NCBI GenBank assembly: GCA_965202665.1
Contig: OZ241841.1
Coordinates: 1,996,189 to 2,060,188, forward strand
Direction of reading: 5' to 3'
Origin: Candidatus Spongiisociaceae bacterium
Lineage (GTDB): Bacteria; Actinomycetota; Acidimicrobiia; Spongiisociales; Spongiisociaceae
DNA length: 64,000 nucleotides
Shown: positions 1 through 64,000 of the stretch, piece by piece
Numbering within the stretch: position 1 is the first letter of the stretch
How the letters are laid out: every line of letters begins with the position of its first letter
Program-made: the position numbers and the translations under genes
The notes under the pieces: model-generated
Told to the model about the DNA's origin: nothing
Database searches by the model: none
What the model saw: only the letters and a program-made list of their open reading frames with translations

Positions 1-894
1 GCTGATTTGGAGTTGGGTCCCAGCTTGGCGTATCTGGCCATGGCTGAGGGTGACGCCGACTTCTGGGTGAACAGCTGGTATCCGATTCACAACAGTTGGT
101 TGGCCAACGAGTTGCCGGACGGCTCCTTAGTGGGCGATCATCTTACGGTGGTGGGCGAGGAGATGCCCGCGGGCGGTTTGCAGGGTTTCCTGATCACGAA
201 GAGCTTCGCCGAGGAATACGGGATAACGACGCTTGATGATCTGAACGGCAATCCGGATGCGATCGCCGCGTACGACGCCCAGGATGCCACGCCGGGCAAC
301 GGGGTGGCGGAGATTTACGGTTGTCCGGAGTCGTGGACCTGCGATGACATCATTGAAAGCCAGATCGCGTTTTCGGGCTGGGATAACATCGGCCAGGTGT
401 TGGCCGGGTACGACGCCATGTTCGCGGAGGCGTCGGCGAAGGCCAGCGAGGGGGCTCCGATGGTGGCCTACACTTGGACGCCGAGTTCCTACATCACCCA
501 GTTGCGGCCGGGGGACAACGTAGTGTGGGTGGGGGTGGAGGATGTGCTCGATGATTCCAACCCGTTGGATCGGGAAGGGGGCGAGGAATGGGATCAGCGG
601 CCGGGTACGGCGACTCTGAGTTCGGAGTCCTGCCCGGATGCGGTAGAGCGCGGCACCTGCCAGTTGGGGTGGCTGGCGGCGGACATTTTGGTGACCGCCC
701 GCAACGACCTGTTGGAAAACCATCCGGCGGCGGCCAAGCTGCTGGAGCTGGTCGAGCTGAACGTGGTGGACGTGTCGTTGCAGGTGGTGGCTCAGGACGG
801 CGGAGAAACTCCGAAGGATCTGGCTACGCAGTGGATCGCCAACAACCAGAGCAAGGTTGACTCCTGGTTGGCGGTGGCCCGCGCCTCCGCCTGA
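1..894 (+). CDS. glycine betaine-type ABC transporter substrate-binding protein (ProX/OpuAC family), 5' end cut by window edge
   Basis: ORF 7..894 stays open to nt 1 in the same frame. The translation (DADFWVNSWYPIHNSW, GFLITKSFAEEYGITTLDDL, YTWTPSSY) is typical of betaine-binding periplasmic proteins. A hairpin follows the stop. Confidence 0.8.
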   Translation, partial: ADLELGPSLAYLAMAEGDADFWVNSWYPIHNSWLANELPDGSLVGDHLTVVGEEMPAGGLQGFLITKSFAEEYGITTLDDLNGNPDAIAAYDAQDATPGNGVAEIYGCPESWTCDDIIESQIAFSGWDNIGQVLAGYDAMFAEASAKASEGAPMVAYTWTPSSYITQLRPGDNVVWVGVEDVLDDSNPLDREGGEEWDQRPGTATLSSESCPDAVERGTCQLGWLAADILVTARNDLLENHPAAAKLLELVELNVVDVSLQVVAQDGGETPKDLATQWIANNQSKVDSWLAVARASA

Positions 895-915
895 CGCTGG
901 TTCCTCCGTTTTAAC

Positions 916-950
916 GGAAAGGGCGCCCCGCAAGCGGGGCGCCCTTCCTT
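916..950 (+). terminator. GC-rich hairpin downstream of the betaine-binding protein gene
   Basis: GGAAAGGGCGCCCCG-CAAG-CGGGGCGCCCTTCC forms a long perfect stem about 20 nt after the stop and is followed by TT. The U-tract is weak, as is often seen for terminators in high-GC actinobacteria. Confidence 0.5.
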
Positions 951-1178
951 ATGGATTCGCCGACCATCGTGACCATAATCCAGGTGGCCGGCGAGCCCGC
1001 GCGGCGGTTCGCGGAACTCGAAGGGAACCCAGTTCCCGGCGGAACTGGGGGAGTCCGCAGAACCTGCGCTGGCACCCCCAAACATACCATGCCGGTGGGA
1101 ATATTGTCAAATGCCCGTAAGGCGGATGCGGGTTTATCCGACAAGGCGGCGAACGAAGCGCCGTCCTGTGGAAGTCCT

Positions 1179-1251
1179 TAAAAAGACCCGGCCCCAACAG
1201 GGCCGGGTGGTCAAGTGTTTCAAGGGCCTAACGGCCTTGAAACGTAGCGCT
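1179..1251 (-). ncRNA. candidate ~70-nt small RNA, copy 1 (hairpin plus intrinsic terminator)
   Basis: The minus strand carries the promoter at 1258..1287. Next comes the hairpin GUUUCAAGGCC-GUUA-GGCCCUUGAAAC (1217..1243). Then the terminator ACCCGGCCC-UGUU-GGGGCCGGGU (1186..1208) is followed by CUUUUUAAGG. There is no ATG in the transcript. Confidence 0.5.
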
Positions 1252-1257
1252 AGCGTC

Positions 1258-1287
1258 ATTATACACATTTGTCTTTCGGGTTGTCAA
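1258..1287 (-). promoter_or_regulatory. sigma70/SigA-like promoter of small RNA copy 1
   Basis: On the minus strand: TTGACA (1282..1287), an 18-nt spacer, then TATAAT (1258..1263). Both hexamers match consensus. Confidence 0.55.
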
Positions 1288-1295
1288 GCCGTCCG

Positions 1296-1395
1296 CCGAA
1301 TTTCTTCATCATCTCCTGGGCCGGTGGATCGACACTGTTGCCTCGGGGTAGCTGGCGGGGCCATGCTCGTTCCGTATGACCACCGGCCACTGGGG
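1296..1395 (-). pseudogene. remnant of a second NYN-domain gene (3' end only)
   Basis: This stretch aligns to the 3' end and an internal piece of the intact NYN gene at 1975..2712. It has no start codon, carries an internal deletion and abuts the IS481 fragment. Confidence 0.4.
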
Positions 1396-1397
1396 CG

Positions 1398-1724
1398 CTA
1401 GGCGTACTTGGCCAGGACGTTGGTGACGGTTTGGTTGTTGCATAAGTGAGGACGATCAGCCGCATCCTCCGCCGCCACGGGATGTTGCGTCTGTGGGAAT
1501 GCGACCCGCTGACCGGCGAACCGCTCAAAATCTCTCCCGGGCCGGTGGTGCGGTATGAACGTGAACGGCTTGGTGAGTTGCTGCATATGGATGTTAAGAA
1601 GCTTTCTTCCATACCGCCCGGCGGTGGATGGAAGACCCACGGCCGGGGCAACGCCCCCGCCGGAGGGGCGGGGTGGACTTTTGTGCACTCTGTCGGAGGA
1701 ACACTACCAACCAGCAGACTGTAA
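1398..1724 (+). mobile_element. IS481-family transposase gene fragment (degenerate, no intact ORF or ends seen)
   Basis: ORF 1446..1724 translates to ISRILRRHGMLRL..DPLTGE..RYERERLGELLHMDVKKL..IPPGGGWKTHGR..FVHS. This matches the HTH-to-integrase-core junction of IS481 transposases. It breaks off before the catalytic core and lacks the N-terminus. Confidence 0.7.
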
Positions 1725-1846
1725 CCAACCTACCGGCCATGTACATCTAGGAACAAAGACCTCCCACTGGTCTCTGGCGGCAATCAACCTGTTTCGCGGA
1801 GGCGGGTTTGCGCGGCGGGGCGACGCGCGGTCTTTTGAGAGCGGTT

Positions 1847-1918
1847 AAGAAGACCCGGCCCTAACAGGGCCGGGTGAGTAACTGTTTCAAGGACCTAACG
1901 GCCTTGAAACGTAGCGCT
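1847..1918 (-). ncRNA. candidate ~70-nt small RNA, copy 2
   Basis: Same architecture as copy 1. The only hairpin-1 difference (C to U) falls at the bulge position. The terminator stem CCCGGCCC/GGGCCGGG is kept, and the U-tract is weaker (UCUUCUUAA). Confidence 0.5.
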
Positions 1919-1924
1919 GGCGTC

Positions 1925-1954
1925 ATTATACATATTTGTCTTTCGGGTTGTCAA
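1925..1954 (-). promoter_or_regulatory. sigma70/SigA-like promoter of small RNA copy 2
   Basis: On the minus strand: TTGACA (1949..1954), an 18-nt spacer, then TATAAT (1925..1930). It starts 21 nt after the NYN gene stop codon (1975..1977). Confidence 0.55.
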
Positions 1955-1974
1955 GTCGTCTGCCGATTTTTTCT

Positions 1975-2712
1975 TCACCATCCCCGGGGTCGGTGGACGG
2001 ACCCCACTGCCTCGGGTAGTTGGCAAGATGTGAAATCCGCTTTTGACAGTTGGTACCACCAATGTCCGCCCCTGCCATCCGTCGGCTTGCCCCGCAGATC
2101 CCCGGCTCTTGGAGAGGGGCTGGGGTTAACGGTGCCGATTGGGGCCCGTAGGCGACATGCTTGGATGGGCAACCGCAGATCGCTGTCGTTGGAGATGACG
2201 ATTGCGGCGTCGACGCGTCCTTTTAGTACATCCAGTAGCAGATGCGAGGCTACGTTCACGTCTGAGCCTTTTTCTTCGATTCGCAGATAGGAGACCATGA
2301 ACCGGGCGTTGGGAACGGCTGCGCCCTGCTCGTTCTGTATAACCACCGGCCACCGGGACGTGACGATCGAAGGACGACCCTCTTGGTCTTTGGTCGCAAG
2401 TAGCCCGTTTCTCACCCTGGTGCTGAAACGGCCTTGTTCCAAGTGGTCGATGGAGCGGTGATCCTGTAACGCTCTAACGTAGGCATCTTGGTCCAGGCGC
2501 CCTTGGCGGTTGTGTTGACCGTCGATGAAGGCGGTGCAGTAGACGATCCGCTCGATTACCGCTCCCTGCTCCGTCCAGTCGCGCCGCCGGTCGATCAATC
2601 GTTGGCTCAGCTGGCGGAGGTCGAGCCATCGCCATTCGGGGATTCCCCGGCCGAACAGGGCCCTGCCCCCGTAGTAGAGGTTGAAGCCGTCAATGTACAC
2701 GCCCACTTTCAT
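1975..2712 (-). CDS. NYN-domain (LabA/PIN-like) putative ribonuclease
   Basis: Only the last 245 codons of track ORF 1975..3549 are coding. The ATG is at 2712..2710, preceded by [22 protein letters not shown]...[14 protein letters not shown]...[12 protein letters not shown] is the NYN/LabA signature. The upstream part of the track ORF is antisense to ppc. Confidence 0.8.
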
Positions 2713-2778
2713 GTTTCTCTCCCGGTAGCGGATGCTCGGATGACCCGCCCAATATAACCGGCGGGTAGATTTACGGAT

Positions 2779-5511
2779 ATGGGAACCGAACCAGCGGAAA
2801 TAGGCGGCGGCGCCGAGGCGGGGGCGGACCCGTTGGAGGTGGTGGACGCCGAACTGCGGGCCGACATCCGGCGGTTGGGCCGGCAATTGGGCGACACGCT
2901 GGTCCGCCAGCACGGGGAGGACCTGTTGGAGTCGGTGGAGGCGGTCCGCACCCTTTCCCGGCGGTTGCGCCTCGCCGAATCGGAGGTTTCCCGGGAGCTG
3001 ACCGAACTGCTGGCCGCCGCCGATCCGGAACGGGCCAGCCTGTTGGTGGGGGCCTTTACCGTCTACTTCCATTTGGCCAATGTGACCGAGCAGGTCCATC
3101 GGGTGGAGGATATGAACGCCGAGGGGGACACCTCCGAACGGCGTTTTGCGGAAACCTTGCGCGCCCTGGTGGAGGGCGGGGTTGCGGCGGACGAAGTAGC
3201 GGCCTTGGTTAACCGCACCGCCCTCAAGCCGGTGTTCACCGCCCACCCCACTGAAGCCACACGCCGTTCGGTGTTGGAAAAGTTGGCCGAAATCGCCCAA
3301 GCCACCGCCGCCCGCAATCGCGAGCGGGCCACTCCCTCCGACCGGGCCCGCATCGATCGGCGGATCAACGAACTGTTGGAGGCCGTGTGGCAGACCGACG
3401 AGATTCGCGCCCGCCGCCCCGATCCGATCGACGAGGCCCGGTTTGTCCGTTACTACTTGGATCAGACCATCCGCGAGGCGATGCCCGCCTTGCTGGATTC
3501 CATCGCGGCCGGGATGGGGGCCATCGGAGGGGAGCTGGCCCCCGCCCACTCCCCAATTAGGTTCGGGTCATGGGTGGGCGGCGACCGGGACGGAAATCCC
3601 AATGTGACCCCGGAGATGACCGAAGCGGTGTTGCTCCAGCAACGCCGGGAATCACTGGAAATCCTCCAAGACCAGGTGCGGGAGTTGGCAAGTCAGATGA
3701 GCGTCGGTTCGCAAGTGGCGGGGGCGCCCGCCGAGATGCGCCAGTTCATCGCCCGCCACCAATCCGACTTCGCCGAAGAGTTGGCTGCCGGGGATCCGGA
3801 TCAGCCCTACCGCCTGGCCTGCTCCGTCATCTTCCAGCGGTTGCGGGAGGCCCGGGACGGGGGTCGGCGCGGCTACCGCAGTCCGGGGGAGATGCAGGCC
3901 GATTTGGCTGCGCTGGATGCGTCGTTGCGGGCCAACAAAGGTGAGTTGCTGGCCGAGGGACGGTTGGCCCGGTTGCGGCGGACGGTGGATATGATCGGGT
4001 TCCACTTGGCCGCCTTGGACATCCGCCAGCACACCGACAGCCACCACGATGCGGTGGCCGCCCTCGCCGCCCCCCTCGGCGTTGATTACGCCGCCGCCGA
4101 CCGCGCCGCCCGTATCGCTTACCTGTCCAAGGAGTTGGACAGCCCCCGCCCGCTGGCCCCGCCCGGCCGGGAAGACGTTCCGGAGGCCCTGGCCCTGTTT
4201 GAAACGTTGCGCCGATGCCTGGATGAGTTGGGCGATGAGGTGGTGGACTCCTACATTATTTCCATGACCGCCGGCCCGGACGATGTGCTGGCCGCGGTGG
4301 TTCTGGCCCGGGAGGTGGGGTTGGTGGACTTGGACCAGGGCGTTGCCCGGCTGGACTTCGTTCCCCTGTTTGAAACCATCGACGACCTGCGTTCCCTGGG
4401 CGAAACCCTTACCGCCCTGTTTGCCATTCCCGCCTACCGGAGGCTGGTGGAGGCGCGGGGCGGGGTGCAGGAGGTGATGGTCGGCTACTCCGACTCCAAC
4501 AAAGACGGCGGAATAACCACTTCGCAATGGGAGATTTACAAGGCGTTGCAGGCGATTCGGGATGTTTCCGAAGCGACCGGGGTGCGGGTGGAGGTGTTTC
4601 ACGGCCGGGGCGGTTCCATCGGCAGGGGGGGCGGTCCCACCCACGCCGCCATTCTCAGCCAGCCGGACGGGGTGTTGGACGGGGTGGTCAAATTCACCGA
4701 ACAAGGCGAGGTGATCGCCGACAAATACGGGTTGCCGGAGCTGGCCGTTCAGAACCTGGATTTGGCCCTGTCGGCTTTGGTGGAGGCCTCGGCGGGCGGC
4801 TCCGCTCCTCCGGCCGACCCGGCGGACGCCGGCCGCTGGAGCCAAATAATGGACCTGATGTCGGAGGCCGCCTATCGGGCCTACCGCGACTTCGCGCAGA
4901 CCCCCGGAATGGTGGAATATTTCGTTTCTTCCACTCCGGTGGAGGAGTTGGCCAGTCTGAACATCGGCTCCCGTCCCGCCCGCCGGGTGGAAGGCGGGGG
5001 GGATGTGGCCGACCTGCGGGCCATCCCCTGGGTGTTCGGTTGGACCCAGTCCCGCCAGATCATCCCCGGTTGGTTCGGGGTGGGGGCCGGGTTGGAGGCG
5101 GTGCGGGAAGCCGGATACGGGGAGGAGGCCTCCCGGATGTACCGGGAGTGGCCTTTTTTCCGGATGTTCGTTTCCAATGTGGAGATGACCTTGGTCAAAA
5201 CCGATCTGGGGATCGCCCGCCATTACGTAAACAACCTGACCCCCCCCGAACACCGGGGCTTGCTGGAGGTGATCTCCGCCGAGCATCGTCGCACCGTTTC
5301 CGGTTTGACGGCGGTGACCGGAGCGGAATTGTTGGCCGACCGCCCCCTCCTGCGGCGCACTTTGACCGTGCGGGACGCCTACCTGGATCCCCTGAACGTG
5401 CTTCAGGTGGAGTTGCTGTCGCGCACCCGGGCGGGCGAAGCCGACAAACACCAGCGGGCCCTGTCGCTGACCATCAACGGCATCGCCGCCGGAATGCGCA
5501 ACACCGGCTGA
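2779..5511 (+). CDS. ppc: phosphoenolpyruvate carboxylase
   Basis: The 910-aa translation has hallmark Ppc motifs ([33 protein letters not shown]-terminal [11 protein letters not shown]). Confidence 0.95.
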
Positions 5512-5531
5512 CCCGCGCCGGTCAGGTTTTA
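5508..5531 (+). terminator. hairpin terminator at the ppc stop, between convergent genes
   Basis: CTGACC-CGCGCC-GGTCAG is followed by GTTTTAAAG. It overlaps the ppc stop and the stop of the convergent gene. Confidence 0.45.
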
Positions 5532-7056
5532 AAGTAAACCGCCGTCCGCCGGGACCCTTCCATCCGCAGTCGGCCTTGGTCCCGTAACCGCCGTAGCAGG
5601 TGGGTGGCTCTGGTGGGGTCAATCAGGCACAATTCGGCTACTTCGCTCCGAGTTATGGAGCCGTTGGCCTCCACATAGTTCATCACCAGCCGTTCCCGTC
5701 TGGCCCACCTGCTGGCCCGCTGGTTTAAGCCAGTCCCAGATTCAACTGGATGGATTTGGGGCAACGGCGCTGTTGGGCCTTGGAACTGGTATTCATTTCT
5801 GGCCTCGTAAAATTCCATCAGATCCGACAGGGGAAACCGTTGGCCGTTGCGGCTCCCCTCCCTAAGTTGCCGGACCATTTGCTTGTCGGCCAATCCGGGG
5901 GCGACGCGGGCTACAACCTGGCGTGGGTCGCTACCGCCGTAATCGGGCGGCGGGCGCCCCAGCAACAGCTGTCCCTCAAAAATACGAGCGATGCCCCGTC
6001 CGGTGCGTTCCACCAGGCCGGCCCCTTTGAAAGCATCGACCAGCCGGGGATTGCGCGCCCGGGGAGGAGCGATTATTAGATTGGCGAGGGTTATCCCCTC
6101 CGGAAAGCCGCCGGGGTTGGAGACCGTTAGCGCGCCGTCGCTGATCTGCACCAGCGTCATTCCCTGATCCGCGTAGTCGCGATGGATGAGGGCGTTGGCG
6201 ATCAGTTCGCGGATGGTTACTTCGGCGAAATGAGGCAAACCGATGCGCTGGGAATCGAGATCCATTTCTTCTTCGGAGTTGCGGGCCCGCACCCGGTCGG
6301 ATATTTCCGCCATTGCCTTGAGCAACGGGATGCGCCGTATCTCATTGACCCGTACCTGCAGATGATCCAGCTCTTGAAAGCCGACTTCGTAGGCGGGCAG
6401 ATGTTTGGCGATGGCCTTTTCTTTGCCGAATAACAACAAAGCCCCTACCGTGATGTTTTCCTCCGAGTCGGTGAGGTTCAGGGCTTGCAGAAGGTCATGG
6501 TCGGAGAGACTGGTTAGGGTTTTGTCGCCGTCTGATTCCGCCATCTCCCGGAAACGGGAAAATTCGGCATCGGAAAGATCGCTCTTGGTCGCCGCAGATA
6601 AAGTTACGCTGGAAAAATCCAGCACGCCGATGCTGCCCGCTCGCCCCACCACTTATGGGGCCGCATAGGAAGACACTCCGGTTGCCCGTGTATGTCCAGC
6701 GTTCGGCGTAGGAACTTGCCGGACTTGGTGGAAACAACATCCTGTCCAACCGGGACCTTAACGGCGATCACTTCCTTGCCGTTGATGGGTACCACCTGTA
6801 CGGCGGCATCTACCGCTGGTTCGGTGCGGCTGGCGATCAACGCTTGCAGTCGCTCTGGATCTGTGTGCCTGCCGTGACGAGGTTCAGCTCCGGTGATATT
6901 TCCTTGGTCGTCAACCCCGACCAGAAGCCAGCCTCCGCGTCCGTTGGCTAAACAGACCACCGATTCCACTAGATCCTTGTCGTTTGCGCGACTTTTGAAC
7001 TCGACGTTGAGCGTCTCGCCTTCGGAAACCAGGCCCTGGAGAGTTGTAGTGTCCAT
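5522..7056 (-). pseudogene. AlbA_2 (Schlafen-like) + HATPase_c_4 + C-terminal wHTH putative regulator (RecG-like family), interrupted by a frameshift near 6640..6655
   Basis: Track ORFs 6604..7056 (AlbA_2 N-domain: ETLNVEFKS...VVCLANGRGGWLLVGVDD) and 5522..6652 (ATPase-like plus wHTH) overlap by about 50 nt in different frames. The total span is not a multiple of 3. A join of ...PMRPH|VVGRAGSIGVLDF restores a typical family member. Confidence 0.7.
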
Positions 7057-7062
7057 ATGGCT

Positions 7063-7071
7063 ATTATACCA
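7063..7071 (-). promoter_or_regulatory. extended -10 promoter giving a probably leaderless mRNA for the AlbA_2 gene
   Basis: The minus strand reads gTGgTATAATagccatATG. A perfect TATAAT with a TGn extension lies 6 nt from the ATG at 7056. No SD is present. Confidence 0.4.
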
Positions 7072-7076
7072 CTTTA

Positions 7077-7298
7077 GGCCAGGTTTTGCGTTTCGGGTTT
7101 GTAAGGGGTGTTGTTAAAGTTTGTATAGCTCTGGTTTTTTTGCGCATTTTTTGGGTTTGCGCTTATAATTTTTGTAAAATGAGGGAACTTTTTTGTTAAA
7201 GTTTGTAAAGGCCCCTGATTTTACGTCATTTTAGAGGCCAGTTTTGCGTAAAATTTTCTGGGGTGCCAAAAACAGGGGATTTTTTACGCGGATGGGTT
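7077..7298 (+). repeat. AT-rich intergenic region with about three degenerate ~80-bp direct repeats
   Basis: GGCCAG(G)TTTTGCG occurs at 7077 and 7236, with a variant GGGTTTGCGC at about 7153. TTGTTAAAGTTTGTA occurs at 7111 and 7193. The region is strikingly AT-rich compared with flanking DNA. Confidence 0.55.
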
Positions 7299-8423
7299 TT
7301 AAAATTTTACGGGGGTGATGAAAGGGAGGGGGTGGGCGACGGCGGTGCGGGGGAGGCCGTCCGCCTCGGTTTGCAGTCGGGTTTCGGGTTGGGCGCAGGG
7401 GCTTTCCACGAACACGTAGCCCAGGTTGGTCTCGAAGCGGGGGGAGTAGCAGGCCGACGTCAACACCCCCACCGTCCGTCCTCCGGCGGTTACCGGGCGG
7501 TGTTCGGGGAAGGCCGTTATAGGCGGGCCGTCGATGTAGGCGCCGGTCAGCAGGCGATGGGGCGGGCGCTCCGCCAACTCCTCCAAGGCGGCCCGTCCCA
7601 CGAAGTCCGTCCCGGGCGGGAACTCAACCAGCCTCCCGAACCCCAACTCGTAAGGGTTCACCGAATCGTTCATGTCGGTTCCGTAGGAAAGAATGCCCCC
7701 CTCCATGCGGCGAATCTGGTTGGGGGAGCCGGGTTGCGCTCCATAGGGTTCCCCCGCCGCGAACACCCGGTCCCACAGCCGCCCTCCCTCCGCTGCATCG
7801 GTCAGGAAAACCTCGTAGCCGAACTCGCCCGACCAGCCGGTGCGCGACACCAAAAGTTCCATTCCGTCCAGACGGGTCCAGGCCGCCCGGTAGTAGCCCA
7901 GGTTGGCGATGTCCTCCCCGAACAGATCGGTCGCCAAAGCTTTTGATTTGGGTCCCTGGATCTGCAGGGGCGAAACGTCGGGCTCGCGCACTTCCACTGC
8001 AAATCCCCGTTCGGCGGCTATGGCCTGCGCCCACAGCAACACATCCCGGTCGGCCAGCGACAGCCAAAACCGGTCTTCGGCCACTCGCAACAACACCGGA
8101 TCGTTCACCACGCCCCCCCGGTGATTGCACAGAAACGTGTAGCGGGCCCGGGCCACCTCCATCCGGGAAACATCCCGGGTGCACAGGTACTGGGTGAGCG
8201 CCAAGGCGTCCCGCCCGCGGATTTCCACCTGCCGCTGGCATCCCACATCCCAGACGGCCACGTCCTCCACCAAGGCCCGGTATTCCTCCAGCGTCCCGGC
8301 GAATCGGCTGGGCAGAATCATATGGTTGTAGACCGTGGCCCCTTTGGCCCCGGCGGCCAAGGCCCGCTCCAAAAAAGGGGAGGGGCGGAGACGGGGGGTG
8401 CGTTCCAGGGCCAGGTCATCCAT
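7299..8423 (-). CDS. aminomethyltransferase (GcvT) family protein, probable THF-dependent demethylase
   Basis: The 374-aa translation has GcvT-fold features (WDVGCQRQVEIRG, LQIQGPKS, SRTGWSGEFGYEVF, RRMEGGILSYGTDM). Confidence 0.8.
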   Translation of the reverse strand: MDDLALERTPRLRPSPFLERALAAGAKGATVYNHMILPSRFAGTLEEYRALVEDVAVWDVGCQRQVEIRGRDALALTQYLCTRDVSRMEVARARYTFLCNHRGGVVNDPVLLRVAEDRFWLSLADRDVLLWAQAIAAERGFAVEVREPDVSPLQIQGPKSKALATDLFGEDIANLGYYRAAWTRLDGMELLVSRTGWSGEFGYEVFLTDAAEGGRLWDRVFAAGEPYGAQPGSPNQIRRMEGGILSYGTDMNDSVNPYELGFGRLVEFPPGTDFVGRAALEELAERPPHRLLTGAYIDGPPITAFPEHRPVTAGGRTVGVLTSACYSPRFETNLGYVFVESPCAQPETRLQTEADGLPRTAVAHPLPFITPVKF

Positions 8424-9576
8424 CAGGTTTCAAATCTCCCGATTCGGAGTCGGCGGGGGCGGAGGATTTCCGGTGGCGGTAGGCCAGCCAGAAGGTAAAG
8501 GCCAAAGCCCCGGTCGCCAGCAGCGAAACCGCTGGCCGCAGGGTGTTGATGCGGTCGAACCACGCTCCTACCAGGGCCACCGTAACCCCGCCGATGGCCG
8601 CCGCGGCGGTCAGTCCCAAGGTTACGGCGCGCAACGCCAACGGCGGGGGCATTTCCCGGTCGGCGGCCAGGCCCATCAATCCCCACACCGGATAGTGGAA
8701 GGCCGCGTAGCAGAGGGCCGTCGCCGCCAAGGCCGCGTATGACCAGAAGTTGGCCGCGGCCAGCAACGCCGCCGTATAGATGGAGGCGGTTACCACTATG
8801 GCGCGCACCGGCCCGGCGCGGTCGGCCAAAGACCCGATGGGGGCGGCCGTCGCCAGAACCGTCAACCCGATCAGCCACCACAGGGCGGCGGCCGCCAACG
8901 GTCCCGCCCCCAACTCGTCGACGGCCGCCACCGTCAAATAGACCCCCATCGTGAAACCGGTTACCGCGGTGGACACCGAGGTGATGATCACCGTCCGTCC
9001 GGCGGTCATCCCCCACACCGCCCGCAACGAACCCGACCGCTCCGGCGGGGGCCCCACCGGGGGGAGGGGCCGCCTGATCATGATGGGGACCGCCGCCGTC
9101 GCTACCGCCGCGCACCCGGCGGCGAACAGGAAGGCCAGTCGCCAATTCTCCGTTCCGGTCAGGGACCAGATGAAGAAACCGTTCAGGGCGGTCCCGATGC
9201 CCGTGCCTGAAGAGGCCATGCTCATCACCAGCCCCCGCCGTTGCGCGTCCGTCACCCGCCCGGCGGACTGCAGGGTGGAGGCCCAGTTGAGGGGGGCCGA
9301 CATACCGAGGGTGACCACGCACAGGGCCAGCACCGGGGCGGAACGGACCGACGACACCAAGAGAAGCCCGGCCCCGGTCAGGGCGTAGGTTCCCATCAAC
9401 AGCCTCCGCAAACCGAAGCGGGCCGCCACCCGGGGGGTCAGGGCCGCCCCCAGGCTGTAGGCGAACATGGCGGCCGACACCGCCAAGCCCAGCGCCCCGT
9501 AGCCGGAGTCCATGGAACGCGAGATGCGGGGCAACATGGCGGGAATCAAACCCATCCCGAACCCGTGGGTGACCAT
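8416..9576 (-). CDS. MFS transporter (YbfB/YjiJ-like)
   Basis: The 386-aa protein is polytopic and hydrophobic. The in-frame upstream sequence (..LKAPAAGVLFGWGI) is also TM-like but has no ATG/GTG/TTG. The true start may therefore be non-canonical, for example CTG at 9633 overlapping the upstream TGA. Confidence 0.7.
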   Translation of the reverse strand: MVTHGFGMGLIPAMLPRISRSMDSGYGALGLAVSAAMFAYSLGAALTPRVAARFGLRRLLMGTYALTGAGLLLVSSVRSAPVLALCVVTLGMSAPLNWASTLQSAGRVTDAQRRGLVMSMASSGTGIGTALNGFFIWSLTGTENWRLAFLFAAGCAAVATAAVPIMIRRPLPPVGPPPERSGSLRAVWGMTAGRTVIITSVSTAVTGFTMGVYLTVAAVDELGAGPLAAAALWWLIGLTVLATAAPIGSLADRAGPVRAIVVTASIYTAALLAAANFWSYAALAATALCYAAFHYPVWGLMGLAADREMPPPLALRAVTLGLTAAAAIGGVTVALVGAWFDRINTLRPAVSLLATGALAFTFWLAYRHRKSSAPADSESGDLKPDG

Positions 9577-9629
9577 GATCCCCCAACCGAAGAGAACCCC
9601 GGCCGCCGGAGCTTTGAGACGGGGCCCGG

Positions 9630-10580
9630 TCAGGAGCGGGCCCTCCGCAGAACTTCGTCGATGGGGGTGGATGCCAAGTCGCCCACCTCCTGCACGTATT
9701 CATACCCGAACCGCCCTTTGATGCACAGGTGGCCGGAGGTTATCGCATGGTCCATGGGGGAAGTCACCTTGACGATCCGGTTGTCCTGCACATGCAGTTC
9801 CAGGTTGCAGCCCACCCCGCAGTAGGAGCAGACGGTCCGCGTCACGGTCTGACGTTCCTCCGCCCACATCTCCGCCTCCCGCAGTTCGTGTTCGCTGCGG
9901 AACATAAGAGCCCCGGTGGGGCAAACCCCGATGCAGTTACCGCAGAACACGCAGGCCGAGTCGGTCAGCCCGGTGTCGAATTCGGTGGAAATGCGGGCCT
10001 CGAATCCCCGCCCTGCCACCGCGATGGCGAATGTATTCTGGGCGTCTTCGCCGCAGGCCTCTACGCACTTGTAGCAGAGTATGCACCGGGAATAGTCCCT
10101 GATGTACAAGGCGTTGTCCACTTTTACCGGTTGCCGCACGGTTTCCGCCTCCTGTCCGTTGACGGGGGGATGATGGCCCGCCGTCCGCCGATCGCGGTCC
10201 TCGGCGGGGGGAGCGGGCGGCCCATAACGGCGCGGGTCGCATCCGTACTCTTCCATCCAGCGGCGGGTTTCCCCGTCTACCAGATCCAGGTCCGTGGAGG
10301 AGGCCAGAAATTCCAGCACCATACGCCGGGAAAGACGCACCCGTTCGCTGTCGGTGAAGACCGCCATCCCCTCCTCCGCCGGGCGGCTGCAGGAGGGGAT
10401 CAGGGTGCGGGAGCCCTCCACTTCCACCACGCACACCCGGCAGACGTTCACCGGGGTCAAGTTTTCCAGATAGCAGAGGGTGGGTTGACCGAGGCCCGCC
10501 GTCCGGCAGGCGTCCAGAATGGTGTCCCCGGCGGCGACGGTCACCTCCGTTCCGTCGATGGTGATGGTCGTTTCACCCAT
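9630..10580 (-). CDS. formate dehydrogenase Fe-S subunit: NuoG-like 2Fe-2S plus 4Fe-4S domains ending with the Mo-enzyme N-terminal 4Fe-4S motif (N-terminal part of a canonical FdhA/FdsA)
   Basis: ITIDGTEVTV..TLCYLE..NVCRVCVVEV is the 2Fe-2S region. CILCYKCVEAC and CVFCGNCIGVCP are ferredoxin motifs. CSYCGVGCNLELHV...GHLCIKGRFGYEYV is the MopB 4Fe-4S domain, after which the protein ends. Confidence 0.85.
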   Translation of the reverse strand: MGETTITIDGTEVTVAAGDTILDACRTAGLGQPTLCYLENLTPVNVCRVCVVEVEGSRTLIPSCSRPAEEGMAVFTDSERVRLSRRMVLEFLASSTDLDLVDGETRRWMEEYGCDPRRYGPPAPPAEDRDRRTAGHHPPVNGQEAETVRQPVKVDNALYIRDYSRCILCYKCVEACGEDAQNTFAIAVAGRGFEARISTEFDTGLTDSACVFCGNCIGVCPTGALMFRSEHELREAEMWAEERQTVTRTVCSYCGVGCNLELHVQDNRIVKVTSPMDHAITSGHLCIKGRFGYEYVQEVGDLASTPIDEVLRRARS

Positions 10581-12375
10581 CGCCCGACTCCAACAGTCCC
10601 AGTTCCGCCGCCGACCGGATGGCGGAGGAGGCGGTGTGCCCCAGTCCGCAGATGGAAGCGTCCGCCATCACCTGCGCCACATCCGAGAACAGATCCCACT
10701 CCCACTCCCCTCCGGCCAGGCGCCGTTCCAGCAGTTCTTCCTGCCGCACCGTTCCCACCCGGCAGGGGACGCACTGCCCGCACGATTCGTCCCGGAAGAA
10801 ACGGGCGATGCGGCGCGCGGCGTCTCCAAAGTCGGTTCCGGGCCCGAACGCGCACACCACCCCCGACCCCAGGGTCGCCCCCCGGGCCCGGGCGTCCTCG
10901 AAGGTGAGGGGCATGTCAAACTGGTCGGGGTCGACGAACACCCCCGCCGCCCCGCCCAGCAGAACCGCCGCCGCCCCGCCCCCGACGGTTCCGCCCGCCT
11001 TTTCCAGCAACCCGCCCAAGGTTTCCCCGAACTCCACCTCGTACAGCCCCGGCCGCCCCACATCCCCCGCTAGGCAGAACAATTTGGTTCCGGTGGAATC
11101 GGGGGTTCCCACCGCCGCGAAGGCCGCCCCTCCCCGCAATACGATTTCCGGCACGTTGAGCAAGGTTTCCACGTTGTTAATGACCGTGGGCCGCCCGAAC
11201 AGCCCCGCTACGGTGGGGAAAGGGGGCTTGTTGCGGGGCTCGCCCCGCTTGCCCTCGATGGAATTCATCAGGGCCGTTTCCTCCCCGCAGATGTAGGCCC
11301 CGCCGCCCCGCCGGATCTCAATGTCAAACGCCCGTCCCGACCCGGCGACGTCGTTTCCCAGCAGGCCGGCCCGCCGCGCCCCGGCTACGGCCTTCTCCAT
11401 TCTTTCCGTCGCCAAAGGATACTCGGCCCTTATGTACAGGTATCCGATCTCCGCCCCCACGGCCAGCCCGGCGATGGTCATGGACTCCGTCAGGGCGAAC
11501 GGGTCGCCTTCCATCAAAACCCGGTCTTTGAAGGTGCCCGGCTCGGACTCGTCGGCGTTGCAGATCAGATAACGGGGGCGGTCGGGGGAGCGGGCCACCG
11601 CCTCCCATTTGATCCCGGCCGGGAAAGCCGCCCCGCCCCGCCCCCGCAACCGGGAGGCCTTGACTTCTTCGATAACCCGCTCCGGGCCGATTTCGATCGC
11701 CCGGCGCAGGGCCGCGTAGCCCCCCGTCCGCCGATAATCATCCAGCGAAAGGGGATCCGCCGTCCCTATTCGGCGCAGCAACCGCAACCCGGCCTCACCC
11801 TGTTGGGGAAGGGGCGGCGGGGCCGGGGGAGGGGGGGCTTCCGAGTCGAGGCAGGCCGCCACATAAGCGGCGTCGGCCCCGGTCGCGGCCAAGTCGCGCC
11901 TACCCGCCCGTTGGATGAAAGCGGCCGGGGCCCGGTCGCACTGGCCCAGGCAGGGGCTGGGATGGACATCGCCCCGCCCCCGCAGCGAAGCCAGAATCTC
12001 CGTACCGCCCCTCCGCCGGCACACTACGTCGTCGCAGATGTGGGCCACCCGGCGGGGACGTTCCGTCAACGACAGCAGAGCGTAGAAACTGGCCACTCCG
12101 TAGGCTTCCGCCGGGGGGACGATCAGCCGCTCGCATATGTAATTGAGGGCCCCCCGGCTGATCCAGCCCACTTGATCGGAAACGGCGTGCAAAGCGGGGA
12201 GCAACAGATGTCGTCGTTCGATCATGCGCCGGTATCCACCCGGGGCGGTGCGCATCATCGGCGAGGGGCCGGCCTCCCCGTTTTCGGCCGGGTTCGCCCC
12301 CTCCTCCGTTGCGGGCGCGCCCAAGAGCCGGTCGACCGCCTCCCGCTCCTCGGCGGTGGGGGCGGCGGACATCAA
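10573..12375 (-). CDS. NAD(H)-binding formate dehydrogenase subunit, NuoE-like/NuoF-like fusion
   Basis: The N-terminal half resembles NuoE (ASFYALLSL...HICDDVVC...CLGQCDRAPA). The C-terminal half resembles NuoF (GRGGAAFPAGIKW, CNADESEPGTFKDR, ESCGQCVPCR). Confidence 0.9.
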   Translation of the reverse strand: MMSAAPTAEEREAVDRLLGAPATEEGANPAENGEAGPSPMMRTAPGGYRRMIERRHLLLPALHAVSDQVGWISRGALNYICERLIVPPAEAYGVASFYALLSLTERPRRVAHICDDVVCRRRGGTEILASLRGRGDVHPSPCLGQCDRAPAAFIQRAGRRDLAATGADAAYVAACLDSEAPPPPAPPPLPQQGEAGLRLLRRIGTADPLSLDDYRRTGGYAALRRAIEIGPERVIEEVKASRLRGRGGAAFPAGIKWEAVARSPDRPRYLICNADESEPGTFKDRVLMEGDPFALTESMTIAGLAVGAEIGYLYIRAEYPLATERMEKAVAGARRAGLLGNDVAGSGRAFDIEIRRGGGAYICGEETALMNSIEGKRGEPRNKPPFPTVAGLFGRPTVINNVETLLNVPEIVLRGGAAFAAVGTPDSTGTKLFCLAGDVGRPGLYEVEFGETLGGLLEKAGGTVGGGAAAVLLGGAAGVFVDPDQFDMPLTFEDARARGATLGSGVVCAFGPGTDFGDAARRIARFFRDESCGQCVPCRVGTVRQEELLERRLAGGEWEWDLFSDVAQVMADASICGLGHTASSAIRSAAELGLLESGDG

Positions 12376-12383
12376 CCGCAGGT

Positions 12384-14284
12384 CTATGGGGAAACTCCGT
12401 GCGGGACCGCCCGCTCAATGCGCACCGCGGTGGCTTTGAACTCGGAGGTGCCCGATTTTGGGTCCCAGGCGTCGGTGGTGAGCAGGTTGACATCCGCTTC
12501 GTCCGGGTCGTGGCAGCTCATAAAAGCCAACCCGCCCGCAACGACCGATGGAAGAACACCGGAACGGCGATGGAACCCCGGCGGGAGATGACATTCACCA
12601 GCTCGCCTTCCCGCAGTCCCATATGCTCCCCGTCCTCGGGGGCGATTTCCACCGCCGCCGCACCCCGCAAGGGAGAGTCGTATCCCGCCGACTGCACCCC
12701 GGTGTTGTAGGAGTCCAAGCGGCGGCCGGTGGTGAGGCGGATCGGGTATTCCCCGGACAGGCCGTCGCGCGGGGGGGCCCAAGGGGCGGGTGTGAAAGAG
12801 GCGGGCGGGCGGGTCAGGGGGCGCTCCCACAGGTCGCCGTGCAGGAACTGCGTGCCGGGATGCTTCTCGTCCGGGCAGGGCCACTGAATGCCCCCGGACG
12901 ACTCCAACCGGGTATAGGACATTCCGCGGTGCATGGGGGACAGGCTGCGCACTTCTTCCCACACTTCCTCGGCGGAGGGGAAACCCCACCCGCGGCCCAT
13001 CCGTTCCGCCAACCCGGAGATGATGTCCAGGTCGTCCCGGGCCTGGCCGGGGGGGTGAAGGGCCCGGCGCACCCGTTGCACCCGTCGCTCCGAGTTGGTG
13101 ACGGTGCCTTCCGATTCGGCCCATCCGGCGGCGGCCGGCAACACCACATCGGCCATTTGGGCGGTGCGGGTCAGGAAAATGTCCTGCACCACCAGAAAAT
13201 CCAGGCCTTCCATAACTTCCCGGACATGGGCGGCCCGGGCTTCGGACTGGGCCGGGTTTTCCCCGATGATGTACAGGCCGGTCAGTTCCTTGCGTTCCAT
13301 CGCCTCCAGCATGAGGGTGAGGTGCCAGCCGATGCGGGGCGGGACGGGCGCTCCCCAGCGGGTTTGGAACGGGGCGCGGAGGTCCGGGTCCTCCACATCT
13401 TGGAAACCGGGCAGTTTGTTGGGTATGGCTCCCATATCGCCCCCGCCCTGCACGTTGTTCTGCCCCCGCAACGGAACCAGGCCCGAACCGTAACGGCCCA
13501 CATGCCCGGTGAGCAGGGCCAAGTTGATCAGGGACAGCACGTTGTCGGTGGCGTTGTGATGTTCGGTGATGCCCAATGTCCAGCAGATCTGGGCTGATTT
13601 GGCTGTTGCGTAATCGCGGGCCATCTGTTGGATGACGGCCGCCGGGACGCCGGTCACCTGCTCGCCGCGCCGCAAAGTCCACTCGTCCACCGCCGCCGCG
13701 TAGCCGTCGAATCCGGTGGTGGAGCGGGAAATGAAGTCCGAGTTATGCAGGCCGGCCGCGATTATCTCCCGTCCCACCGCGTTGGCTAAGGCGATGTCCG
13801 ACCCCACGTCGATTCCCAGCCAGGTATCCGCCCACTTGGTGGAGCTGGTGCGACGGGGATCCACCGCGTACATTTTCGCCCCCGCCCGCAAGCCCCGCAT
13901 CAGGTGGTGAAAAAAGATGGGGTGCGCCTCGCGGGCGTTGGAACCCCACAACAGAACCAGGTCGGTGGTTTCGATTTCTTGGTAGGAGGAAGTTCCGCCT
14001 CCCACTCCCAGCGCGGTCGCCAGACCGGCGACCGAAGGAGCGTGTCAGGTGCGGTTGCAGGAGTCGATGTTGTTGGACCCCATCACCGCCCGGGCGAACT
14101 TCTGCGCCAGGTAGTTGACCTCGTTGGTGGCCTTGGAGCAGGAAAACATCCCAAAGTCATTACCCCGGTGCCCGGACAGCCCGCGGGCCGCCTCATCCAG
14201 GGCTTGTTCCCATGAGGCCTCCGTCAACTCCCCGCCGCGTCGCACCAAAGGCGCGGTCAGCCGGACATTGTACGGTTTTGCCAT
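12384..14284 (-). CDS. formate dehydrogenase catalytic molybdopterin subunit with in-frame UGA (selenocysteine) and an apparent 1-nt frameshift near 12529..12537
   Basis: Track ORFs 14045..14284 and 12518..14005 share one frame and are separated only by TGA 14045..14047. This gives ..NIDSCNRT-U-HAPSVAGLATALG, the Sec/Cys active-site motif of FdhA/FdhH. The conserved C-terminus (GLAFMSCHDPDEADVNLLTTDAWDPKSGTSEFKATAVRIE) is read in another frame, at the tail of track ORF 12384..13682. Confidence 0.8.
14015..14047 (-). promoter_or_regulatory. UGA codon plus SECIS-like hairpin
   Basis: The mRNA reads UGA-CACGCUCCUUC-GGUCGCC-GGUCU-GGCGACC. A perfect 7-bp stem with a GGUCU loop starts 11 nt after UGA. 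It uses a GGU Gly codon that looks uncommon in this window. Confidence 0.65.
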
Positions 14285-14345
14285 TTTTCACCTCCTTCCC
14301 CGGGAAATTTCCCGCGCCGGATTGGGGATGGGCTCCCCCCGGCTC

Positions 14346-16112
14346 TCAGAACAGGCCGACGATGCGCCCCTCCTCGTCCAGATCCACATCCATGTAGGCG
14401 GGTTTGGTTCCCAGCCCCGGCATAGTGCGGATCTCGCCCAGCAAGGGCACCAGGAAACCGGCCCCCACCGCCGCCCGCACTTCCCGCACCGGTACGGTGA
14501 ACCCGGAGGGGCGCCCTTTCAGGGTGGGGTCGTGGGACAGGGAAAGGTGGGTTTTGGCCATGCAAACGGGCAGGTAGCCGAACCCGGTGCGTTCCAAGTC
14601 GGCGATCTGCCCGTTGGCGGCCGGGGAGTACTCCACCCCGGCCGCTCCGTATACGTCGCGGGCCACGGCCTCTATTTTTTCCTTGATGGACAACTCCAGA
14701 GGATACAGGAAACGGAAATCCCGTTCGCCCTGCGCCGCATCCGCCACCGCCTCCGCCAAGCGCAAAGCCCCCTTCCCCCCCTCGGCCCAGTGGTGGGCGG
14801 TGACGGCGGCCGTCGCCCCCGATTCGAGGGCCGCCCGTTCCACCGCCTCCAACTCGTGCTGCGTGTCGGTGGGGAAGGCGTTCACGGCCGCCACCACCGG
14901 CACTCCGAAGCGCCGGGCGGTCTCAATGTGCGCCGTCAGGTTGCCCAAGCCGGCCTGCAGCAACGGCAGGTTCTCCTGGGTGTAAGCCGAATCCAATCTC
15001 CGCCCCGCCACCACCCGCGGTCCCCCCCCGTGGGTTTTCAAGGCGCGGACGGTGGCCACCAAAACCACCGCATCCGGCGCCAGCCCCGAAGCCCGGCATT
15101 TGATGTTGAAGAACTTCTCCATTCCCATATCGGCCCCGAACCCGGATTCGGTTACCACGTATTCTCCCAGATGCAGGGCCAGCCGATCGGCCAGGATGGA
15201 GGAGTTGCCGTGGGCGATGTTGGCGAACGGCCCGGCGTGCACGAAGGCCGCTTGGCCCTCCAGGGTTTGCATGAGCGTGGGATGCAGGGTGTCTTTCATC
15301 AAAACCGCCACCGCCCCCGCCACTCCCACATCGTCCAAGGTGATCGGTTCGCCGGCCTTGTTGCGGCCGATTACCACCCGCCCGCAACGTTCCCGCAGGT
15401 TGCGCAGGGCGGAGGGGTAATCGTTGCCGTCTGCCAAGGCCAAGATGGCCATCAGTTCGGACGCCACCGTGATGTCGTATCCGGTTTCCCGGGGGCGCCC
15501 GTCCAGTCGCCCGCCCAACCCGACCACGACGTTGCGCAGCGAACGGTCGTTTATGTCAACCACCCGCCGCCATTCGGTGCGGAACACGTCGATGTCCAGC
15601 CTTTCCAAACCGACCGCCTCCAGTTGATCATCGGACATGCGCCGTTCGTGGTACCAGCGGGCGTCGATGGCGGCCGCGGCCAGGTTGTGGGCGGCGCTTA
15701 TGGCGTGGATGTCCCCGGTCAGGTGCAGGTTGAACTCGTCCATGGGGACCACTTGGCTGTAGCCGCCCCCGGCCGCCCCCCCTTTGATGCCGAAGGTGGG
15801 GCCCATGGAGGGCTGGCGGATGGCGGCGACGGCCCGTTTGCCCAACGCCCCCAGGCCCTGGGTGAGGCCGATGGTGGTGGTGGTTTTGCCTTCTCCCAGC
15901 GGGGTGGGGGTGATGGCGGTTACGTCGATGTATTTGCCCGTCGGACGGGAGCCAACTCGTTTCAGGATGTCCAAGTGCACTTTTGCTTTGGCGTGCCCGT
16001 AGGGGATCAGCTCGTCCGGTTCTATGCCCACCGAGTCGGCGACTTCGGTTATCGGACGCACCCGGGCCGCTTGGGCGATGGCCAGGTCGGAGGGTACTTT
16101 GGCGTAGGGCAT
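14346..16112 (-). CDS. fhs: formate--tetrahydrofolate ligase
   Basis: The true start is ATG 16112..16110, preceded by AAGGAAG. MPYAKVPSDLAIAQ...TPTPLGEGKTTTTIGL... is canonical Fhs. The first 111 codons of track ORF 14346..16445 are not coding. Confidence 0.95.
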   Translation of the reverse strand: MPYAKVPSDLAIAQAARVRPITEVADSVGIEPDELIPYGHAKAKVHLDILKRVGSRPTGKYIDVTAITPTPLGEGKTTTTIGLTQGLGALGKRAVAAIRQPSMGPTFGIKGGAAGGGYSQVVPMDEFNLHLTGDIHAISAAHNLAAAAIDARWYHERRMSDDQLEAVGLERLDIDVFRTEWRRVVDINDRSLRNVVVGLGGRLDGRPRETGYDITVASELMAILALADGNDYPSALRNLRERCGRVVIGRNKAGEPITLDDVGVAGAVAVLMKDTLHPTLMQTLEGQAAFVHAGPFANIAHGNSSILADRLALHLGEYVVTESGFGADMGMEKFFNIKCRASGLAPDAVVLVATVRALKTHGGGPRVVAGRRLDSAYTQENLPLLQAGLGNLTAHIETARRFGVPVVAAVNAFPTDTQHELEAVERAALESGATAAVTAHHWAEGGKGALRLAEAVADAAQGERDFRFLYPLELSIKEKIEAVARDVYGAAGVEYSPAANGQIADLERTGFGYLPVCMAKTHLSLSHDPTLKGRPSGFTVPVREVRAAVGAGFLVPLLGEIRTMPGLGTKPAYMDVDLDEEGRIVGLF

Positions 16113-16265
16113 GGGCTTCCTTGCTGAGGATGCGTTGCGGATGCGAAATTTCATATTACCACGATACGGAACAGTTCCGCATTGCGGTACGGGCGGGTTT
16201 CCCGCCCGCAAACGCCTGCAAAAATAAAACCGGGATACTAGGGTGTAGCCAACTGGGCGGTTAGG

Positions 16266-17534
16266 ATGGGCAAGGGGGGCGAACATGCCGCGGGAGAGAG
16301 GAGCGGAGTGTCTGAATCTAACGGGGACGCTATCGTCCGCTTGGAGAACGTATATAAGATTTTCGGGCCGCAACCGCACGGTCGGGCTTTTGACCTGACG
16401 CGGTCCGGAGTCGGCAAAGACGAGGTGTTGCGGCAGTCGGGGCATGTGGTGGGCCTCAACGATGTAAACTTTTCAGTTCACCAAGGGGAGATTTTCGTGG
16501 TGATGGGTTTGTCTGGATCGGGCAAATCCACCGCCATCCGCACCGTCAACAAGTTGTTCCACACCACCTACGGACATGTGTGGGTGGACGGAACCGATGT
16601 GCAGACTTTGGACGGCAAAACCTTGCAATCGTTTCGCCGGGAGAAGATGGGGATGGTGTTTCAGCATTTCGCCCTCTTCCCGCATCGGACGGTCATCTAC
16701 AACGTGGGCTACGGGCTGAAAGTGCAGAAGGTGGACAAAAGGGACCGGGATGCGGCTTCTATGAAAGCGCTGTCCCTGGTGGGGTTGGAGCCCTACGCCG
16801 ACAACCTGCCCCGGGAACTGTCGGGGGGCATGCAGCAACGGGTGGGCTTGGCCCGGGCGCTGGCCTCCGACCCTGACATTTTGCTGATGGACGAAGCCTT
16901 CTCCGCGTTGGATCCGCTTATCCGCCGCCAGATGCAGGACGAGATGATGGAAATCCAGAACGAGTTGCACAAGACCATTCTGTTTATCACCCACGATCTG
17001 AACGAGGCCCTGCGCATCGGGGATCGGGTGTGCATCATGAAAGACGGAGCGGTGGTGCAAATCGGCACCCCCGAGGAAATACTGACCGAACCCGCCACCG
17101 GTTACGTGGCCGAGTTCGTCCAAGATGTGGACCAGGGGCGGGTAATCGAAGTGCGGGAGGTAATGACCCGGCCCGATCCGTTGCAGGCCGGAATGACCCT
17201 GACGGAGGCGGTGTCCCACATCGGGGACCGCACCGGGGCCTTCGTGGTGGATGGGGACGGCCGTCCCGCCAGCCTGCTCACCCTGTCCGACGCGTTGCGG
17301 GCCGCCGGGACGGGATCCTCCGACATGAGCGCCGCCCTGCGCCAGGACTTCGACCAGACCGACGTCCACACCTGCCTGAACTCGGTGTACGCCGCCGCCG
17401 GACGGGGGTTGCCGATAGCGGTGGTGGACGAGTCGGGGGTGTTGGTGGGCAACCTGGATCCCCGGTTGATCATGGAGGAGATGGGACGGGTGGAGCAACT
17501 AATCGACGGCTTTGAACGGGAGACGTTCCTATGA
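16266..17534 (+). CDS. proV: glycine betaine/proline ABC transporter ATP-binding protein with C-terminal CBS domains
   Basis: Walker A GLSGSGKST, signature LSGGMQQRVGLARAL, Walker B ILLMDEAFSALD and a CBS-like tail. An alternative in-frame start is GTG 16308, behind GAGAGGAG. Confidence 0.9.
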   Translation: MGKGGEHAAGERSGVSESNGDAIVRLENVYKIFGPQPHGRAFDLTRSGVGKDEVLRQSGHVVGLNDVNFSVHQGEIFVVMGLSGSGKSTAIRTVNKLFHTTYGHVWVDGTDVQTLDGKTLQSFRREKMGMVFQHFALFPHRTVIYNVGYGLKVQKVDKRDRDAASMKALSLVGLEPYADNLPRELSGGMQQRVGLARALASDPDILLMDEAFSALDPLIRRQMQDEMMEIQNELHKTILFITHDLNEALRIGDRVCIMKDGAVVQIGTPEEILTEPATGYVAEFVQDVDQGRVIEVREVMTRPDPLQAGMTLTEAVSHIGDRTGAFVVDGDGRPASLLTLSDALRAAGTGSSDMSAALRQDFDQTDVHTCLNSVYAAAGRGLPIAVVDESGVLVGNLDPRLIMEEMGRVEQLIDGFERETFL

Positions 17535-19708
17535 GTTGGATAACCAGGTTCGCCAATTTGCTGGCCCAGGCCGGCGGCGCCGAAGGAGTTGAAGGGGGGG
17601 TGGGAATTCGGGACAACAAATTGTTGGACGAGTGGCGCATACCTTTTGGCGACTGGGCCGAACAAGCGGTTTTCTGGATGGACAACAACCTGCAGACCCT
17701 GCTGGATATCGCCAACTGGCCTTTTGAAAGGATGATCAGCTTCCTGGTGCGGGACATTCTCAGCAACGTGTCCTGGGTGTGGGTGGTGCTGGTGATGATG
17801 ATCGTCGCCACCCTGGTGCGCAACATCAAAGTGGGGGTGTTCGTGGGGGTGTCCCTTTTCATATGCGGAATCTTGGGAGACATTTATTGGCTGGAGACGG
17901 CCCGCACTATCGGGTTCGTAGGGGTGGCGGTGGTGTTGTGCGTGATCGTGGGGATACCGATCGGCATCGCCTGCGGCCGGTTTGACGGCATCTGGAAGGT
18001 GGTGCGGCCGGTTTTGGACGCCATGCAGGTTATCCACTCCTTCGTCTATATGTTGCCGTTTATTTTCTTCTGGGGAATCGGCGAGGTGTCGGCCACGATG
18101 GTAACCATGGTGTTCGCCCTCCCTCCGCTAATCCGCCTCACCAATCTGGGAATCCGCCAAGTGCCCGCCGATGTGGTGGAAGCCTCCCGGGCCTACGGGG
18201 CTTCGGAACGGAGGGTGTTGTTCGATGTTCAGATTCCGCTGGCCCGGCCCGCCATTATGACCGGCATCAACCAAACCTTGTTGCTGTCCATTTCCATGTT
18301 GGGAATCGCCGCCATTATGGGGGCGGGGGGTTTGGGGCGCCTGCTGTTCCAAGCCATCAACAACCAGGACGTATCCCAAGCGGCCGCCGCCGGGTTGGCT
18401 TTCTTTTTGGTGGCGGTGGTGCTGGACCGGATGTCCCAGCGGGAGGAAACCGATTCCGCCAACCTGTTCCGCCGCATCCGCCTGGCTTGGGCGCACCGTC
18501 GCGACCCGGAGGTCCTGCTGGAGAATCAAGAGGCCTCCGCAGTGGTCAAGTTCAAGGAAACCCACCGCTACGCTCCGGTGACGGCCGCCGAGCGCCTGCC
18601 GATGGTGCTGGCCGTGGCGGGCGGCGCCTTGGCTTTGTTGTCGGTGTTTCTGCCTTGGACCGCCGATGCGGGCAAGATGAGCGCTTACGGACGATGGGCG
18701 GATCTTTCCACGGAAGGCGAGATGGCGGGGATGGTGTTCAGCGGTTTGCATTCCTCCGGAGGCAGCTGGTTCGGCATTTCCATTCTGTTTTTCAGCATTT
18801 TCGCCATTTTGGCGGTGATCGTAGGCTGGGCCCGTCCGGGGCGCGGTCCCCGCTGGCTGGCGGCGGATGGAGCGGTGATCGCCTCCTTGGGGATTTTGAT
18901 TCTGGCCGTCGCTCATTTGCTGGCCCGGCCCGCCTCCGCGTCCATTCCCAACGCTCTGCATCCCGGTACCGGACTGGGGGTGGTTTTGGCGTTGGCGGGG
19001 GGCTTGGCGGCGGTCGCCGGGTCCATTTGGTGGATGTGGTTAGCCGATCACACCCCGTTGCACCCGCTCCGCTCCGAGGTGGCTTGGGGCAGGTTGATCG
19101 GGGCGGGGGTGGCTATTTTGGTTTTGGTAATAGGAATGTTTTCCGGTTGGAGTTTCGACGAACGGGAACGGGAAATCATCACTCCGGAATTGCAGGCGCA
19201 GATCGATCAACTGATGTGGGAGGCGGAGCAACCGGGGGCCGACTTGGGGGCGATCGCCACTGAGTTGCTGGTGTTGCGGGCGAAGGCCATCCGTTCGGAG
19301 CGATTGGTAACGGACGGGTTGAGCAGCCAAGGACCGGGTTTGGGCCTGTGGGGGCTGATCGTCGGGGCGCTGGGGTTTTTGGCCAGTCTGTTCGCCATCG
19401 GCCTATTCGGTTCCGATGAACGAAGACTCTGGCATTGGAGCACGATTACGGCCGGGTTGGGGATGGGAGCCGCTTTGATCGGATTCGCCTGGGTTTTCAC
19501 CCATGTCCGGTCGGCCGACCCCAACTATCTGACCGGAATCGGGGCCTTTTTAACCATGGCCGGCGGAATGTTCCTGGTGGCTTCCAACATGTCGGTGCTG
19601 AAAGAGTTCCGACGAGCCAAGGTGTACGACGATCCTCAAGTTGAATCAGGGCCGGACGGCCAAGCGGCGGAGCAGACCGCAGAGGAGCGGGCGGAGGCCC
19701 TGGTTTGA
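17531..19708 (+). CDS. proW: glycine betaine ABC permease (ProW/OpuAB-like, about residues 1-300) fused to a ~400-aa C-terminal domain with ~8 predicted TM helices
   Basis: The N-terminal part has the BPD permease EAA region (EASRAYGASERRVLFDVQIPLARPAIMTGINQ). The remainder is hydrophobic helices plus one ~60-aa charged helical loop and an acidic tail. There is an ATGA overlap with proV. Confidence 0.85.
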   Translation: MSWITRFANLLAQAGGAEGVEGGVGIRDNKLLDEWRIPFGDWAEQAVFWMDNNLQTLLDIANWPFERMISFLVRDILSNVSWVWVVLVMMIVATLVRNIKVGVFVGVSLFICGILGDIYWLETARTIGFVGVAVVLCVIVGIPIGIACGRFDGIWKVVRPVLDAMQVIHSFVYMLPFIFFWGIGEVSATMVTMVFALPPLIRLTNLGIRQVPADVVEASRAYGASERRVLFDVQIPLARPAIMTGINQTLLLSISMLGIAAIMGAGGLGRLLFQAINNQDVSQAAAAGLAFFLVAVVLDRMSQREETDSANLFRRIRLAWAHRRDPEVLLENQEASAVVKFKETHRYAPVTAAERLPMVLAVAGGALALLSVFLPWTADAGKMSAYGRWADLSTEGEMAGMVFSGLHSSGGSWFGISILFFSIFAILAVIVGWARPGRGPRWLAADGAVIASLGILILAVAHLLARPASASIPNALHPGTGLGVVLALAGGLAAVAGSIWWMWLADHTPLHPLRSEVAWGRLIGAGVAILVLVIGMFSGWSFDEREREIITPELQAQIDQLMWEAEQPGADLGAIATELLVLRAKAIRSERLVTDGLSSQGPGLGLWGLIVGALGFLASLFAIGLFGSDERRLWHWSTITAGLGMGAALIGFAWVFTHVRSADPNYLTGIGAFLTMAGGMFLVASNMSVLKEFRRAKVYDDPQVESGPDGQAAEQTAEERAEALV

Positions 19709-21258
19709 TCCCCCCGCCCCGCCGGGCTGAGCTACCGGGCGGCGAGCGGGACCGGGTTGCAGTTCGGCTGGAGGGCATTTCCAAACGGTTTCCGGGCGTG
19801 GTGGCTAACGACGACATCAACTTGGAGGTGGAAAAGGGGGAAATTCACGCCATCTGCGGGGAGAACGGGGCGGGTAAGTCCACGCTGATGAAAATCCTCT
19901 ACGGAATGCAACAACCGGACGAAGGCCGTATTGAGATTATGGGGGAGGAGCGGCGATTTTCCTCCCCCAAGGACGCCATCGGTTTGGGGATTGGGATGGT
20001 GCATCAGCATTTTATGCTGGCCGACAACCTGACCGTGTTGGAAAACGTAATTCTGGGAGCGGAGCCGGTGATCGCCGAGGTGATTAATTTCGCCGACGCC
20101 CGGGCCCGGTTGAGCGAGTTGGGGGAGGCGTACGGGCTGAAAGTGGGATTGGACGACCGGGTGGACACGTTGGAGGTGGGGGAGCGGCAACGAATAGAAA
20201 TCATCAAAATCTTGTACCGGGGGGCCCAGATTCTGATTCTGGATGAGCCGACCGCGGTGCTGGTCCCCCAAGAAGTGGAGGAGTTGTTCCGCAATATGCG
20301 GGAGTTGAAAGCCCAGGGACACACCTTGATTTTCATCGACCACAAACTGGACGAGGTGTTGGAAATCGCCGACACCATCAGCGTGTTGCGGGGCGGCCGG
20401 TCGGTGGCGACCGTCAAACCGGAGGAGGTGACCGCCGGGGACTTGGCGGAGCTGATGGTCGGTTCGGAACTGCCCAAGCCCGCCACCACTTCCACCACCG
20501 TAACCGACCGGGCGGTAGTGGAAGCCTCCGATGTTTCGGCGGTGGACGAGGAGGGCGTGGAACGTTTGAAAGGGGTCAGTTTCACGGTGCACGCCGGGGA
20601 GATTGTGGGGGTGGCCGGCGTGGAGGGCAACGGCCAGGCGGAACTGATAGAGGTCCTCCTGGGGATAACTCCGGCCGCCGCCGGCCGGATTTTCCTGCAC
20701 GGCGAGGACGTAACCGAGCTGTCGGTGCGCAAGCGCCGGGAGGCGGGACTGGGGTACATAGCCGAGGACCGCCAACGGAGGGGGCTTCTGCTCACTTCCC
20801 CGGTGTGGGAGAACGCCATTTTGGGTCATCAGACCCGTCCCGAGTTCGTGCGCTCCCGGGTGTGGATCAACGAACGGTCCGCCCGTCGCCATTCCGCCGG
20901 AATGGTGGACCGGTTCGATGTGCGCACCCCGGGGGTGGACACCCCCATTCACGCCCTGTCCGGCGGCAACCAGCAGAAACTGGTGGTGGGGCGGGAAATG
21001 TCGGTGGACTGCAATCCGTTGATAGCCGCCCATCCCACCCGGGGGATAGACGTGGGTTCGCAGGCCGCCATCTGGGAGGATTTGCGGGCCGCCCGGCGGG
21101 GCGGGCAAGCGGTTTTGCTGGTCTCCGCCGACCTGGAGGAGTTGATCGGATTGAGCGACTCCCTGCTGGTGATGCTTAGGGGGGAGATAGCGGCCCGCCT
21201 GGATCCTTCCCGGATCACCCCCCGCCAGTTGGGGGCCTATATGACGGGGGCGGCGTGA
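19705..21258 (+). CDS. ABC transporter ATP-binding protein, duplicated ATPase (BMP/nucleoside or sugar type)
   Basis: Two ABC cassettes (GENGAGKST ... LSGGNQQK). The TTG start overlaps the upstream stop (TTGA). The exact start is uncertain. Confidence 0.85.
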   Translation: MIPPPRRAELPGGERDRVAVRLEGISKRFPGVVANDDINLEVEKGEIHAICGENGAGKSTLMKILYGMQQPDEGRIEIMGEERRFSSPKDAIGLGIGMVHQHFMLADNLTVLENVILGAEPVIAEVINFADARARLSELGEAYGLKVGLDDRVDTLEVGERQRIEIIKILYRGAQILILDEPTAVLVPQEVEELFRNMRELKAQGHTLIFIDHKLDEVLEIADTISVLRGGRSVATVKPEEVTAGDLAELMVGSELPKPATTSTTVTDRAVVEASDVSAVDEEGVERLKGVSFTVHAGEIVGVAGVEGNGQAELIEVLLGITPAAAGRIFLHGEDVTELSVRKRREAGLGYIAEDRQRRGLLLTSPVWENAILGHQTRPEFVRSRVWINERSARRHSAGMVDRFDVRTPGVDTPIHALSGGNQQKLVVGREMSVDCNPLIAAHPTRGIDVGSQAAIWEDLRAARRGGQAVLLVSADLEELIGLSDSLLVMLRGEIAARLDPSRITPRQLGAYMTGAA

Positions 21259-22397
21259 GAGCGGCGGTCCGCATCGTGGGTCCGCCGGTGGCGGCCCTGC
21301 TGTTGGCGGCGGCGGTGGCCGGGTTGATACTCTTGATCTCCGGGGCCAATCCGCTGGTGGCCTTCGGCAACGTGTGGGAGTACGGTTCCCGGTTGGAAAC
21401 CCTGCTGGAATCTTTGAACCGGGCCACTCCGCTCTACATTTCCGGGATCGCCTTCGCCATCGCCATGCGGATGAACCTGTTTCAAATCGGGGTGGAAGGG
21501 CAGTACATTCTGGCCGCCTTCATGGCCGCTTACGTGGGGGCGGCGGTGGGGCCCCTGTTCCCCCCCCTGCACATCGCCATTATCCTGCTCACCGCCATGG
21601 CGGTGGGGGCGGCCTGGGCGGGTTTGGCCGGGTTGATGAAAATCACCCGCAACGTGCACGAGGTCATCTCCACCATAATGCTCAACGCCATCGCCGTGGC
21701 GGGGGTGGTCTCCTTTCTGCTGGGCCGGTGGGCCATCCCGTTGGAGTCGCTGGACACCCGCTTGGCCGACATTCCCGAAACCGGATGGTTTCCCAGCCTC
21801 AACCCGGTGGTGGAATGGTTCACCCGCGACATCAGACGGGTGGATCTGACCTCTTTCATCTTGGTGGCGGCGGCGGTGGGGGTGGTTTACCACTTGCTGG
21901 TCAACCGCACCCGGCTGGGTTACGACCTGCGGGCCACCGGGGTCAATCCGTGGGCGGCGGAGGCCAGCGGGGTGCCTCCCAAGCGGACCATCATGCTGGC
22001 CATGTTGCTGAGCGGGGCGGTGGCGGGCTTGGTGGGGATGGCCGACCTGTTGGGCGACCAGTATTTCTACAGCCTGCGCTTCCCGCAAGGTTTGGGTTTC
22101 ACCGGCATCGCGGTGGCGTTGGTGGGGCGCAACCACGCGGTGGGGGCGGCCTTTGCCGCCGTCGCCTTCGGCTGGCTGGAGCGGGCCTCCGGGGTGTTGG
22201 AAGTTCGGGGCGACGCTCCGCGGGAGGTGGTCACCATTATGGTGGGGGTGGTGATCCTGTTCGCGGTGATCGCCTACGCCTTGGCCCAGCGCCGGCGCCG
22301 AATTGAAGCGGCGGCCGCGGCCGCCGACCAGATGAAGGAACGGGCCGTCGTCCGGGTCGGGGGATCGGGGGACGACGGGCGGGAGGCTGACATATGA
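21255..22397 (+). CDS. ABC transporter permease (BMP-family system, YufP-like)
   Basis: A 380-aa polytopic protein with a GTGA overlap to the ATPase gene. Confidence 0.8.
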   Translation: MRAAVRIVGPPVAALLLAAAVAGLILLISGANPLVAFGNVWEYGSRLETLLESLNRATPLYISGIAFAIAMRMNLFQIGVEGQYILAAFMAAYVGAAVGPLFPPLHIAIILLTAMAVGAAWAGLAGLMKITRNVHEVISTIMLNAIAVAGVVSFLLGRWAIPLESLDTRLADIPETGWFPSLNPVVEWFTRDIRRVDLTSFILVAAAVGVVYHLLVNRTRLGYDLRATGVNPWAAEASGVPPKRTIMLAMLLSGAVAGLVGMADLLGDQYFYSLRFPQGLGFTGIAVALVGRNHAVGAAFAAVAFGWLERASGVLEVRGDAPREVVTIMVGVVILFAVIAYALAQRRRRIEAAAAAADQMKERAVVRVGGSGDDGREADI

Positions 22398-23671
22398 GCA
22401 TGACCGAAGAGCGGCCGCTCAGCCTTTCCCAGCCGGGGATGCTGCCCCGTTACCGGTGGATACTGTACGGGTTGAGCGGGATTATGTTGCTGGCGGTGAC
22501 CCAGCAGTTCGCCGCCCTGCCCACTGAAGATCTGACCTCCAGCGGCACCTGGTCCATCGCTTTGGCTTGGTCGGTGCCCATTTTGCTGGCCGGCCTGGGC
22601 GGCATGTTCTCCGAACGGGCCGGGATCGTCAACATCGGACTGGAGGGGATGTTGATTCTCGGCACCTGGTTCGGGGCTTACGGAACGGTGGTGGCCGGGC
22701 CGTGGGCGGGGATGCTGATGGCGGGTATCGCCGGGGCGGTGGGCGGACTGATCATGGCCGCGGCCGCGGTCGGATTCAACGTGGATCATATTATCGCCGG
22801 GGTGGCCATCAACCTGATGGCCCCCGGTTTGACCCGCTTCCTGTCCGATGTGCATTTCTCCGACCGGGGCGGCTCCATTACCCAGTCGCCGGTCATCTCC
22901 GGGGTGAGCGATTTCACCTTGCCCATCCTGGCGGGCGGAACCATCCTCGGATGGCGGAGCCCGGACCTGTTGGGGGCGATCGAGCGGTCGGGCTGGTTTT
23001 TCATCTCCGACTTTGCTGGCGTCCTGCGCGGGTTTGTTTTTCAGATGTCCTGGTTCACCCTGCTGGTCTACCTGTTCGTGCCCTTCTCCATTTTCCTGTT
23101 ATGGCGCACCAAGTTCGGCCTGCGGTTGCGCAGTTGCGGCGAGCATCCGCAGGCGGCCGATTCCCTGGGGGTCAACGTTTACAAGTACAAGTACTACGGG
23201 GTGGTGATCAGCGGGGCCCTGGCCGGGGCGGGGGGCGGCTTTCTGGCCATTCAGCTGTCCGGCGTCTACAAGGAGGGGCAGACGCAGGGCAAAGGGTTCA
23301 TCGGTTTGGCCACCATGATTTTCGGCAACTGGAACCCGTTGGGCACTGCCCGGGGGGCCATCCTGTTCGGGTTCACGGAGACCCTGCGCTTGCGGGATCC
23401 CAACGCGGCCCACGGGCTGTTGTTGCTGGTGGTGATCTCGGTGGGTCTTTTAATCCTGTGGCGCATCCTCCGCAAACGGGGCGTGGGAACCTGGCAGTTG
23501 GCGATTGTGGCCATCGCCGTCGGATACTGGTATTTCAACTCCACCGGGGTGCCCAACCAGTTGCCGGCCATCACCCCCCACATCGTGGTGCTGGTGGTTC
23601 TCCTGTTCGCCACCTCCCGATTGCGTCCGCCCGCCTCCGCCGGCCTGCCCTACCGCAAGGGCGAAGATTAG
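22394..23671 (+). CDS. ABC transporter permease (BMP-family system, YufQ-like)
   Basis: A 425-aa polytopic protein with an ATGA overlap to the upstream permease gene. Confidence 0.8.
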   Translation: MSMTEERPLSLSQPGMLPRYRWILYGLSGIMLLAVTQQFAALPTEDLTSSGTWSIALAWSVPILLAGLGGMFSERAGIVNIGLEGMLILGTWFGAYGTVVAGPWAGMLMAGIAGAVGGLIMAAAAVGFNVDHIIAGVAINLMAPGLTRFLSDVHFSDRGGSITQSPVISGVSDFTLPILAGGTILGWRSPDLLGAIERSGWFFISDFAGVLRGFVFQMSWFTLLVYLFVPFSIFLLWRTKFGLRLRSCGEHPQAADSLGVNVYKYKYYGVVISGALAGAGGGFLAIQLSGVYKEGQTQGKGFIGLATMIFGNWNPLGTARGAILFGFTETLRLRDPNAAHGLLLLVVISVGLLILWRILRKRGVGTWQLAIVAIAVGYWYFNSTGVPNQLPAITPHIVVLVVLLFATSRLRPPASAGLPYRKGED

Positions 23672-23691
23672 CTGTTCCGCGAGGTCCCGGC

Positions 23692-24531
23692 ATGGTTGAG
23701 ATCATCCCCCACATCGACGATATCGGGGTCACGTTGGGGTCGGTGCGGGCCATGGAGGAGCTGGCCGGCCGGGGGTTTGTCACTTCCGGTTCGGTTATGG
23801 CCCCCTGTCCCTGGTTGGCGGAGGCGGCCGCCCTGTCCGCCCGCCGCCCGGAGCTGGATCTGGGTCTGCATCTCACGCTCACCTCCGAGTCGGCGCGTAT
23901 GCGCTGGCGGCCCCTTTCCACCCGCTCCCCCGCCTCCGGGTTGATCGACGGGGACGGGTTCATGTGGCCCACGGTTCCGCAGTTGCGGGCCAACGCCCAT
24001 CCGGGGGCGGTGGAGGAGGAACTGGAAGCCCAGATTGAGGCGGCCCGCCGGGCGGGGATGGAGCCCACCCATCTGGATCATCATATGGGAGCGGCTTTCG
24101 CTCCCGAGTTCGCCGCTCTGACCGTGCGCATCGCCCGTCGCCGCCGGTTGCCGGTTTTGATACCGGCCGACCCGGCCGCCTACGCGGGGGTTCTGGAGTG
24201 GGGGGAGGCCGATATGCGGGTTCTGGAGGAGGTGCGGGACCGGGAGCAAGCCGCCGGCGCGGTGTTGGCGGACCGGTTTTTGATGGGTCTGGCCTTCCAA
24301 GACGAGGAGCCCGACGCGGTTTATCGGCGTTTTTTGGCTGAAGCGGAGGGTTTGACTTTTCTGTCGTTGCACTGCGACTCCCCCGGCGAGGTTACGGCCG
24401 TCCACCCCAACGACGCCGGCTGGCGCATCGCCGAATACGAGTGGGTCAAAGCGGGGGCCGCCCCTCTGCCCGACGGAGTCCGCCTGACGGACTTCCGGTC
24501 GCTGTCCGCCCGCTGGCGTTGGCCTGCCTAA
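23692..24531 (+). CDS. ChbG/HpnK (YdjC) family carbohydrate deacetylase
   Basis: The ATG is at 23692. MVEIIPHIDDIGVT...LGLHLTLTSE...THLDHHMG matches the YdjC family. Only the last 279 codons of track ORF 22567..24531 are coding. Confidence 0.8.
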   Translation: MVEIIPHIDDIGVTLGSVRAMEELAGRGFVTSGSVMAPCPWLAEAAALSARRPELDLGLHLTLTSESARMRWRPLSTRSPASGLIDGDGFMWPTVPQLRANAHPGAVEEELEAQIEAARRAGMEPTHLDHHMGAAFAPEFAALTVRIARRRRLPVLIPADPAAYAGVLEWGEADMRVLEEVRDREQAAGAVLADRFLMGLAFQDEEPDAVYRRFLAEAEGLTFLSLHCDSPGEVTAVHPNDAGWRIAEYEWVKAGAAPLPDGVRLTDFRSLSARWRWPA

Positions 24532-24570
24532 AGGTTCCGAGAACAATGCAAACCCGCCCGAAATTTCGGA

Positions 24571-24785
24571 GTTTGACAGAGTTTATGCGTTTCGCATAAG
24601 GTTGATAAGGTGGGGTTAGGTTTGTATAACTCTCCATCAGCGAGGAAGTTTGACAGAGTTTATGCGTTTCGCATAAGGTTGATAAGGTGGGGTTAGGTTT
24701 GTATAACTCTCCATCAGCGAGGAAGTTTGACAGAGTTTATGCGTTTCGCATAAGGTTGATAAAGTATAGTAAGGTCTGAATAACT
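24571..24785 (+). repeat. 77-bp tandem direct repeat, 2 identical copies plus a third diverging after ~38 nt
   Basis: Copies start at 24571, 24648 and 24725. Each contains the palindrome TTATGCG-TTT-CGCATAA (24583, 24660, 24737). Each also has the promoter-like pairs TTGACA-N18-TAAGGT and TTGATA-N17-TATAAC. Confidence 0.9.
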
Positions 24786-25970
24786 ATGGACGTAAACGAA
24801 AATCCGTATCGCCCCGGAGCCGGTACCAGGCCTCCGGTGCTGAGAGGACGCGATGATCTATTCGCCCGCTTCGAGGGCATAGTAGAACATGCACTCCGCG
24901 GGCGGCCCGGTAAAAGCTTGGTGTTGCTGGGCTTGCGCGGCGTCGGCAAGACCGTGTTGTTGAACCAGTTCGTCAGTCTCGCCGAGCAGAAGGGTTACAG
25001 CACGGGACATATGGAGGCCGATGAATCCCAGGACCTGCGTTTGTTGATGGCCATGCGCCTGCGTCGGATTCTGCTGGCCTTGCAAAGACGACGCCCGTCG
25101 CAAAAAATTATGCGGGCGTTGCGGATACTGAAAGCCTTCAGCTACCAGTTGCCGGATGGTTCCCTTGTCACTTTGGATGTGGAGGCGTTGCGGGGTTACG
25201 CCGATTCCGGCGTTATCGGCGATGACCTAACGGATTTGCTGGTCGCCGTAGGGGAGGCGGCCGCAGGCCAGGAGCGAGGCGTGCTGTTGGCGGTAGATGA
25301 AATTCAGTATTTGGCGAAAGAGGAGTTGGGAGGGTTGATTGCCGCTATTCACCGTACCACCCAACTGGATCTTCCGGTGGTGCTGGTGGGAGCCGGCCTG
25401 CCCCAGTTGCCCAAATTGGCGGGTGAGGCTAAATCTTACTCGGAACGGTTGTTTGAATTTCCCTTTGTCAACTCTTTGTCGGAGGAAGACGCCGCGGCCG
25501 CCATCGCCCTGCCGGCGGCGCCGTTGGGAGTGGAGTTTGCGGACGCCGCCTTGGAAGCCATCTTCGCCAACTCAAAAGGCTATCCGTATTTTCTGCAGGG
25601 TTGGGGTTATTACGTATGGAATGAGGCCGGCGTCTCTCCGGTTGGTCCGGAGGCGGTGCGGGCCGCGGCCGAGTTGGTCGTCAAGCATCTGGATCGCGAT
25701 TTCTATGCGATGCGCTTTGATCGCTTGACTCTCAAAGAAAAAACATATTTACGGACTATGGCCGAATTCAAATCCAGCAAGATACGCTCCGGGGATATCG
25801 CCGCCCGCCTCGGGGTTCCGGTGGAGAACGCCGCTCCCCGGCGCAGCGCCTTGATCCGGAAGGGCATGATTTACAGTCCCGGGTACGGCGAGACGGCTTT
25901 CACCGTCCCCATGTTTGACGATTTTTTGCGGCGGCAGATGCCGGATTTTCAGGCGGCGACGGGCGATTGA
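24786..25970 (+). CDS. orphan AAA-type ATPase with C-terminal winged-helix domain (AAA_16/Arch_ATPase-like, Orc1/Cdc6-like architecture)
   Basis: NPYRPGAGTRPPVLRGRD...LLGLRGVGKTVLL is the Walker A region and LLAVDEIQYL is Walker B. The C-terminal LTLKEKTYLRTMAEF..SGDIAARLGV...RSALIRKGMIYSP is wHTH-like. A/T-ending codons are more frequent than in neighbouring genes. Confidence 0.75.
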   Translation: MDVNENPYRPGAGTRPPVLRGRDDLFARFEGIVEHALRGRPGKSLVLLGLRGVGKTVLLNQFVSLAEQKGYSTGHMEADESQDLRLLMAMRLRRILLALQRRRPSQKIMRALRILKAFSYQLPDGSLVTLDVEALRGYADSGVIGDDLTDLLVAVGEAAAGQERGVLLAVDEIQYLAKEELGGLIAAIHRTTQLDLPVVLVGAGLPQLPKLAGEAKSYSERLFEFPFVNSLSEEDAAAAIALPAAPLGVEFADAALEAIFANSKGYPYFLQGWGYYVWNEAGVSPVGPEAVRAAAELVVKHLDRDFYAMRFDRLTLKEKTYLRTMAEFKSSKIRSGDIAARLGVPVENAAPRRSALIRKGMIYSPGYGETAFTVPMFDDFLRRQMPDFQAATGD

Positions 25971-25983
25971 CGGCTGGTTGGAT

Positions 25984-26012
25984 TTGGCGGCCGGCCGGGT
26001 ATGGCGTATAAT
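25984..26012 (+). promoter_or_regulatory. putative rplJL promoter
   Basis: TTGGCG, a 17-nt spacer, then TATAAT (26007..26012). A ~145-nt GC-rich structured leader follows, possibly an L10-leader-type autoregulatory RNA (not verified). Confidence 0.45.
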
Positions 26013-26160
26013 GCTTCCCTTGCGTCCGCTTGCGGGCGGGCGCGCGACCGTAGACAGCCGGCGCCGTAAAGCGTAAGCGGCCCGTTCGGGTCCGCCTGCC
26101 GAGGTCCTTCCCGGTCTCCGGGCGGCTGTCGCGGGTGGAGCAGAGCCAAGGAGAGACCAA

Positions 26161-26859
26161 ATGCCCCGACCGGACAAGGTCCAGGCAGTCGAAGATATCA
26201 AGCAACGGTTCCAGAATGCCTCAGCCGCTTTCCTGACTGAATATCGCGGGTTGCCGGTGGCCCGCCAGCAGGAACTGCGCGGGGCCCTGCACGACGCCGG
26301 GGCCGGATACAAGGTGCTGAAAATGTCCCTTACCCGCCGGGCGTTGGACGAGCTGGGGATGGAGGGGCTAGATGAATGGCTGACCGGCCCCACCGCCATC
26401 GCGTTCACCGGCGATGATCCCGTTCCGGCCGCCCGCGCCCTAGCCGACTTCGCCAAGGCGAACGACGCCTTTTTAATTAAGGGGGGATGGTTCAACGGGG
26501 AGGCCATCCCGTCGGAAGTGGTTTCCCGGCTGGCCAACATCGACTCCCGCGAGGCGCTGTTGGCCAAAACGGCGGGCGCTTTTAAAGGGCCCCTCAACAA
26601 GATGGCGGCGGTTATGGGTTCTTTCACCCGAGAGGCCGCCTCCCTGTTCTCCGCCCTGTTGGAACGCAAAGAGGAGATACCGTCGGAGGCCGCCCCCGTC
26701 GCCGGCGGCTCCGAAGAGCCGGCTCCGCCGGCCCAGGATGCCGCCCCGGCCCCCGATGTTGATTCCGAGTCCGTTCCTACCGCCGCGGCCGGAGAAGACG
26801 ACGAAGCGGACGGGGCGGAGGGCGCCGACCCCGATCAGATCACCCAAGACAATCAATAA
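26161..26859 (+). CDS. rplJ: 50S ribosomal protein L10 with ~55-aa acidic Pro/Ala-rich C-terminal tail
   Basis: [17 protein letters not shown]...FLTEYRGL is canonical L10. AAGGAGAG lies upstream. Confidence 0.95.
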
Positions 26860-26875
26860 CGCGAAAGGACAAGCA

Positions 26876-27262
26876 ATGGCCAAAATGACCACCGACGAAC
26901 TGCTGGGCGTGTTCGAGGAGATGACCGTCCTGGAGTTGAAAGAGTTCCTAGACGCCTTCGAGGAGCGCTTCGATGTCACCGCGGCCGCCCCGGTGGCGAT
27001 GGCCGCCATGCCCGCCGGCGACGGCGCGGGCGCGGCCGAAGAAGAGGAAAAAGACGAGTTCGACGTGGTGCTCCTCGGCCCCGGCGACCAAAAGATCCAG
27101 GTGATCAAAGAAGTTCGGGCCCTCACCGGCTTGGGATTGAAGGAGGCCAAAGCGGTGGTGGACGACGCTCCGGGCGCCGTCTTGGAAGGGGCCTCCAAGG
27201 AGGAAGCGGAGGCGGCCCGGGACAAGATCGCCGCCGTGGGCGGGCAGGTGGAAATCCGATAA
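26876..27262 (+). CDS. rplL: 50S ribosomal protein L7/L12
   Basis: [24 protein letters not shown]...[12 protein letters not shown]... Confidence 0.95.
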
Positions 27263-27284
27263 CCGCCGCCGTCCGGCCCCCGAT

Positions 27285-27314
27285 TTGACAAGCCGCGCCG
27301 GCATCTGTTACGAT
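27285..27314 (+). promoter_or_regulatory. putative rpoBC promoter
   Basis: TTGACA (27285..27290), an 18-nt spacer, then TGt-TACGAT (extended -10, 27306..27314). A leader of about 250 nt follows. Confidence 0.55.
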
Positions 27315-27440
27315 GGCGACACACAAGTAGATCCGGTTTCCCCGTCGCCCGCCCGCAGGCGCGCGGGTCCGGGTTGCAATAACAGCCCGCCCCAAGCCGG
27401 GCTCCCCGATCCGGTATCGGCGGCTTGCGGCGATGGAAAC

Positions 27441-27470
27441 GGCAGGTACGGGTTGCGCCCGCCTGTCTTT
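27441..27470 (+). terminator. terminator-like hairpin inside the rpoB leader (possible attenuator)
   Basis: GGCAGGtaCGGGttgcgCCCGCCTGTC is followed by TTTGCTG. Confidence 0.3.
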
Positions 27471-27570
27471 GCTGTGCCAGATTAAGTCGGCCGACGTTCG
27501 ATACCGGGCCCCGTCGGATGCCGGGCGGCTTGCCGGTTGCTATAGGGGGATAACCCCAAGGAGGATGCTC

Positions 27571-30500
27571 TTGGCCGCTATCCGCGTCGCCGACCGCCTG
27601 TCGTTTTCCCAAATCCGGGAGGTGGTTCCCCTGCCGGATCTGCTTTCCGTGCAACACGACTCCTTCCGCCACTTCCTGGAAGAGGGGCTGGGGCGGATTT
27701 TCGAGCAGATCTCCCCGATAGAGGACTTTTCGGGGATGCTGGCCTTGGAAATCGGCGATCATCAGTTCGGCCCCGCCCCCCTCACCCCCGATGAGGCCAA
27801 GATGCAGGACGCCAACTACGCCCGCCCGTTGCGGTTCAAAGCCCGGTTCATCAACCGCAACACCGGGGAGATCAAGGAACAGGAGGTGTTCCTAGGCGAT
27901 TTCCCGATGATGACCGAAAAGGGCACGTTCATCATCAACGGCACCGAGCGGGTGGTGGTCAGCCAGTTGGTGCGCTCGCCCGGCATCTACTACGACCGGT
28001 CGGTGGACAAATCCACGCTCAAAGATTTGTACAGCAACAAGGTGATTCCCGGCCGAGGGGCCTGGCTGGAAATGGACATCGACAAGAAGAACACGGTGGG
28101 GGTGCGGGTGGACCGCAAACGCCGTCAGTACGTCACCGCCTTCCTGCGCGCCCTCGGTTTGGCGGAGAGCGATGAGCAGATACTGGCAATGTTCGATGGG
28201 GCGGGGTCCATCCGCAACACGTTGGAGCAGGACCCGATCACCGACCCGGAGGAGGCCCTGCTGGATCTCTACAAAAAACTCCGTCCCGGCGAGCCTTCCA
28301 CGGTGGAGTCGGCCCGGGGGCTGGTCTCCCAGCTGTTCAAAAACGAAAAACGCTACGACCTGACTCCGGTGGGCCGTTACAAGGTGAATCAGAAGTTCCG
28401 CAATCCCGATGACTTCGCCGCCGGGGACAACCTCCTCCAAGACGAGGACATTATCGACTCCATCAAATACCTGGTGTGCCTGCATGCCGGAGAAGCCTCC
28501 ATGACTTCGCAGTTGGGGATGCAGGTGGGCGTGGGGGTGGACGACATCGACCATTTCGGCAATCGCCGGGTGCGCACCGTGGGGGAGCTGATCCAGAACC
28601 AGTTGCGCATGGGTCTGGCCCGCTTGGAGCGGCAGGCCCGGGAGCGGATGAGCACCCAGGAGAGCGATGCTATCACCCCCCAGTCCCTGGTCAACATCCG
28701 TCCGGTGGTGGGGGCCATCAAAGAGTTCTTCGGCTCCAGCCAGTTGAGCCAGCTGATGGATCAGCCCAACCCGCTGGCCGGACTCACCCATCGCCGCCGC
28801 CTGTCGGCCCTGGGACCGGGAGGTTTGACCCGGGAGCGGGCCGGGTTCGAGGTGCGGGACGTGCATCCTTCCCACTATGGCCGGATGTGCCCCATCGAGA
28901 CCCCGGAGGGCCCCAACATCGGATTGATCGGTTCGTTGGCCACCTACGCCCGCATCAACCCGCACGGCTTCATCGAGACTCCCTACCACAAGGTGACCGA
29001 CCGCAAGGTCAGCACCAAAGTGGAGTACCTGACCGCCTCCGAGGAGGAGCAGTACGTAATCGCCCAGGCCAACGCCCCTTTGGACACCGACCGGGTTTTT
29101 GTAAGAGATCGGGTGCTGGTGCGCCGCCGGGACGATGATGTTGCTTTTGTCAGCCCGGACGAGGTGGACTATATGGATGTGTCCCCCAAGCAGATCGTGT
29201 CGGTGGCCACCTCCCTCATCCCTTTCTTGGAGCACGATGACGCCAACCGGGCCCTGATGGGTTCCAACATGCAACGGCAGGCGGTTCCCTTGGTGCGCAC
29301 CGAATCCCCCCTGGTCGGCACCGGGGTGGAGTATTGGGCGGCCCGGGACTCGGGGGAGATGTTGCTCTCCCCGGCGGCGGGGGAAGTGACGTTGGTGTCG
29401 GGGGATGAAGTTCACATCAAGGAGGAAGGCGCCAACCGCAAGCATCGGCTCCGGTTGCGCAAGTTCGAACGTTCCAACCAGGGGACTTCGGTTAATCAGA
29501 AGCCGGTCGTGACGGTAGGTCAGAAGGTCAAAAAAGACGACATTCTGGCGGACGGACCCTCCACCGCCGCCGGAGAGCTGGCTTTGGGCAAGAACCTGTT
29601 GACCGCCTTTATGCCCTGGAAGGGGCACAACTTCGAAGATGCCATAGTGGTCAGCGAACGGCTGGTGAAAGACGATGTTTTAACTTCGGTGCACATCGAC
29701 GAGCATGAGATCGAGGCCCGCGACACCCGGGCTGGCGACGAGGAGATTACCCGCGATATTCCCAACGTGGCCGAGGAGTCGTTGCGCAACCTGGACGAAG
29801 ACGGGATCATCCGGGTGGGGTCGGTGGTGGAGGCGGGCGACTACCTGGTGGGCAAGGTGGCCCCCAAGGGCGACTCGGAGATGACGCCCGAGGAGCGCCT
29901 GTTGCGTGCCATCTTCGGGGAGAAAGCCCGCGAGGTACGGGATGTGTCGTTGCGGGTTCCGCACGGCGAGTCGGGCAAGGTGATCGGGGTGCAGGTGTTC
30001 AGCCGGGACCAAGGGGCTGAGAACCTGAACGCTGGGGTCAGCCAGAAGGTGCGGGTCTACGTAGCCAGCCAGCGCAAAATCTCCGAAGGGGACAAGCTGG
30101 CCGGGCGGCACGGCAACAAGGGGGTCATCGCCAAGGTTCTGCCCGAAGAGGACATGCCCTTTTTGGCCGACGGCACCCCGGTGGATATTGTCCTGTCCCC
30201 GCTGGGAGTTCCCTCCCGGATGAACTTGGGCCAGGTGCTGGAAACCCATCTGGGGTGGGCGGCCGCCCAGGGTTGGCGCCCGTTCGATCCCCAAACCGGG
30301 CGTCCGGTGGAAAGCAACGGCGGGCCTGGCAAAAAACCGGAGAAGCCCAGCGACGGTTCGCCCCGCTGGTCCCGGTTGGCCACCCCGGTGTTCGACGGGG
30401 CCAAAGAAGAGCAGATCACCAACGTGATCGCCAACTCCCTGCCCAACCGGGACGGGGAGCGGCTGGTGAACGAAGACGGGAAAGCGATACTGTACGACGG

Positions 30501-30993
30501 CCAGACCGGCAGGCCGTTCGACACCCCGGTCACGGTCGGCTACCTGTACCTGCTGAAACTGGCCCACCTGGTGGATCACAAGATTCACGCCCGCTCCACC
30601 GGCCCCTACTCCATGATCACCCAGCAACCGATTGGGGGGAAGGCCCAGTTCGGCGGACAACGGTTCGGGGAAATGGAGGTGTGGGCCCTGGAAGCCTACG
30701 GGGCCGCCTACGCCTTGCAGGAGTTGCTCACCATCAAATCGGACGATGTGTTGGGACGGGTCAAGGTGTACGAGGCGATCGTGAAAGGCGACAACATCCC
30801 CGAACCGAGCATTCCCGAATCTTTCAAAGTGCTCATCAAGGAAATGCAGAGCCTGTGCCTGAACGTGGAACTGTTGTCGGTGGGCGAAGAGGTGGACCTG
30901 CAGGAGCTGAGCGAAAAAAGCGACGAAGCGTACCGCACGGCTGAGGATCTGGGCATCGATATGTCCCGTCCTGAGAAGCGGGAGGAAAACTGA
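27571..30993 (+). CDS. rpoB: DNA-directed RNA polymerase subunit beta
   Basis: TTG 27571 lies 6 nt after AAGGAGG. ATG 27565 directly abuts the SD and is a less likely alternative. The translation is canonical RpoB ([17 protein letters not shown]; [13 protein letters not shown]). Confidence 0.95.
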
Positions 30994-31068
30994 CCCCTTC
31001 CCATCGACTGGAATGGGTCGGAACGGAAAGTCGAAATTTAGACGAAACACGGCGGCGAAAGGAGCAGT

Positions 31069-34000
31069 GTGCGCGAGCTGTTCGATGAACTGAAAATTGG
31101 TTTGGCGTCCTCCGATCAGGTGCGGTCCTGGTCGTTCGGGGAGGTGAAGAAGCCGGAGACCATCAACTACCGCAGCTTGAAGCCGGAGAAGGACGGGCTG
31201 TTCGACGAGCGCATTTTCGGTCCGCAGAAGGACTGGGAATGCTACTGCGGCAAATACAAGCGTTTTCGCTACCGGGGCATCGTGTGCGAAAAATGCGGCG
31301 TGGAGGTGACCCGCAAGGATGTGCGCCGGGATCGGATGGGCCACATCGACCTGGCCGCCCCGGTCACCCATATCTGGTTTTTCAAAGGAGTCCCCTCCCG
31401 GTTGGGGTATCTGCTGGACATGTCCCCCAAAAACCTGGAGATGATCATCTACTTTGCGGCCTACGTGATCACGGAAGTGGACGAAGGCAAACGGATGGTG
31501 GATCTGCCCGACCTGGAGGAGCAGATGCGGGCCGAGTTGGAAATTGTGGGGGAGGAGTTGGAGGAGTGGCGGTTGGAGCGGCTGTCCCGGTTGGAGAAGC
31601 AGGTGGAGCAGATGGAGGAGGCGGGGGCCAAGCTGGCGGAGGTGGCCACCGTGCGCCGCGAGGCGGAGCGGGAAATCAAGGATCGGGAGGAGAAAGCGGA
31701 GAAGGAACGCGAGTTGATCAAGGAGAGTTTTGCGGAATTTCGCGAGTTGCGTCCCAAAGATCTGGTGGAGCGGGAGGATTTGTGGAGGGAGATGCACGAA
31801 CGCTACTCGGCCTACTTCGATGGGGGAATGGGGGCGGAGGCGGTGAAGAAATTGCTGTCCAAGGTGGATTTGGACGCCGAGATGGAGGAGTTGCGGGAAG
31901 GTTTGCAATCATCGTCGGCGCAACGGAAACTGCGCTCCGGGCAACGTGTGAAGGTGGTGAAGCCCTTCTGGGAGGGCAAGCATTCGCCGGAGAGCATGAT
32001 TATAGAGGCGGTTCCGGTCATCCCGCCTGAGTTGCGACCCATGGTGCAGTTGGACGGGGGGCGCTTCGCCACCTCCGACCTGAATGACCTGTACCGGCGG
32101 GTGATTAACCGCAACAATCGCCTGAAGCGGCTGTTGGGGTTGAACGCCCCCGAGATCATCATCAACAACGAGAAGCGCATGTTGCAGGAGGCGGTGGACG
32201 CCCTGTTCGACAACGGGCGGCGGGGGCGGGCGGTGCCCGGTACCGGCAATCGTCCCTTGAAGTCTTTGACCGACATGTTGAAGGGCAAAGCGGGGCGGTT
32301 CCGGCAGAACCTGCTGGGGAAGCGAGTGGATTATTCCGGCCGGTCGGTGATCGTGGTGGGCCCGCAGTTGAAGTTGCATCAGTGCGGTTTGCCCAAGGTG
32401 ATGGCGTTGGAGTTGTTCAAGCCGTTCGTGATGAAGCGGCTGGTGGACCGGGATTTGGCGGCCGGCATCAAGGCGGCCAAGCGGATGGTGGAGCGGCAAC
32501 GTCCGCAGGTGTGGGACGTGTTGCGGGAGGTGATACAGGATCATCCGGTGTTGCTCAACCGGGCCCCCACTTTGCACCGGCTGGGGATTCAAGCTTTCGA
32601 ACCGTTGCTGGTGGAAGGCAAAGCCATACAGATTCATCCCCTGGTGTGCGAGGCTTTCAACGCCGACTTCGACGGGGATCAGATGGCGGTGCATCTCCCC
32701 TTGTCTCCGGAGGCGCAGGCCGAGGCGCGGGTGCTGATGCTGTCCACCAACAACGTACGTTCCCCGGCCAGCGGCCATCCCATCGTGTCCCCCTCCCAGG
32801 ACATGGTCATCGGCCTCTACTACCTGTCGGCGAATATCAAAAAAGAAGGCGCCTTGGGGACAGGCCGGTACTTTGCCGATCTGCCGGAGGCGTTGATGGC
32901 CTATGACTTGGGTGAGTTGGAAGTGCACGCCCCGATCAAAATTCGGATGGGCGATATGGCGGGCGACCCGCAGGTGCACGCCGAGCTGAAGGATCTGATC
33001 GGGTATCTGATCACCGACCAACCGGTGGATGGCCAGGTTCCGATGGACACCACTTTGGGCAAGGCCTTACTCAACCAAGCCCTGCCCGCCGATTTCCCGT
33101 TGATCGACGCTCCTTTGTTGAAGAGCGGCATCAAAGACCTGCTCGCTGAGATCATCGACCGCTACGACAAGGCGGTGGTGCAACGCACTCTGGACGGGCT
33201 CAAGGATTTGGGTTTCGCCTTTTCCACCCAGGCGGGGCTCACCGTGGGTTTGAACGATGTGACCACCCCGCTCGACAAGCCGAAGATACTTAACGAGGCG
33301 GAGGACAGGGCGCAGAAGAAGGAACGAGAGTACCAGCAGGGGAGCATTACCGCCCAGGAACGGGATCAGGAGTTAGTGGAGATTTGGAGCGAAGCCACCG
33401 AAGAGTTAACCCAGAAGGTGCGCACTTCCCTGTCCGATCAGGACTTCAACCCCATTGATATGATGATGAGCTCCGGCGCCCGGGGCAACATCATGCAGGT
33501 GCGCCAGATAGCCGGTATTCGCGGCTTGGTGGCTAACAACCGCGGACGCATCATCCCCCGGCCCATCAGGTCTAATTTCCGAGAGGGGATGACTGTGCTG
33601 GAGTATTTCATGTCCACGCACGGGGCCCGCAAAGGTCTGACCGACACCGCTCTGAAAACCGCCGACGCTGGTTATCTGACCCGCCGCCTGGTGGATGTGT
33701 CCCAAGAGATTATCGTCTCCGAAGAGGAATCGGAGGATCGGGGCATCGACATCCGCGTACGGGATGCAAAAGGCGATACCCTCCCCGACTTGCGCAACCG
33801 CATCTACGGGCGGGTGTTGGCCGAAGATGTGAAAGTGGATTACAAGTTGCGTATCACCCGCCCCGGTGATTCCAACTTCGAAGCTGGCCAAACCGTGGAG
33901 TTCACGAAGTTTGCGTCCGTCAAACGGGAGTTGTTGGAGGCTGGCAAAAAACCGGCCGAAGGTCGGCCGACGGGAGGTAAAACGGCCCTTACCAAGGATG

Positions 34001-35925
34001 GCGTGGCTCTGGAGGCGGGGGCGGTGATTGACCGCAAGGTGATGGTGGAACTGCAGGCTATGCCGGAAGTCGACTCGGTGCGGGTGCGTTCCCCGCTCAC
34101 CGACGAGATCCGGCACGGCATCAGCCGCGCTTCCTACGGGCTGAGCATGTCCACCAACCAACTGGCGGAACCGGGCGAGGCGGTGGGGGTGATGGCCGCC
34201 CAGTCCATCGGCGAGCCGGGCACGCAGCTGACCATGCGCACCTTTCATACCGGGGGGGTGGCCGATGAAACGGATATCACCCACGGCCTGCCCCGGGTGG
34301 TGGAGTTGTTCGAAGCCCGCTCCCCCAAGGGAAAGGCCATCTTGGCCGAGGCCAGCGGAAAAGTGCGCATTGACGATGGTGAAGAGGGGGTGCGCGCTTT
34401 GGTAATCGAATCCCCCCGGAGCGGGGAAGTCAAATACCGCTTGTCCCCCAACGCCCGGTTGCGGCCCGGGGTGCGAGAGGGGGGTGAAGTCGCCGCCGGA
34501 GATCAACTTACCGAAGGGCCGTTGGATCCCAAAGAGGTGTGCCTCATCAGAGGAGTGCGGGCCTGTCAGCAGTATCTGGTGGATCAGGTGCAGGATGTGT
34601 ACCGCAACCAGGGGGTGGAGATTCACGACAAGCACATCGAGCTGATCGTGCGGCAGATGTTGCGCAAAGTGCGCATCATCGAGCCCAACGACACCGATTT
34701 TCTGCCCATGCAGATGGTGGATCAGGGAGAGTTCCGGGACACCAACCGGGAGTTGGCGGCCGCGGGCAAGCAACCGGCCGAGGGCCGTCCGGAGCTGATG
34801 GGGATCACCAAGGCCTCGCTGGCTACCGAGTCCTGGTTGTCGGCCGCATCCTTCCAGGAAACCAGCCGCGTGCTCACCGAGGCGGCCATCAACGGACGCT
34901 CCGACTACCTGCGGGGACTGAAGGAGAACGTGATCATCGGCAAGCTGATTCCGGCCGGCACCGGTTCCGATGAATACCAGAAACTCCAACCCGAGCTGTC
35001 CCAGGCGCAGATAACACCCCCCTTGACCGGAGCCGACTGGTTGGCCGTGCGGGAGATGGAAGTATTCACCGAAGAGGTCGCCGGTGAGGCCGAGGATAAG
35101 GCCGCCCAAGCCGAGGAGGCCCGGGCCAGGGCGGAGGAGAAAAAGGCGGAGGTGAACGCCGCCACTGACGATGCCGAGAAATATACTTTGAGGAGGGAAA
35201 GAGACGAAGAATATGAACGGGCCGCCCGCTATGACCGGGAGGCGGCCGAGGAGGAGGAGCGGGCCGCGGCCCGCAAGTTGGCCCATGCCCAAGCGAAGGC
35301 GGAGGAGGCCGAGGAAGCCGAAGCGGCCGCCCAGGAGAAAGAGTTGGAACAGGCTCGCAAAGAGGCGGAAAAGGCCCGGCAAGCGGTGGAGAAGGCCCGG
35401 GAGAAGGAAGACAAGGCCGCCAAAACGCGCCGGGAGAGGGCCGCCAAAGAGGCGCAAAAATGGAAGGATCGGGCACAGCGGGCATTGCGAGAGGCCGAAG
35501 GGAAGCAGAAGCAGGTGGCTGATAAAACGGAGCAGGCTAAAGCCGCGCTGGATATAAGCGCAAAGGTGGATTTGGCGCGGCAGGTCGTGTCTGAATCCGA
35601 GAAGGTGATCCAAGGCGTACGGGAAGCGAGGAAAGCGGCAACGGTAGCCCAGGAGGCTGAAGTTAAGGCTGAGCTGGAAGATACAGAAGCGCCGCAGGTA
35701 ATAGAGGACGCCGAACAGGTGATCCTAGATGTGGAGCAAAAGGTTCAGGAGTTGCGGGCCTCGCTGGATGCTCCCCAACAGGATGCGGGAGCTATTGACA
35801 GATCCCTCGACGAGAACCGCGAGTCCTTGACGAGGATGGCCGTTACCTTGCAGAAGTTCACCGACTGGTTGAAAAAAATCGGCGAGCTCGTCGCCGATGC
35901 CCTAAAGAAACTGCTGGGAGGGTAA
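31069..35925 (+). CDS. rpoC: DNA-directed RNA polymerase subunit beta-prime with ~290-aa C-terminal coiled-coil extension
   Basis: The GTG start follows AAAGGAG. Canonical RpoC motifs ([12 protein letters not shown]; GKLIPAGTG at about residue 1291) are followed by about 290 further residues rich in E/K/A/R, up to residue 1618. Confidence 0.95.
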
Positions 35926-35927
35926 GA

Positions 35928-36284
35928 TTGTCGTACGGGGAATCTCTTAACCCGCTTCAGCTTTTTGGGGCGGCGCCCTTCGCTGGCCACGAGGGCAATC
36001 CGGCGGACTTCTCCCGTACGCTTAACGCTGTTCGGATTGGCGTTTCATGGAAGGGTCCTTTCAGTGATGCCATACAACTCATCGAGGCCGCTACTAAGTT
36101 GCCCGTGACGGCCGGCGGGGAGTTGGAGGGGCATATGGCGATCGCGGCGGGGAAAGCCATCGAGGCGGTAATGGGGCAAGTCTTTGAACTGCAGGCGGAG
36201 GCGCGCCGGTGCTTTTCTGCGGAGGCCATCGCCCATGCCGAGCGATGGCTGGCGGAAAACAGCCCCGCTGGAAACGGACGATGA
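35928..36284 (+). CDS. hypothetical 118-aa protein with a central W-x-G motif
   Basis: The TTG start is 2 nt after the rpoC stop, and the ORF ends 33 nt before the rpsL promoter. SWKGPFSDAIQ (W41-K-G43) resembles the WXG100 turn. Codon usage is atypical and no homolog is recognised. Confidence 0.4.
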   Translation: MSYGESLNPLQLFGAAPFAGHEGNPADFSRTLNAVRIGVSWKGPFSDAIQLIEAATKLPVTAGGELEGHMAIAAGKAIEAVMGQVFELQAEARRCFSAEAIAHAERWLAENSPAGNGR

Positions 36285-36316
36285 GGCGCGTGGCGGTTGC
36301 GAAAGGGGTCCCTGTT

Positions 36317-36346
36317 TTGACATAGCGGCGGGCCGGTCTGTATAAT
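36317..36346 (+). promoter_or_regulatory. rpsL-operon promoter
   Basis: TTGACA (36317..36322), an 18-nt spacer, then TATAAT (36341..36346). A ~185-nt leader follows. Confidence 0.65.
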
Positions 36347-36535
36347 GCGGGCCGTGCTTGCGCACATATTTACTCTCGTGCCCTGAGGGCCGGTGGTCCC
36401 GCCGCTGGCAACCGCAAGGTGGCGGGAACCCACACAAGAGAGTTGGCGCGTCGCATCGCCGGCGGGCCGATTACAGAAAACGAACGGGCAGGGTTGCCCG
36501 CGTCTTGCGCGCCTGCCCGCCCGCGAGGAGCAATT

Positions 36536-36907
36536 TTGCCAACCATACAACAGTTGGTGCGCCGGGGCCGCAAGCCCAAGGCGCGCAAGGAGAAGACGCC
36601 GGGTCTGGCCGGTTCCCCCCAGCGGCGGGGGGTGTGCACCCGCGTCTACATCATCACCCCCAAAAAGCCCAACTCCGCCCAGCGCAAAGCGTGCCGGGTG
36701 CGGCTCACCTCGGGAGTGGAGGTGACCGCCTACATCCCCGGCGAGGGGCACAACCTGCAGGAGCATTCCATCGTGCTCATCCGGGGCGGCCGGGTGCGCG
36801 ACTTGCCCGGGGTGCGTTACAAGGTCATCCGGGGGGCTTTGGATGCGGCCGGCGTGGACGGCCGCCGTCAGGCCCGTTCCCGCTACGGAACGAAACGGGA
36901 GCGATAA
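36536..36907 (+). CDS. rpsL: 30S ribosomal protein S12
   Basis: The TTG start is 5 nt after AGGAG. (M)[11 protein letters not shown]...[10 protein letters not shown]... Confidence 0.95.
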
Positions 36908-36908
36908 G

Positions 36909-37376
36909 ATGCGCCGCGCCCCCGCTCAACGCCGCCAGATCGAACCGGATCCGTTGTTCCGCAACATGCTGGTATCCCAGATAATCAACCAGGTTTTGCT
37001 GCGGGGCAAAAAGAACAAAGCCCGGCGCATCGTCTACGGGGCCTTGGAGTTGGTGGAAAGCCGCAGCGGCCAGGATTCCATACAGGTGTTGAAGCGGGCC
37101 ATCGACAACCTCCGTCCGCAGGTGGAGGTGCGCACCCGCCGGGTGGGGGGCACCTCCTACCAGGTGCCGATGGACGTCCGCCCCCGCCGCGCCTCCACTT
37201 TGGCCATCCGCTGGCTGATCGGGTTCGCCCGCCGCCGCCGGGAGAAGTCCATGGCCCATCGGCTGGCCGCCGAAATTATGGATGCCGCCAACAACACCGG
37301 GGCGGCCGTCAAACGCAAAGAAGACGTCCACAAGATGGCCGAATCCAACAAGGCCTTCGCCCACTACCGCTGGTAA
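36909..37376 (+). CDS. rpsG: 30S ribosomal protein S7
   Basis: [17 protein letters not shown]...NKAFAHYRW. Confidence 0.95.
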
Positions 37377-37380
37377 GACA

Positions 37381-39483
37381 ATGAGCTCCCCCCTTGCCCG
37401 ACTCCGTCAGTTTCCGCTGAGCCGCACTCGCAACATCGGGATCATGGCCCATATCGACGCCGGCAAGACCACCCTCACCGAGCGGGTCCTCTACTACACC
37501 GGACGCACCTACAAGTTGGGCGAGGTGCACGAGGGGGCGGCGGTGATGGACTGGATGGAGCAGGAGCAGGAGCGGGGCATCACCATCACCTCCGCCGCCA
37601 CCACCTGCGAGTGGCATGAGCATTGGATCAACATCATCGACACCCCCGGCCATGTGGATTTCACCGTGGAGGTGGAACGTTCCTTGCGGGTGCTGGATGG
37701 GGCGGTGGCCGTCTTCGACGCGGTGGCCGGCGTGGAGCCGCAGTCGGAGACTGTTTGGCGGCAGGCCGACCGCTACGAGGTGCCCCGCATCTGTTTCATC
37801 AACAAGATGGACCGGGTGGGGGCCGACTTCTACGCGGCCGTGGATTCCATCCGTGACCGGTTGGACGCCGTTCCGCTGGTGATGCAGATCCCGATCGGCT
37901 CCGAAGCCGGGTTCACCGGGGTGGTGGACCTGGTGGAGATGAGGGCGCACACCTGGCAGGGCGACGACGGCCGCACTTGGAACACCGGCCCCATCCCCGA
38001 TGAATATCTGGCGACCGCCTCCGAATACCGGGGCCGGATGCTGGAGCAGGTGGCGGAAGTCGACGAGAAACTGCTGGAGAAGTACCTGGAGGACTTGGAC
38101 ATTTCCCCGGGCGAGATCACCATGGCGGTGCGGGCGGGCGTCCTGCAACATTTATTCAATCCGGTGCTGTGCGGGGCCGCTTTCAAAAACAAGGGAGTGC
38201 AACTGTTGCTGGACGCGGTGGTGGATTACCTGCCCAGCCCGGTGGACCTGCCCGCCGTGTCCGGGTTCGTCCCCGGTCGCGAGGATCAGACTTTGCATCG
38301 CCCCCCCGCCGACGACCAGCCCTTCTCCGCCTTGGCCTTCAAAGTGATCAGCGACCCGCATGTGGGCAAACTCACCTATTTCCGAGTTTATTCCGGCCAA
38401 GCCTCCAAGGGCGGAACCCTGCTCAACACCGCCAGCGGGCGCAAGGAACGGCTGGGACGCCTGTTGCGCATGCACGCCAACCATCGGGAGGACCGGGAGG
38501 ATGTGTTCACCGGCGATATCGTGGCCGCGGTGGGACTGAAGCACACCACCACCGGCGACACCCTCAGCTCCGTGCGGGACCCGATCGCCTTGGAGTCGAT
38601 GTCCTTTCCGGCTCCGGTGATTTCGGTGGCTATCGAACCCCGTTCCAAGGCCGACCAGGAAAAATTGTCCGAGTCACTCAGCCGGTTGGCCGAAGAGGAC
38701 CCCACCTTTTTGGTGCGCTCCGACGAAGAAACCGGGCAGACCATCATCTCCGGGATGGGCGAGTTGCATTTGGACATCTTGGTGGACCGGCTGGTGCGGG
38801 AGTTTCGGGTGGACGCCAATGTGGGCCGCCCGCAGGTGGCCTACCGGGAAACCATCCGCGGCCCGGTGGAGAAGATGGAGGTGCGCCATATCAAGCAGAG
38901 CGGCGGCCGGGGCCAGTATGCGGTGGTGGTCGTTTCTTTGGAGCCCACCGGTCCCGGGGGCGGCTTCGAGTTCGTGGACGAAATCAAAGGAGGCTCGGTT
39001 CCCCGCGAGTTCATCCCCTCCGTCTCGGCCGGCATCCAAAACGCCCTGGACCAGGGGGTGCTGGCCGGCTATCCGCTGGTGGACGTACGGGCCCGCTTGG
39101 TGGACGGCTCCGCCCACGATGTTGATTCCTCGGAGATGGCTTTCCGCATCGCCGGGTCCCTGGCCCTGCGGGAAGCGGCCCGCCGGGCGGGCGTCAAAAT
39201 GCTGGAGCCGGTGATGGCGGTGGAGGTGGTCACCCCCGAGGAATATATGGGGGAGGTCATCGGCGACCTATCCGCCCGGCGGGGTAGAATAGGGGAAACC
39301 AACCAGCGGGGTTCGGTGCGGGTGGTAACCGCCCGGGTTCCGTTGGCCGAAATGTTCGGATACGTGACCGACCTGCGGTCCAAGACCCAGGGCCGGGCCA
39401 CTTCCACCATGCAATTTCATTCATACGACGACGTGCCCGAGCAGGTCGCCGGCGAGATAGTAGCCGCCGCCCGCGGCGAATAG
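37381..39483 (+). CDS. fusA: elongation factor G
   Basis: The ATG is at 37381. [21 protein letters not shown]... The 33 N-terminal codons of the track ORF are the rpsG overlap frame. Confidence 0.95.
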
Positions 39484-39500
39484 AACAGGAGGTAAGGGAA

Positions 39501-40691
39501 ATGGGGAAGCCGAGGTTTGAGCGTTCGAAGCCGCATGTGAATGTGGGGACGATGGGTCATATTGATCATGGGAAGACGACGTTGACGGCGGCGGTGACGC
39601 GGGTGTTGGCGGAGCGGGTGGGGGGTGTGAATGTTTTTTCGGCGTTTGATGAGATTGATAAGGCTCCGGAGGAGCGGGAGCGGGGGATTACGATTTCGAT
39701 TGCGCATGTGGAGTATGAGACGGAGAGTAGGCATTATGCGCATGTGGATATGCCGGGGCATGCGGATTATATTAAGAATATGATTACGGGGGCGGCGCAG
39801 GTGGATGGGGCGGTGTTGGTGGTGTCGGCGGCGGATGGTCCGATGCCGCAGACGAGGGAGCATGTGTTGTTGGCGAGGCAGGTGGGGGTGCCGTGTGTGG
39901 TGGTGGCGTTGAATAAGGTGGATTTGGTGGATGATGGGGAGTTGTTGGATTTGGTGGAGTTGGAGGTGCGGGAGTTGTTGGGGGAGTATGGGTTTGATGG
40001 GGATGGGGCTCCGGTGGTGCGGGTGTCGGCGTTGGGGGCGTTGGAGGGTGATGTGGGGGCGGGGGATGGGGTGATGGAGTTGTTGGGGGCGGTGGATGAG
40101 TTTGTGCCGGTGCCGGAGCGGCCGGTGGATTTGCCGTTTTTGATGCCGATTGAGGATGTGTTTTCGATTACGGGGCGGGGGACGGTGGTGACGGGGAAGG
40201 TGGAGGCGGGGGTGTTGCGGGTGGGGGGGGATGTGGAGGTGGTGGGGATTAGGGAGACGAGGAGGTCGGTGGCGACGGGGGTGGAGATGTTTCGTAAGTT
40301 GTTGGATGAGGGGAGGGCGGGGGATAATGTGGGGGTGTTGTTGCGGGGGGTGGGGAAGGATGAGGTGGAGCGGGGGCAGGTGTTGGCGGCTCCGGGGTCG
40401 ATTACGCCGCATACGGTGTTTGAGGCGCAGGTGTATGTGTTGACGAAGGAGGAGGGGGGGAGGCATAATCCGTTTTTCTCGGGTTATCAGCCGCAGTTTT
40501 ATTTTAGGACGACGGATGTGACGGGGAAGGTGGAGTTGCCTGGGGGGGTGGAGATGGTGATGCCGGGTGATAACACGACGATGACGGTCACGTTGGGGTC
40601 TCCTATTGCGATGGACGAGGGTTTGCGGTTCGCCATCCGGGAGGGGGGCCGCACGGTGGGGGCGGGCACCGTCACCCAAATCCACAAGTAA
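39501..40691 (+). CDS. tuf: elongation factor Tu (codon usage highly anomalous, see findings)
   Basis: AGGAGG lies 8 nt upstream. [31 protein letters not shown]...[23 protein letters not shown]... Confidence 0.95.
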
Positions 40692-40719
40692 CCGACAAGA
40701 ACCGAACGGGAACGGGAAG

Positions 40720-41028
40720 ATGAAAAACTACAAGATCCGCATCAAACTGAAGGCGTACGATCACCAGGTGATCGACGAGTCGGCGCGCAAGATCGCCGAA
40801 ACCGTTATCCGCACCCAAGCCACCGTGCGCGGCCCCATCCCCCTTCCCACCAAGATCCAGCGCTACTGCGTCATACGTTCCCCGCACGTTTATAAAGACT
40901 CCCGCGAGCATTTTGAGATACGAACCCACAAGCGGCTGTTGGACATCCTCGATCCCACCCCCAACACGGTGGAGTCCCTGATGCGCTTGGACCTGCCCGC
41001 CGGGGTGGAAGCGGAGATCGAGACATGA
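40720..41028 (+). CDS. rpsJ: 30S ribosomal protein S10
   Basis: [21 protein letters not shown]... Confidence 0.95.
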
Positions 41029-41660
41029 GTTTGACCACCATTGTCGGCGAAAAGGTGGGGATGACGCAGATCTTCGATGAGGAGGCGCGGGCCCTCCCGG
41101 TAACGGTTATCAAAGCCGGCCCCTGCCGTATCGTCCAGATACGCACCCCCGAAACCGACGGCTATTCCGCCGTCCAGCTCGGTTACGGCCAAGCCCGCGG
41201 CGCCAATCGCCCCGTTTCCGGTCATTACGCCAAAGCCGGGGTGGAGCCCGCCCGGCGGTTGGTGGAAGTGCGGGTGGACGATGTTTCCGAGTTTGCGGTG
41301 GGGCAGGAGATCAAGGTGGAGGACATTTTCCAGCCGGGCGGCAAGGCGGATGTAACCGGCGTTTCCAAAGGCAAAGGTTTCCAGGGGGTGATGAAACGAC
41401 ACAACTTCCGGGGTCAGAAGGCCAGCCACGGCGCCCACAAAATCCATCGCGCTCCGGGGGCCATCGGGGCTTGCGCCACCCCCGCCCGGGTGTTCAAAGG
41501 AACCAAGTTGCCGGGCCGCATGGGGGCGGAGCGGGTCACCGTCCTCAACTTGGCGGTGGTGGGCGTGGACGCCGAACAGGGCCTGCTTTTACTGCAGGGG
41601 GCGGTGCCCGGCCCCAAAGGGGCGATGGTGTTCGTGCGGGAGGCGGTCAAGAATGCCTGA
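41025..41660 (+). CDS. rplC: 50S ribosomal protein L3
   Basis: ATGA overlap; ...[23 protein letters not shown]... Confidence 0.95.
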
Positions 41661-42486
41661 TCTGTCCGCCCCCCTCTACGATTCCGCCGGAACCGAAAAG
41701 GGAGAGGTGGAGTTGGACGCCGACCTGTTCGGGGTGGAACCCAACCGGGCGGTGATGCACCAGGCGACGGTGGCCTATTTGGCGGGACGGCGGTCGGGAA
41801 CCGCCAAAGTCAAATCCCGCTCCGAAGTGCGGGGGGGAGGCCGCAAGCCTTGGCGGCAGAAAGGTTTGGGACGGTCCCGGCACGGGTCCATCCGCTCGCC
41901 CCTGTGGGTGGGGGGCGGCTCCGCTCACGGACCCCGGCCCCGCACCTACGCCCAGCGCACCCCCAAGAAGATGCGCGGCTTGGCCCTGCGCAGCGCCCTG
42001 TCCTGCCGGGCGGCGGAAGGGGCGGTGAAAGTGGTGGAAGATTTTGAATGGGACGTCCCCCGCACCCGGCGGGCGGCCGAGTTGCTAGCCGCCATCGGGG
42101 CGGACGGCAAGGCCTTGGTGGTGTTGGCCGGCGGGCAGGGGACGGCCGAAGCCTCTTTCCGCAACCTGCCGCAGGTGATTTTGGGCCGGGCGGGCCACCT
42201 TAACGCCTATGACGTGCTCTGGTCGGACACGGTGGTGTTTTCCGGTTCGGCCCTGTCCTATCCGGATCCGTTCGTCGCTCCCGGACAGGAAGCAGTCCCC
42301 GCCGCCGATTCCGAAGAAGATGTTCCCCTCCCCGAATCTCCCCCAACCGGGGAAACCGATGAAGGCGAGGCCCCGGTTGCCGAAACTCCGCCCGCGGACT
42401 CCGATTCCGAATCAGATTCCGAATCTGCGCCGGAGGGCGGGGAAGAGGACTCCGGGGAAGAAGAAGAGGAGGGGGCGAATGTCTGA
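41653..42486 (+). CDS. rplD: 50S ribosomal protein L4 with ~60-aa acidic C-terminal tail
   Basis: ...[26 protein letters not shown]... The tail is ...[28 protein letters not shown]. Confidence 0.95.
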
Positions 42487-42766
42487 TCCCCGCGACCTCA
42501 TCCTGGAGCCGGTGGTGTCGGAGAAGTCCTACGATCTCATCGAGCAACACAACACCTACACCTTTTTGGTGGATCGGCGGGCCACCAAAGATCAGATCCG
42601 CCACGCTATGGAGCGGATCTTCGATGTGCGGGTGGTCAAGGTCAACACCCTCATTCGCCGCGGCAAACGCAAGCGCACCCGATGGGTGATGGGGCGCCGT
42701 TCCGACATCAAGCGGGCCATGGTCACCTTGGCCCCCGGCGATTCCGTCGACGTGTTCGGGGTGTGA
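42479..42766 (+). CDS. rplW: 50S ribosomal protein L23
   Basis: [20 protein letters not shown]... Confidence 0.95.
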
Positions 42767-42767
42767 G

Positions 42768-43601
42768 ATGCCGGTCCGAGGCCGCAAGCCCACTTCGCCC
42801 GGACGCCGCTTCCAGACGGTCTCCGATTTTGCCTCCGTCACCAAAGACAAGCCGGAGAAGTCGCTGCTGGCCAAGCAGAAGCGTTCTTCGGGCCGCAACA
42901 CCCACGGCCGCATCACCTCCCGGCATCGGGGCGGCGGCCACAAGCGCCGCTACCGGATCGTGGATTTCCGCCGGGAGAAGGACGCGGTTCCGGCCAAGGT
43001 GGCGGCGGTGGAATACGACCCCAACCGCAACGCCCGCCTCGCCCTGCTCCACTACTTGGACGGCGAAAAACGCTACATCCTGCATCCGGCGGGGGTGCAG
43101 GTGGGGGACATCTTGCAGTCCGGTTCCGGGGCCGAAATCCGGCCCGGCAACGCCCTGCCTTTGCGCAACATTCCGGCCGGGGCCATCGTGCACGCGGTGG
43201 AGTTGCGGCCGGGCGGGGGGGCCAAGATGGTCCGGTCGGCCGGGGCCGGGGCGCAGCTGATGTCCAAAGAGGCTGGGCGGGCCCTGTTGCGCCTGCCGTC
43301 CGGCGAGGTGCGCAATGTTCCTTTGGACTGCCGGGCCACCATAGGACAGGTGGGCAACGCCGAGGCCGAATTAATCAAAATCGGCAAAGCGGGCCGCAAC
43401 CGCTGGAAGGGGGTCCGCCCCCAGACGCGGGGAGTGGCCATGAACCCGGTGGATCACCCGCTGGGCGGCGGCGAGGGCAAGTCCTCGGGCGGACGGCATC
43501 CGGTGTCCCCCTGGGGCAAGCCGGAGGGCCGCACCCGGGACCGCAACAAGGCCAGCAACCGGGACATCGTACGCAGGCGGACCCGAAAGCGCCGGAGGTA
43601 G
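42768..43601 (+). CDS. rplB: 50S ribosomal protein L2
   Basis: ...[23 protein letters not shown]... Confidence 0.95.
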
Positions 43602-43604
43602 GAA

Positions 43605-43886
43605 ATGGCCCGCAGTCTCAAAAAAGGCCCCTTCGTGGACGGTCATTTGCTCCGCAAGGTGGAGGCCCTCAACCGCAGCGGCCAAAAGAACGTCATCCGC
43701 ACTTGGAGCCGGCGCAGCACCATCATCCCCGATATGGTGGGTCACATCATCGCCGTGCACGACGGCCGCAAGCACGTGCCGGTTTACATTTCCGAGTCCA
43801 TGGTGGGGCACAAATTGGGCGAGTTCGCCCCCACCCGCACATTTCGCGGCCACGCCGGGAGCAAAGAGAAGGCGGCCGGAAGATGA
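43605..43886 (+). CDS. rpsS: 30S ribosomal protein S19
   Basis: [16 protein letters not shown]... Confidence 0.95.
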
Positions 43887-44248
43887 GGGCCGTCGCCCAC
43901 GCCCGCTATATTCGCCAGTCGCCCTACAAGGTGCGTTTGGTGCTGGATCAGGTGCGGGGGCGCCCGGCGTCCGAGGCGCGGACGGCCCTGCGCTTCTCCA
44001 ACCGCCGCGCCGCCGGCCCTATCTTGAAATGCCTGGATTCGGCCATCGCCAACCTCAACTCCAAGTTTGATCTGGGGCAGGACGTGGATTCTCTGGCCGG
44101 CGAAGTGAGGGTGGAGGAGGCTTACGCCGGCGAGGGGCCGACCCTGAAAAGGTTCCGTCCCCGGGCCCGGGGGCGGGCCGCCCGCATCCGCAAGCGCACC
44201 AGCCATATCACGATTGTGGTTTCCGATGAACGGGAGGAGAGGGAATAG
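43883..44248 (+). CDS. rplV: 50S ribosomal protein L22
   Basis: [26 protein letters not shown]... Confidence 0.95.
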
Positions 44249-45279
44249 TGGGGCAGAAAACCCACCCGTACGGGTTCCGTTTGGGCATCGTCACTGACTG
44301 GAAGTCGCGTTGGTTCTCCAACAAGGAATACCAGGACCTGGCCAATCAGGATTATCAGATCCGCGACTACCTGTGGCGGGAGTTGGCGCGGGGGGCGGTG
44401 TCCCGCATCGATGTGGAACGCACCCGCGACAAGCTGGTGGTGGAGGTGCACACCGCCCGTCCCGGGGTGGTGATCGGACGCAAAGGGGCGGAGGCGGACC
44501 GCATCCGCAACGGTTTGGAGAAGATGGCGGGCCAACCGGTGAAGTTGAACGTGGTGGAGGTGAAAGAGCCCGACTCCGACGCCCTGTTGCTGGCCCGGGG
44601 AGTGGCCGACCAGTTGGAGAACCGGGTGGCTTTCCGCCGGGCTATGAAACGGGCGGTGCAGACGGCGCTGACCGCCGGGGCGGAAGGGGTGCGCGTGGAA
44701 TGCTCGGGCCGCCTGGGCGGGGCCGATATGGGACGCCGGGAATGGTACCGGGAGGGACGGGTGCCTTTGCATACCCTGCGGGCCGACATTGACTACGGCC
44801 GGGCCACGGCCCGCACCACGGTGGGGGCCATCGGCGTCAAAGTGTGGGTCTACAAGGGGGATCTGGTTTCTTCTTTGAAGACCACCCGCGAGAAAATCGC
44901 CGCTGAGGCGGCCCTGGCCGCGGGCGGTCCCGCCGGACGGGTGATTTCGGCCAAGAGCCGGGCCGAGCAACGCACCGGCGAACGCAAGACCCCCCGCGTC
45001 ATCGAAGCGGGGGGCGGCAAGCGCCTGATCGAAGCGGGCGGCGGCCGCAAGGTGACCGCGGCCGAGGCCCGTTCCGAATACCGGGAGGCGGTGGAGGATC
45101 AAGAGGAGAAACTGGACATCCTGTCCGACTCCGGGGCCGATGAGGCGGGCGACTCTGATGCCGGGGAGCATACCCCGGAGGAGAGGGTCGGGGCGCCGGG
45201 TGATGGGACGGCGCCCGCCGACGGGACGGCCGAGGATTCGGATCCCCCCTCCTCCGAGGCGGGCGGGGAGGAAGAATAA
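44248..45279 (+). CDS. rpsC: 30S ribosomal protein S3 with ~115-aa C-terminal extension
   Basis: The start is [25 protein letters not shown]... The tail contains the tandem [18 protein letters not shown] and an acidic end. Confidence 0.95.
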
Positions 45280-45692
45280 TGTTGATGCCCAAACGCACCA
45301 AGTACCGCAAGGTGCACCGGGGCCGCATGCGGGGCTACGCCAAGGGCGGGTCCGCCGTTTCCTTCGGCGACTACGGGATCCAGGCCTTGGAGCCGGGGCA
45401 CATCACCGCCCGCCAGATCGAGTCGGCCCGGGTGGCCATCACCCGCACCGTGCGACGGGGCGGCAAGGTGTGGATAAATATTTTCCCGGACAAGCCGATG
45501 ACGGCCAAACCGGCTGAGACCCGCATGGGATCCGGCAAAGGCAACCCCGAGTTCTGGGTGGCGGTGGTCAAACCGGGGCGGGTGATGATGGAGTTGTCCG
45601 GGGTGGGCGAGGATTTGGCCCGGGAGGCGATCCGCAAGGCGGGCCACAAGTTGCCCATCAAAACCAAGTTCGTGGTGAGGGAGACCGGATGA
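45279..45692 (+). CDS. rplP: 50S ribosomal protein L16
   Basis: [19 protein letters not shown]... Confidence 0.95.
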
Positions 45693-46126
45693 AGACTTAC
45701 GAAGCGCGCGAGATGACCTATGCGGAGCTGGTCGAAAAGTTGGAGGAGGCCAAGGATGACCTGTTCAACCTGCGCTTCCAGCTGGCGGTCAGCCAATCCG
45801 ACAACACCGCCCGCTTGGGCGAGTTGCGCCGGGACATCGCCCGCATGAGAACCGTGCTCAACGAATGGGAGCGGGACGGCCGCCCCCTCGGCTACGAAGA
45901 GGGGGAATATGAATGGGAGTCCCCGCCAGTCGACGAAACCGACGCCGAATTCCCAGAGGAGGAAGAAGCGGCGGCGGAGGAGGAGGATGCAGGGCCGATT
46001 CTGGAGGAGGAGACGGCGGCCGCTCCGTCCGATGAGCAAGAAGAGCAGGATGATGATTCCGTCGAGGAGCAAGCGGAGGAGGATGCCAAGCCCCGCCGCC
46101 GCTGGGGCAGGCGGAGTAAGAAATGA
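45689..46126 (+). CDS. rpmC: 50S ribosomal protein L29 with ~80-aa acidic C-terminal extension
   Basis: ...[21 protein letters not shown]... is followed by a tail rich in E/D ([13 protein letters not shown]...). Confidence 0.9.
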
Positions 46127-46386
46127 ACCAGGCTTCGCGTCCCCGCCGCAAGACCCGCACCGGGATAGTCATTTCCAACGCCCGGGACAAAACGGTCACC
46201 GTGCAGGTGAGGCGCGCCACCCGCCACCCCCGTTACGGCAAGATCGTGCCCGCTTTTAAAAACTTCCACGCCCATGACGAGGACAACGAATCCCGGGTGG
46301 GGGACCGGGTGCGCATCGTGGAAACCCGTCCCCTGTCCAAGACCAAGCGCTGGCGGGTGGCGGAGATTGTGGAGCGAGCCCGATGA
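46123..46386 (+). CDS. rpsQ: 30S ribosomal protein S17
   Basis: ...[21 protein letters not shown]... Confidence 0.95.
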
Positions 46387-46751
46387 TCGGACAGGAGTCC
46401 CGTCTCAAAGTGGCCGACAACAGCGGCGCCCGGGAGGTGCTATGCATCCGCGTGCTGGGCGGTTCCCGCCGTCGCTACGCCCGGGTGGGGGATATGATCG
46501 TGGCCACCGTCAAAGAGGCCTCCCCCGGTTCCAACGTGCGCAAAGGGGAGGTGGTGAGGGCGGTGGTGGTGCGCACCGCCAAAGAACAACGGCGCCGGGA
46601 CGGAACCTACATCCGGTTCGACGACAACGCCTGCGTGTTGCTCAACGACCAGCGCCTGCCGCGCGGCACCCGCATTTTCGGCCCGGTGGCCCGCGAGTTG
46701 CGCGACCGGCGGTTCATGCGCATCGTTTCGCTGGCCCCGGAGGTGCTGTGA
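46383..46751 (+). CDS. rplN: 50S ribosomal protein L14
   Basis: [25 protein letters not shown]... Confidence 0.95.
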
Positions 46752-47056
46752 TGGCCGTTCGGGAAGGAGACCGGGTGATGGTGATCACCGGCAAGGACAA
46801 GGGACGGGAGTCCCGCGTGTCTAGGGTCATCCCCGATCGGGGGCAGGTAATCGTGGAAGGGGTGAACGTGGTGAAGCGCCACCAACGTTCCACCGGCCGC
46901 ACCCTGCAGGCGGGGATCATCGAAAAGAACATGCCCATTGACATTTCCAACGTGATGCTGATGTGCCCGGAGTGCGGCCCGGTGCGCACCGGGGCCGGTT
47001 TCGACGAAGCGGGAAACAAGTTCCGCCGGTGCGTGAAATGCGATCAGGAGATCTGA
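46751..47056 (+). CDS. rplX: 50S ribosomal protein L24 (with CxxC...CxxC motif)
   Basis: [18 protein letters not shown]... The C-terminal part reads CPECG...CVKCD. Confidence 0.9.
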   Translation: MAVREGDRVMVITGKDKGRESRVSRVIPDRGQVIVEGVNVVKRHQRSTGRTLQAGIIEKNMPIDISNVMLMCPECGPVRTGAGFDEAGNKFRRCVKCDQEI

Positions 47057-47643
47057 TGGCGGACTCCGCAAACGGCCAAACTCCCCCGCCCCGTTTCAAA
47101 GTCCGTTACCGGGAGTTCGTGCACGCCCACCTGCAGGGGAAGCTGGGTTTGGACAACCCGATGCTGGTGCCCGACTTGGACAAGATAGTGGTCAACATGG
47201 GGGTGGGGGAGGCGGTGGCCGACGGCAAGCAGATCACCTCGGCCATGGAGGAGCTGGCGGTGATCACCGGTCAGAAGCCCCGCCTCAACCGGGCCAAACG
47301 TTCCATCGCCAACTTCAAAGTGCGGGCCGGCAATCCGGTGGGGGCGTCGGTCACCATGCGCGGCGACCGGGCTTGGGAGTTTCTGGATCGCCTGATTACC
47401 ATTTCCATACCCCGCATCCGCGATTTCCGGGGACTCAACCCGCGGGCTTTCGACGGACGGGGCAACTATTCTTTCGGGGTGAGCGAACAGCTCATTTTCC
47501 CGGAGGTTGATTACGACAAGGTGACGGCCGTGCGCGGCATGGACATCACCATATGCACCACCTCCGCCGACGACGAGGGGGCGGCCGCCTTTTTGGAAGC
47601 TTTCGGCTTTCCGTTCCGCGGTACCACCCCCACCGCGGTGTAG
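47056..47643 (+). CDS. rplE: 50S ribosomal protein L5
   Basis: ...[11 protein letters not shown]...RGMDITI.TT... Confidence 0.95.
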
Positions 47644-47668
47644 GCGGACCGGGCAAGGAGAGCGCAAG

Positions 47669-47974
47669 ATGGCAAAAAAATCAATGATCGCCAAAAACAA
47701 GCGGCGCCAAGAGTTGGTTGCCCGCTACCGGGAGCGACGGTCCGAAGCGCTGGCCGTGATCAAGAACCCGGAAGCCTCTTTGGAGGACAAGCGGGAAGCC
47801 TATGACCTGATCGCCAAGATGCCCCGCGACGCCAGTCCCACCCGCAGCCGCAATCGGTGCCGGGTGAGCGGCCGGCCGCGCGGTTACCTGCGCCGCTTCG
47901 GCATGTCCCGGATTGCGGTGCGGGAGTTGGCCCATCGCGGCGAATTGCCGGGCGTGGTCAAGTCCTCCTGGTAA
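47669..47974 (+). CDS. rpsN: 30S ribosomal protein S14 (long, non-zinc form)
   Basis: [17 protein letters not shown]...[11 protein letters not shown]. It is 101 aa and has no CxxC pairs. Confidence 0.95.
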
Positions 47975-47999
47975 GGCGACGGGCAAGGAGAGAAGCGAC

Positions 48000-48401
48000 A
48001 TGATGACCGACCCCATCGCCGACATGCTCACCCGCATCCGCAACGGCAACCAGGCTTTGCACAAGGTGGTGACCATGCCCTCCTCTAAAATGAAGGAGGA
48101 GATCGCCAAATTGCTGGCCTTCGAGGGCTATGTGGACGGATACGACGTTTCCCCCGCCCCCCAGGGCAAGGAGCTCAGCATCCGCCTCAAATACACCGGC
48201 CGCTCCGACCGGGACCCCATCTTGCGCGGCTTGCGCCGGATTTCCAGCCCCGGCCGTCGCATCTACCAGGGGGCGGGCGAACTGCCCCGTTCCCAGGGCG
48301 GCCTGGGCACCATCGTGGTGTCCACCTCCGAGGGACTGATGTCCGACCGGGAGGCCCGCCGCCGCCGGCTGGGCGGCGAGATAGTTTGCGAAGTTTGGTG
48401 A
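48000..48401 (+). CDS. rpsH: 30S ribosomal protein S8
   Basis: MMTDPIADMLTRIRNG... Confidence 0.95.
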   Translation: MMTDPIADMLTRIRNGNQALHKVVTMPSSKMKEEIAKLLAFEGYVDGYDVSPAPQGKELSIRLKYTGRSDRDPILRGLRRISSPGRRIYQGAGELPRSQGGLGTIVVSTSEGLMSDREARRRRLGGEIVCEVW

Positions 48402-48426
48402 GCGGGGCGAGGGCGAGGAGCAACGG

Positions 48427-48978
48427 ATGAGCAGGATCGGACGGCTTCCCATTCCCATTCCCGACGGGGTGGAAGTGGAGGTCCGGGAGGGCGCCCGCCC
48501 CCGAGTGACCGTCACCGGTCCGAGGGGGGCGTTGGAACGCACCTTCGGCGAGCGGGTGGCGGTGACCGTGCGGGACGGACAGTGCCTGGTGACCCGCATG
48601 AACGACGAAGCCCCCTCCCGCGCCCATCACGGCCTGACCAGGGCCCTGCTCAACAACATGATCATCGGGGTTTCCCAAGGCTACAGCAAGACTTTGAAGA
48701 TCGTGGGGGTGGGCTACCGGGCGTCCGCCAAAGACGGAGGATTGGATATTCAGATCGGTTTCAGCCACAATGTGGAGGTTTCCGGCGTGGAGGGAGTGGA
48801 ATTCGACGTTCCCGATCCCACCACCATCATCGTGAAAGGCCGCGACAAGGAGTTGGTGGGCCAAGTGGCGGCCGACATTCGCAAAATCCGCCCCCCCGAG
48901 CCCTACAAGGGCAAGGGCATCCGCTACGAGAACGAATACGTGCGACGCAAGGGCGGCAAGACGGGAGTGACCACCTAA
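48427..48978 (+). CDS. rplF: 50S ribosomal protein L6
   Basis: [17 protein letters not shown]... Confidence 0.95.
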
Positions 48979-49346
48979 TGAGCGACATCCAAATTTCCCG
49001 CCGGCGCCGCCTGGGACGACTGCGCCGCCACCGGCGGGTGCGCAAGGGCCTGTCGGGCGCCGCCGACCGCCCCAGGTTGGCCGTGTTCCGCAGCAACCGT
49101 TACATTTACGCCCAAGTGATCGATGACTCCTCCGGGCGTACTTTGGCCGCCGCTTCCTCCCAGGAATCGGATTTGCGGGAACGCACCCTCACCGTGCAGA
49201 CCGCTTCCGCGGTCGGGACGTTGCTGGCCGAGCGGGCGGCCGCGGCCGGCGTGGAGCGGGTGGTGTTCGATCGGGGCGGTTACGCCTATCACGGCCGGGT
49301 GAAAGCCTTGGCCCAAGCAGCCCGGGAGGCCGGCCTTGACTTCTAG
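48978..49346 (+). CDS. rplR: 50S ribosomal protein L18
   Basis: ...[20 protein letters not shown]... Confidence 0.95.
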
Positions 49347-49890
49347 AAGAGATTCCCAGCCCGGCGCCCCCTACGACGAGCGGGTGGTGCAGATCAACCG
49401 GGTGGCCAAGGTGGTGAAAGGCGGGCGCCGGTTTTCATTCACCGCCCTGGTGGTGGTGGGGGACGGTGAAGGACGGGTGGGGGTCGGCTACGGCAAAGCC
49501 AAGGAGGTGCCGTCCGCCATTCAGAAGGGGATCGAGGCGGCCCGCCGGGCCATGTTCACCGTTCCCATGGCGGGCACCACCATCATCCACGAGGTGATGG
49601 GACGGCAGGGGGCGTCGCGGGTGTTGCTCAAGCCCGCCTCCCCCGGCACCGGGGTGATCGCCGGTGCGGCGGTGCGCCAGATTCTGGAAGCGGCCGGGGT
49701 GCGGGACGTCTTGGGCAAGTCGCTGGGTTCGCCCACCCACTTGAACGTGGCCAAAGCCACGGTCAACGCCTTGCGCTCCCAGTTGCGCCCGGAGGAGGTG
49801 GCGGCCGCCCGGGGCAAAACGCCGGAGGAGGTGACCCCTCCCGCCCTGCTGGCCGCCTACCGCTCAGCTGAGATGGCCCGGGCCGACTGA
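49336..49890 (+). CDS. rpsE: 30S ribosomal protein S5
   Basis: The TTG start overlaps the rplR end. ...[28 protein letters not shown]... Confidence 0.9.
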
Positions 49891-49913
49891 CGGCGGGAGA
49901 AAGAGGTTTCCCG

Positions 49914-50123
49914 ATGGCCGAAAAGTCACCCGCCCCATCCGGCAGGTTGCGCATAACTTTGCGGCGCAGCCTGATCGGGGAAAAGCCCAAAACCCGGGCC
50001 ACGGTGCGCGGTTTGGGCCTGCGCCGCATTGATTCCGTCGTGGAGCACGCCGACACCCCCGACGTCCGGGGCATGGTGCGGCGGGTCATCCACCTAGTGG
50101 AAGTGGAAGAGGTTTCCCGGTGA
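49914..50123 (+). CDS. rpmD: 50S ribosomal protein L30
   Basis: ...[27 protein letters not shown]... Confidence 0.9.
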
Positions 50124-50650
50124 ACGCCGAAGAGAACGCCGTGCCGGATTCCGCCGCCCCGCCGGAGGGGGAAGTAGCCGAAGAGGGGATCGCCGGGGGG
50201 AGGGGCGGCCAGTTGAAACTCCATCATCTGCGCCCGGCCCCCGGCTCCAAGCGCCGCAAGATACGGGTGGGCCGGGGGGAGTCGGGACGGCGCGGCAAAA
50301 CCGCCGGGCGGGGCATGAAGGGCCGCCTGGCCCGGGGCAAGATGCGCCCCGGCTTTGAAGGGGGCCAGACCCCGCTCCAGTCCCGCATTCCCCACTTGCG
50401 CGGTTTCAAGCCGGTCAACCGGCGGGAGTTTACGGTGGTCAATGTGGACGACCTCCGCGTTTTTCAAAAGGATTCGGCGGTGTCGGTGGACGACCTGCGC
50501 GACCAGGGCTTGGCCCGCAAACGGGGCCGGGTGAAGGTGCTGGGCCGGGGGGAGTTGGACAAACCGCTGGTGGTGCAGGCGCACGCCTTCAGCGCCTCGG
50601 CCCGGGCCAAGATCGAAGCGGCCGGCGGCCAATGCGAAGTCGTGGAATGA
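50120..50650 (+). CDS. rplO: 50S ribosomal protein L15
   Basis: ...[22 protein letters not shown]... GTG 50120 (GTGA overlap) gives a ~30-aa acidic N-extension. An alternative start is TTG 50213, behind a G-rich SD. Confidence 0.9.
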
Positions 50651-50684
50651 CCGGTCGGCCGATGTTTCATCCGGAGGCGGCGGG

Positions 50685-52007
50685 ATGCTGAGCGTTTACC
50701 GTTACATGTTCCAGATCCCCGATTTGCGGGGAAAGATTTTCTTCACGCTGGCCATCTTCGCCATTTACCGGTTCGGGGCGGCGGTTCCGGTGCCGGGGGT
50801 GGAGCTGGATCGCCTGGAACTGCTGGCCGGTCAAACGCAGGGGGGCGCGTTGGGCCTGCTCAACCTGTTTTCCGGCAACGCGTTGGAGAACCTGTCGGTG
50901 TTCAGCCTGGGGGTTATTCCCTACATAACCGCCTCCATCATCATGCAGTTGCTGACGGTGGTCATCCCCAAACTGCAGAAATTGCAGGAGGAGGGGCAGT
51001 CGGGGCGGGAGGTGATCACCAAATGGACCCGGATCGTGACCGTGGTGCTGGCCCTGCTCCAGTCCACCGGCCTCACTTTCCTGTTCAGCCGGGAGACCAG
51101 TTTCACCGGCGGGGTGGTGGTCATCCCCGACTACACCCCCACCCGGGTGATGATCATGGTTATCACGATGACCGCCGGCACCGCCTTTGTGATGTGGCTG
51201 GGCGAGCTGATTACGCAACGGGGGGTGGGCAACGGGATGTCGCTTTTGATTTTCATCAGCATCGTGGCCGCCCTCCCCAGCCAGTTTTCCCTTATCTGGC
51301 AGTACACGGTTCCCAACGGCCAGACGATTATTTTCGCGCTCATCCTGGTCCTGTTTTTGGCCATGACGGTGGGCATAATTTTCGTGGAGCAAGGGCAACG
51401 GCGAATACCCATCCAGTTCGCCAAACGCATCCGGGGGCGGCGGGTGATGGGCGGCCAAAGCACCTACATTCCGCTCAAAATCAACATGGCGGGGGTGATC
51501 CCGGTGATCTTCGCCACCTCCATTCTGTTTTTCCCGGTCATCCTGTCCACCTCCCTGCCCGCCGCGGGCGGTTTCTTCGCCGGCATGCGCGATTTCGTAA
51601 ACCGGCACCTGTCCCCGTCCGGCTTTGAAACCGGCGCCACCAGCTGGGCGTACATCGGGGTGCTCTTTTTCCTGATCGTGTTCTTCACCTACTTCTACAC
51701 TTCCATCCAGTTTGATCCGGTGCGGCAGTCGGAGATGATCCAGCGCCAAGGCGGGTTCATTCCCGGCCAGCGCCCCGGCCAGCAGACCTCCCGCTACCTG
51801 TCCCGCATCCTGTACCGCATCACCCTGCCCGGCTCCATTTTCCTGGGGCTGATTTCGGTGTTGCCCGCCATCGCCTCCGCCATCTGGGAGATCCCGGTCG
51901 GGTTCTCCGGTGTGTCCATCCTGATCGTGGTGGGGGTGGCTTTGGAGACGATGAAGCAGATCGAAAGCCAGATCACGATGCGCAACTACGAGGGGTTCCT
52001 GACTTGA
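50685..52007 (+). CDS. secY: preprotein translocase subunit SecY
   Basis: A 440-aa polytopic protein; ...GVIPYITASIIMQLL... Confidence 0.95.
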   Translation: MLSVYRYMFQIPDLRGKIFFTLAIFAIYRFGAAVPVPGVELDRLELLAGQTQGGALGLLNLFSGNALENLSVFSLGVIPYITASIIMQLLTVVIPKLQKLQEEGQSGREVITKWTRIVTVVLALLQSTGLTFLFSRETSFTGGVVVIPDYTPTRVMIMVITMTAGTAFVMWLGELITQRGVGNGMSLLIFISIVAALPSQFSLIWQYTVPNGQTIIFALILVLFLAMTVGIIFVEQGQRRIPIQFAKRIRGRRVMGGQSTYIPLKINMAGVIPVIFATSILFFPVILSTSLPAAGGFFAGMRDFVNRHLSPSGFETGATSWAYIGVLFFLIVFFTYFYTSIQFDPVRQSEMIQRQGGFIPGQRPGQQTSRYLSRILYRITLPGSIFLGLISVLPAIASAIWEIPVGFSGVSILIVVGVALETMKQIESQITMRNYEGFLT

Positions 52008-52018
52008 ACGTTCCCGGC

Positions 52019-52564
52019 ATGAGGTTGATCTTCCTGGGGGCCCCTGGGGCCGGCAAGGGCACCCAGGCGGAGCGCACCGCGGCCTCTTTGGGCGTCCCGC
52101 ACATTTCCACCGGCGATATTTTCCGCCGGAACATGGCCGACGGCACACCGCTGGGCCGGCGGGTGCGGGAAATCGTGGAAGGGGGGGGCCTGGTCCCCGA
52201 TGAGATCACCACGCAACTGGTCGTCGACCGGCTCGCCCAGCCGGACGCCCTCTCCGGTTTCATCCTGGACGGATTCCCCCGCACCCTGGGCCAGGCCCGC
52301 GCTTTGGAGGAGGCGCTGGGCGATGAGGAGTTGCGGGCGGTGGTGGCTTTGGAGGTACCCTCCGATGAGTTGGTGCGGCGCATGCTGGCCCGGGGCCGGG
52401 CCGACGACTCCGAGGAGTCCATCCGCCGCCGCTTGCGGGTGTACGCCGAGGAGACGGAGCCGTTGATCGGCTTTTACCGGGACCGCGGTCTTTTGGTCGG
52501 AGTGTCGGGGATGGGCGGGCTTGAGGAGATCGCCGACCGCATTTTGGCGGGCCTCGGCGTCTGA
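52019..52564 (+). CDS. adk: adenylate kinase
   Basis: MRLIFLGAPGAGKGTQA... The track start, TTG 52004, is a less likely alternative. Confidence 0.9.
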   Translation: MRLIFLGAPGAGKGTQAERTAASLGVPHISTGDIFRRNMADGTPLGRRVREIVEGGGLVPDEITTQLVVDRLAQPDALSGFILDGFPRTLGQARALEEALGDEELRAVVALEVPSDELVRRMLARGRADDSEESIRRRLRVYAEETEPLIGFYRDRGLLVGVSGMGGLEEIADRILAGLGV

Positions 52565-52594
52565 ATACGGGGCCGTCCGCAGGTCGTAAGTCCG

Positions 52595-53368
52595 ATGATC
52601 ACCATCAAAAACCGCTCCGAGTTCGCCAAGATGGCGGAGGCCGGGGCGTGCGTGGCGGCGGTGCATGAGGCGGTGGCGGAGGCGGCCGGGGCGGGAGTGT
52701 CCCTGGAATTCCTGGATCAGGTGGCGGCCAAAGTGATCCGCTCCCGCGGTTGCCGGCCTTCTTTTTTGGGCTACCGGGGTTTCCCCGCCAATATTTGCGC
52801 TTCTCCCAACCAGGTGGTGGTGCACGGCATCCCCAACGGTTATCGTTTGGCGGAGGGCGACGTGCTGTCCATCGACGCCGGGGCCGTCTACGAGGGCTAT
52901 CACGGGGACGCGGCCATCACCATCGGCATCGGGGAGATCTCCCCGGAGGCGGAGCGACTGTTGGAATACACCCGGCGGGCCCTGTGGGCGGGGATCGATC
53001 AGACGGTGGCCGGGGCCCGCACCGGCGACATCGGGCATGCGGTGGAGATGGTGGGCGACGCCCAAGGTTACGGGGTGGTGCGCAACTACGTGGGGCACGG
53101 CATCGGGCGGGCCATGCACGAAAGCCCCCAGGTTCCCAACTACGGCCCCCCCGGCAAAGGAGTGCGCCTGAGAACCGGGATGGCCATCTGCATCGAACCG
53201 ATGTTCAATCTGGGAACCGCGGAGACGGTTCTGCAGGAGGACGGCTGGACGGTGGTCACCGCCGACTCCCATATTTCCGCCCATTTTGAGCATACGGTGG
53301 CCTTGACCGAGGACGGCCCGCAGGTGTTCACCGTCAGCGATTTGCTTTCCGCCCGCCCGAATGGCTAG
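52595..53368 (+). CDS. map: type I methionine aminopeptidase
   Basis: ...VVHGIPN...DAGA.Y.GYHGD...GHG.G...HE... Confidence 0.95.
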   Translation: MITIKNRSEFAKMAEAGACVAAVHEAVAEAAGAGVSLEFLDQVAAKVIRSRGCRPSFLGYRGFPANICASPNQVVVHGIPNGYRLAEGDVLSIDAGAVYEGYHGDAAITIGIGEISPEAERLLEYTRRALWAGIDQTVAGARTGDIGHAVEMVGDAQGYGVVRNYVGHGIGRAMHESPQVPNYGPPGKGVRLRTGMAICIEPMFNLGTAETVLQEDGWTVVTADSHISAHFEHTVALTEDGPQVFTVSDLLSARPNG

Positions 53369-53515
53369 AATAATGATTCGGTCGCGGCGCCGGTCCCGGC
53401 GGGCCCGTTCGCGTCCGTTATGTTCGCGCAACCACAAGTTCCGCCTGGGCGGGAGCTTGTCCCGCCGCGGACAAAGTTAGCCGAAGACCAGCCGAACAAC
53501 CCGGGAGACGGGGAA

Positions 53516-53629
53516 ATGAAAGTAAAGCCGTCCACCAAAAAAATGTGCGACAACTGCCGGATAATCCGCCGCCGGGGGCGGGTGTGGGTGGTGTGCTCCA
53601 ATCCCCGTCACAAGCAACGACAAGGCTGA
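53516..53629 (+). CDS. rpmJ: 50S ribosomal protein L36
   Basis: [37 protein letters not shown]. It is internal to track ORF 53420..53629. Confidence 0.95.
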
Positions 53630-53679
53630 GCGCCGGGTTGCGCTAAGCGAATCTAGAAACAAAGGGCCCGAGAAACAAC

Positions 53680-54060
53680 ATGGCACGCATCGCAGGAGTC
53701 GACCTTCCCCGCGCCAAGCGGCTGGAGATCGGCCTGACCTACATTTACGGGATCGGAATTTCCACTTCCCGCCGCGTCTGTTCCGAGTTGCGCATCAACC
53801 CCGACACCAAAGTGCAGGAGCTGTCGGATGAGGAGGTGGCGGCCATCCGCTCCTACATCCAGGGCAACCTGCGGGTGGAAGGGGATCTGCGCCGCAACGT
53901 CAACCAGAACATCAAGCGCAAAATGGAGATCGGCTGTTATCAGGGACTGCGCCACCGACGGGGTTTGCCGGTGCGCGGCCAGCGCACCCACACCAACGCC
54001 CGCACCCGCAAAGGACGGAGCATCGCCATCGCCGGCAAGAAGAAGGTGGTTAAGAAGTAA
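53680..54060 (+). CDS. rpsM: 30S ribosomal protein S13
   Basis: [26 protein letters not shown]... Confidence 0.95.
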
Positions 54061-54449
54061 TGGCCGCCGCCCGCAAACGGACCCGTCGTCGGGAGCGCCG
54101 CAACCTCACGCGCGGTGCCGCCCACATCAAAGCCAGTTTCAACAACACCATCATCACCATCACCGACGTGAGCGGCAACACGGTGGCGTGGACTTCGGGC
54201 GGTTCGGTGGGTTTCAAAGGTTCCCGCAAGTCCACGCCCTACGCGGCCCAGGTGGCGGCCGAGGAAGCCACCCGCCGGGCCAACGAACACGGCATCCGCA
54301 AACTGGAGGTGATCGTGAGCGGCACCGGGACCGGCAAGGACACCGCGGTGCGAACCATGCAGAACCTGGGGATGGAAGTGACGCAGGTGCGGGACGTGAC
54401 GCCCGTTCCCCACAACGGTTGCCGCCCCAAAAAGCGGCGCCGGGGCTAG
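54060..54449 (+). CDS. rpsK: 30S ribosomal protein S11
   Basis: ...[20 protein letters not shown]... Confidence 0.95.
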
Positions 54450-54459
54450 GAGGCGGCAG

Positions 54460-55068
54460 ATGGCCCGTTACACCGGACCCCGCACCCGCCGCAGCCGGCG
54501 CGTCGGCCAGTTGCTCGATGACAACAAGGCCAAGTACTACGACCGCCGCCCCTACCCGCCGGGGGAGCACGGCCGGCGCCGCATTCGGGAAACCGACTAT
54601 CTGATCCAGATGCGGGAGAAGCAAAAGATGCGCCAGATCTACGGGGTGCTGGAGAAGCAGTTTCGCCGCTACTACCGGGAGGCGGCCCGCAGCAAGGGCA
54701 TCACCGGCGACACCCTGCTTCAGTTTTTGGAATGCCGGCTGGACAACGTGGTCTACCGGGCCGGGTTCGCCCGCACCCGCCCCCAGGCCCGGCAGATGGT
54801 CAACCACGGCCATTTCCGGGTGAACGACCGCAAAGTGGACATCCCCTCCTACCGGGTGCGGGCGGGGGATGTGGTGACGGTCAAAGACCGTTCCCGCGAC
54901 TCCATCGTCATCCGACAGGCTTTGGACACGTTGGGCGAACGTATCACTCCGGGTTGGCTGGAGGTCCAACCCGATGACCGCCAAATCACGGTGTCGCAGA
55001 TACCCAACCGTTCTCAGATCGACACCGAAGTCCAGGAGCAACTGGTGGTGGAGTTGTACTCCAAGTAG
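54460..55068 (+). CDS. rpsD: 30S ribosomal protein S4
   Basis: MARYTGPRTRRSRR.G... Confidence 0.95.
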   Translation: MARYTGPRTRRSRRVGQLLDDNKAKYYDRRPYPPGEHGRRRIRETDYLIQMREKQKMRQIYGVLEKQFRRYYREAARSKGITGDTLLQFLECRLDNVVYRAGFARTRPQARQMVNHGHFRVNDRKVDIPSYRVRAGDVVTVKDRSRDSIVIRQALDTLGERITPGWLEVQPDDRQITVSQIPNRSQIDTEVQEQLVVELYSK

Positions 55069-55148
55069 CGCCGGCGCACGGGCGGGTCCCAAGCCGCCGG
55101 GCGGGGGAAGTTTGACAAATAAGCCAAGCAGGAGAGGCTGTAACACAA

Positions 55149-56111
55149 GTGCAAGCTTTGATAGTTCAACGTCCTGAAATTCAGTTCCGGTCGGTAACCC
55201 CGACGCGGGCGCAGTTCGTAGTGGAGCCGTTGGAGCCCGGGTTCGGGCACACTTTGGGCAACACGATGCGGCGCACTTTGCTGTCCCGTATTCCGGGGGC
55301 GGCGGTTTCCAGCGTCCGCATCGAGAAGGCCCCTCACGAGTTCACCACCGTTCCCGGGGTGGAGGAGGACGTGGTGGACATCGTGCTCAACATCAAAGGA
55401 TTGATAGTGCGCATGCTGGACCCGGAGCCGCAGGTGCTTACCTTGTCGGTGAAGGGCCCGGGCCGGGCCACCGCCGCCGACTTGAAAATTCCCAGCGGGG
55501 TGGAGGTGGTCAACCCCGACCTGCACATAGCCGCTTTGTCGGAGGGGGGCGTGTTGCAGATGGAACTGACCGTGGAGCAGGGGGTGGGATACCGGAGCGC
55601 CGAGAAAAACAAGCATTCCGATGTGATAGGGGTCATACCGGTGGATTCCATTTTTTCCCCGGTGCGGCATGTGGCTTTCCGGGTGGAACCCACCCAGGTG
55701 GGGCAGATGACCAACTTCGACCAGTTGGTGGTGGATGTGGAAACTGATGGTTCCATCGCCCCCCAGGAGGCGGTTTCCTCGGCGGGGAAGACCTTGCGGG
55801 AGTTGCTGGGCCTGTTCGCCGACGCCGGGGAGGGGATCGGTTTGGAGTTGGGCGACGTCCCGATAGCCGATGCGGTCGCCTCCGACTTGGATTTGGAAAT
55901 CGACGTGCTGGACCTGTCGGAGCGCCCCCGCAACTGCCTGCGCCGGGCCCACATCAACACGGTGGGCGATTTGGTGCGCTCCACCGAGAAGGATCTGCTG
56001 GCCATCACCAACTTCGGTCATAAGAGCCTGGAGGAGGTGATAGCCAAGTTGGACAGCCTCGGTTTGAGCATCGCCGCCCCCGAAGATGAGGAGGAGGAGG
56101 TTTCGGACTGA
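55149..56111 (+). CDS. rpoA: DNA-directed RNA polymerase subunit alpha
   Basis: The start is GTG. ...[29 protein letters not shown]... Confidence 0.95.
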
Positions 56112-56461
56112 TGCCCCGTCCCCGCAAAGGCCGCCGCCTGGGGGGAGGCCCCGCCCATCAGAAGGCCATCCTGTCCAATTTGGCCCAGTCGCTGATTTGG
56201 GACGGGCGGATCACCACCACCCTCACCAAGGCCAAAGTGTTGCGCCCCTACGTGGAGAAGGTGATCACCAAAGCCCGCAAAGGCGGTTTGCATAACAGGC
56301 GCTTGGTGCTGGCCGACCTGCCCGACTTGGAGGTGGTCACCAAACTGTTCGACGAGGTGGGCCCACGCTACCGGGGGAGGCCGGGCGGTTACACCCGCAT
56401 CGTCAAAATCGGCCCCCGCCGGGGCGACAACGCCGAGATGGCCGTAATAGAACTAGTCTGA
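56111..56461 (+). CDS. rplQ: 50S ribosomal protein L17
   Basis: [25 protein letters not shown]... Confidence 0.95.
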
Positions 56462-56550
56462 CCCCCGGCGCCGTCCTTCGCATTCTATTAACGCAACAGG
56501 ATGATACGATAGGCGGCAACGGACGACGCATAATGACAGAGGCGGGGTAA

Positions 56551-57045
56551 GTGTTTAGCCAGTTGGTTCGGGCGGGCCGTCTGGACCGGAGCTTTTTCAC
56601 ATCGCTGGTGTTCGAGGAGCGGGCGGTGGGCAACGCAGTGGCCATTATGGCCGGGCTGGGAATAATTATGTTCGCCCGCCTTTCGGTGTTTTCCATCGTT
56701 TACGCCGCCTTGTACGGGATGTTGCGGGGCCTCATTTCGGCTGGTTTTTTATGGGTGGCGGCCGCTCTGGTTTTCAGACGGTCGGGCCGGTTTCTGACCA
56801 CCTTCCGTCTGGCCGGGTTCGCCCACGTCGGGTTCGCCCCGGCGGTGGTGGTTTCGTTCGTACCGGGGTCCGTTCCGGGGGCGGTGTGGCTGTCCCTGGC
56901 GGCCCTGCTGGTTTCTTTGGCCTGGTACGGGGCGGCGATGAGCGTGGCCGCCGAGGCCCAGTTCGACCTGATCGGCGGTCGGGCCTGGCTGTGCGGGGCG
57001 GCGGCCGCAGTCGGATGGCTGATAGCCCGGCAGCTCGGCATATAA
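56551..57045 (+). CDS. hypothetical integral membrane protein (Yip1-like, ~5 TM)
   Basis: The GTG start follows GAGGCGGGG. The translation is hydrophobic with C/G-rich third positions. No specific family was recognised with certainty. Confidence 0.55.
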   Translation: MFSQLVRAGRLDRSFFTSLVFEERAVGNAVAIMAGLGIIMFARLSVFSIVYAALYGMLRGLISAGFLWVAAALVFRRSGRFLTTFRLAGFAHVGFAPAVVVSFVPGSVPGAVWLSLAALLVSLAWYGAAMSVAAEAQFDLIGGRAWLCGAAAAVGWLIARQLGI

Positions 57046-57052
57046 GTTTCTC

Positions 57053-57814
57053 ATGGCCGATCCGCCCATTGTTTTCCGACTGGATTTGTCGTACGACGGG
57101 GAGGGTTTTCACGGTTACGCCCGCCAGCCGGACCTGCGCACCGTGCAGGGCGAGTTGGAGCAGGCCTTAGCCCGCGTTCTGGGCGGAATAGGTTTCGAGA
57201 CCGAGGCGGCGGGGCGCACCGATGCCGGGGTGCACGCCCGTCAGCAGGTGGTGGGAGTGGTGTTGGAGGCGGGTGCTGGGGATCCGCCCGCCGCGGGCCG
57301 CCTGGCCGGGTCGCTGAGCAAGATACTGGCTCCGGAGATTGCCGTGTTCCGGGCGGTGCGGGCCCCCGCCGGATTTTCGGCCCGCTTCGACGCGGTGCGC
57401 CGCACCTACCGCTACCGCATCCTGAACCGGGAGTTCCCCGACCCGCTCCGCCGCCGTATCGCGTGGCATGTCAAACACCCGTTGGATGTGGAGGGAATGA
57501 ACCGGGCGGTGGGGCATCTGCGGGGCGAGCACGACTTCGCCTCCTTCTGCCGCCGGGCGGAGGGCCGTTCCACCGTGCGCACGGTGGAGAGGGCGGTGTG
57601 GAGTTCCCGCCCCGACGACATGCTCCGTTTCGAGATTTCCGCCTCCGCTTTCTGCCATCAGATGGTGCGTTCCATCACCGCCTGGTCGGTGGAGGTAGGC
57701 CGCGGCCGCCGCTCCCCGGAGGAAACCCCGTCCGTCCTAGCGGCCCAAGACCGGGCCGCCGCCGCCGGAGCCGCCCCGCCCCACGGCCTAACCCTCTGGC
57801 AAGTGGACTACTGA
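57053..57814 (+). CDS. truA: tRNA pseudouridine(38-40) synthase
   Basis: ...YDGEGFHGYARQP...RTDAGVHARQQVV... The position after rplQ is the conserved one. Confidence 0.9.
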   Translation: MADPPIVFRLDLSYDGEGFHGYARQPDLRTVQGELEQALARVLGGIGFETEAAGRTDAGVHARQQVVGVVLEAGAGDPPAAGRLAGSLSKILAPEIAVFRAVRAPAGFSARFDAVRRTYRYRILNREFPDPLRRRIAWHVKHPLDVEGMNRAVGHLRGEHDFASFCRRAEGRSTVRTVERAVWSSRPDDMLRFEISASAFCHQMVRSITAWSVEVGRGRRSPEETPSVLAAQDRAAAAGAAPPHGLTLWQVDY

Positions 57815-57853
57815 GTTCATATACGCACTGTATTCGGCTAAGCGTTGGCTTAA

Positions 57854-59836
57854 TCAAGGGTTGAGGACTGCTAGGAGTTGGTTGGCTTCTACTTGGTCGC
57901 CGGGGGTTATGTTGACCGAGGCCACCACCCCGGAGCGGGGGGCGGAGATGGTGTGTTCCATTTTCATCGCCTCCAGCACCACCAGCGGTTCTCCGGCTTC
58001 CACCTGTTGGCCGGCCGTCGCTTCCACCCGCAGGATTTTGCCGGGCATCGGAGAATGCAACGACCCGGTTTCGGCCTCCGCTTCCGCCACCGGCAGGCGG
58101 GGAAGCAGGGTCAAAGTCGCATCCGCTACGGCGGTATCCACGAACCGGCGGTCGCCCGCCCGGGCTACCTGAAAAATGCGGTCCACTCCCCGCCAACGCA
58201 GGCGCACCCGGTCGGGGGCGGCCTCCAACAGCTCCGCTTGCGGACGGGCCTCCCCGTCTATTTCCACCGTCGCCCCGTCCTCCCTCATCCGGTAGCCCAC
58301 TTTTATTTCCCGCTCCCCGAACCGGTACCGGTCGTAGATCAACTGGGAGGGGTTGTTGCGGTAGCCGGAGGGGACGGCGGCCAGTACCTTGGCCTGCGCC
58401 CTCCGCTCCGCTTGGCCCGCTAAAGAAGCCGCCGCGGCCATCGCCTCCAAATCCTCCCCTTCGGCCAGCGGCGCCCCCAGCCGGGCCGCGTCCTGGCGGT
58501 CCAGCCAGCCGGTGTCCGCCCGTCCCGCCGCAAAATCCTCGTGTTCCAAGATGCGCGCCAACAGTTCCCGGTTGGTGATCAGGCCGTGGATGCGGGCCGC
58601 CCGCAAGCCCGATGCCAACTTGCGGGCCGCCCCCGCCCGATCCTCCGCCCAAGAAATCGCTTTGGCCACCAGCGGATCGTAGAAAACGGAGATCTGCGAA
58701 CCCGACTCCGGTCCGGCGTCCACCCGCAGGCCCTCCGGAAACTCCAGACGATGCAGGGTTCCGGTCTGGGGCAGGAAACCCCGGGCCGGGTCCTCGGCGT
58801 ACAACCGGGCTTCGATGGCGTGCCCCCGCATCCCCCGCCGCCGCGCCGACTCCAACACCGGGGACAGGTCGGCCCCCTCCGCCGACCGGATCTGCAGCTC
58901 AACCAAGTCCAGGCCGGTCACCGCCTCGGTCACCGGATGCTCCACCTGCAGGCGGGCGTTCATTTCCAAAAACCAGAACGACCCGTCCTCTTCAACCAGG
59001 AACTCCGCCGTTCCCGCCCCCTCGTAGGACGCCGCCCGGGCCAGCGCAACCGCCGCCGCCCCCAGCCGTTCCCGCAGGTCGTCGTTCACCGCCGGGGAAG
59101 GGGCTTCTTCTATCACCTTCTGATAACGCCGTTGCACCGAACATTCCCGTTCAAACAGGAAACCGACGTTCCCGCGCCGGTCGGCCATCACCTGCACCTC
59201 GATGTGGCGGGGCCGCTCCAGGAACCGCTCCAGCAGAAGCGCCCCGTCCCCGAAAGCCGAAACCGCTTCCCGGCCCGCCGCCCGCGTCGCCTCCTCCAGT
59301 TCCCCCGCCTCCCGCACGATGCGCATGCCTTTCCCGCCGCCCCCCGCCGAAGCTTTCACCAGCAACGGAAACCCGACCTCCTCCGCCGCCTCCCGCAGGC
59401 CGGTCCCGTCCGCCGCCGCCCTCGCCGCCAGAACCGGAACCCCCGCCCCGGCCGCGATGGCCTTCGCCTCCGCCTTGGAACCCATCGCCCGCATCGCTTC
59501 CGTCGGGGGTCCGATGAAAATCAGCCCCGCTTCCCGGCAGGCGGCGGCGAAGTCGGCGTTTTCCGCCAGGAACCCGTATCCGGGATGGACGGCGTCCGCC
59601 CCCGCCGCCCGCGCCGCCGCCACCGTCTTGCTGATGTCCAAGTAGGAGGCGGAAGGTTCCGAACCCCCCAGATGAACCGCCGCCGACGCCTCCCGCGCGA
59701 ACGGCTCATCCGCGTCCGCATCCGAATAGACGGCCGCCGCGTCTATTCCCAGGCGGCGGCAGGTGCGGAACACCCGGCGGGCGATCTCCCCCCGGTTGGC
59801 GACCAGTATTCGGCGTATCGTTGCCTTCCCGTTCAT
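57854..59836 (-). CDS. acyl-CoA (acetyl/propionyl/methylcrotonyl) carboxylase alpha subunit: biotin carboxylase plus biotinyl domain
   Basis: The true start is ATG 59836..59834, after GGGGAG. ILVANRGEIARRV..., and the C-terminal EAMKMEH is the biotin attachment motif. Confidence 0.9.
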   Translation of the reverse strand: MNGKATIRRILVANRGEIARRVFRTCRRLGIDAAAVYSDADADEPFAREASAAVHLGGSEPSASYLDISKTVAAARAAGADAVHPGYGFLAENADFAAACREAGLIFIGPPTEAMRAMGSKAEAKAIAAGAGVPVLAARAAADGTGLREAAEEVGFPLLVKASAGGGGKGMRIVREAGELEEATRAAGREAVSAFGDGALLLERFLERPRHIEVQVMADRRGNVGFLFERECSVQRRYQKVIEEAPSPAVNDDLRERLGAAAVALARAASYEGAGTAEFLVEEDGSFWFLEMNARLQVEHPVTEAVTGLDLVELQIRSAEGADLSPVLESARRRGMRGHAIEARLYAEDPARGFLPQTGTLHRLEFPEGLRVDAGPESGSQISVFYDPLVAKAISWAEDRAGAARKLASGLRAARIHGLITNRELLARILEHEDFAAGRADTGWLDRQDAARLGAPLAEGEDLEAMAAAASLAGQAERRAQAKVLAAVPSGYRNNPSQLIYDRYRFGEREIKVGYRMREDGATVEIDGEARPQAELLEAAPDRVRLRWRGVDRIFQVARAGDRRFVDTAVADATLTLLPRLPVAEAEAETGSLHSPMPGKILRVEATAGQQVEAGEPLVVLEAMKMEHTISAPRSGVVASVNITPGDQVEANQLLAVLNP

Positions 59837-59846
59837 GCCGCTCCCC

Positions 59847-61466
59847 TCACATCCGGAACACGCCGAAATGGCCGGTTCCCGCCACCTCGCCGGAGTGGAC
59901 GGCCGACAGGGCGATGCCCAGCACGGTGCGGGTGTGGCGGGGGTCGATGAGGCCGTCGTCCCGCACCCGGGCCGTGGAGTAATAGGGACTTGACTCTTCT
60001 TCAATCTGCTGTTCGATGGCTTCCCGCCGGGTCGCCGCCTGCTCCTCGTCGTATTCCGCGCCTTTGGCCTCCGCCGCGTTGCGGGCCACGATGTCCAGCA
60101 CCCCCGCCAACTGCTCCGGCCCCATCACCGCTATTTTGTGGCTGGGCCAGGAGAACACGAACCGGGGGTCGTAGGCGCGCCCGGCCATCCCGTAGTTGCC
60201 CGCCCCGTAGGAGGCCCCCGCCATGAGGGTTATGTGGGGCACGGCGGAGTTGGTGACCGCGTTGATCATCTTCGCCCCGTCTTTGATGATCCCCCGCCGT
60301 TCGTATTCCCTCCCCACCATGTAGCCGGTGGTGTTTTGGATGAACAGGATGGGGATGTCGTGCATGTTGCACAGGGAGATGAACTCGGTGGCTTTCTGCG
60401 CCTCCTCGGAGAACAGGACCCCTTGCTGGTTGGCGATTATTCCCAGAGGGAAGCCGTGCAGCGACCCCCAGCCGGTGACCAGCGACCGCCCGTACAGCTG
60501 CTTGTATTCGCCGAAGCGGGAGCCGTCCGCCAGCCGGGCGATCACCGCCCGCATGTCGAACGGGATGCGCAGGTCGGCGGAGGCTATCCCCAGCAGGTCC
60601 TCCGCCGGATGCAACGGGTCGTCCGCCTCCCAGACGGGCCCGTAGCCCAGCTTTTTCCACTTCAAATGGGCCATGATCATCCGCCCGATGCGCAGGCAGT
60701 CGTATTCGTCGGCCGCCAGGTAGTCGGACAGGCCGGACACCGCGGAATGCATTTCCGCCCCGCCCAGTTCCTCGTCGGTGCTGTCCTCCCCGGTGGCCAT
60801 TTTCACCAGCGGCGGGCCTCCCAGAAACACTTTGGCCCGTTCTTTGATCATCACCGAATAGTCGGCCATCCCCGGCACGTAGGCCCCGCCCGCGGTGGAG
60901 GAGCCGAACACCAGGGCGATGTTGGGAATGCCCGCCCGGGACATCCGGGTCTGGTTGCGGAACCATTTTCCGCCTTCCACGAACACTTCCGCCTGGGTGG
61001 GCAGGTCCGCCCCGCCCGACTCCACCAGGCTGATGAGGGGCAGGCGGTTCTGAAAGGCGATTTCCTGGGCGCGCAAGGTTTTGCGGGTGGTGAAAGGGTT
61101 CATGGACCCTCCCCGGGAGGTGGGGTCGTGGCCCAGCAAAACGCATTCCACTCCCGACACCGCCCCAATTCCGGTAACCGCGTTGCCCCCGGTGGGAAAG
61201 CCGGTTCCCGCCGCCGCCAGCGGGGACAGTTCCAGAAAAGGGGAGTCTTGGTCGAGGAGCAGTTCGATCCGTTCCCGCACCAGCAGTTTGCCCCGTCGCC
61301 GGTGCCGCTCGATGTAGCGGGGGCCGCCTCCGGCCCGGGAGTCCGCCAGGCGGGATTCCAGCTCCGCCAAACGTTCCAGCATCGCCTCCCGGTTGCGTTG
61401 GAAAAGCGGCTGGCCGGGGTCCGCCCCGGAGGGGAGAACCGGCAATTCGGCGGAGGAGGGGATCAC
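59847..61466 (-). CDS. acyl-CoA carboxylase carboxyltransferase (beta) subunit, MccB/AccD1-like
   Basis: ...RHRRRGKLLVRERIELLLD.DSPFLELS... The start is uncertain. GTG 61466 was chosen so as not to overlap the divergent gene. The track ATG 61565 is an alternative. Confidence 0.8.
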   Translation of the reverse strand: MIPSSAELPVLPSGADPGQPLFQRNREAMLERLAELESRLADSRAGGGPRYIERHRRRGKLLVRERIELLLDQDSPFLELSPLAAAGTGFPTGGNAVTGIGAVSGVECVLLGHDPTSRGGSMNPFTTRKTLRAQEIAFQNRLPLISLVESGGADLPTQAEVFVEGGKWFRNQTRMSRAGIPNIALVFGSSTAGGAYVPGMADYSVMIKERAKVFLGGPPLVKMATGEDSTDEELGGAEMHSAVSGLSDYLAADEYDCLRIGRMIMAHLKWKKLGYGPVWEADDPLHPAEDLLGIASADLRIPFDMRAVIARLADGSRFGEYKQLYGRSLVTGWGSLHGFPLGIIANQQGVLFSEEAQKATEFISLCNMHDIPILFIQNTTGYMVGREYERRGIIKDGAKMINAVTNSAVPHITLMAGASYGAGNYGMAGRAYDPRFVFSWPSHKIAVMGPEQLAGVLDIVARNAAEAKGAEYDEEQAATRREAIEQQIEEESSPYYSTARVRDDGLIDPRHTRTVLGIALSAVHSGEVAGTGHFGVFRM

Positions 61467-61553
61467 AAACCCGGATAATAGTTGCCCGCCGCGGCGGGCG
61501 GGCGGGGGCGCGGTTCCGCTATTGTGTGGCCAGTCGGACAGGCAGGAGAAGGT

Positions 61554-62789
61554 TTGGACTTCCAATATTCATCCCGGGTGGAGCGGTTGCGGGAAGAGTT
61601 GCTGAATTTTATGGAGGAGCGGGTGTATCCCGCCGAGCCGGCGTACGAGGAACAGATGGCGGCGGCGGGGGACCCCGGTTTTCATCCTCCGATCATGGAG
61701 GATTTGAAAGCGGAGGCCCGGCGGCGGGGGTTGTGGAACCTGTTCCTTCCCGACCCGGAGCTGGGGGCCGGGTTGTCGGTGCTGGAATACGCCCCTTTGG
61801 CGGAGATCACCGGGCGCAGCATTGAAATCGCCCCGGAGTCGGTCAACTGCTCCGCTCCCGACACCGGCAATATGGAAATCCTGCACATGTTCGGAACCCC
61901 GGAACAGAAGCGCCGTTGGCTGCATCCGTTGCTGGACGGGGAGATTCGTTCCTGTTTTTCCATGACCGAACCGGATGTGGCCTCCTCGGACGCCATGAAC
62001 ATCCGCACCCGCGTGGAAAAAGAGGGGGACGAGTACGTGATCCGGGGGCGGAAATGGTTTTCCACCGGGGCCATCAGCCCCCGTTGCCGGGTGTCCATCG
62101 TCATGGGGGTTACCGATCCGCAAGCCGAACCGTACCGCCGGCAGAGCATGGCGCTGGTTCCGATGGATGCGCCGGGGGTGGAGGTGGAGGCCGATTCCAG
62201 CGTGTTCGGCTACCACGACCGGGGAGGGCACGGGACCATCCATTTCGACGGGGTGCGGGTTCCGGCCGGAAACCTGCTGGGGGAGGAGGGGGGCGGGTTC
62301 GCCATCGCCCAGGCCCGCTTGGGGCCGGGCCGGATTCATCATTGCATGCGGGCCATCGGGATGGCGGAGCGGGCCTTTGACATGATGTGTTCGCGGGCGC
62401 TGGCCCGGGAAACCTTCGGGTCGGCGGTGGCCGGGCACGGGGTGGTGCAGGAATGGATAGCCGACACCCGGCTGGCCATAGAACAGGCCCGCCTGTTGGT
62501 GCTGAAAACCGCCTGGTTGATCGACGTGGCCGGAACCCGTTCCGCCCGGGTGGAAATTTCGGCCATCAAAGTGGCGGTGCCCCGCATGGTCAAACTGGCG
62601 CTGGACCGGGCCATCCAAGTGTTCGGGGCGGCGGGGGTGACGGAAAACTTTCCGCTGGCCCGGATGTACGCCCATGCCCGCACCCTGCAGATAGTGGACG
62701 GCCCCGACGAGGTGCACCAAAGATCCCTGGCCCGCCGGGAACTGCGCCGTTACCAACCCGGCCACGTCCCCGACCCCTACCCCGCCTGA
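61554..62789 (+). CDS. acyl-CoA dehydrogenase family protein
   Basis: The TTG start follows AGGAGAAGG. ...CFSMTEPDVASSDA...RGRKWFSTGA...DGPDEVH... Confidence 0.85.
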   Translation: MDFQYSSRVERLREELLNFMEERVYPAEPAYEEQMAAAGDPGFHPPIMEDLKAEARRRGLWNLFLPDPELGAGLSVLEYAPLAEITGRSIEIAPESVNCSAPDTGNMEILHMFGTPEQKRRWLHPLLDGEIRSCFSMTEPDVASSDAMNIRTRVEKEGDEYVIRGRKWFSTGAISPRCRVSIVMGVTDPQAEPYRRQSMALVPMDAPGVEVEADSSVFGYHDRGGHGTIHFDGVRVPAGNLLGEEGGGFAIAQARLGPGRIHHCMRAIGMAERAFDMMCSRALARETFGSAVAGHGVVQEWIADTRLAIEQARLLVLKTAWLIDVAGTRSARVEISAIKVAVPRMVKLALDRAIQVFGAAGVTENFPLARMYAHARTLQIVDGPDEVHQRSLARRELRRYQPGHVPDPYPA

Positions 62790-62924
62790 CCGCCCGCCCC
62801 GGGTTCCGCAGGCAACAATAGGGCCCACTTGCGCTTGCGACGAGCCGGCACGCGGCAGCGAATTGCCAATCGGTAGGCCCTCTCGGCGGTGATAGGGCCG
62901 CCGGGAGGGTAGCGTCTTGTCATT

Positions 62925-63335
62925 TTACGATAAAAGTCGTTGGCAAAGAAAAATGACGCCCGCGGCGACTATGAAAAATGCGCCGGCAAGGGTGACCGCT
63001 ACCGCTACCGGCGGCGTCCCGTTGGCGATGAACCAACTGAGCCCCCCGAACATGACCCACGCCGACCCAAGGAGGGCGGTGTTCTTGGCCGATATTCTCC
63101 TCCTGGGCAACAGGCGGCCGGTTGGGGAAGAGCCGGGCTCGTTACGCGAGGAGCGTCCGCGAGGCGGGGCGTCGTCCTGCGAGGGGCGGGTTGCGTTTCG
63201 GTCAGCATCGGCTGTTTGCCGGACATGCGCGGAGAAAGCGGCCTGGGATTCGGTGCGGTCTTCAGGCTTGGAATGCGGCACGATAGAGAATGTAGCGTAT
63301 TTGAGGAAGTAGCGGTACCGCCGGGTATGCGCCAC
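62925..63335 (-). CDS. hypothetical membrane protein (two C-terminal TM helices)
   Basis: The minus frame has C/G-rich third positions and a C-terminus of LLGSAWVMFGGLSWFIANG..VAVAVTLAGAFFIVAAGVIFLC. The GTG start lacks a clear SD, so the start is uncertain. Confidence 0.35.
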   Translation of the reverse strand: MAHTRRYRYFLKYATFSIVPHSKPEDRTESQAAFSAHVRQTADADRNATRPSQDDAPPRGRSSRNEPGSSPTGRLLPRRRISAKNTALLGSAWVMFGGLSWFIANGTPPVAVAVTLAGAFFIVAAGVIFLCQRLLS

Positions 63336-63468
63336 GTAGCGGAAGCCGGCCGGGTTTTTGTCACACCCTCCTGTTTATCTTGCATGAGGCGGGCGGGCAC
63401 ATGGGACCGCCTCGGAAAATATCGGGAATGTTGGGAATAAAAATCGGACAAGGAGGGTTATACGGGTT

Positions 63469-63765
63469 ATGGATACGCGATTGACGCTCGTACCGGACGA
63501 CGCCCCCGCTTGGTCGGAGGACGACACTTGGCGGGACTTGGCGGCTTGCCTGGGGTTTGACAGCGATGTCTTCTTCCCCGACGACATGGACGCCGAGGCG
63601 GTGGCGCGCGCCAAGGAGGTGTGCGAATCCTGCCCGGTCGCCGGCAACTGTCTGGAATGGGCTTTGGAAACCAACCAGACGGAAGGAATTTGGGGCGGTT
63701 TTACCCGTTTCGAGCGGCGGGCCGTCAAGCGGCGCCGGCAACGGCGGATGCGGGAAGCCGGATAA
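63469..63765 (+). CDS. whiB: WhiB-family (Wbl) transcriptional regulator
   Basis: AAGGAGGG lies upstream. The translation has the four Cys (AAC...CESCPVAGNC) and the GIWGG turn, followed by a basic tail. Confidence 0.9.
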   Translation: MDTRLTLVPDDAPAWSEDDTWRDLAACLGFDSDVFFPDDMDAEAVARAKEVCESCPVAGNCLEWALETNQTEGIWGGFTRFERRAVKRRRQRRMREAG

Positions 63766-63861
63766 ACGGTCCGCGGTCCGGCCCCCGTCGGCCTTTTCCA
63801 CCGCAGGCCTTTGCGGCATTGACCGCGTAAAACCGCCGGCGGCGGGTAGCCTGCGACCCGG

Positions 63862-64000
63862 ATGCGCTCTTTCCTCGATTTCCTACTTGATCAGTTGGGC
63901 AATCTGGGGCTCAGCCTGCTCCTCTTGGTGGTGGTGTTGACGGCGCGGGCCCTGGTTCTGCGCGCCCTCATTCCCCGTCTGGACGGCTCCGAATCGGTGT
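63862..64000 (+). CDS. hypothetical membrane protein, 3' end cut by window edge
   Basis: ATG 63862 opens a frame reading MRSFLDFLLDQLGNLGLSLLLLVVVLTARALVLRAL... to the window end. This is TM-helix-like with GC-rich third positions. Confidence 0.3.
   Translation, partial: MRSFLDFLLDQLGNLGLSLLLLVVVLTARALVLRALIPRLDGSESV

Follow-up and report, generated by a model that had tools for sequence, protein, structure and literature searches.

Upstream of an ATPase gene in the window, which is the whole 64-kb stretch of DNA analysed here, a tandem repeat with a period of 77 nt was found, and this repeat is probably a tandemly amplified promoter-operator through which a solitary gene for a sequence-specific DNA-binding NTPase would be regulated by its own product. 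The repeat itself, the fold of the protein, the phased short boxes that recur throughout the family at a constant spacing from the ATG, and the covariation of these boxes with the recognition helix were all obtained by computation. The repeat alone is a local curiosity, and it leads to a protein family: it exposes a large uncharacterised family of bacterial proteins whose members appear, judging from their sequences, to bind phased boxes set against their own start codons.

Structure and composition of the repeat

Tandem Repeats Finder reported positions 24570-24762 as a tandem repeat with a period of 77, 2.5 copies, 100% matches and a score of 386, and the units started at 24571, 24648 and 24725, as given in an earlier sequence-only reading of this DNA. 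That reading had described an exact threefold repeat, of which the exactness stood for 2.5 copies but not for unit 3, a diverged full copy with the real ATG at 24786. The divergence of unit 3 after about 38 nt and its run into this ATG were confirmed, therefore "exact x2.5" fits better than "exact x3". The first 38 nt of unit 3 were identical to the other units, and the remaining 39 positions were 21/39 identical and alignable through the start codon (ATAACTCTCCA against ATAACTATGGA). Unit 1 aligned over all 77 nt with the ATG-proximal unit. In unit 2 the equivalent of the -10 hexamer was TTAGGT and that of the start codon was CTC, so both of them have decayed. Unit 3 combined TTTGACAGAG as its left element with a single inverted box and four direct ones, and its architecture agreed with the family profile, for example with that of locus L018. 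The features of the region are listed below.

24571-24647, + strand: repeat unit 1, putative distal duplicate of the whole promoter/operator (Tandem Repeats Finder, period 77, 100% match)
24648-24724, + strand: repeat unit 2, identical to unit 1 (Tandem Repeats Finder and unit alignment)
24725-24785, + strand: repeat unit 3, predicted functional ATG-proximal promoter/operator (unit alignment; matches the family profile)
24583-24599, no strand: palindrome of unit 1, inverted pair of the family box, CATAA / TTATG (palindrome count)
24660-24676, no strand: palindrome of unit 2, TTATGCG-TTT-CGCATAA (palindrome count)
24737-24753, no strand: palindrome of unit 3, TTATGCG-TTT-CGCATAA (palindrome count)
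24749-24755, + strand: direct box 1, CATAAGG, with ATAAG at -36 to -32 from the ATG (homologous to the family peak at about -33 to -31)
24758-24764, + strand: direct box 2, GATAAAG (homologous to the family peak at -25 to -22)
24768-24775, + strand: direct box 3, AGTAAGGT (read from the sequence)
24770-24775, + strand: predicted -10 hexamer TAAGGT (TANNNT), 10 nt before the ATG (TANNNT peak at -14 in homologs)
24778-24785, + strand: direct box 4, GAATAACT, abutting the ATG (read from the sequence)
25984-26012, + strand: promoter-like site TTGGCG-17-TATAAT before rplJ, just past the stop codon of the ATPase gene (sole site called in the sigma-70 scan of 24300-26300)

The palindrome TTATGCG-TTT-CGCATAA was found three times (at 24583, 24660 and 24737) against 0.06 expected within 3 mismatches, and its proposed operator-like position was supported. 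It is an inverted pair of the same box that recurs in the family. The elements TTGACA-N18-TAAGGT and TTGATA-N17-TATAAC were present as claimed; they fell below the threshold of the sigma-70 consensus scan, which called no site in the repeat over 24300-26300. The hexamers TAAGGT, TTGATA and TATAAC are more plausibly additional copies of the family box (CATAAGG, GATAAGG, GTATAAC). No other cluster of this box, nor any other phased RTAAR triple, was found elsewhere within the 64-kb window. As the earlier reading had noted, the repeat was more AT-rich than its surroundings (GC 0.41-0.49 compared with about 0.65), and A/T-ending codons were more frequent in the ATPase gene (GC3 0.69) than in its neighbours (0.76-0.87).

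A structured RNA or rplJ leader was rejected after Rfam gave no match in 24000-27500 at E up to 1. The palindrome folded into a modest 7-bp hairpin (z -2.1) without a T-run, thus it is neither a terminator nor a riboswitch. A mini-ORF in the palindrome (ATG CGT TTC GCA TAA) was also rejected, as the distal units of L090 and L004 read TTTACG and the frame is not conserved.

Domain structure and fold of the ATPase

The gene and the motifs referred to in the following are these.

24786-25970, + strand: 394-aa NTPase with winged helix (minimal STAND / PF01637-like)
24930-24953, + strand: Walker A GLRGVGKT, aa 49-56 (G49, G52, K55 and T56 invariant in both family alignments)
25284-25301, + strand: Walker B LLAVDE, aa 167-172 (L167, D171 and E172 invariant in both family alignments)
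25821-25859, + strand: predicted recognition helix ENAAPRRSALIRK, aa 346-358 (model helix H346-358; residues 347 and 352 track the box type)

The product had been proposed as an orphan P-loop ATPase with a winged helix, which agreed with the AAA_16/AAA_22 match of its P-loop (AAA_16 score 45.9 bits, above the cut-off of 32.6) and with a C-terminal winged helix predicted from the AF2 model (pLDDT 78) and its fold search. In this search the nearest folds were 2QEN/2FNA and NB-ARC proteins, and the match to 2QEN/2FNA-type proteins ran over the whole chain, the C-terminal winged helix included. A STAND-class NTPase joined to a DNA-binding domain was therefore indicated by the fold search together with the winged helix of the model. 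The score for PF01637 was 22.7 bits, under the Pfam gathering threshold of 33.2, so the protein is a structural relative and not a Pfam member; precomputed PF01637 matches existed for few relatives only and were weak wherever graded. No sensor or repeat domain of the MalT/IniR type (MalT domain III, TPR) and no LuxR-type HTH was found in the 394 aa, which contain no extra domain.

An iteron-type origin had been considered in the earlier reading. On this explanation, an Orc1/Cdc6-like initiator would bind the boxes by its own gene and melt the AT-rich tract, the locus being an integrated or cryptic replicon. Archaeal Orc1/Cdc6 proteins indeed have their domains in the same order (AAA+-like NTPase followed by a winged helix, about 390 aa), and inverted and direct boxes lie beside the gene in an AT-rich stretch. 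However, the Orc1/Cdc6 model TIGR02928 scored 19.3 bits against a cut-off of 181.3 and covered residues 16-69 only, which is the P-loop region, and Orc1/Cdc6 structures ranked below STAND proteins in the fold search, with 2QEN/2FNA and NB-ARC proteins clearly closer. ORC4 appeared at E 0.57 in a profile search of PDB sequences. Instead of repeats of about 17-22 bp and a Rep protein built of winged helices, the locus had a box of about 7 nt in a 10-nt phase and a P-loop NTPase, and the cumulative GC skew had no inflection at the repeat site. An origin at this locus is considered highly improbable.

Phased box array in front of the homologs

The last 60 nt before the ATG of 75-80 diverse homologs contained two inverted and three direct short boxes in a 10-nt phase. 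Their distance from the start codon is fixed, and -10-like hexamers are positioned as for a leaderless mRNA. This fixed distance ties the array to the expression of the gene, and the locking to the start codon with overlapping -10-like hexamers further argues against an origin. When 78 loci of many phyla were anchored on their ATG, the resulting profile had peaks for TAA at -33 to -31, ATAA at -25 to -22 and TAA(G) at -14 to -11, together with inverted TT(A) at -59/-58 and -49 to -47. The identity among the three phased decamers was 0.41, compared with 0.26 for genomic sequence (p 5e-27) and 0.275 for shuffles (p 4e-23), the best period was 10 nt, and the inverted copies had 5.0 matches compared with 1.9 (p 4e-16). 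TANNNT started at -14, -24 and -33 in 35%, 24% and 20% of the loci, against about 0.5-0.6% in controls. In the TATAA class, the last box was TATAAT at exactly -12 to -7 from the A of the ATG, and ATG was the start codon in 68 of the 75 homologs.

Taken one by one in a rigid 10-nt register, only 37.5% of the loci were above the 95th percentile of controls; therefore, the architecture is a signal of the family as a whole and is often degenerate at a single locus. Owing to the degeneracy of the box copies, exact 5-mer multiplicity gave no separation (family 2.5, control 2.4). Simply counting Shine-Dalgarno sequences gave no information, since the AAGG of TAAGGT is itself scored as Shine-Dalgarno-like and ORF starts in the control set are unreliable.

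In the window no Shine-Dalgarno sequence was evident in front of the ATG at 24786, which direct box 4 abuts. The predicted -10 at -16 to -11 lies two bases farther from the ATG than in most homologs, so that a short leader (about 3-5 nt) and a true leaderless start are equally likely here. In the loci L005 and L091, which have a leader with a Shine-Dalgarno sequence, the array was shifted upstream with the promoter, and TTGTCC-N18-TATAAT was present after the last unit. Leaderless mRNAs are rare in Proteobacteria, and the array geometry fits a leaderless mRNA even there.

Covariation of boxes and recognition helix

Boxes were more similar within a locus (0.41) than between loci (0.29). The partial Mantel correlation of box with recognition helix, given the NTPase domain, was 0.30 (p = 0.0005), while the converse test of box against NTPase domain gave r = -0.04 (p = 0.76), both with shared ancestry left partly in. 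E347 occurred with TAAG boxes in 22 of 27 loci and T347 with TATA boxes in 14 of 18, and R352 was found with TAAG boxes in 20/22 loci. Two alphaproteobacterial members, only 47-49% identical overall, combined a VES(V/I)AP helix with GATAAG boxes, and the actinobacterial L070 and L071 were without the TAAG boxes seen in the actinobacterial L009-L031. Repeated sites that overlap the predicted promoter of the gene itself and co-vary with the recognition helix of its product, as looked for in a self-operator, were thus observed.

It was also considered that the boxes are not read by the ATPase and represent stacked -10-like or UP-like elements, or sites of host factors, conserved through the constraint of a leaderless promoter. 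Every box variant fits or nears TANNNT, and AT-rich phased tracts are common in strong promoters; because all variants resemble -10 hexamers, part of the signal could be promoter-like and not operator. What makes this explanation very unlikely is that the box sequence is locus-specific and follows the recognition helix after control for the NTPase domain, and that the upstream inverted copies have no role in a simple promoter. Moreover, related hosts differ in their boxes (L070 and L071 compared with L009-L031), and a host factor or sigma factor is not expected to co-change. The covariation would offer a ready-made specificity code, E347/R352 with TAAG and T347/V352 with TATA, which could supply orthogonal repressor-operator pairs.

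Position and amplification of the locus within the clade

The position of the gene had been called unusual, and indeed, in the lineages closest to the clade but not part of it (RpoB about 75% identical), secE-nusG-rplK-rplA lay before rplJ and the ATPase gene was absent. The ATPase gene is located at a clade-specific breakpoint where nusG-rplK-rplA normally precede rplJ. Comparison of this junction in relatives, as the earlier reading had proposed, revealed that gene and repeat are stably syntenic through the clade, from 85% to 100% RpoB identity. The suggested integrated element was not supported; the locus is flanked neither by an integrase gene nor by other genes typical of an element, and the synteny that the earlier reading had itself named as speaking against an insertion was found within the clade. 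One stable chromosomal position across the clade also disfavours an iteron-type origin.

Whole-operator amplification is special to this Acidimicrobiia-like clade. Units of 77 nt were present twice in L001 and L004 and three times in the window and L090, a 58-nt unit was present twice in L091, and a 47-nt unit five times in L005; copy numbers that come from short-read assemblies may be collapsed. Close relatives were all drawn from ENA and Logan assemblies, and no exact match to 26 nt of the 77-nt unit was found in the JGI metagenome collection. Near-identical strains differed in copy number, with two units in L001 and three or more in L002 and the window. The window and L090 represent two species, with ATPases 89% and RpoB 95% identical. 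Across all units of both species, the first 38 nt were invariant save one T-to-C, and the promoter-proximal half decays. The distal units of the two species have derived states in common (GGTTTGTATAAC), so the first duplication is older than their split and has been retained.

These data bear on neutral slippage, by which the extra units would be recent functionless duplications, produced by unequal recombination or replication slippage and now decaying, and the proximal unit alone would be promoter and operator. The 100% identity of units 1 and 2 speaks for a recent event, the copy number varies between near-identical strains (L001 compared with L002 and the window), and the distal units have lost the -10 and ATG in their promoter-proximal half. 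Slippage without function nevertheless seems rather unlikely, given that the 38-nt half with the boxes was kept in every unit of two species while the other half diverged, that three periods (77, 58 and 47 nt) arose in sister lineages and always included the boxes, and that the first duplication predates the split of the window and L090 species and was retained since. Recurring as it does within a single clade, the amplification of a whole operator amounts to a natural experiment on operator copy number.

Distribution and neighbourhood of the family

The family comprises about 1,600 clusters at 50% identity and is spread patchily over most bacterial phyla, at 46-63% identity. The 150 best-scoring of the roughly 1,600 clusters were nearly all 385-410 aa long. 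Cultivable carriers include Microbacterium bandirmense and Hydrogenophaga pseudoflava as well as plasmids of Legionella pneumophila and Sphingobium, and a member is also present in the complete genomes OY970392.1, CP058706.1 and OZ241362.1. No description of this protein family was found in the literature searched; it is unnamed, and neither a curated model nor a solved structure exists for it. The gene is solitary throughout: the contexts of the homologs were unrelated to one another, and all-vs-all comparison of ORFs within 2.5 kb at 80-88 loci gave no recurrent neighbour or partner gene outside the clade of the window. Ends of a mobile unit were considered and rejected, as copies of each locus's own 8-mers within 400 nt downstream of the gene were not enriched (0.32 per locus, controls 0.21-0.28).

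Family genes were carried by 118 of 72,556 plasmids, which would favour an iteron-type origin. Against this, no helicase, loader, integrase or partition gene was linked across 80 loci, and in three annotated plasmids the family gene was not the replication gene and lay in accessory DNA among IS, toxin-antitoxin and defence-type genes. The sole carrier plasmid with replicon typing has its own replicon, rep_cluster_522.

A stand-alone defence or conflict sensor, that is, a minimal STAND NTPase kept very low by autorepression and acting on foreign DNA or proteins when triggered, was weighed as well; this proposal concerns the biological role and is compatible with autoregulation. It is consistent with the fold similarity to NLR, Avs and RADAR RdrA NTPases, with the patchy spread over phyla, with plasmid homologs adjoining CBASS, PIN, toxin-antitoxin and IS genes, with a GC3 lower than that of host genes, and with a match to the phage protein family phrog_6841 (function not assigned; E 1.4e-15). 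Yet no effector domain or fusion partner was seen, as the uniform length of the 150 best-scoring clusters attests, no effector gene was linked in the neighbour comparison, and PADLOC-DB 2.0 gave no significant match (best mad8 at E 4e-4 with no passing stretch, then PDC-S01 at E 7e-4). Furthermore, many chromosomal copies sit among ordinary metabolic or polysaccharide-synthesis genes, and the family is almost absent from phage records. A role in defence is quite unlikely on this evidence.

Proposed model of an amplified self-operator

The alternative of a tightly autoregulated STAND-like ATPase, which the earlier reading had mentioned last, is favoured by the fold near 2QEN/2FNA and NB-ARC proteins and by a promoter array that co-varies with the helix. 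From these results we infer, as follows, that the protein does bind, that its regulation is repressive and depends on nucleotide, where transcription begins, and what the additional units contribute. Each 77-nt unit would provide TTTGACAGAG as its left element together with an inverted box and (C/G)ATAAG-type direct boxes 9-11 nt apart, and in the ATG-proximal unit the third direct box TAAGGT would serve as the -10 hexamer, with the transcript starting at or a few bases from the ATG, giving a leaderless or near-leaderless mRNA. The C-terminal winged helix is predicted to read the boxes, so that several protomers may sit on one face of the DNA over the core promoter, probably joined via nucleotide-bound NTPase domains as in STAND and AAA+ proteins, and would shut off their own transcription. 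The two distal units may be whole-promoter duplicates in which the 38-nt binding half was kept and the -10 (TTAGGT) and start codon (CTC) were lost; lacking these, they would act as extra operator sites and not as promoters, and would tighten or buffer autoregulation.

The only target detected for the putative regulator in the 64-kb window was its own gene, and self-control alone accounts for no biological role, which counts against the model. A broader reading, which we hold tentatively and regard as unlikely, is that the family constitutes a previously unrecognised self-contained module, an NTPase-winged-helix protein with its cognate phased array for a nucleotide-dependent oligomer, and that autoregulation would be no more than what is visible of it. 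On its array the oligomer would then have a further function, for instance as a cryptic Orc1/ORB-like initiator, as a sensor switch, or as a complex for silencing or roadblock, and tandem amplification of the array would be a fast-evolving tuning of the oligomer complex. The family could serve as a minimal model of how STAND-like and AAA+-like NTPases couple nucleotide state to cooperative DNA binding.

Comparison with known systems

The closest structures belong to archaeal "Walker-type ATPases", namely PAB2304 (PDB 2QEN) and SSO1545 (PDB 2FNA) of Pfam PF01637 ATPase_2. The identity to these proteins was only 14-16%, and the PF01637 score (22.7 bits) stayed under 33.2. The present family differs from them in being bacterial and in having an invariant N-terminus, NPYRPGAGTxPP, and a conserved insert at 120-143. 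We know of no report of a self-operator array for the archaeal proteins.

E. coli MalT, a transcription regulator of STAND type, activates other operons. Mycobacterial IniR, a STAND-type regulator, likewise activates other operons (PMC5760070). In contrast, the boxes described here lie over the core promoter of the gene that encodes the regulator, a placement that suggests repression. The window protein (394 aa in total) also differs from MalT and IniR in that it has no sensor or repeat domain, carries a winged helix in place of the LuxR-type HTH, and has no known ligand or other target. Compared with archaeal Orc1/Cdc6 and its origin recognition boxes, the family model failed and the structure was farther than 2QEN and NLR proteins, and the present boxes are short (about 7 nt), in a 10-nt phase and locked to the start codon, with no linked replication genes.

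In plasmid R1, as in similar centromere-operators, the phased 11-bp direct repeats of parC, bound by ParR, flank and repress the par promoter, and autoregulation of the ParR type is a cooperative coating of one DNA face. Helically phased short repeats over the promoter of the binding protein's own operon are common to both systems, as an analogy only. The window family is mostly chromosomal and has no partner gene. ParR itself is small and of the ribbon-helix-helix type, and its partner ATPase, ParM, is a second, actin-like protein, whereas NTPase and winged helix are combined in one polypeptide in the window family.

Structure of the 77-nt tandem repeat

A single array (24570-24762, period 77, 2.5 copies, 100% matches) was detected by Tandem Repeats Finder directly in front of the ATPase gene. 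The features concerned were as follows.

24571, 24648 and 24725: starts of repeat units 1, 2 and 3
24786-25970, plus strand: ATPase gene, 394 aa
25984-26012: TTGGCG-17-TATAAT site 5' of rplJ
26161-26859: rplJ, encoding L10 of 232 aa (188-284 aa in relatives)

The sequence-only reading had described an exact 77-bp repeat in three copies. The unit starts and the perfect match of 2.5 copies agreed with it, but unit 3 was identical to the others for its first 38 nt only. The remainder was diverged but could still be aligned as far as the start codon and past it, the start-codon-side segment being ATAACTCTCCA in units 1-2 and ATAACTATGGA in unit 3. Unit 3 is a full copy, diverged rather than truncated. 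Several other points of that reading were confirmed: the palindrome TTATGCG-TTT-CGCATAA was found once per unit (0.06 matches expected), GC over the repeat was 0.41-0.49 versus about 0.65 nearby, and the ATPase gene was richer in A/T-ending codons (GC3 0.69 versus 0.76-0.87 in neighbouring genes). The promoter-like hexamer pairs that it proposed exist as sequences, although none was called by the sigma-70 scan, whose sole site in the region was that 5' of rplJ. Terminal repeats of a mobile unit and an RNA element were both rejected for the 77-nt repeat.

The ATPase belongs to a large family of solitary genes

The 394-aa product matched AAA_16 and AAA_22 and scored below threshold for PF01637, while NCBIfam gave sub-threshold P-loop matches only (Hda and Orc1/Cdc6). 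No solved structure related by sequence was found by the family profile search. In the AlphaFold2 model (pLDDT 78, pTM 0.65) the P-loop core was accompanied by a helical lid and, at the C terminus, by a winged helix whose recognition helix spans aa 346-358. The protein is a minimal NTPase of STAND-like type that carries a winged helix. Uncharacterised "archaeal ATPases" were nearer to it than replication initiators were.

At least 8,000 matches were obtained by word-indexed search, the best 120 showing identities of 58-99% and lengths of 384-417 aa. When 1.84 billion representatives were searched exhaustively, 1,615 clusters were obtained at E <=1e-30, and the best 150 of these were nearly all 385-410 aa, with fusions practically absent. 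Members were distributed in Actinomycetota, Acidobacteriota, Chloroflexota, Pseudomonadota, Chlamydiota, Verrucomicrobiota, Nitrospirota and other phyla, and were annotated at source as "AAA family ATPase" or "ATP-binding protein", nothing more specific; no description of the family was found in a literature search. A member was carried by 118 of 72,556 plasmids and by one unannotated phage-labelled contig. The annotated contexts varied widely: on plasmids they were accessory regions where IS, toxin-antitoxin and CBASS genes also lay, and at the other extreme were polysaccharide-synthesis and ordinary metabolic loci. No neighbour gene recurred among 80 diverse loci, and the family gene is a solitary unit. 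A defence role of the ATPase is compatible with autoregulation; against it stand the absence of an effector, of a linked gene and of any match of the 394-aa protein to defence-system (PADLOC) models.

Two distinct homologs in the Acidimicrobiia loci L096, L097 and L098 (62% identity to the query) both lay within glycosyltransferase, methyltransferase and sulfotransferase clusters, that is, cell-surface polysaccharide loci. This placement may be a coincidence or may reflect a preferred variable region.

The main proposal of the sequence-only reading, an iteron-type origin with an Orc/Cdc6-like initiator, is at odds with the Orc1/Cdc6 family model, with the order of the fold matches and with the plasmid contexts, as well as with the linkage of the array to the ATG and the synteny described below. 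Its second choice, an autoregulated STAND-like ATPase, was the better interpretation.

Phased boxes and promoter geometry

In the 170 nt 5' of all loci, short motifs (boxes) recurred every 9-11 nt as far as the start codon, and inverted copies lay 5' of them. The ATG-anchored profile of 78 loci showed information peaks at TAA (-33..-31), ATAA (-25..-22) and TAA(G) (-14..-11), inverted TT(A) peaks at -59/-58 and -49..-47, and no conserved position farther upstream. The identity of three phased decamers was 0.41, compared with 0.26 in random genomic sequence (p 5e-27) and 0.275 in composition-matched shuffles (p 4e-23), and period 10 was best (0.43 versus 0.36 for period 9 and 0.26 for period 11). 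Comparison of the left half with the right half gave a mean of 5.0 reverse-complement 5-mer matches, versus 1.9 in controls (p 4e-16). Under a rigid register the 95th percentile of controls was exceeded by only 37.5% of loci taken singly; the signal was strong at family level and degenerate in many individual loci. The cis box array is a feature of the family.

TANNNT started at -14 in 35% of loci, at -24 in 24% and at -33 in 20%, versus about 0.5% in controls, and in the TATAA class (L040, L061, L062, L069, L088) the final box TATAAT occupied positions -12..-7 exactly, counted from the A of the start codon. The start codon was ATG in 68 of 75 loci, and a Shine-Dalgarno sequence was absent from most loci. 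Such a constant promoter-to-ATG distance across phyla is a requirement of leaderless mRNA. The relatives L005-L008 and L091 had a leader with a Shine-Dalgarno sequence, and their array was located upstream, with TTGTCC-N18-TATAAT after the last unit, so the array moves with the promoter rather than with the ATG.

In the window, where the boxes are of the (C/G)ATAAG type, the proximal unit was laid out as TTTGACAGAG-TTTATGCG-TTT-CGCATAAGG-TT-GATAAAG-TAT-AGTAAGGT-CT-GAATAACT-ATG, nearly superimposable on the homologous locus L018 apart from two extra bases in the window. In this reading the palindrome is an inverted pair formed by the box itself. TAAGGT at 24597 overlapped direct box 1, TTGATA at 24602 overlapped direct box 2, and TATAAC was box 4. 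The predicted -10 is TAAGGT at 24770-24775, with transcription likely starting at the ATG or a few bases before. Units 1-2 kept their first 38 nt intact, with TTAGGT at the -10 equivalent and CTC at the ATG equivalent, and are duplicates of the entire promoter. No additional box cluster was found within the 64-kb window.

Boxes covary with the recognition helix

Box identity was higher within loci (0.41) than between loci (0.29). In partial Mantel tests, box distances correlated with those of the recognition-helix segment (aa 343-362) given the NTPase domain (r 0.30, p 0.0005), and not with those of the NTPase domain given the helix (r -0.04, p 0.76). E347 was paired with TAAG boxes (22/27 loci) and T347 with TATA boxes (14/18); likewise, R352 occurred with TAAG (20/22) and V352 with TATA (15/24). 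Two alphaproteobacterial members, 47-49% identical overall, combined VES(V/I)AP helices with GATAAG boxes. This covariation contradicted the view that the boxes are generic promoter elements. It is the signature to be expected if the protein binds the array upstream of its own gene, on computational evidence that is not cleared of phylogenetic inertia.

Locus and synteny

The ATPase gene was flanked 5' by genes for an ABC transporter and a YdjC-type deacetylase and 3' by rplJ, rplL, rpoB and rpoC. The window RpoB was 72-76% identical to that of named Acidimicrobiia MAGs, which places the host as a deep-lying, Acidimicrobiia-like actinobacterium. In every relative within the clade (ATPase identity 99, 89 and 77%; RpoB identity 95 and 86%) the ATPase gene lay directly 5' of rplJ, even where the upstream gene was altered to an ISL3 transposase (L005) or an extra ORF (L091). 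Outside the clade, the closest lineages (RpoB identity about 75%) had the canonical secE-nusG-rplK-rplA-rplJ-rplL-rpoB order without the ATPase, as the sequence-only reading had anticipated for this position. The junction comparison that it advised thus revealed a clade-specific breakpoint, stable since, with ATPase-rplJ synteny kept throughout the clade.

In the region 25971-26160, rplJ had its own promoter-like site; its leader, about 148 nt long, was matched by none of the Rfam L10-leader models. Between the ATPase gene and rplJ, no terminator-like site was seen. Further observations concerned these neighbouring features.

22567-24531, plus strand: mechanically listed 654-aa ORF, over-extended, YdjC domain at residues 379-627
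27433-30993, plus strand: mechanical rpoB ORF, 1186 aa
31069-35925, plus strand: rpoC, 1618 aa

Because relatives' gene calls were 285-289 aa, and given the domain position, the YdjC gene was placed to start near 23,670. The rpoB ORF began about 46 codons before the start in relatives, whose products (1140-1143 aa) covered 96% of it, so the true start is probably 3' of 27433. RpoC was 1614-1649 aa in clade relatives (including L007, L090 and L091) and 1304-1332 aa in the nearest Acidimicrobiia lineages (L089, L092), which indicated that about 300 aa have been inserted into the beta' subunit specifically in this lineage.

Amplification of the array among relatives

The sister species L090 had an array of 2.9 units with 94% identity, whose distal units kept GGTAAGGT and had TTG at the old start position. 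Since the distal units of both species shared derived states (GGTTTGTATAAC), the first duplication is older than the species split; units were more alike within a genome than between orthologous positions, which indicated later duplication or conversion. Other clade members had multiplied different segments (58 nt x2 in L091, 47 nt x5 in L005), and copy number varied between near-identical strains (two units in L001, at least three in L002), with numerous short-read contigs terminating within the array. Neutral slippage as the origin of the repeat is the less likely alternative, argued against by the conservation of the box half and the independence of the amplifications.

Multiplied boxes were also observed in distant homologs: L071 (~3890-3965) had three inverted and three direct GCTATACAT boxes in one long perfect palindrome, located about 45 nt away from a GTG start codon, L057 (~3925-3978) had six direct (G)ATAAACT boxes, and the upstream region of L046 had four inverted CTTATTCGG boxes. 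Box amplification therefore occurs outside the clade too. In L005, the ISL3-family transposase (4293-5681) lay immediately 5' of the operator array, in place of the ABC-transporter and ydjC neighbourhood of other clade members. In L091, a minus-strand ORF of 249 aa, inserted between ydjC and the gene for the ATPase, contained an unrelated 81-nt tandem repeat (4457-4964, 6.3 copies, 73% matches).

Proposed autoregulation and known systems

The promoter-operator design of this family is strikingly regular, and the repeat is a lineage-specific amplification of the predicted self-operator of a large unnamed NTPase-winged-helix family. Protein binding, its dependence on nucleotide, the sign of regulation and the transcription start site are inferred in what follows. 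NTPase protomers would use the winged helix to dock on boxes that lie one helical turn from each other and on the upstream inverted boxes, and would bind cooperatively via nucleotide-dependent contacts between NTPase domains. The complex would span the -35 to +1 region and repress the gene, and the amplified distal units would offer extra binding sites by which autoregulation may be sharpened or buffered. MalT and other STAND regulators bind cooperatively through nucleotide-dependent NTPase contacts. IniR is an example of a bacterial STAND regulator with an SSO1545-like domain (PMC5760070). The system in the window belongs to known kinds, namely STAND/AAA+-type DNA-binding NTPases and autoregulated operators.

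Follow-up and report, generated by a model that had tools for sequence, protein, structure and literature searches.

The tuf gene (elongation factor EF-Tu) in the 64,000 bp stretch of contig OZ241841.1 analysed here (the window) is written almost exclusively with codons ending in G or T, and the genome carries a second, identical copy of this recoded gene. Few bacterial proteins are as conserved or as highly expressed as EF-Tu, whose gene is a textbook example of optimised codon usage; here this usage is overturned. The explanation that we favour, tentatively and at a little less than an even chance, is strand-asymmetric biased gene conversion between the two tuf copies, with NucS/EndoMS as the likely filter.

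Codon usage of the tuf gene

The open reading frame (39501..40691, forward strand) is the str-operon copy of tuf. It has a length of 1191 nt, consists of 396 codons plus the stop codon and codes for a protein of 396 aa. The gene is flanked by fusA and rpsJ, and its translation contains the EF-Tu motifs G1 (GHIDHGKT), DMPGH, and NKVD. For a protein identical to the tuf product, Pfam hits to GTP_EFTU, D2, and D3 are recorded, and the close homologues are EF-Tu without exception. With an intact reading frame, these domains and G-motifs, and the position in the str operon, it belongs to the functional EF-Tu genes.

In the following, G and T are called keto bases, A and C amino bases, and K3 is the share of G and T at third codon positions. 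The third positions of tuf are G in 291, T in 89, C in 15, and A in 2 cases. The initial annotation had described the codons of most of the gene as ending in G or T only, and this holds for 356 of codons 1–357, TTC at 40476 being the sole exception (the chance of such a run at p = 0.49 is about 1e-108). The codon counts also agree with its statements on single amino acids: leucine is always TTG (29/29), isoleucine is ATT in the body (12 ATT; the two ATC codons are both located in the 3' tail), and AGG is found among the arginine codons (CGG 13, AGG 10, CGT 2, CGC 1). No codon of the body ends in A (0/357), the two-fold boxes use NNT rather than NNC in 60 of 61 cases, and at four-fold sites G is found more often than T. 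K3 of tuf is 0.96 as compared to 0.37–0.63 in about 50 other genes of the window. T3 is 0.22 versus about 0.09, C3 0.04 versus about 0.42, and GC3 0.77 versus 0.77–0.88.

The keto-only body (39504..40571, forward strand) comprises 356 codons, and K3 is 1.00 in eight successive 40-codon bins. It is followed by a transition zone (40572..40628, forward strand) in which AAC, GTC, and GAC are mixed with G/T-ending codons (K3 0.87 in alignment columns 356–378). The 3' tail (40629..40688, forward strand) consists mostly of C-ending codons, the final eight being GGC ACC GTC ACC CAA ATC CAC AAG, and with a K3 of 0.40 it is at about the normal level. All C- or A-ending codons of tuf except TTC 40476 are located at or after AAC 40572. 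Of the abrupt boundaries claimed in the initial annotation, the one at the 5' end was confirmed, as the skew starts at the ATG and the end of fusA is unskewed, whereas the 3' boundary turned out to be the graded zone just described.

Confinement of the skew to the reading frame

Both neighbouring genes show the C-ending codon usage that had been ascribed to them, and they served as controls. The upstream gene of the same operon, fusA (EF-G; 37282..39483, forward strand), has third positions C 315, G 292, T 68, and A 59 and an overall K3 of 0.49, from which tuf clearly differs. In the downstream gene rpsJ (S10; 40720..41028, forward strand) C was counted 50 times and G 33 times. Directly at the flanks, K3 is 0.43 in the last 60 codons of fusA and 0.35 in the first 60 codons of rpsJ. 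The skew is therefore confined to the tuf reading frame: no such skew is seen in fusA, rpsJ, the genes rpmG and nusG next to the second copy, or the untranslated flanks, all of which are of normal composition or rich in C and A. Among the C/A-rich parts are both downstream spacers and the leader of the second tuf copy.

The strand asymmetry known from replication and transcription, including that of spirochaetes, has the keto/amino partition, the effects on codons, and proteins rich in valine and glycine in common with tuf. Such asymmetries are, however, modest and extend over a whole replichore or transcription unit, whereas the skew of tuf is nearly total, extends from the ATG to near the stop codon, and leaves the co-transcribed neighbours untouched. 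The direction matches, but neighbours and flanks are unskewed.

We also considered that G- and U-ending codons could be chosen for decoding, be it by C34 tRNAs that are seldom used and remain charged during starvation, by a wobble-only regulation or as a slow-codon ramp. A pattern that begins at codon 2 and is limited to the reading frame would suit such a choice, and the NNG codons of four-fold boxes, TTG, and AGG/CGG each have a dedicated isoacceptor. In two-fold boxes, in contrast, one tRNA reads both NNT and NNC, yet NNT is used almost without exception. Furthermore, the ribosomal-protein genes of the same operons retain C-ending codons, and the changes at first and second codon positions, the amino-acid shift, and the reversed tail of relatives described below are left unexplained. 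Effects of queuosine or of isoacceptors were rejected since Phe, Ile, and Cys switch to T too. Translational codon bias of the usual kind consists of preferred C-ending codons shared with ribosomal-protein genes; in tuf C3 has fallen to 0.04 and the neighbours keep C. A choice at the level of translation is thus improbable in our view.

A second copy of tuf

A search of the genome for a second tuf copy, as suggested by the initial annotation, was successful. The window copy is situated in the context rpsL-rpsG-fusA-tuf-rpsJ and the second copy, on contig L001, in the context tRNA-Tyr/Thr/Met-tuf-rpmG-secE-nusG-rplK-rplA. The two genes show 0/1191 differences (100% identity) and thus have the identical tail. 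The identity ends exactly at the ATG and at the stop codon (TAA), and the flanks are unrelated. Two near-identical coding sequences with unrelated flanks, as expected from concerted evolution, are also present in other recoded genomes. In one of them both copies (L083/L084) are located on a single circular 3.18-Mb contig and show 3 differences; the pair L088/L089 shows 4 differences, and L121/L143 from Deinococcota-type contigs 0/753. In a second Acidimicrobiales clade tuf was found in two upstream contexts.

This arrangement resembles the concerted evolution of tufA and tufB in Salmonella and E. coli, where likewise one copy is part of the str operon and the other lies behind tRNA genes ahead of secE-nusG, and where near-identity is found over the coding region only. 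It is different in that homogenisation here goes along with an almost complete loss of A and C at free sites and with drift of the protein; the classical tufA/tufB conversion homogenises the copies and leaves their composition unshaped. As part of the favoured explanation, and with the same reserve, we propose that the two tuf genes are kept identical by gene conversion. Two identical copies are not sufficient for recoding, because the genes L096 and L097, which share a scaffold at a distance of 22.6 kb and show 0 differences, nevertheless have ordinary codons (K3 0.44).

tuf genes of related genomes

The recoding affects no gene other than tuf and is shared by both tuf copies wherever it occurs. 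It was found across an order-level clade of Acidimicrobiia, in the second Acidimicrobiales clade, in Deinococcota-type genomes, and in three Alphaproteobacteria-like contigs. For comparison, 15 ordinary actinobacterial tuf genes have a K3 of 0.38–0.49, prefer NNC, and end most codons in C. Once the hypothesis discussed below had been formed, metagenomes were scanned for two universal EF-Tu motifs in keto-only coding. Of the 45 matches, 31 are Acidimicrobiia-like and 9 Deinococcota-type; one match is nearest to the tuf genes L014/L080 (records labelled Actinomycetes). The keto-only tuf genes of alphaproteobacterial look are L125, L132, and L135. Two proteobacterial genes with a K3 of about 0.75 (L082 and L016) were not counted to the phenomenon, as only about half of their two-fold codons end in T. 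In the literature searched we found no description of keto-only tuf genes.

The comparison of EF-G indicates that the trait was inherited vertically through the order-level clade. The tuf genes of sister genomes share the bias, and boundaries are present in them too, but at different places: the 3' boundary varies from codon ~75 to codon ~388, and the derived residues are common to relatives on either side of it. The homologous last 20 codons of relatives are A/C-only, with a K3 of 0.00–0.10 (L086 0.00, L083 0.05, L085 0.10, L004 0.10) and an A3 of 0.20–0.35, whereas the same codons of the 15 normal tuf genes have a mean K3 of 0.41 and a minimum of 0.30. In L086, K3 declines from 1.0 to 0.0 along the gene. 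The tuf genes of the second Acidimicrobiales clade and of the Deinococcota type are without a clearly reversed tail. Since L086 has the amino-acid shift along the whole body and yet C or A at the third positions of the 3' part, the 3' boundary appears to move both ways, and a front advancing only from 5' to 3' was rejected.

The change of codon style within the last 40 codons of tuf had led to the suggestion of a mosaic allele, acquired by horizontal transfer or by a single conversion with a 3' crossover at about 40570..40620, or of an assembly or synthetic artefact. However, both copies carry the whole pattern including the tail, the pattern is found throughout the clade with a varying boundary, and its descent is vertical. 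The same 1191-nt reading frame was found again in independent assemblies, which name their contigs by several different conventions; this excludes an artefact of assembly or synthesis. Taken together, we give readings of this kind hardly any chance. Judged from the sequences compared, the recoding appears to be a trait spread through the lineage rather than a local mosaic.

Directional changes at the protein level

The 15 normal tuf genes were also used as reference for the polarity of substitutions at conserved first and second codon positions. In tuf, 51 changes from A/C to G/T (A>G 22, C>T 17, A>T 9, C>G 3) face 2 in the reverse direction (G>A 1, G>C 1), and T>A was not seen (0). The controls gave about 1:1 in the same count. 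The impression of the initial annotation that several residues are shifted in the A-to-G or C-to-T direction was hence correct. In recoded lineages the EF-Tu identities are lowered by 5–7 points, and the composition of the protein is shifted toward Gly and Val. The partition is one of keto versus amino bases and not a plain avoidance of C.

A possible source of such changes is damage to single-stranded DNA. If the sense strand were exposed unusually often, displaced in D-loops of inter-copy recombination or in R-loops that form on a heavily transcribed gene such as tuf, its amino bases could be lost or undergo deamination (C to U, A to hypoxanthine). The bases that deamination makes pair like keto bases are precisely the amino bases, and most of the changes are transitions. 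Exposure in D-loops would be limited by homology and would switch strands across a break, which fits the limits of the reading frame and the reversed tails, and without a need for NucS the three alphaproteobacterial cases could be covered as well. On the other hand, exposure linked to transcription should hit the co-transcribed genes fusA, rpsJ, and rpmG and the leaders as well, all of which are unaffected. The A>T excess of 9:0 and the wholesale replacement of C by G at four-fold sites require extra assumptions, and the two-copy genome with L096/L097 is without the pattern. To our knowledge, no such pattern has been reported for most bacteria with two converting tuf genes, such as E. coli and Salmonella. 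We regard damage of this kind as unlikely. Strand-asymmetric mutation by a deaminase, as proposed at first, agrees with the direction of change but not with the confinement to the reading frame shared by the two copies, the unaffected operon genes, the A>T excess, and the reversed tail. A deaminase would moreover cause transitions only and would not respect gene or homology limits, whereas tuf shows A>T and C>G changes, mostly G at four-fold sites, and boundaries at the ends of the reading frame.

Clustered strand-coordinated mutation at DNA breaks is likewise strand-specific and changes its sign across the break. Those clusters are, in contrast, one-off somatic or laboratory events, made up of transitions in a sequence context and spread over resected flanks, whereas the state of tuf is an evolutionary equilibrium that is limited by homology and includes transversions toward G/T. 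A diversity-generating retroelement or another templated mutagenesis was rejected: no such genes are found among the called neighbours of either copy or the scanned window genes, and adenine-specific changes would be expected, whereas the changes in tuf hit A and C.

Predicted structure of the tuf mRNA

Selection could also act on the RNA, favouring a tuf mRNA that is weakly structured, because each Watson-Crick pair would lose one of its partners, or poor in C (fewer RNase E or Rho sites), with conversion merely keeping the copies alike. The benefit would be more translation or a longer life of the most needed mRNA. For the tuf mRNA a folding energy of -369.6 kcal/mol is predicted, as compared to -544 ± 12 kcal/mol for the same protein encoded with the background codons of the window (25 samples), and per base -0.31 as compared to -0.41 to -0.44 for fusA, rpoB, and rpoC. 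An effect limited to the reading frame and specific to tuf fits such selection, and the recoding arose in at least three phyla, as convergent selection would give.

Several observations speak against it. The codons that lower structure best are those ending in A; they are absent from the body, where A and C were replaced equally often. C and A abound in both downstream spacers and in the leader of the second copy, and L086, which has the full gradient, shows no structural gain (-0.423 per base). The A/C-only tail of several lineages adds complementarity to the body, and tuf contains 13 G-quadruplex motifs versus 0.7 expected. The 51 directional replacements in a highly conserved protein would be a high price for a gain at the nucleotide level, and selection on the RNA gives no reason for the concentration in phyla bearing NucS. 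The plain avoidance of C (RNase E or Rho) was rejected, as A was purged equally and the leaders are C-rich; the earlier suggestion of selection for a C-poor mRNA is weakened by the same facts. We consider selection on the RNA to be about as unlikely as the damage discussed above. If it were nevertheless the cause, tuf would be the most extreme natural case of an ORF-wide sequence design for expression.

Possible gene conversion with a mismatch filter

The observations to be explained are the pattern itself, the two copies, the confinement to the reading frame, the reversed tail or gradient in relatives, the shift of the protein, and the taxonomic spread. In the conversion model, an activity acting only on keto-keto mismatches (G-T, G-G, T-T) would filter conversion between the copies. 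During copy-to-copy repair, a recipient strand would pair with the complementary donor strand. Where the copies differ, transfer one way would then produce a keto-keto mismatch, and transfer the other way an amino-amino one (A-C, C-C, A-A). Heteroduplexes of the first kind would be cut or rejected, and the others would pass. In this way G/T alleles on one strand would spread to the sister copy and could not be overwritten, and new A/C alleles would be erased. If each mutation is settled by conversion well before the next one appears, a nearly irreversible, mutation-like pressure from A/C to G/T would result. It would be limited to the stretch of homology, that is, the reading frame, where it would saturate silent sites and fix mildly harmful amino-acid changes. 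As opposite strands would be exposed on the two sides of the initiating break, the bias should differ in sign between the ends of the gene, and the start sites of the lesions would set the crossover point.

NucS has properties that would suit this filter. In vivo it repairs only G-G, G-T, and T-T mismatches (PMC11551767), and it suppresses homeologous recombination (PMC8228993, PMC5290159). The partition of the tuf changes into G/T and A/C is that of the NucS substrates, and recombination between diverged repeats is among the processes that NucS is known to affect; an evolutionary footprint of this specificity on duplicated genes, however, was not found in the literature searched. Bacterial NucS has been reported only in Actinobacteria and Deinococcus-Thermus, and the keto-only tuf genes are found mainly in these two phyla. 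Its occurrence there is patchy according to the literature: Ilumatobacter has NucS and Acidimicrobium does not, and some Deinococcus and Marinithermus have it whereas D. radiodurans and T. thermophilus are without it. For M. tuberculosis, one preprint raises, as a speculation, the possibility that asymmetries of recombination-associated repair reshape paralogous regions (PMC13061034).

We favour the NucS-filtered model on account of the two copies, the skew limited to the reading frame, the keto/amino split, the bipolar pattern, the NucS literature, and the taxonomic scan. According to the model, the recoded genomes should contain NucS, the heteroduplexes should have the polarity given above, and codon selection in these lineages is presumably too weak to resist. 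A sequence search for nucS gave no match in the window or in any of the tuf loci compared, which shows only that the gene is absent beside tuf. The alphaproteobacterial-looking genes L125, L132, and L135 count against the model, since this group is not known to have NucS, as does the fact that neither the Deinococcota-type genes nor those of the second Acidimicrobiales clade have a clearly reversed tail. Furthermore, the model predicts the form of the pattern and not its direction, because the sign of the bias depends on where the lesion starts and on whether the cut heteroduplex is lost or repaired from the donor.

The model has a parallel in GC-biased gene conversion (gBGC), in which a bias of heteroduplex repair also acts like directional selection and is able to fix mildly harmful alleles. 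However, gBGC favours G and C equally on both strands, whereas the bias in tuf is strand-specific and changes its sign along the gene. C3 has dropped from about 0.42 to 0.04, T has risen at third positions, and GC3 is no higher than in the neighbours.

Somewhat more doubtful still than the model for tuf is the general proposition that a hitherto unrecognised force is at work here, namely a keto-biased, strand-asymmetric conversion that arises from the narrow specificity of NucS/EndoMS, acts on any pair of converting repeats, and under weak codon selection can rewrite an essential gene almost completely, forcing dozens of directional replacements on the EF-Tu protein. If a repair bias is indeed the cause, a non-adaptive drive can beat codon selection and protein constraint in core genes, and tuf phylogenies and codon-adaptation indices would be misleading in the recoded lineages. 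The mismatch specificity of NucS would then have left a trace visible in evolution, and the action of the enzyme in uncultured bacteria could be read from recoded tuf genes as a natural record encoded in the genome, with the bipolar signature of G/T followed by A/C reporting the start of recombination and the transferred strand. Short-read assemblies may break or be joined wrongly at the tuf repeat.

Other features of the window

A Pfam scan of 20 window proteins found ordinary metabolism, transport, and ribosomal genes and no reverse transcriptase, deaminase or recombination gene. An Rfam search of the window gave no match at the gathering thresholds.

Opposite to tuf and codon-aligned with it lies an open reading frame of 422 aa (39417..40685, reverse strand) with a restricted set of residues. 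Over 39501..40571 its translation contains R, H, P, L, I, Q, K, N, T, M, and S, as listed in the initial annotation, and additionally one E, which derives from the TTC codon at 40476. This restriction is the automatic result of G or T at the end of the sense codons. Antisense stop codons start with T and would need sense codons ending in A, none of which are present, so that the frame stays open. It was therefore rejected as a gene and is regarded as a by-product of the coding of tuf. The strand carrying tuf is the G-rich strand of the window.

Codon composition of tuf

The tuf gene of the window (39501..40691, + strand), situated between fusA and rpsJ, has a product of 396 residues that looks like a normal EF-Tu and retains its GTPase motifs intact. 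Its third codon positions comprise 291 G, 89 T, 15 C, and 2 A. Within codons 1–357 the sole codon not ending in G or T is TTC at 40476, and the remaining C- or A-ending codons are all found from 40572 onward. Leucine is encoded by TTG in 29 of 29 cases and arginine by AGG in 10 of 26, a codon that the background set uses for 17 of 404 arginines. The share of third positions being G or T (K3) is 0.96 for tuf compared with 0.37–0.63 in some 50 further genes from the window, and the chance probability of the pattern is ~1e-108. The flanks show no skew, neither in the last 60 codons of fusA (K3 0.43) and the first 60 codons of rpsJ (0.35) nor in the spacers. The G/T-only third positions and ordinary neighbours described in the initial annotation could therefore be confirmed; the restricted long antisense ORF reported there is also real, but it arises automatically because sense codons ending in A are absent. 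Explanations based on decoding fail, since NNT and NNC are read by one tRNA.

Apart from this gene the window is unremarkable chromosomal DNA, with genes for transporters, PEP carboxylase, and folate and formate enzymes as well as rplJ-rplL-rpoB-rpoC and the ribosomal operons S10, spc, and alpha. No Rfam family reached the gathering score across 1..64000, ribosomal-protein leaders in the S10/spc/alpha stretch included. In rpoB, rpoC, fusA, and the ribosomal protein genes, taken as background, leucine TTG (146 of 387, CTG 177) is unusually frequent for a genome of 64% GC. At its longest, the fusA ORF begins at 37282, overlapping the 3' end of the preceding ORF (36843..37376); as homologues have about 700 residues, translation probably initiates near 37381 (MSSPLARL...).

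Two identical copies of tuf

Other public contigs encode exactly the same EF-Tu protein as the window. On one of them, L001, the tuf ORF matches that of the window at all 1191 nt, the identity ending at the ATG and the TAA, and is flanked by tRNA-Tyr, tRNA-Thr, and tRNA-Met upstream and by rpmG, secE, nusG, rplK, and rplA downstream. Another contig, L002, is a collapsed tuf repeat of 1191 nt. Given the two contexts and the collapsed repeat, there are two identical tuf copies in the genome, in the classical tufA/tufB arrangement, and the second copy for which the initial annotation proposed a search is the one on L001. In related genomes the paired copies differ at 3 bases (L083 and L084, separated by 534 kb on a circular contig of 3.18 Mb) or at 4 bases (L088 and L089). 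One close relative is Candidatus Spongiisocius sp. of the class Acidimicrobiia. The recoding is limited to tuf in these relatives; fusA, rpsJ, rpsL, rpmG, nusG, and rplK are ordinary. An assembly artefact, as considered initially, is contradicted by the presence of the same tuf on other contigs and by relatives recoded in both copies.

Because of the identical repeat many carrier contigs are merely 1.2–3 kb long. Some public assemblies combine the upstream context of one copy with the downstream context of the other (fusA-tuf-rpmG in L098, L103, L105, and L094/L095; acetyltransferase-tuf-rpsJ in L104), and the EF-Tu protein P0298 is found in all four context combinations. These contigs are most likely chimeric joins across the tuf repeat. 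The usual rplKAJL cluster is split in this genome (window 26161..27262 and L001 14816..15849): rplK-rplA lies beside the second tuf copy (tRNAs-tuf-rpmG-...-secE-nusG-rplK-rplA), and rplJ-rplL-rpoB-rpoC lies in the window with an AAA-ATPase gene (24786..25970) upstream.

Variable boundary and reversed tail

The G/T-only stretch ends at codon 357 in the window, at about codon 75 in L086/L087, 270 in L085, 325 in L083/L084, and 388 in L088/L089 and L003. Binned K3 profiles were compared with those of 15 ordinary actinobacterial tuf genes, whose last 20 codons have a mean K3 of 0.41 and a minimum of 0.30. The corresponding values are 0.00 for L086, 0.05 for L083, and 0.10 for both L085 and L004, and codons ending in A make up 20–35% of these tails versus 5% normally. 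The tail of tuf in these four relatives thus carries the opposite bias, beyond mere sparing. In L086 K3 drops almost linearly along the gene from 1.0 to 0.0. With a K3 of 0.40 the tail of the window tuf matches ordinary genes; of its final eight codons, all but one have C or A in third place, among them a Lys-to-Gln CAA.

EF-G identities group the window with L084 and L088 with L086/L087, followed by L004 and then L003. As all of these lineages are recoded, the trait is old and order-wide, and the crossover point has shifted in both directions. A mosaic or horizontally acquired tuf, also suggested initially, is contradicted by this shared recoding, by the variable boundary, and by the identical copy on L001. 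The tuf of L086/L087 (protein P0026) is labelled 'Gemmatimonadetes bacterium' at NCBI; the fusA, rpsJ, and tuf genes of this locus cluster with Spongiisocius-like Acidimicrobiia, and the short contig is probably mis-binned.

Changes in the protein

First codon positions have a G/T share of 0.65 in the window tuf versus 0.50 in ordinary tuf, and second positions one of 0.52 versus 0.45. The window protein contains 51 Gly (34 ordinarily) and 58 Val (40) but 12 Lys (23) and 14 Ile (25). Where at least 75% of ordinary genes share a base at a first or second position, the window has 51 changes from A/C to G/T and 2 in reverse, compared with about 1:1 in ordinary genes; this bears out the earlier suspicion of residues shifted in the A-to-G or C-to-T direction. 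The forward changes comprise A>G 22, C>T 17, A>T 9, and C>G 3, and the reverse ones G>A 1 and G>C 1, so A is lost as readily as C. Recoded EF-Tu is 5–7 identity points more distant from Streptomyces than that of ordinary Acidimicrobiia.

Damage to a putatively often exposed sense strand of tuf, which could be general, predicts the correct direction of these changes, but the co-transcribed neighbours are unaffected and the transversions toward G/T call for extra assumptions. Selection for a weakly structured or C-poor tuf mRNA finds real support in the predicted folding energy: -369.6 kcal/mol for tuf, compared with -544 +/- 12 when its protein is encoded by background codons. Nevertheless, the tuf body has no A-ending codons, the leaders are rich in C/A, L086 shows no structural gain, and several lineages have an A/C-only tail. 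The 51 directional replacements at conserved residues also speak against such selection, and so do the canonical G-quadruplex motifs (at least three G in each of four runs, loops 1–7): the non-template strand of tuf (39501..40691, +) carries 13, whereas 0.7 would be expected if background codons encoded this protein. These motifs could bear on R-loops, replication, or translation.

Distribution of recoded tuf genes

A second clade (L071, L092–L095) has K3 values of 0.91–0.97, two upstream contexts, and 72–74% protein identity to the window. Among its relatives, L101 uses ordinary codons, and so do L096 and L097, identical copies 22.6 kb apart; two tuf copies are therefore not sufficient for recoding. 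Ilumatobacteraceae- and Microthrixaceae-like tuf genes are partially shifted, the former also being present in two copies. The Ilumatobacteraceae-like L015 and L102, with EF-Tu about 97% identical, differ strongly in K3 (0.78 versus 0.56), so the shift can change fast between close relatives.

A scan of metagenome contigs for two universal EF-Tu motifs in G/T-only coding gave 45 hits, each with a body K3 of 0.87–1.0. Acidimicrobiia-like sequences accounted for 31, one was nearest to the tuf of L014/L080 (records labelled Actinomycetes), and one was unplaced. Nine were of Deinococcota type, with EF-Tu 78–83% identical to that of Thermus thermophilus including its insertion, EF-G also closest to Thermus, flanks of 64–71% GC, and both tuf contexts; two of them (L121 and L143) are identical across 753 nt. 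The other three (L125, L132, and L135) are low-GC and Alphaproteobacteria-like (flanks 34–36% GC), with a tuf K3 of 0.92 (T3 ~0.6, A3 0.06) versus 0.51–0.64 for the adjacent rpsJ.

A possible mechanism

The bias is confined to sequence shared by the copies, separates keto (G/T) from amino (A/C) bases, is strand-specific, changes sign along the gene, and is strong enough for fixing amino-acid changes. This points to a repair heteroduplex between the copies, and the phenomenon belongs with biased gene conversion or strand asymmetry. Concerted evolution of tufA/tufB has the same two-copy architecture, but known cases lack a compositional effect. GC-biased gene conversion follows the same logic with a different partition and is strand-symmetric; replication and transcription skews show the same keto excess but are weak and regional.

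NucS/EndoMS is the mismatch-repair nuclease where MutS-MutL is absent. In vivo its recognition and repair are restricted to G-G, G-T, and T-T mismatches, all others escaping (PMC11551767), and it inhibits recombination between diverged repeats (PMC8228993, PMC5290159). The best explanation, which we put forward tentatively, is keto-biased conversion between the copies through NucS/EndoMS, with nucS putatively present in the recoded genomes. Given a fixed strand polarity, a G/T allele converting an A/C allele would leave an amino-amino mismatch, which passes, while the opposite event would leave a keto-keto mismatch and with it a target for cutting. In this way G/T alleles would spread between the copies and A/C alleles be erased; past the initiating lesion the polarity, and with it the sign of the bias, would flip. 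We infer this mismatch filter, and the direction that it would give depends on where lesions start and on the fate of a cut heteroduplex.

The NucS hypothesis predated the metagenome scan, which placed 41 of the 45 hits in the two bacterial phyla reported with NucS. Presence has been reported for Ilumatobacter coccineus, several Deinococcus species, and Marinithermus, absence for Acidimicrobium ferrooxidans, D. radiodurans, T. thermophilus, Meiothermus, and Truepera. This patchiness could also account for ordinary two-copy relatives such as L096/L097. The three Alphaproteobacteria-like hits come from outside the phyla in which NucS is known, and the hypothesis does not account for them.

In the literature searched, neither a keto-only tuf nor a footprint left by NucS on duplicated genes is described; one preprint (PMC13061034) speculates that in M. 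tuberculosis paralogous regions could be remodelled by repair asymmetries linked to recombination. The keto-only tuf is extreme and recurrent, and it touches a core gene together with its protein.

Two keto-only copies, L112 and L120, lie on the same contig (PVMK01148048.1); their 13 base differences are all clustered in a stretch of roughly 130 nt (629–758), with G/T-versus-A/C differences running in both directions. Given a filter against keto-keto mismatches, this patch would block conversion either way. The homology of the two copies extends about 45 nt beyond the stop codon into an A/C-rich spacer.
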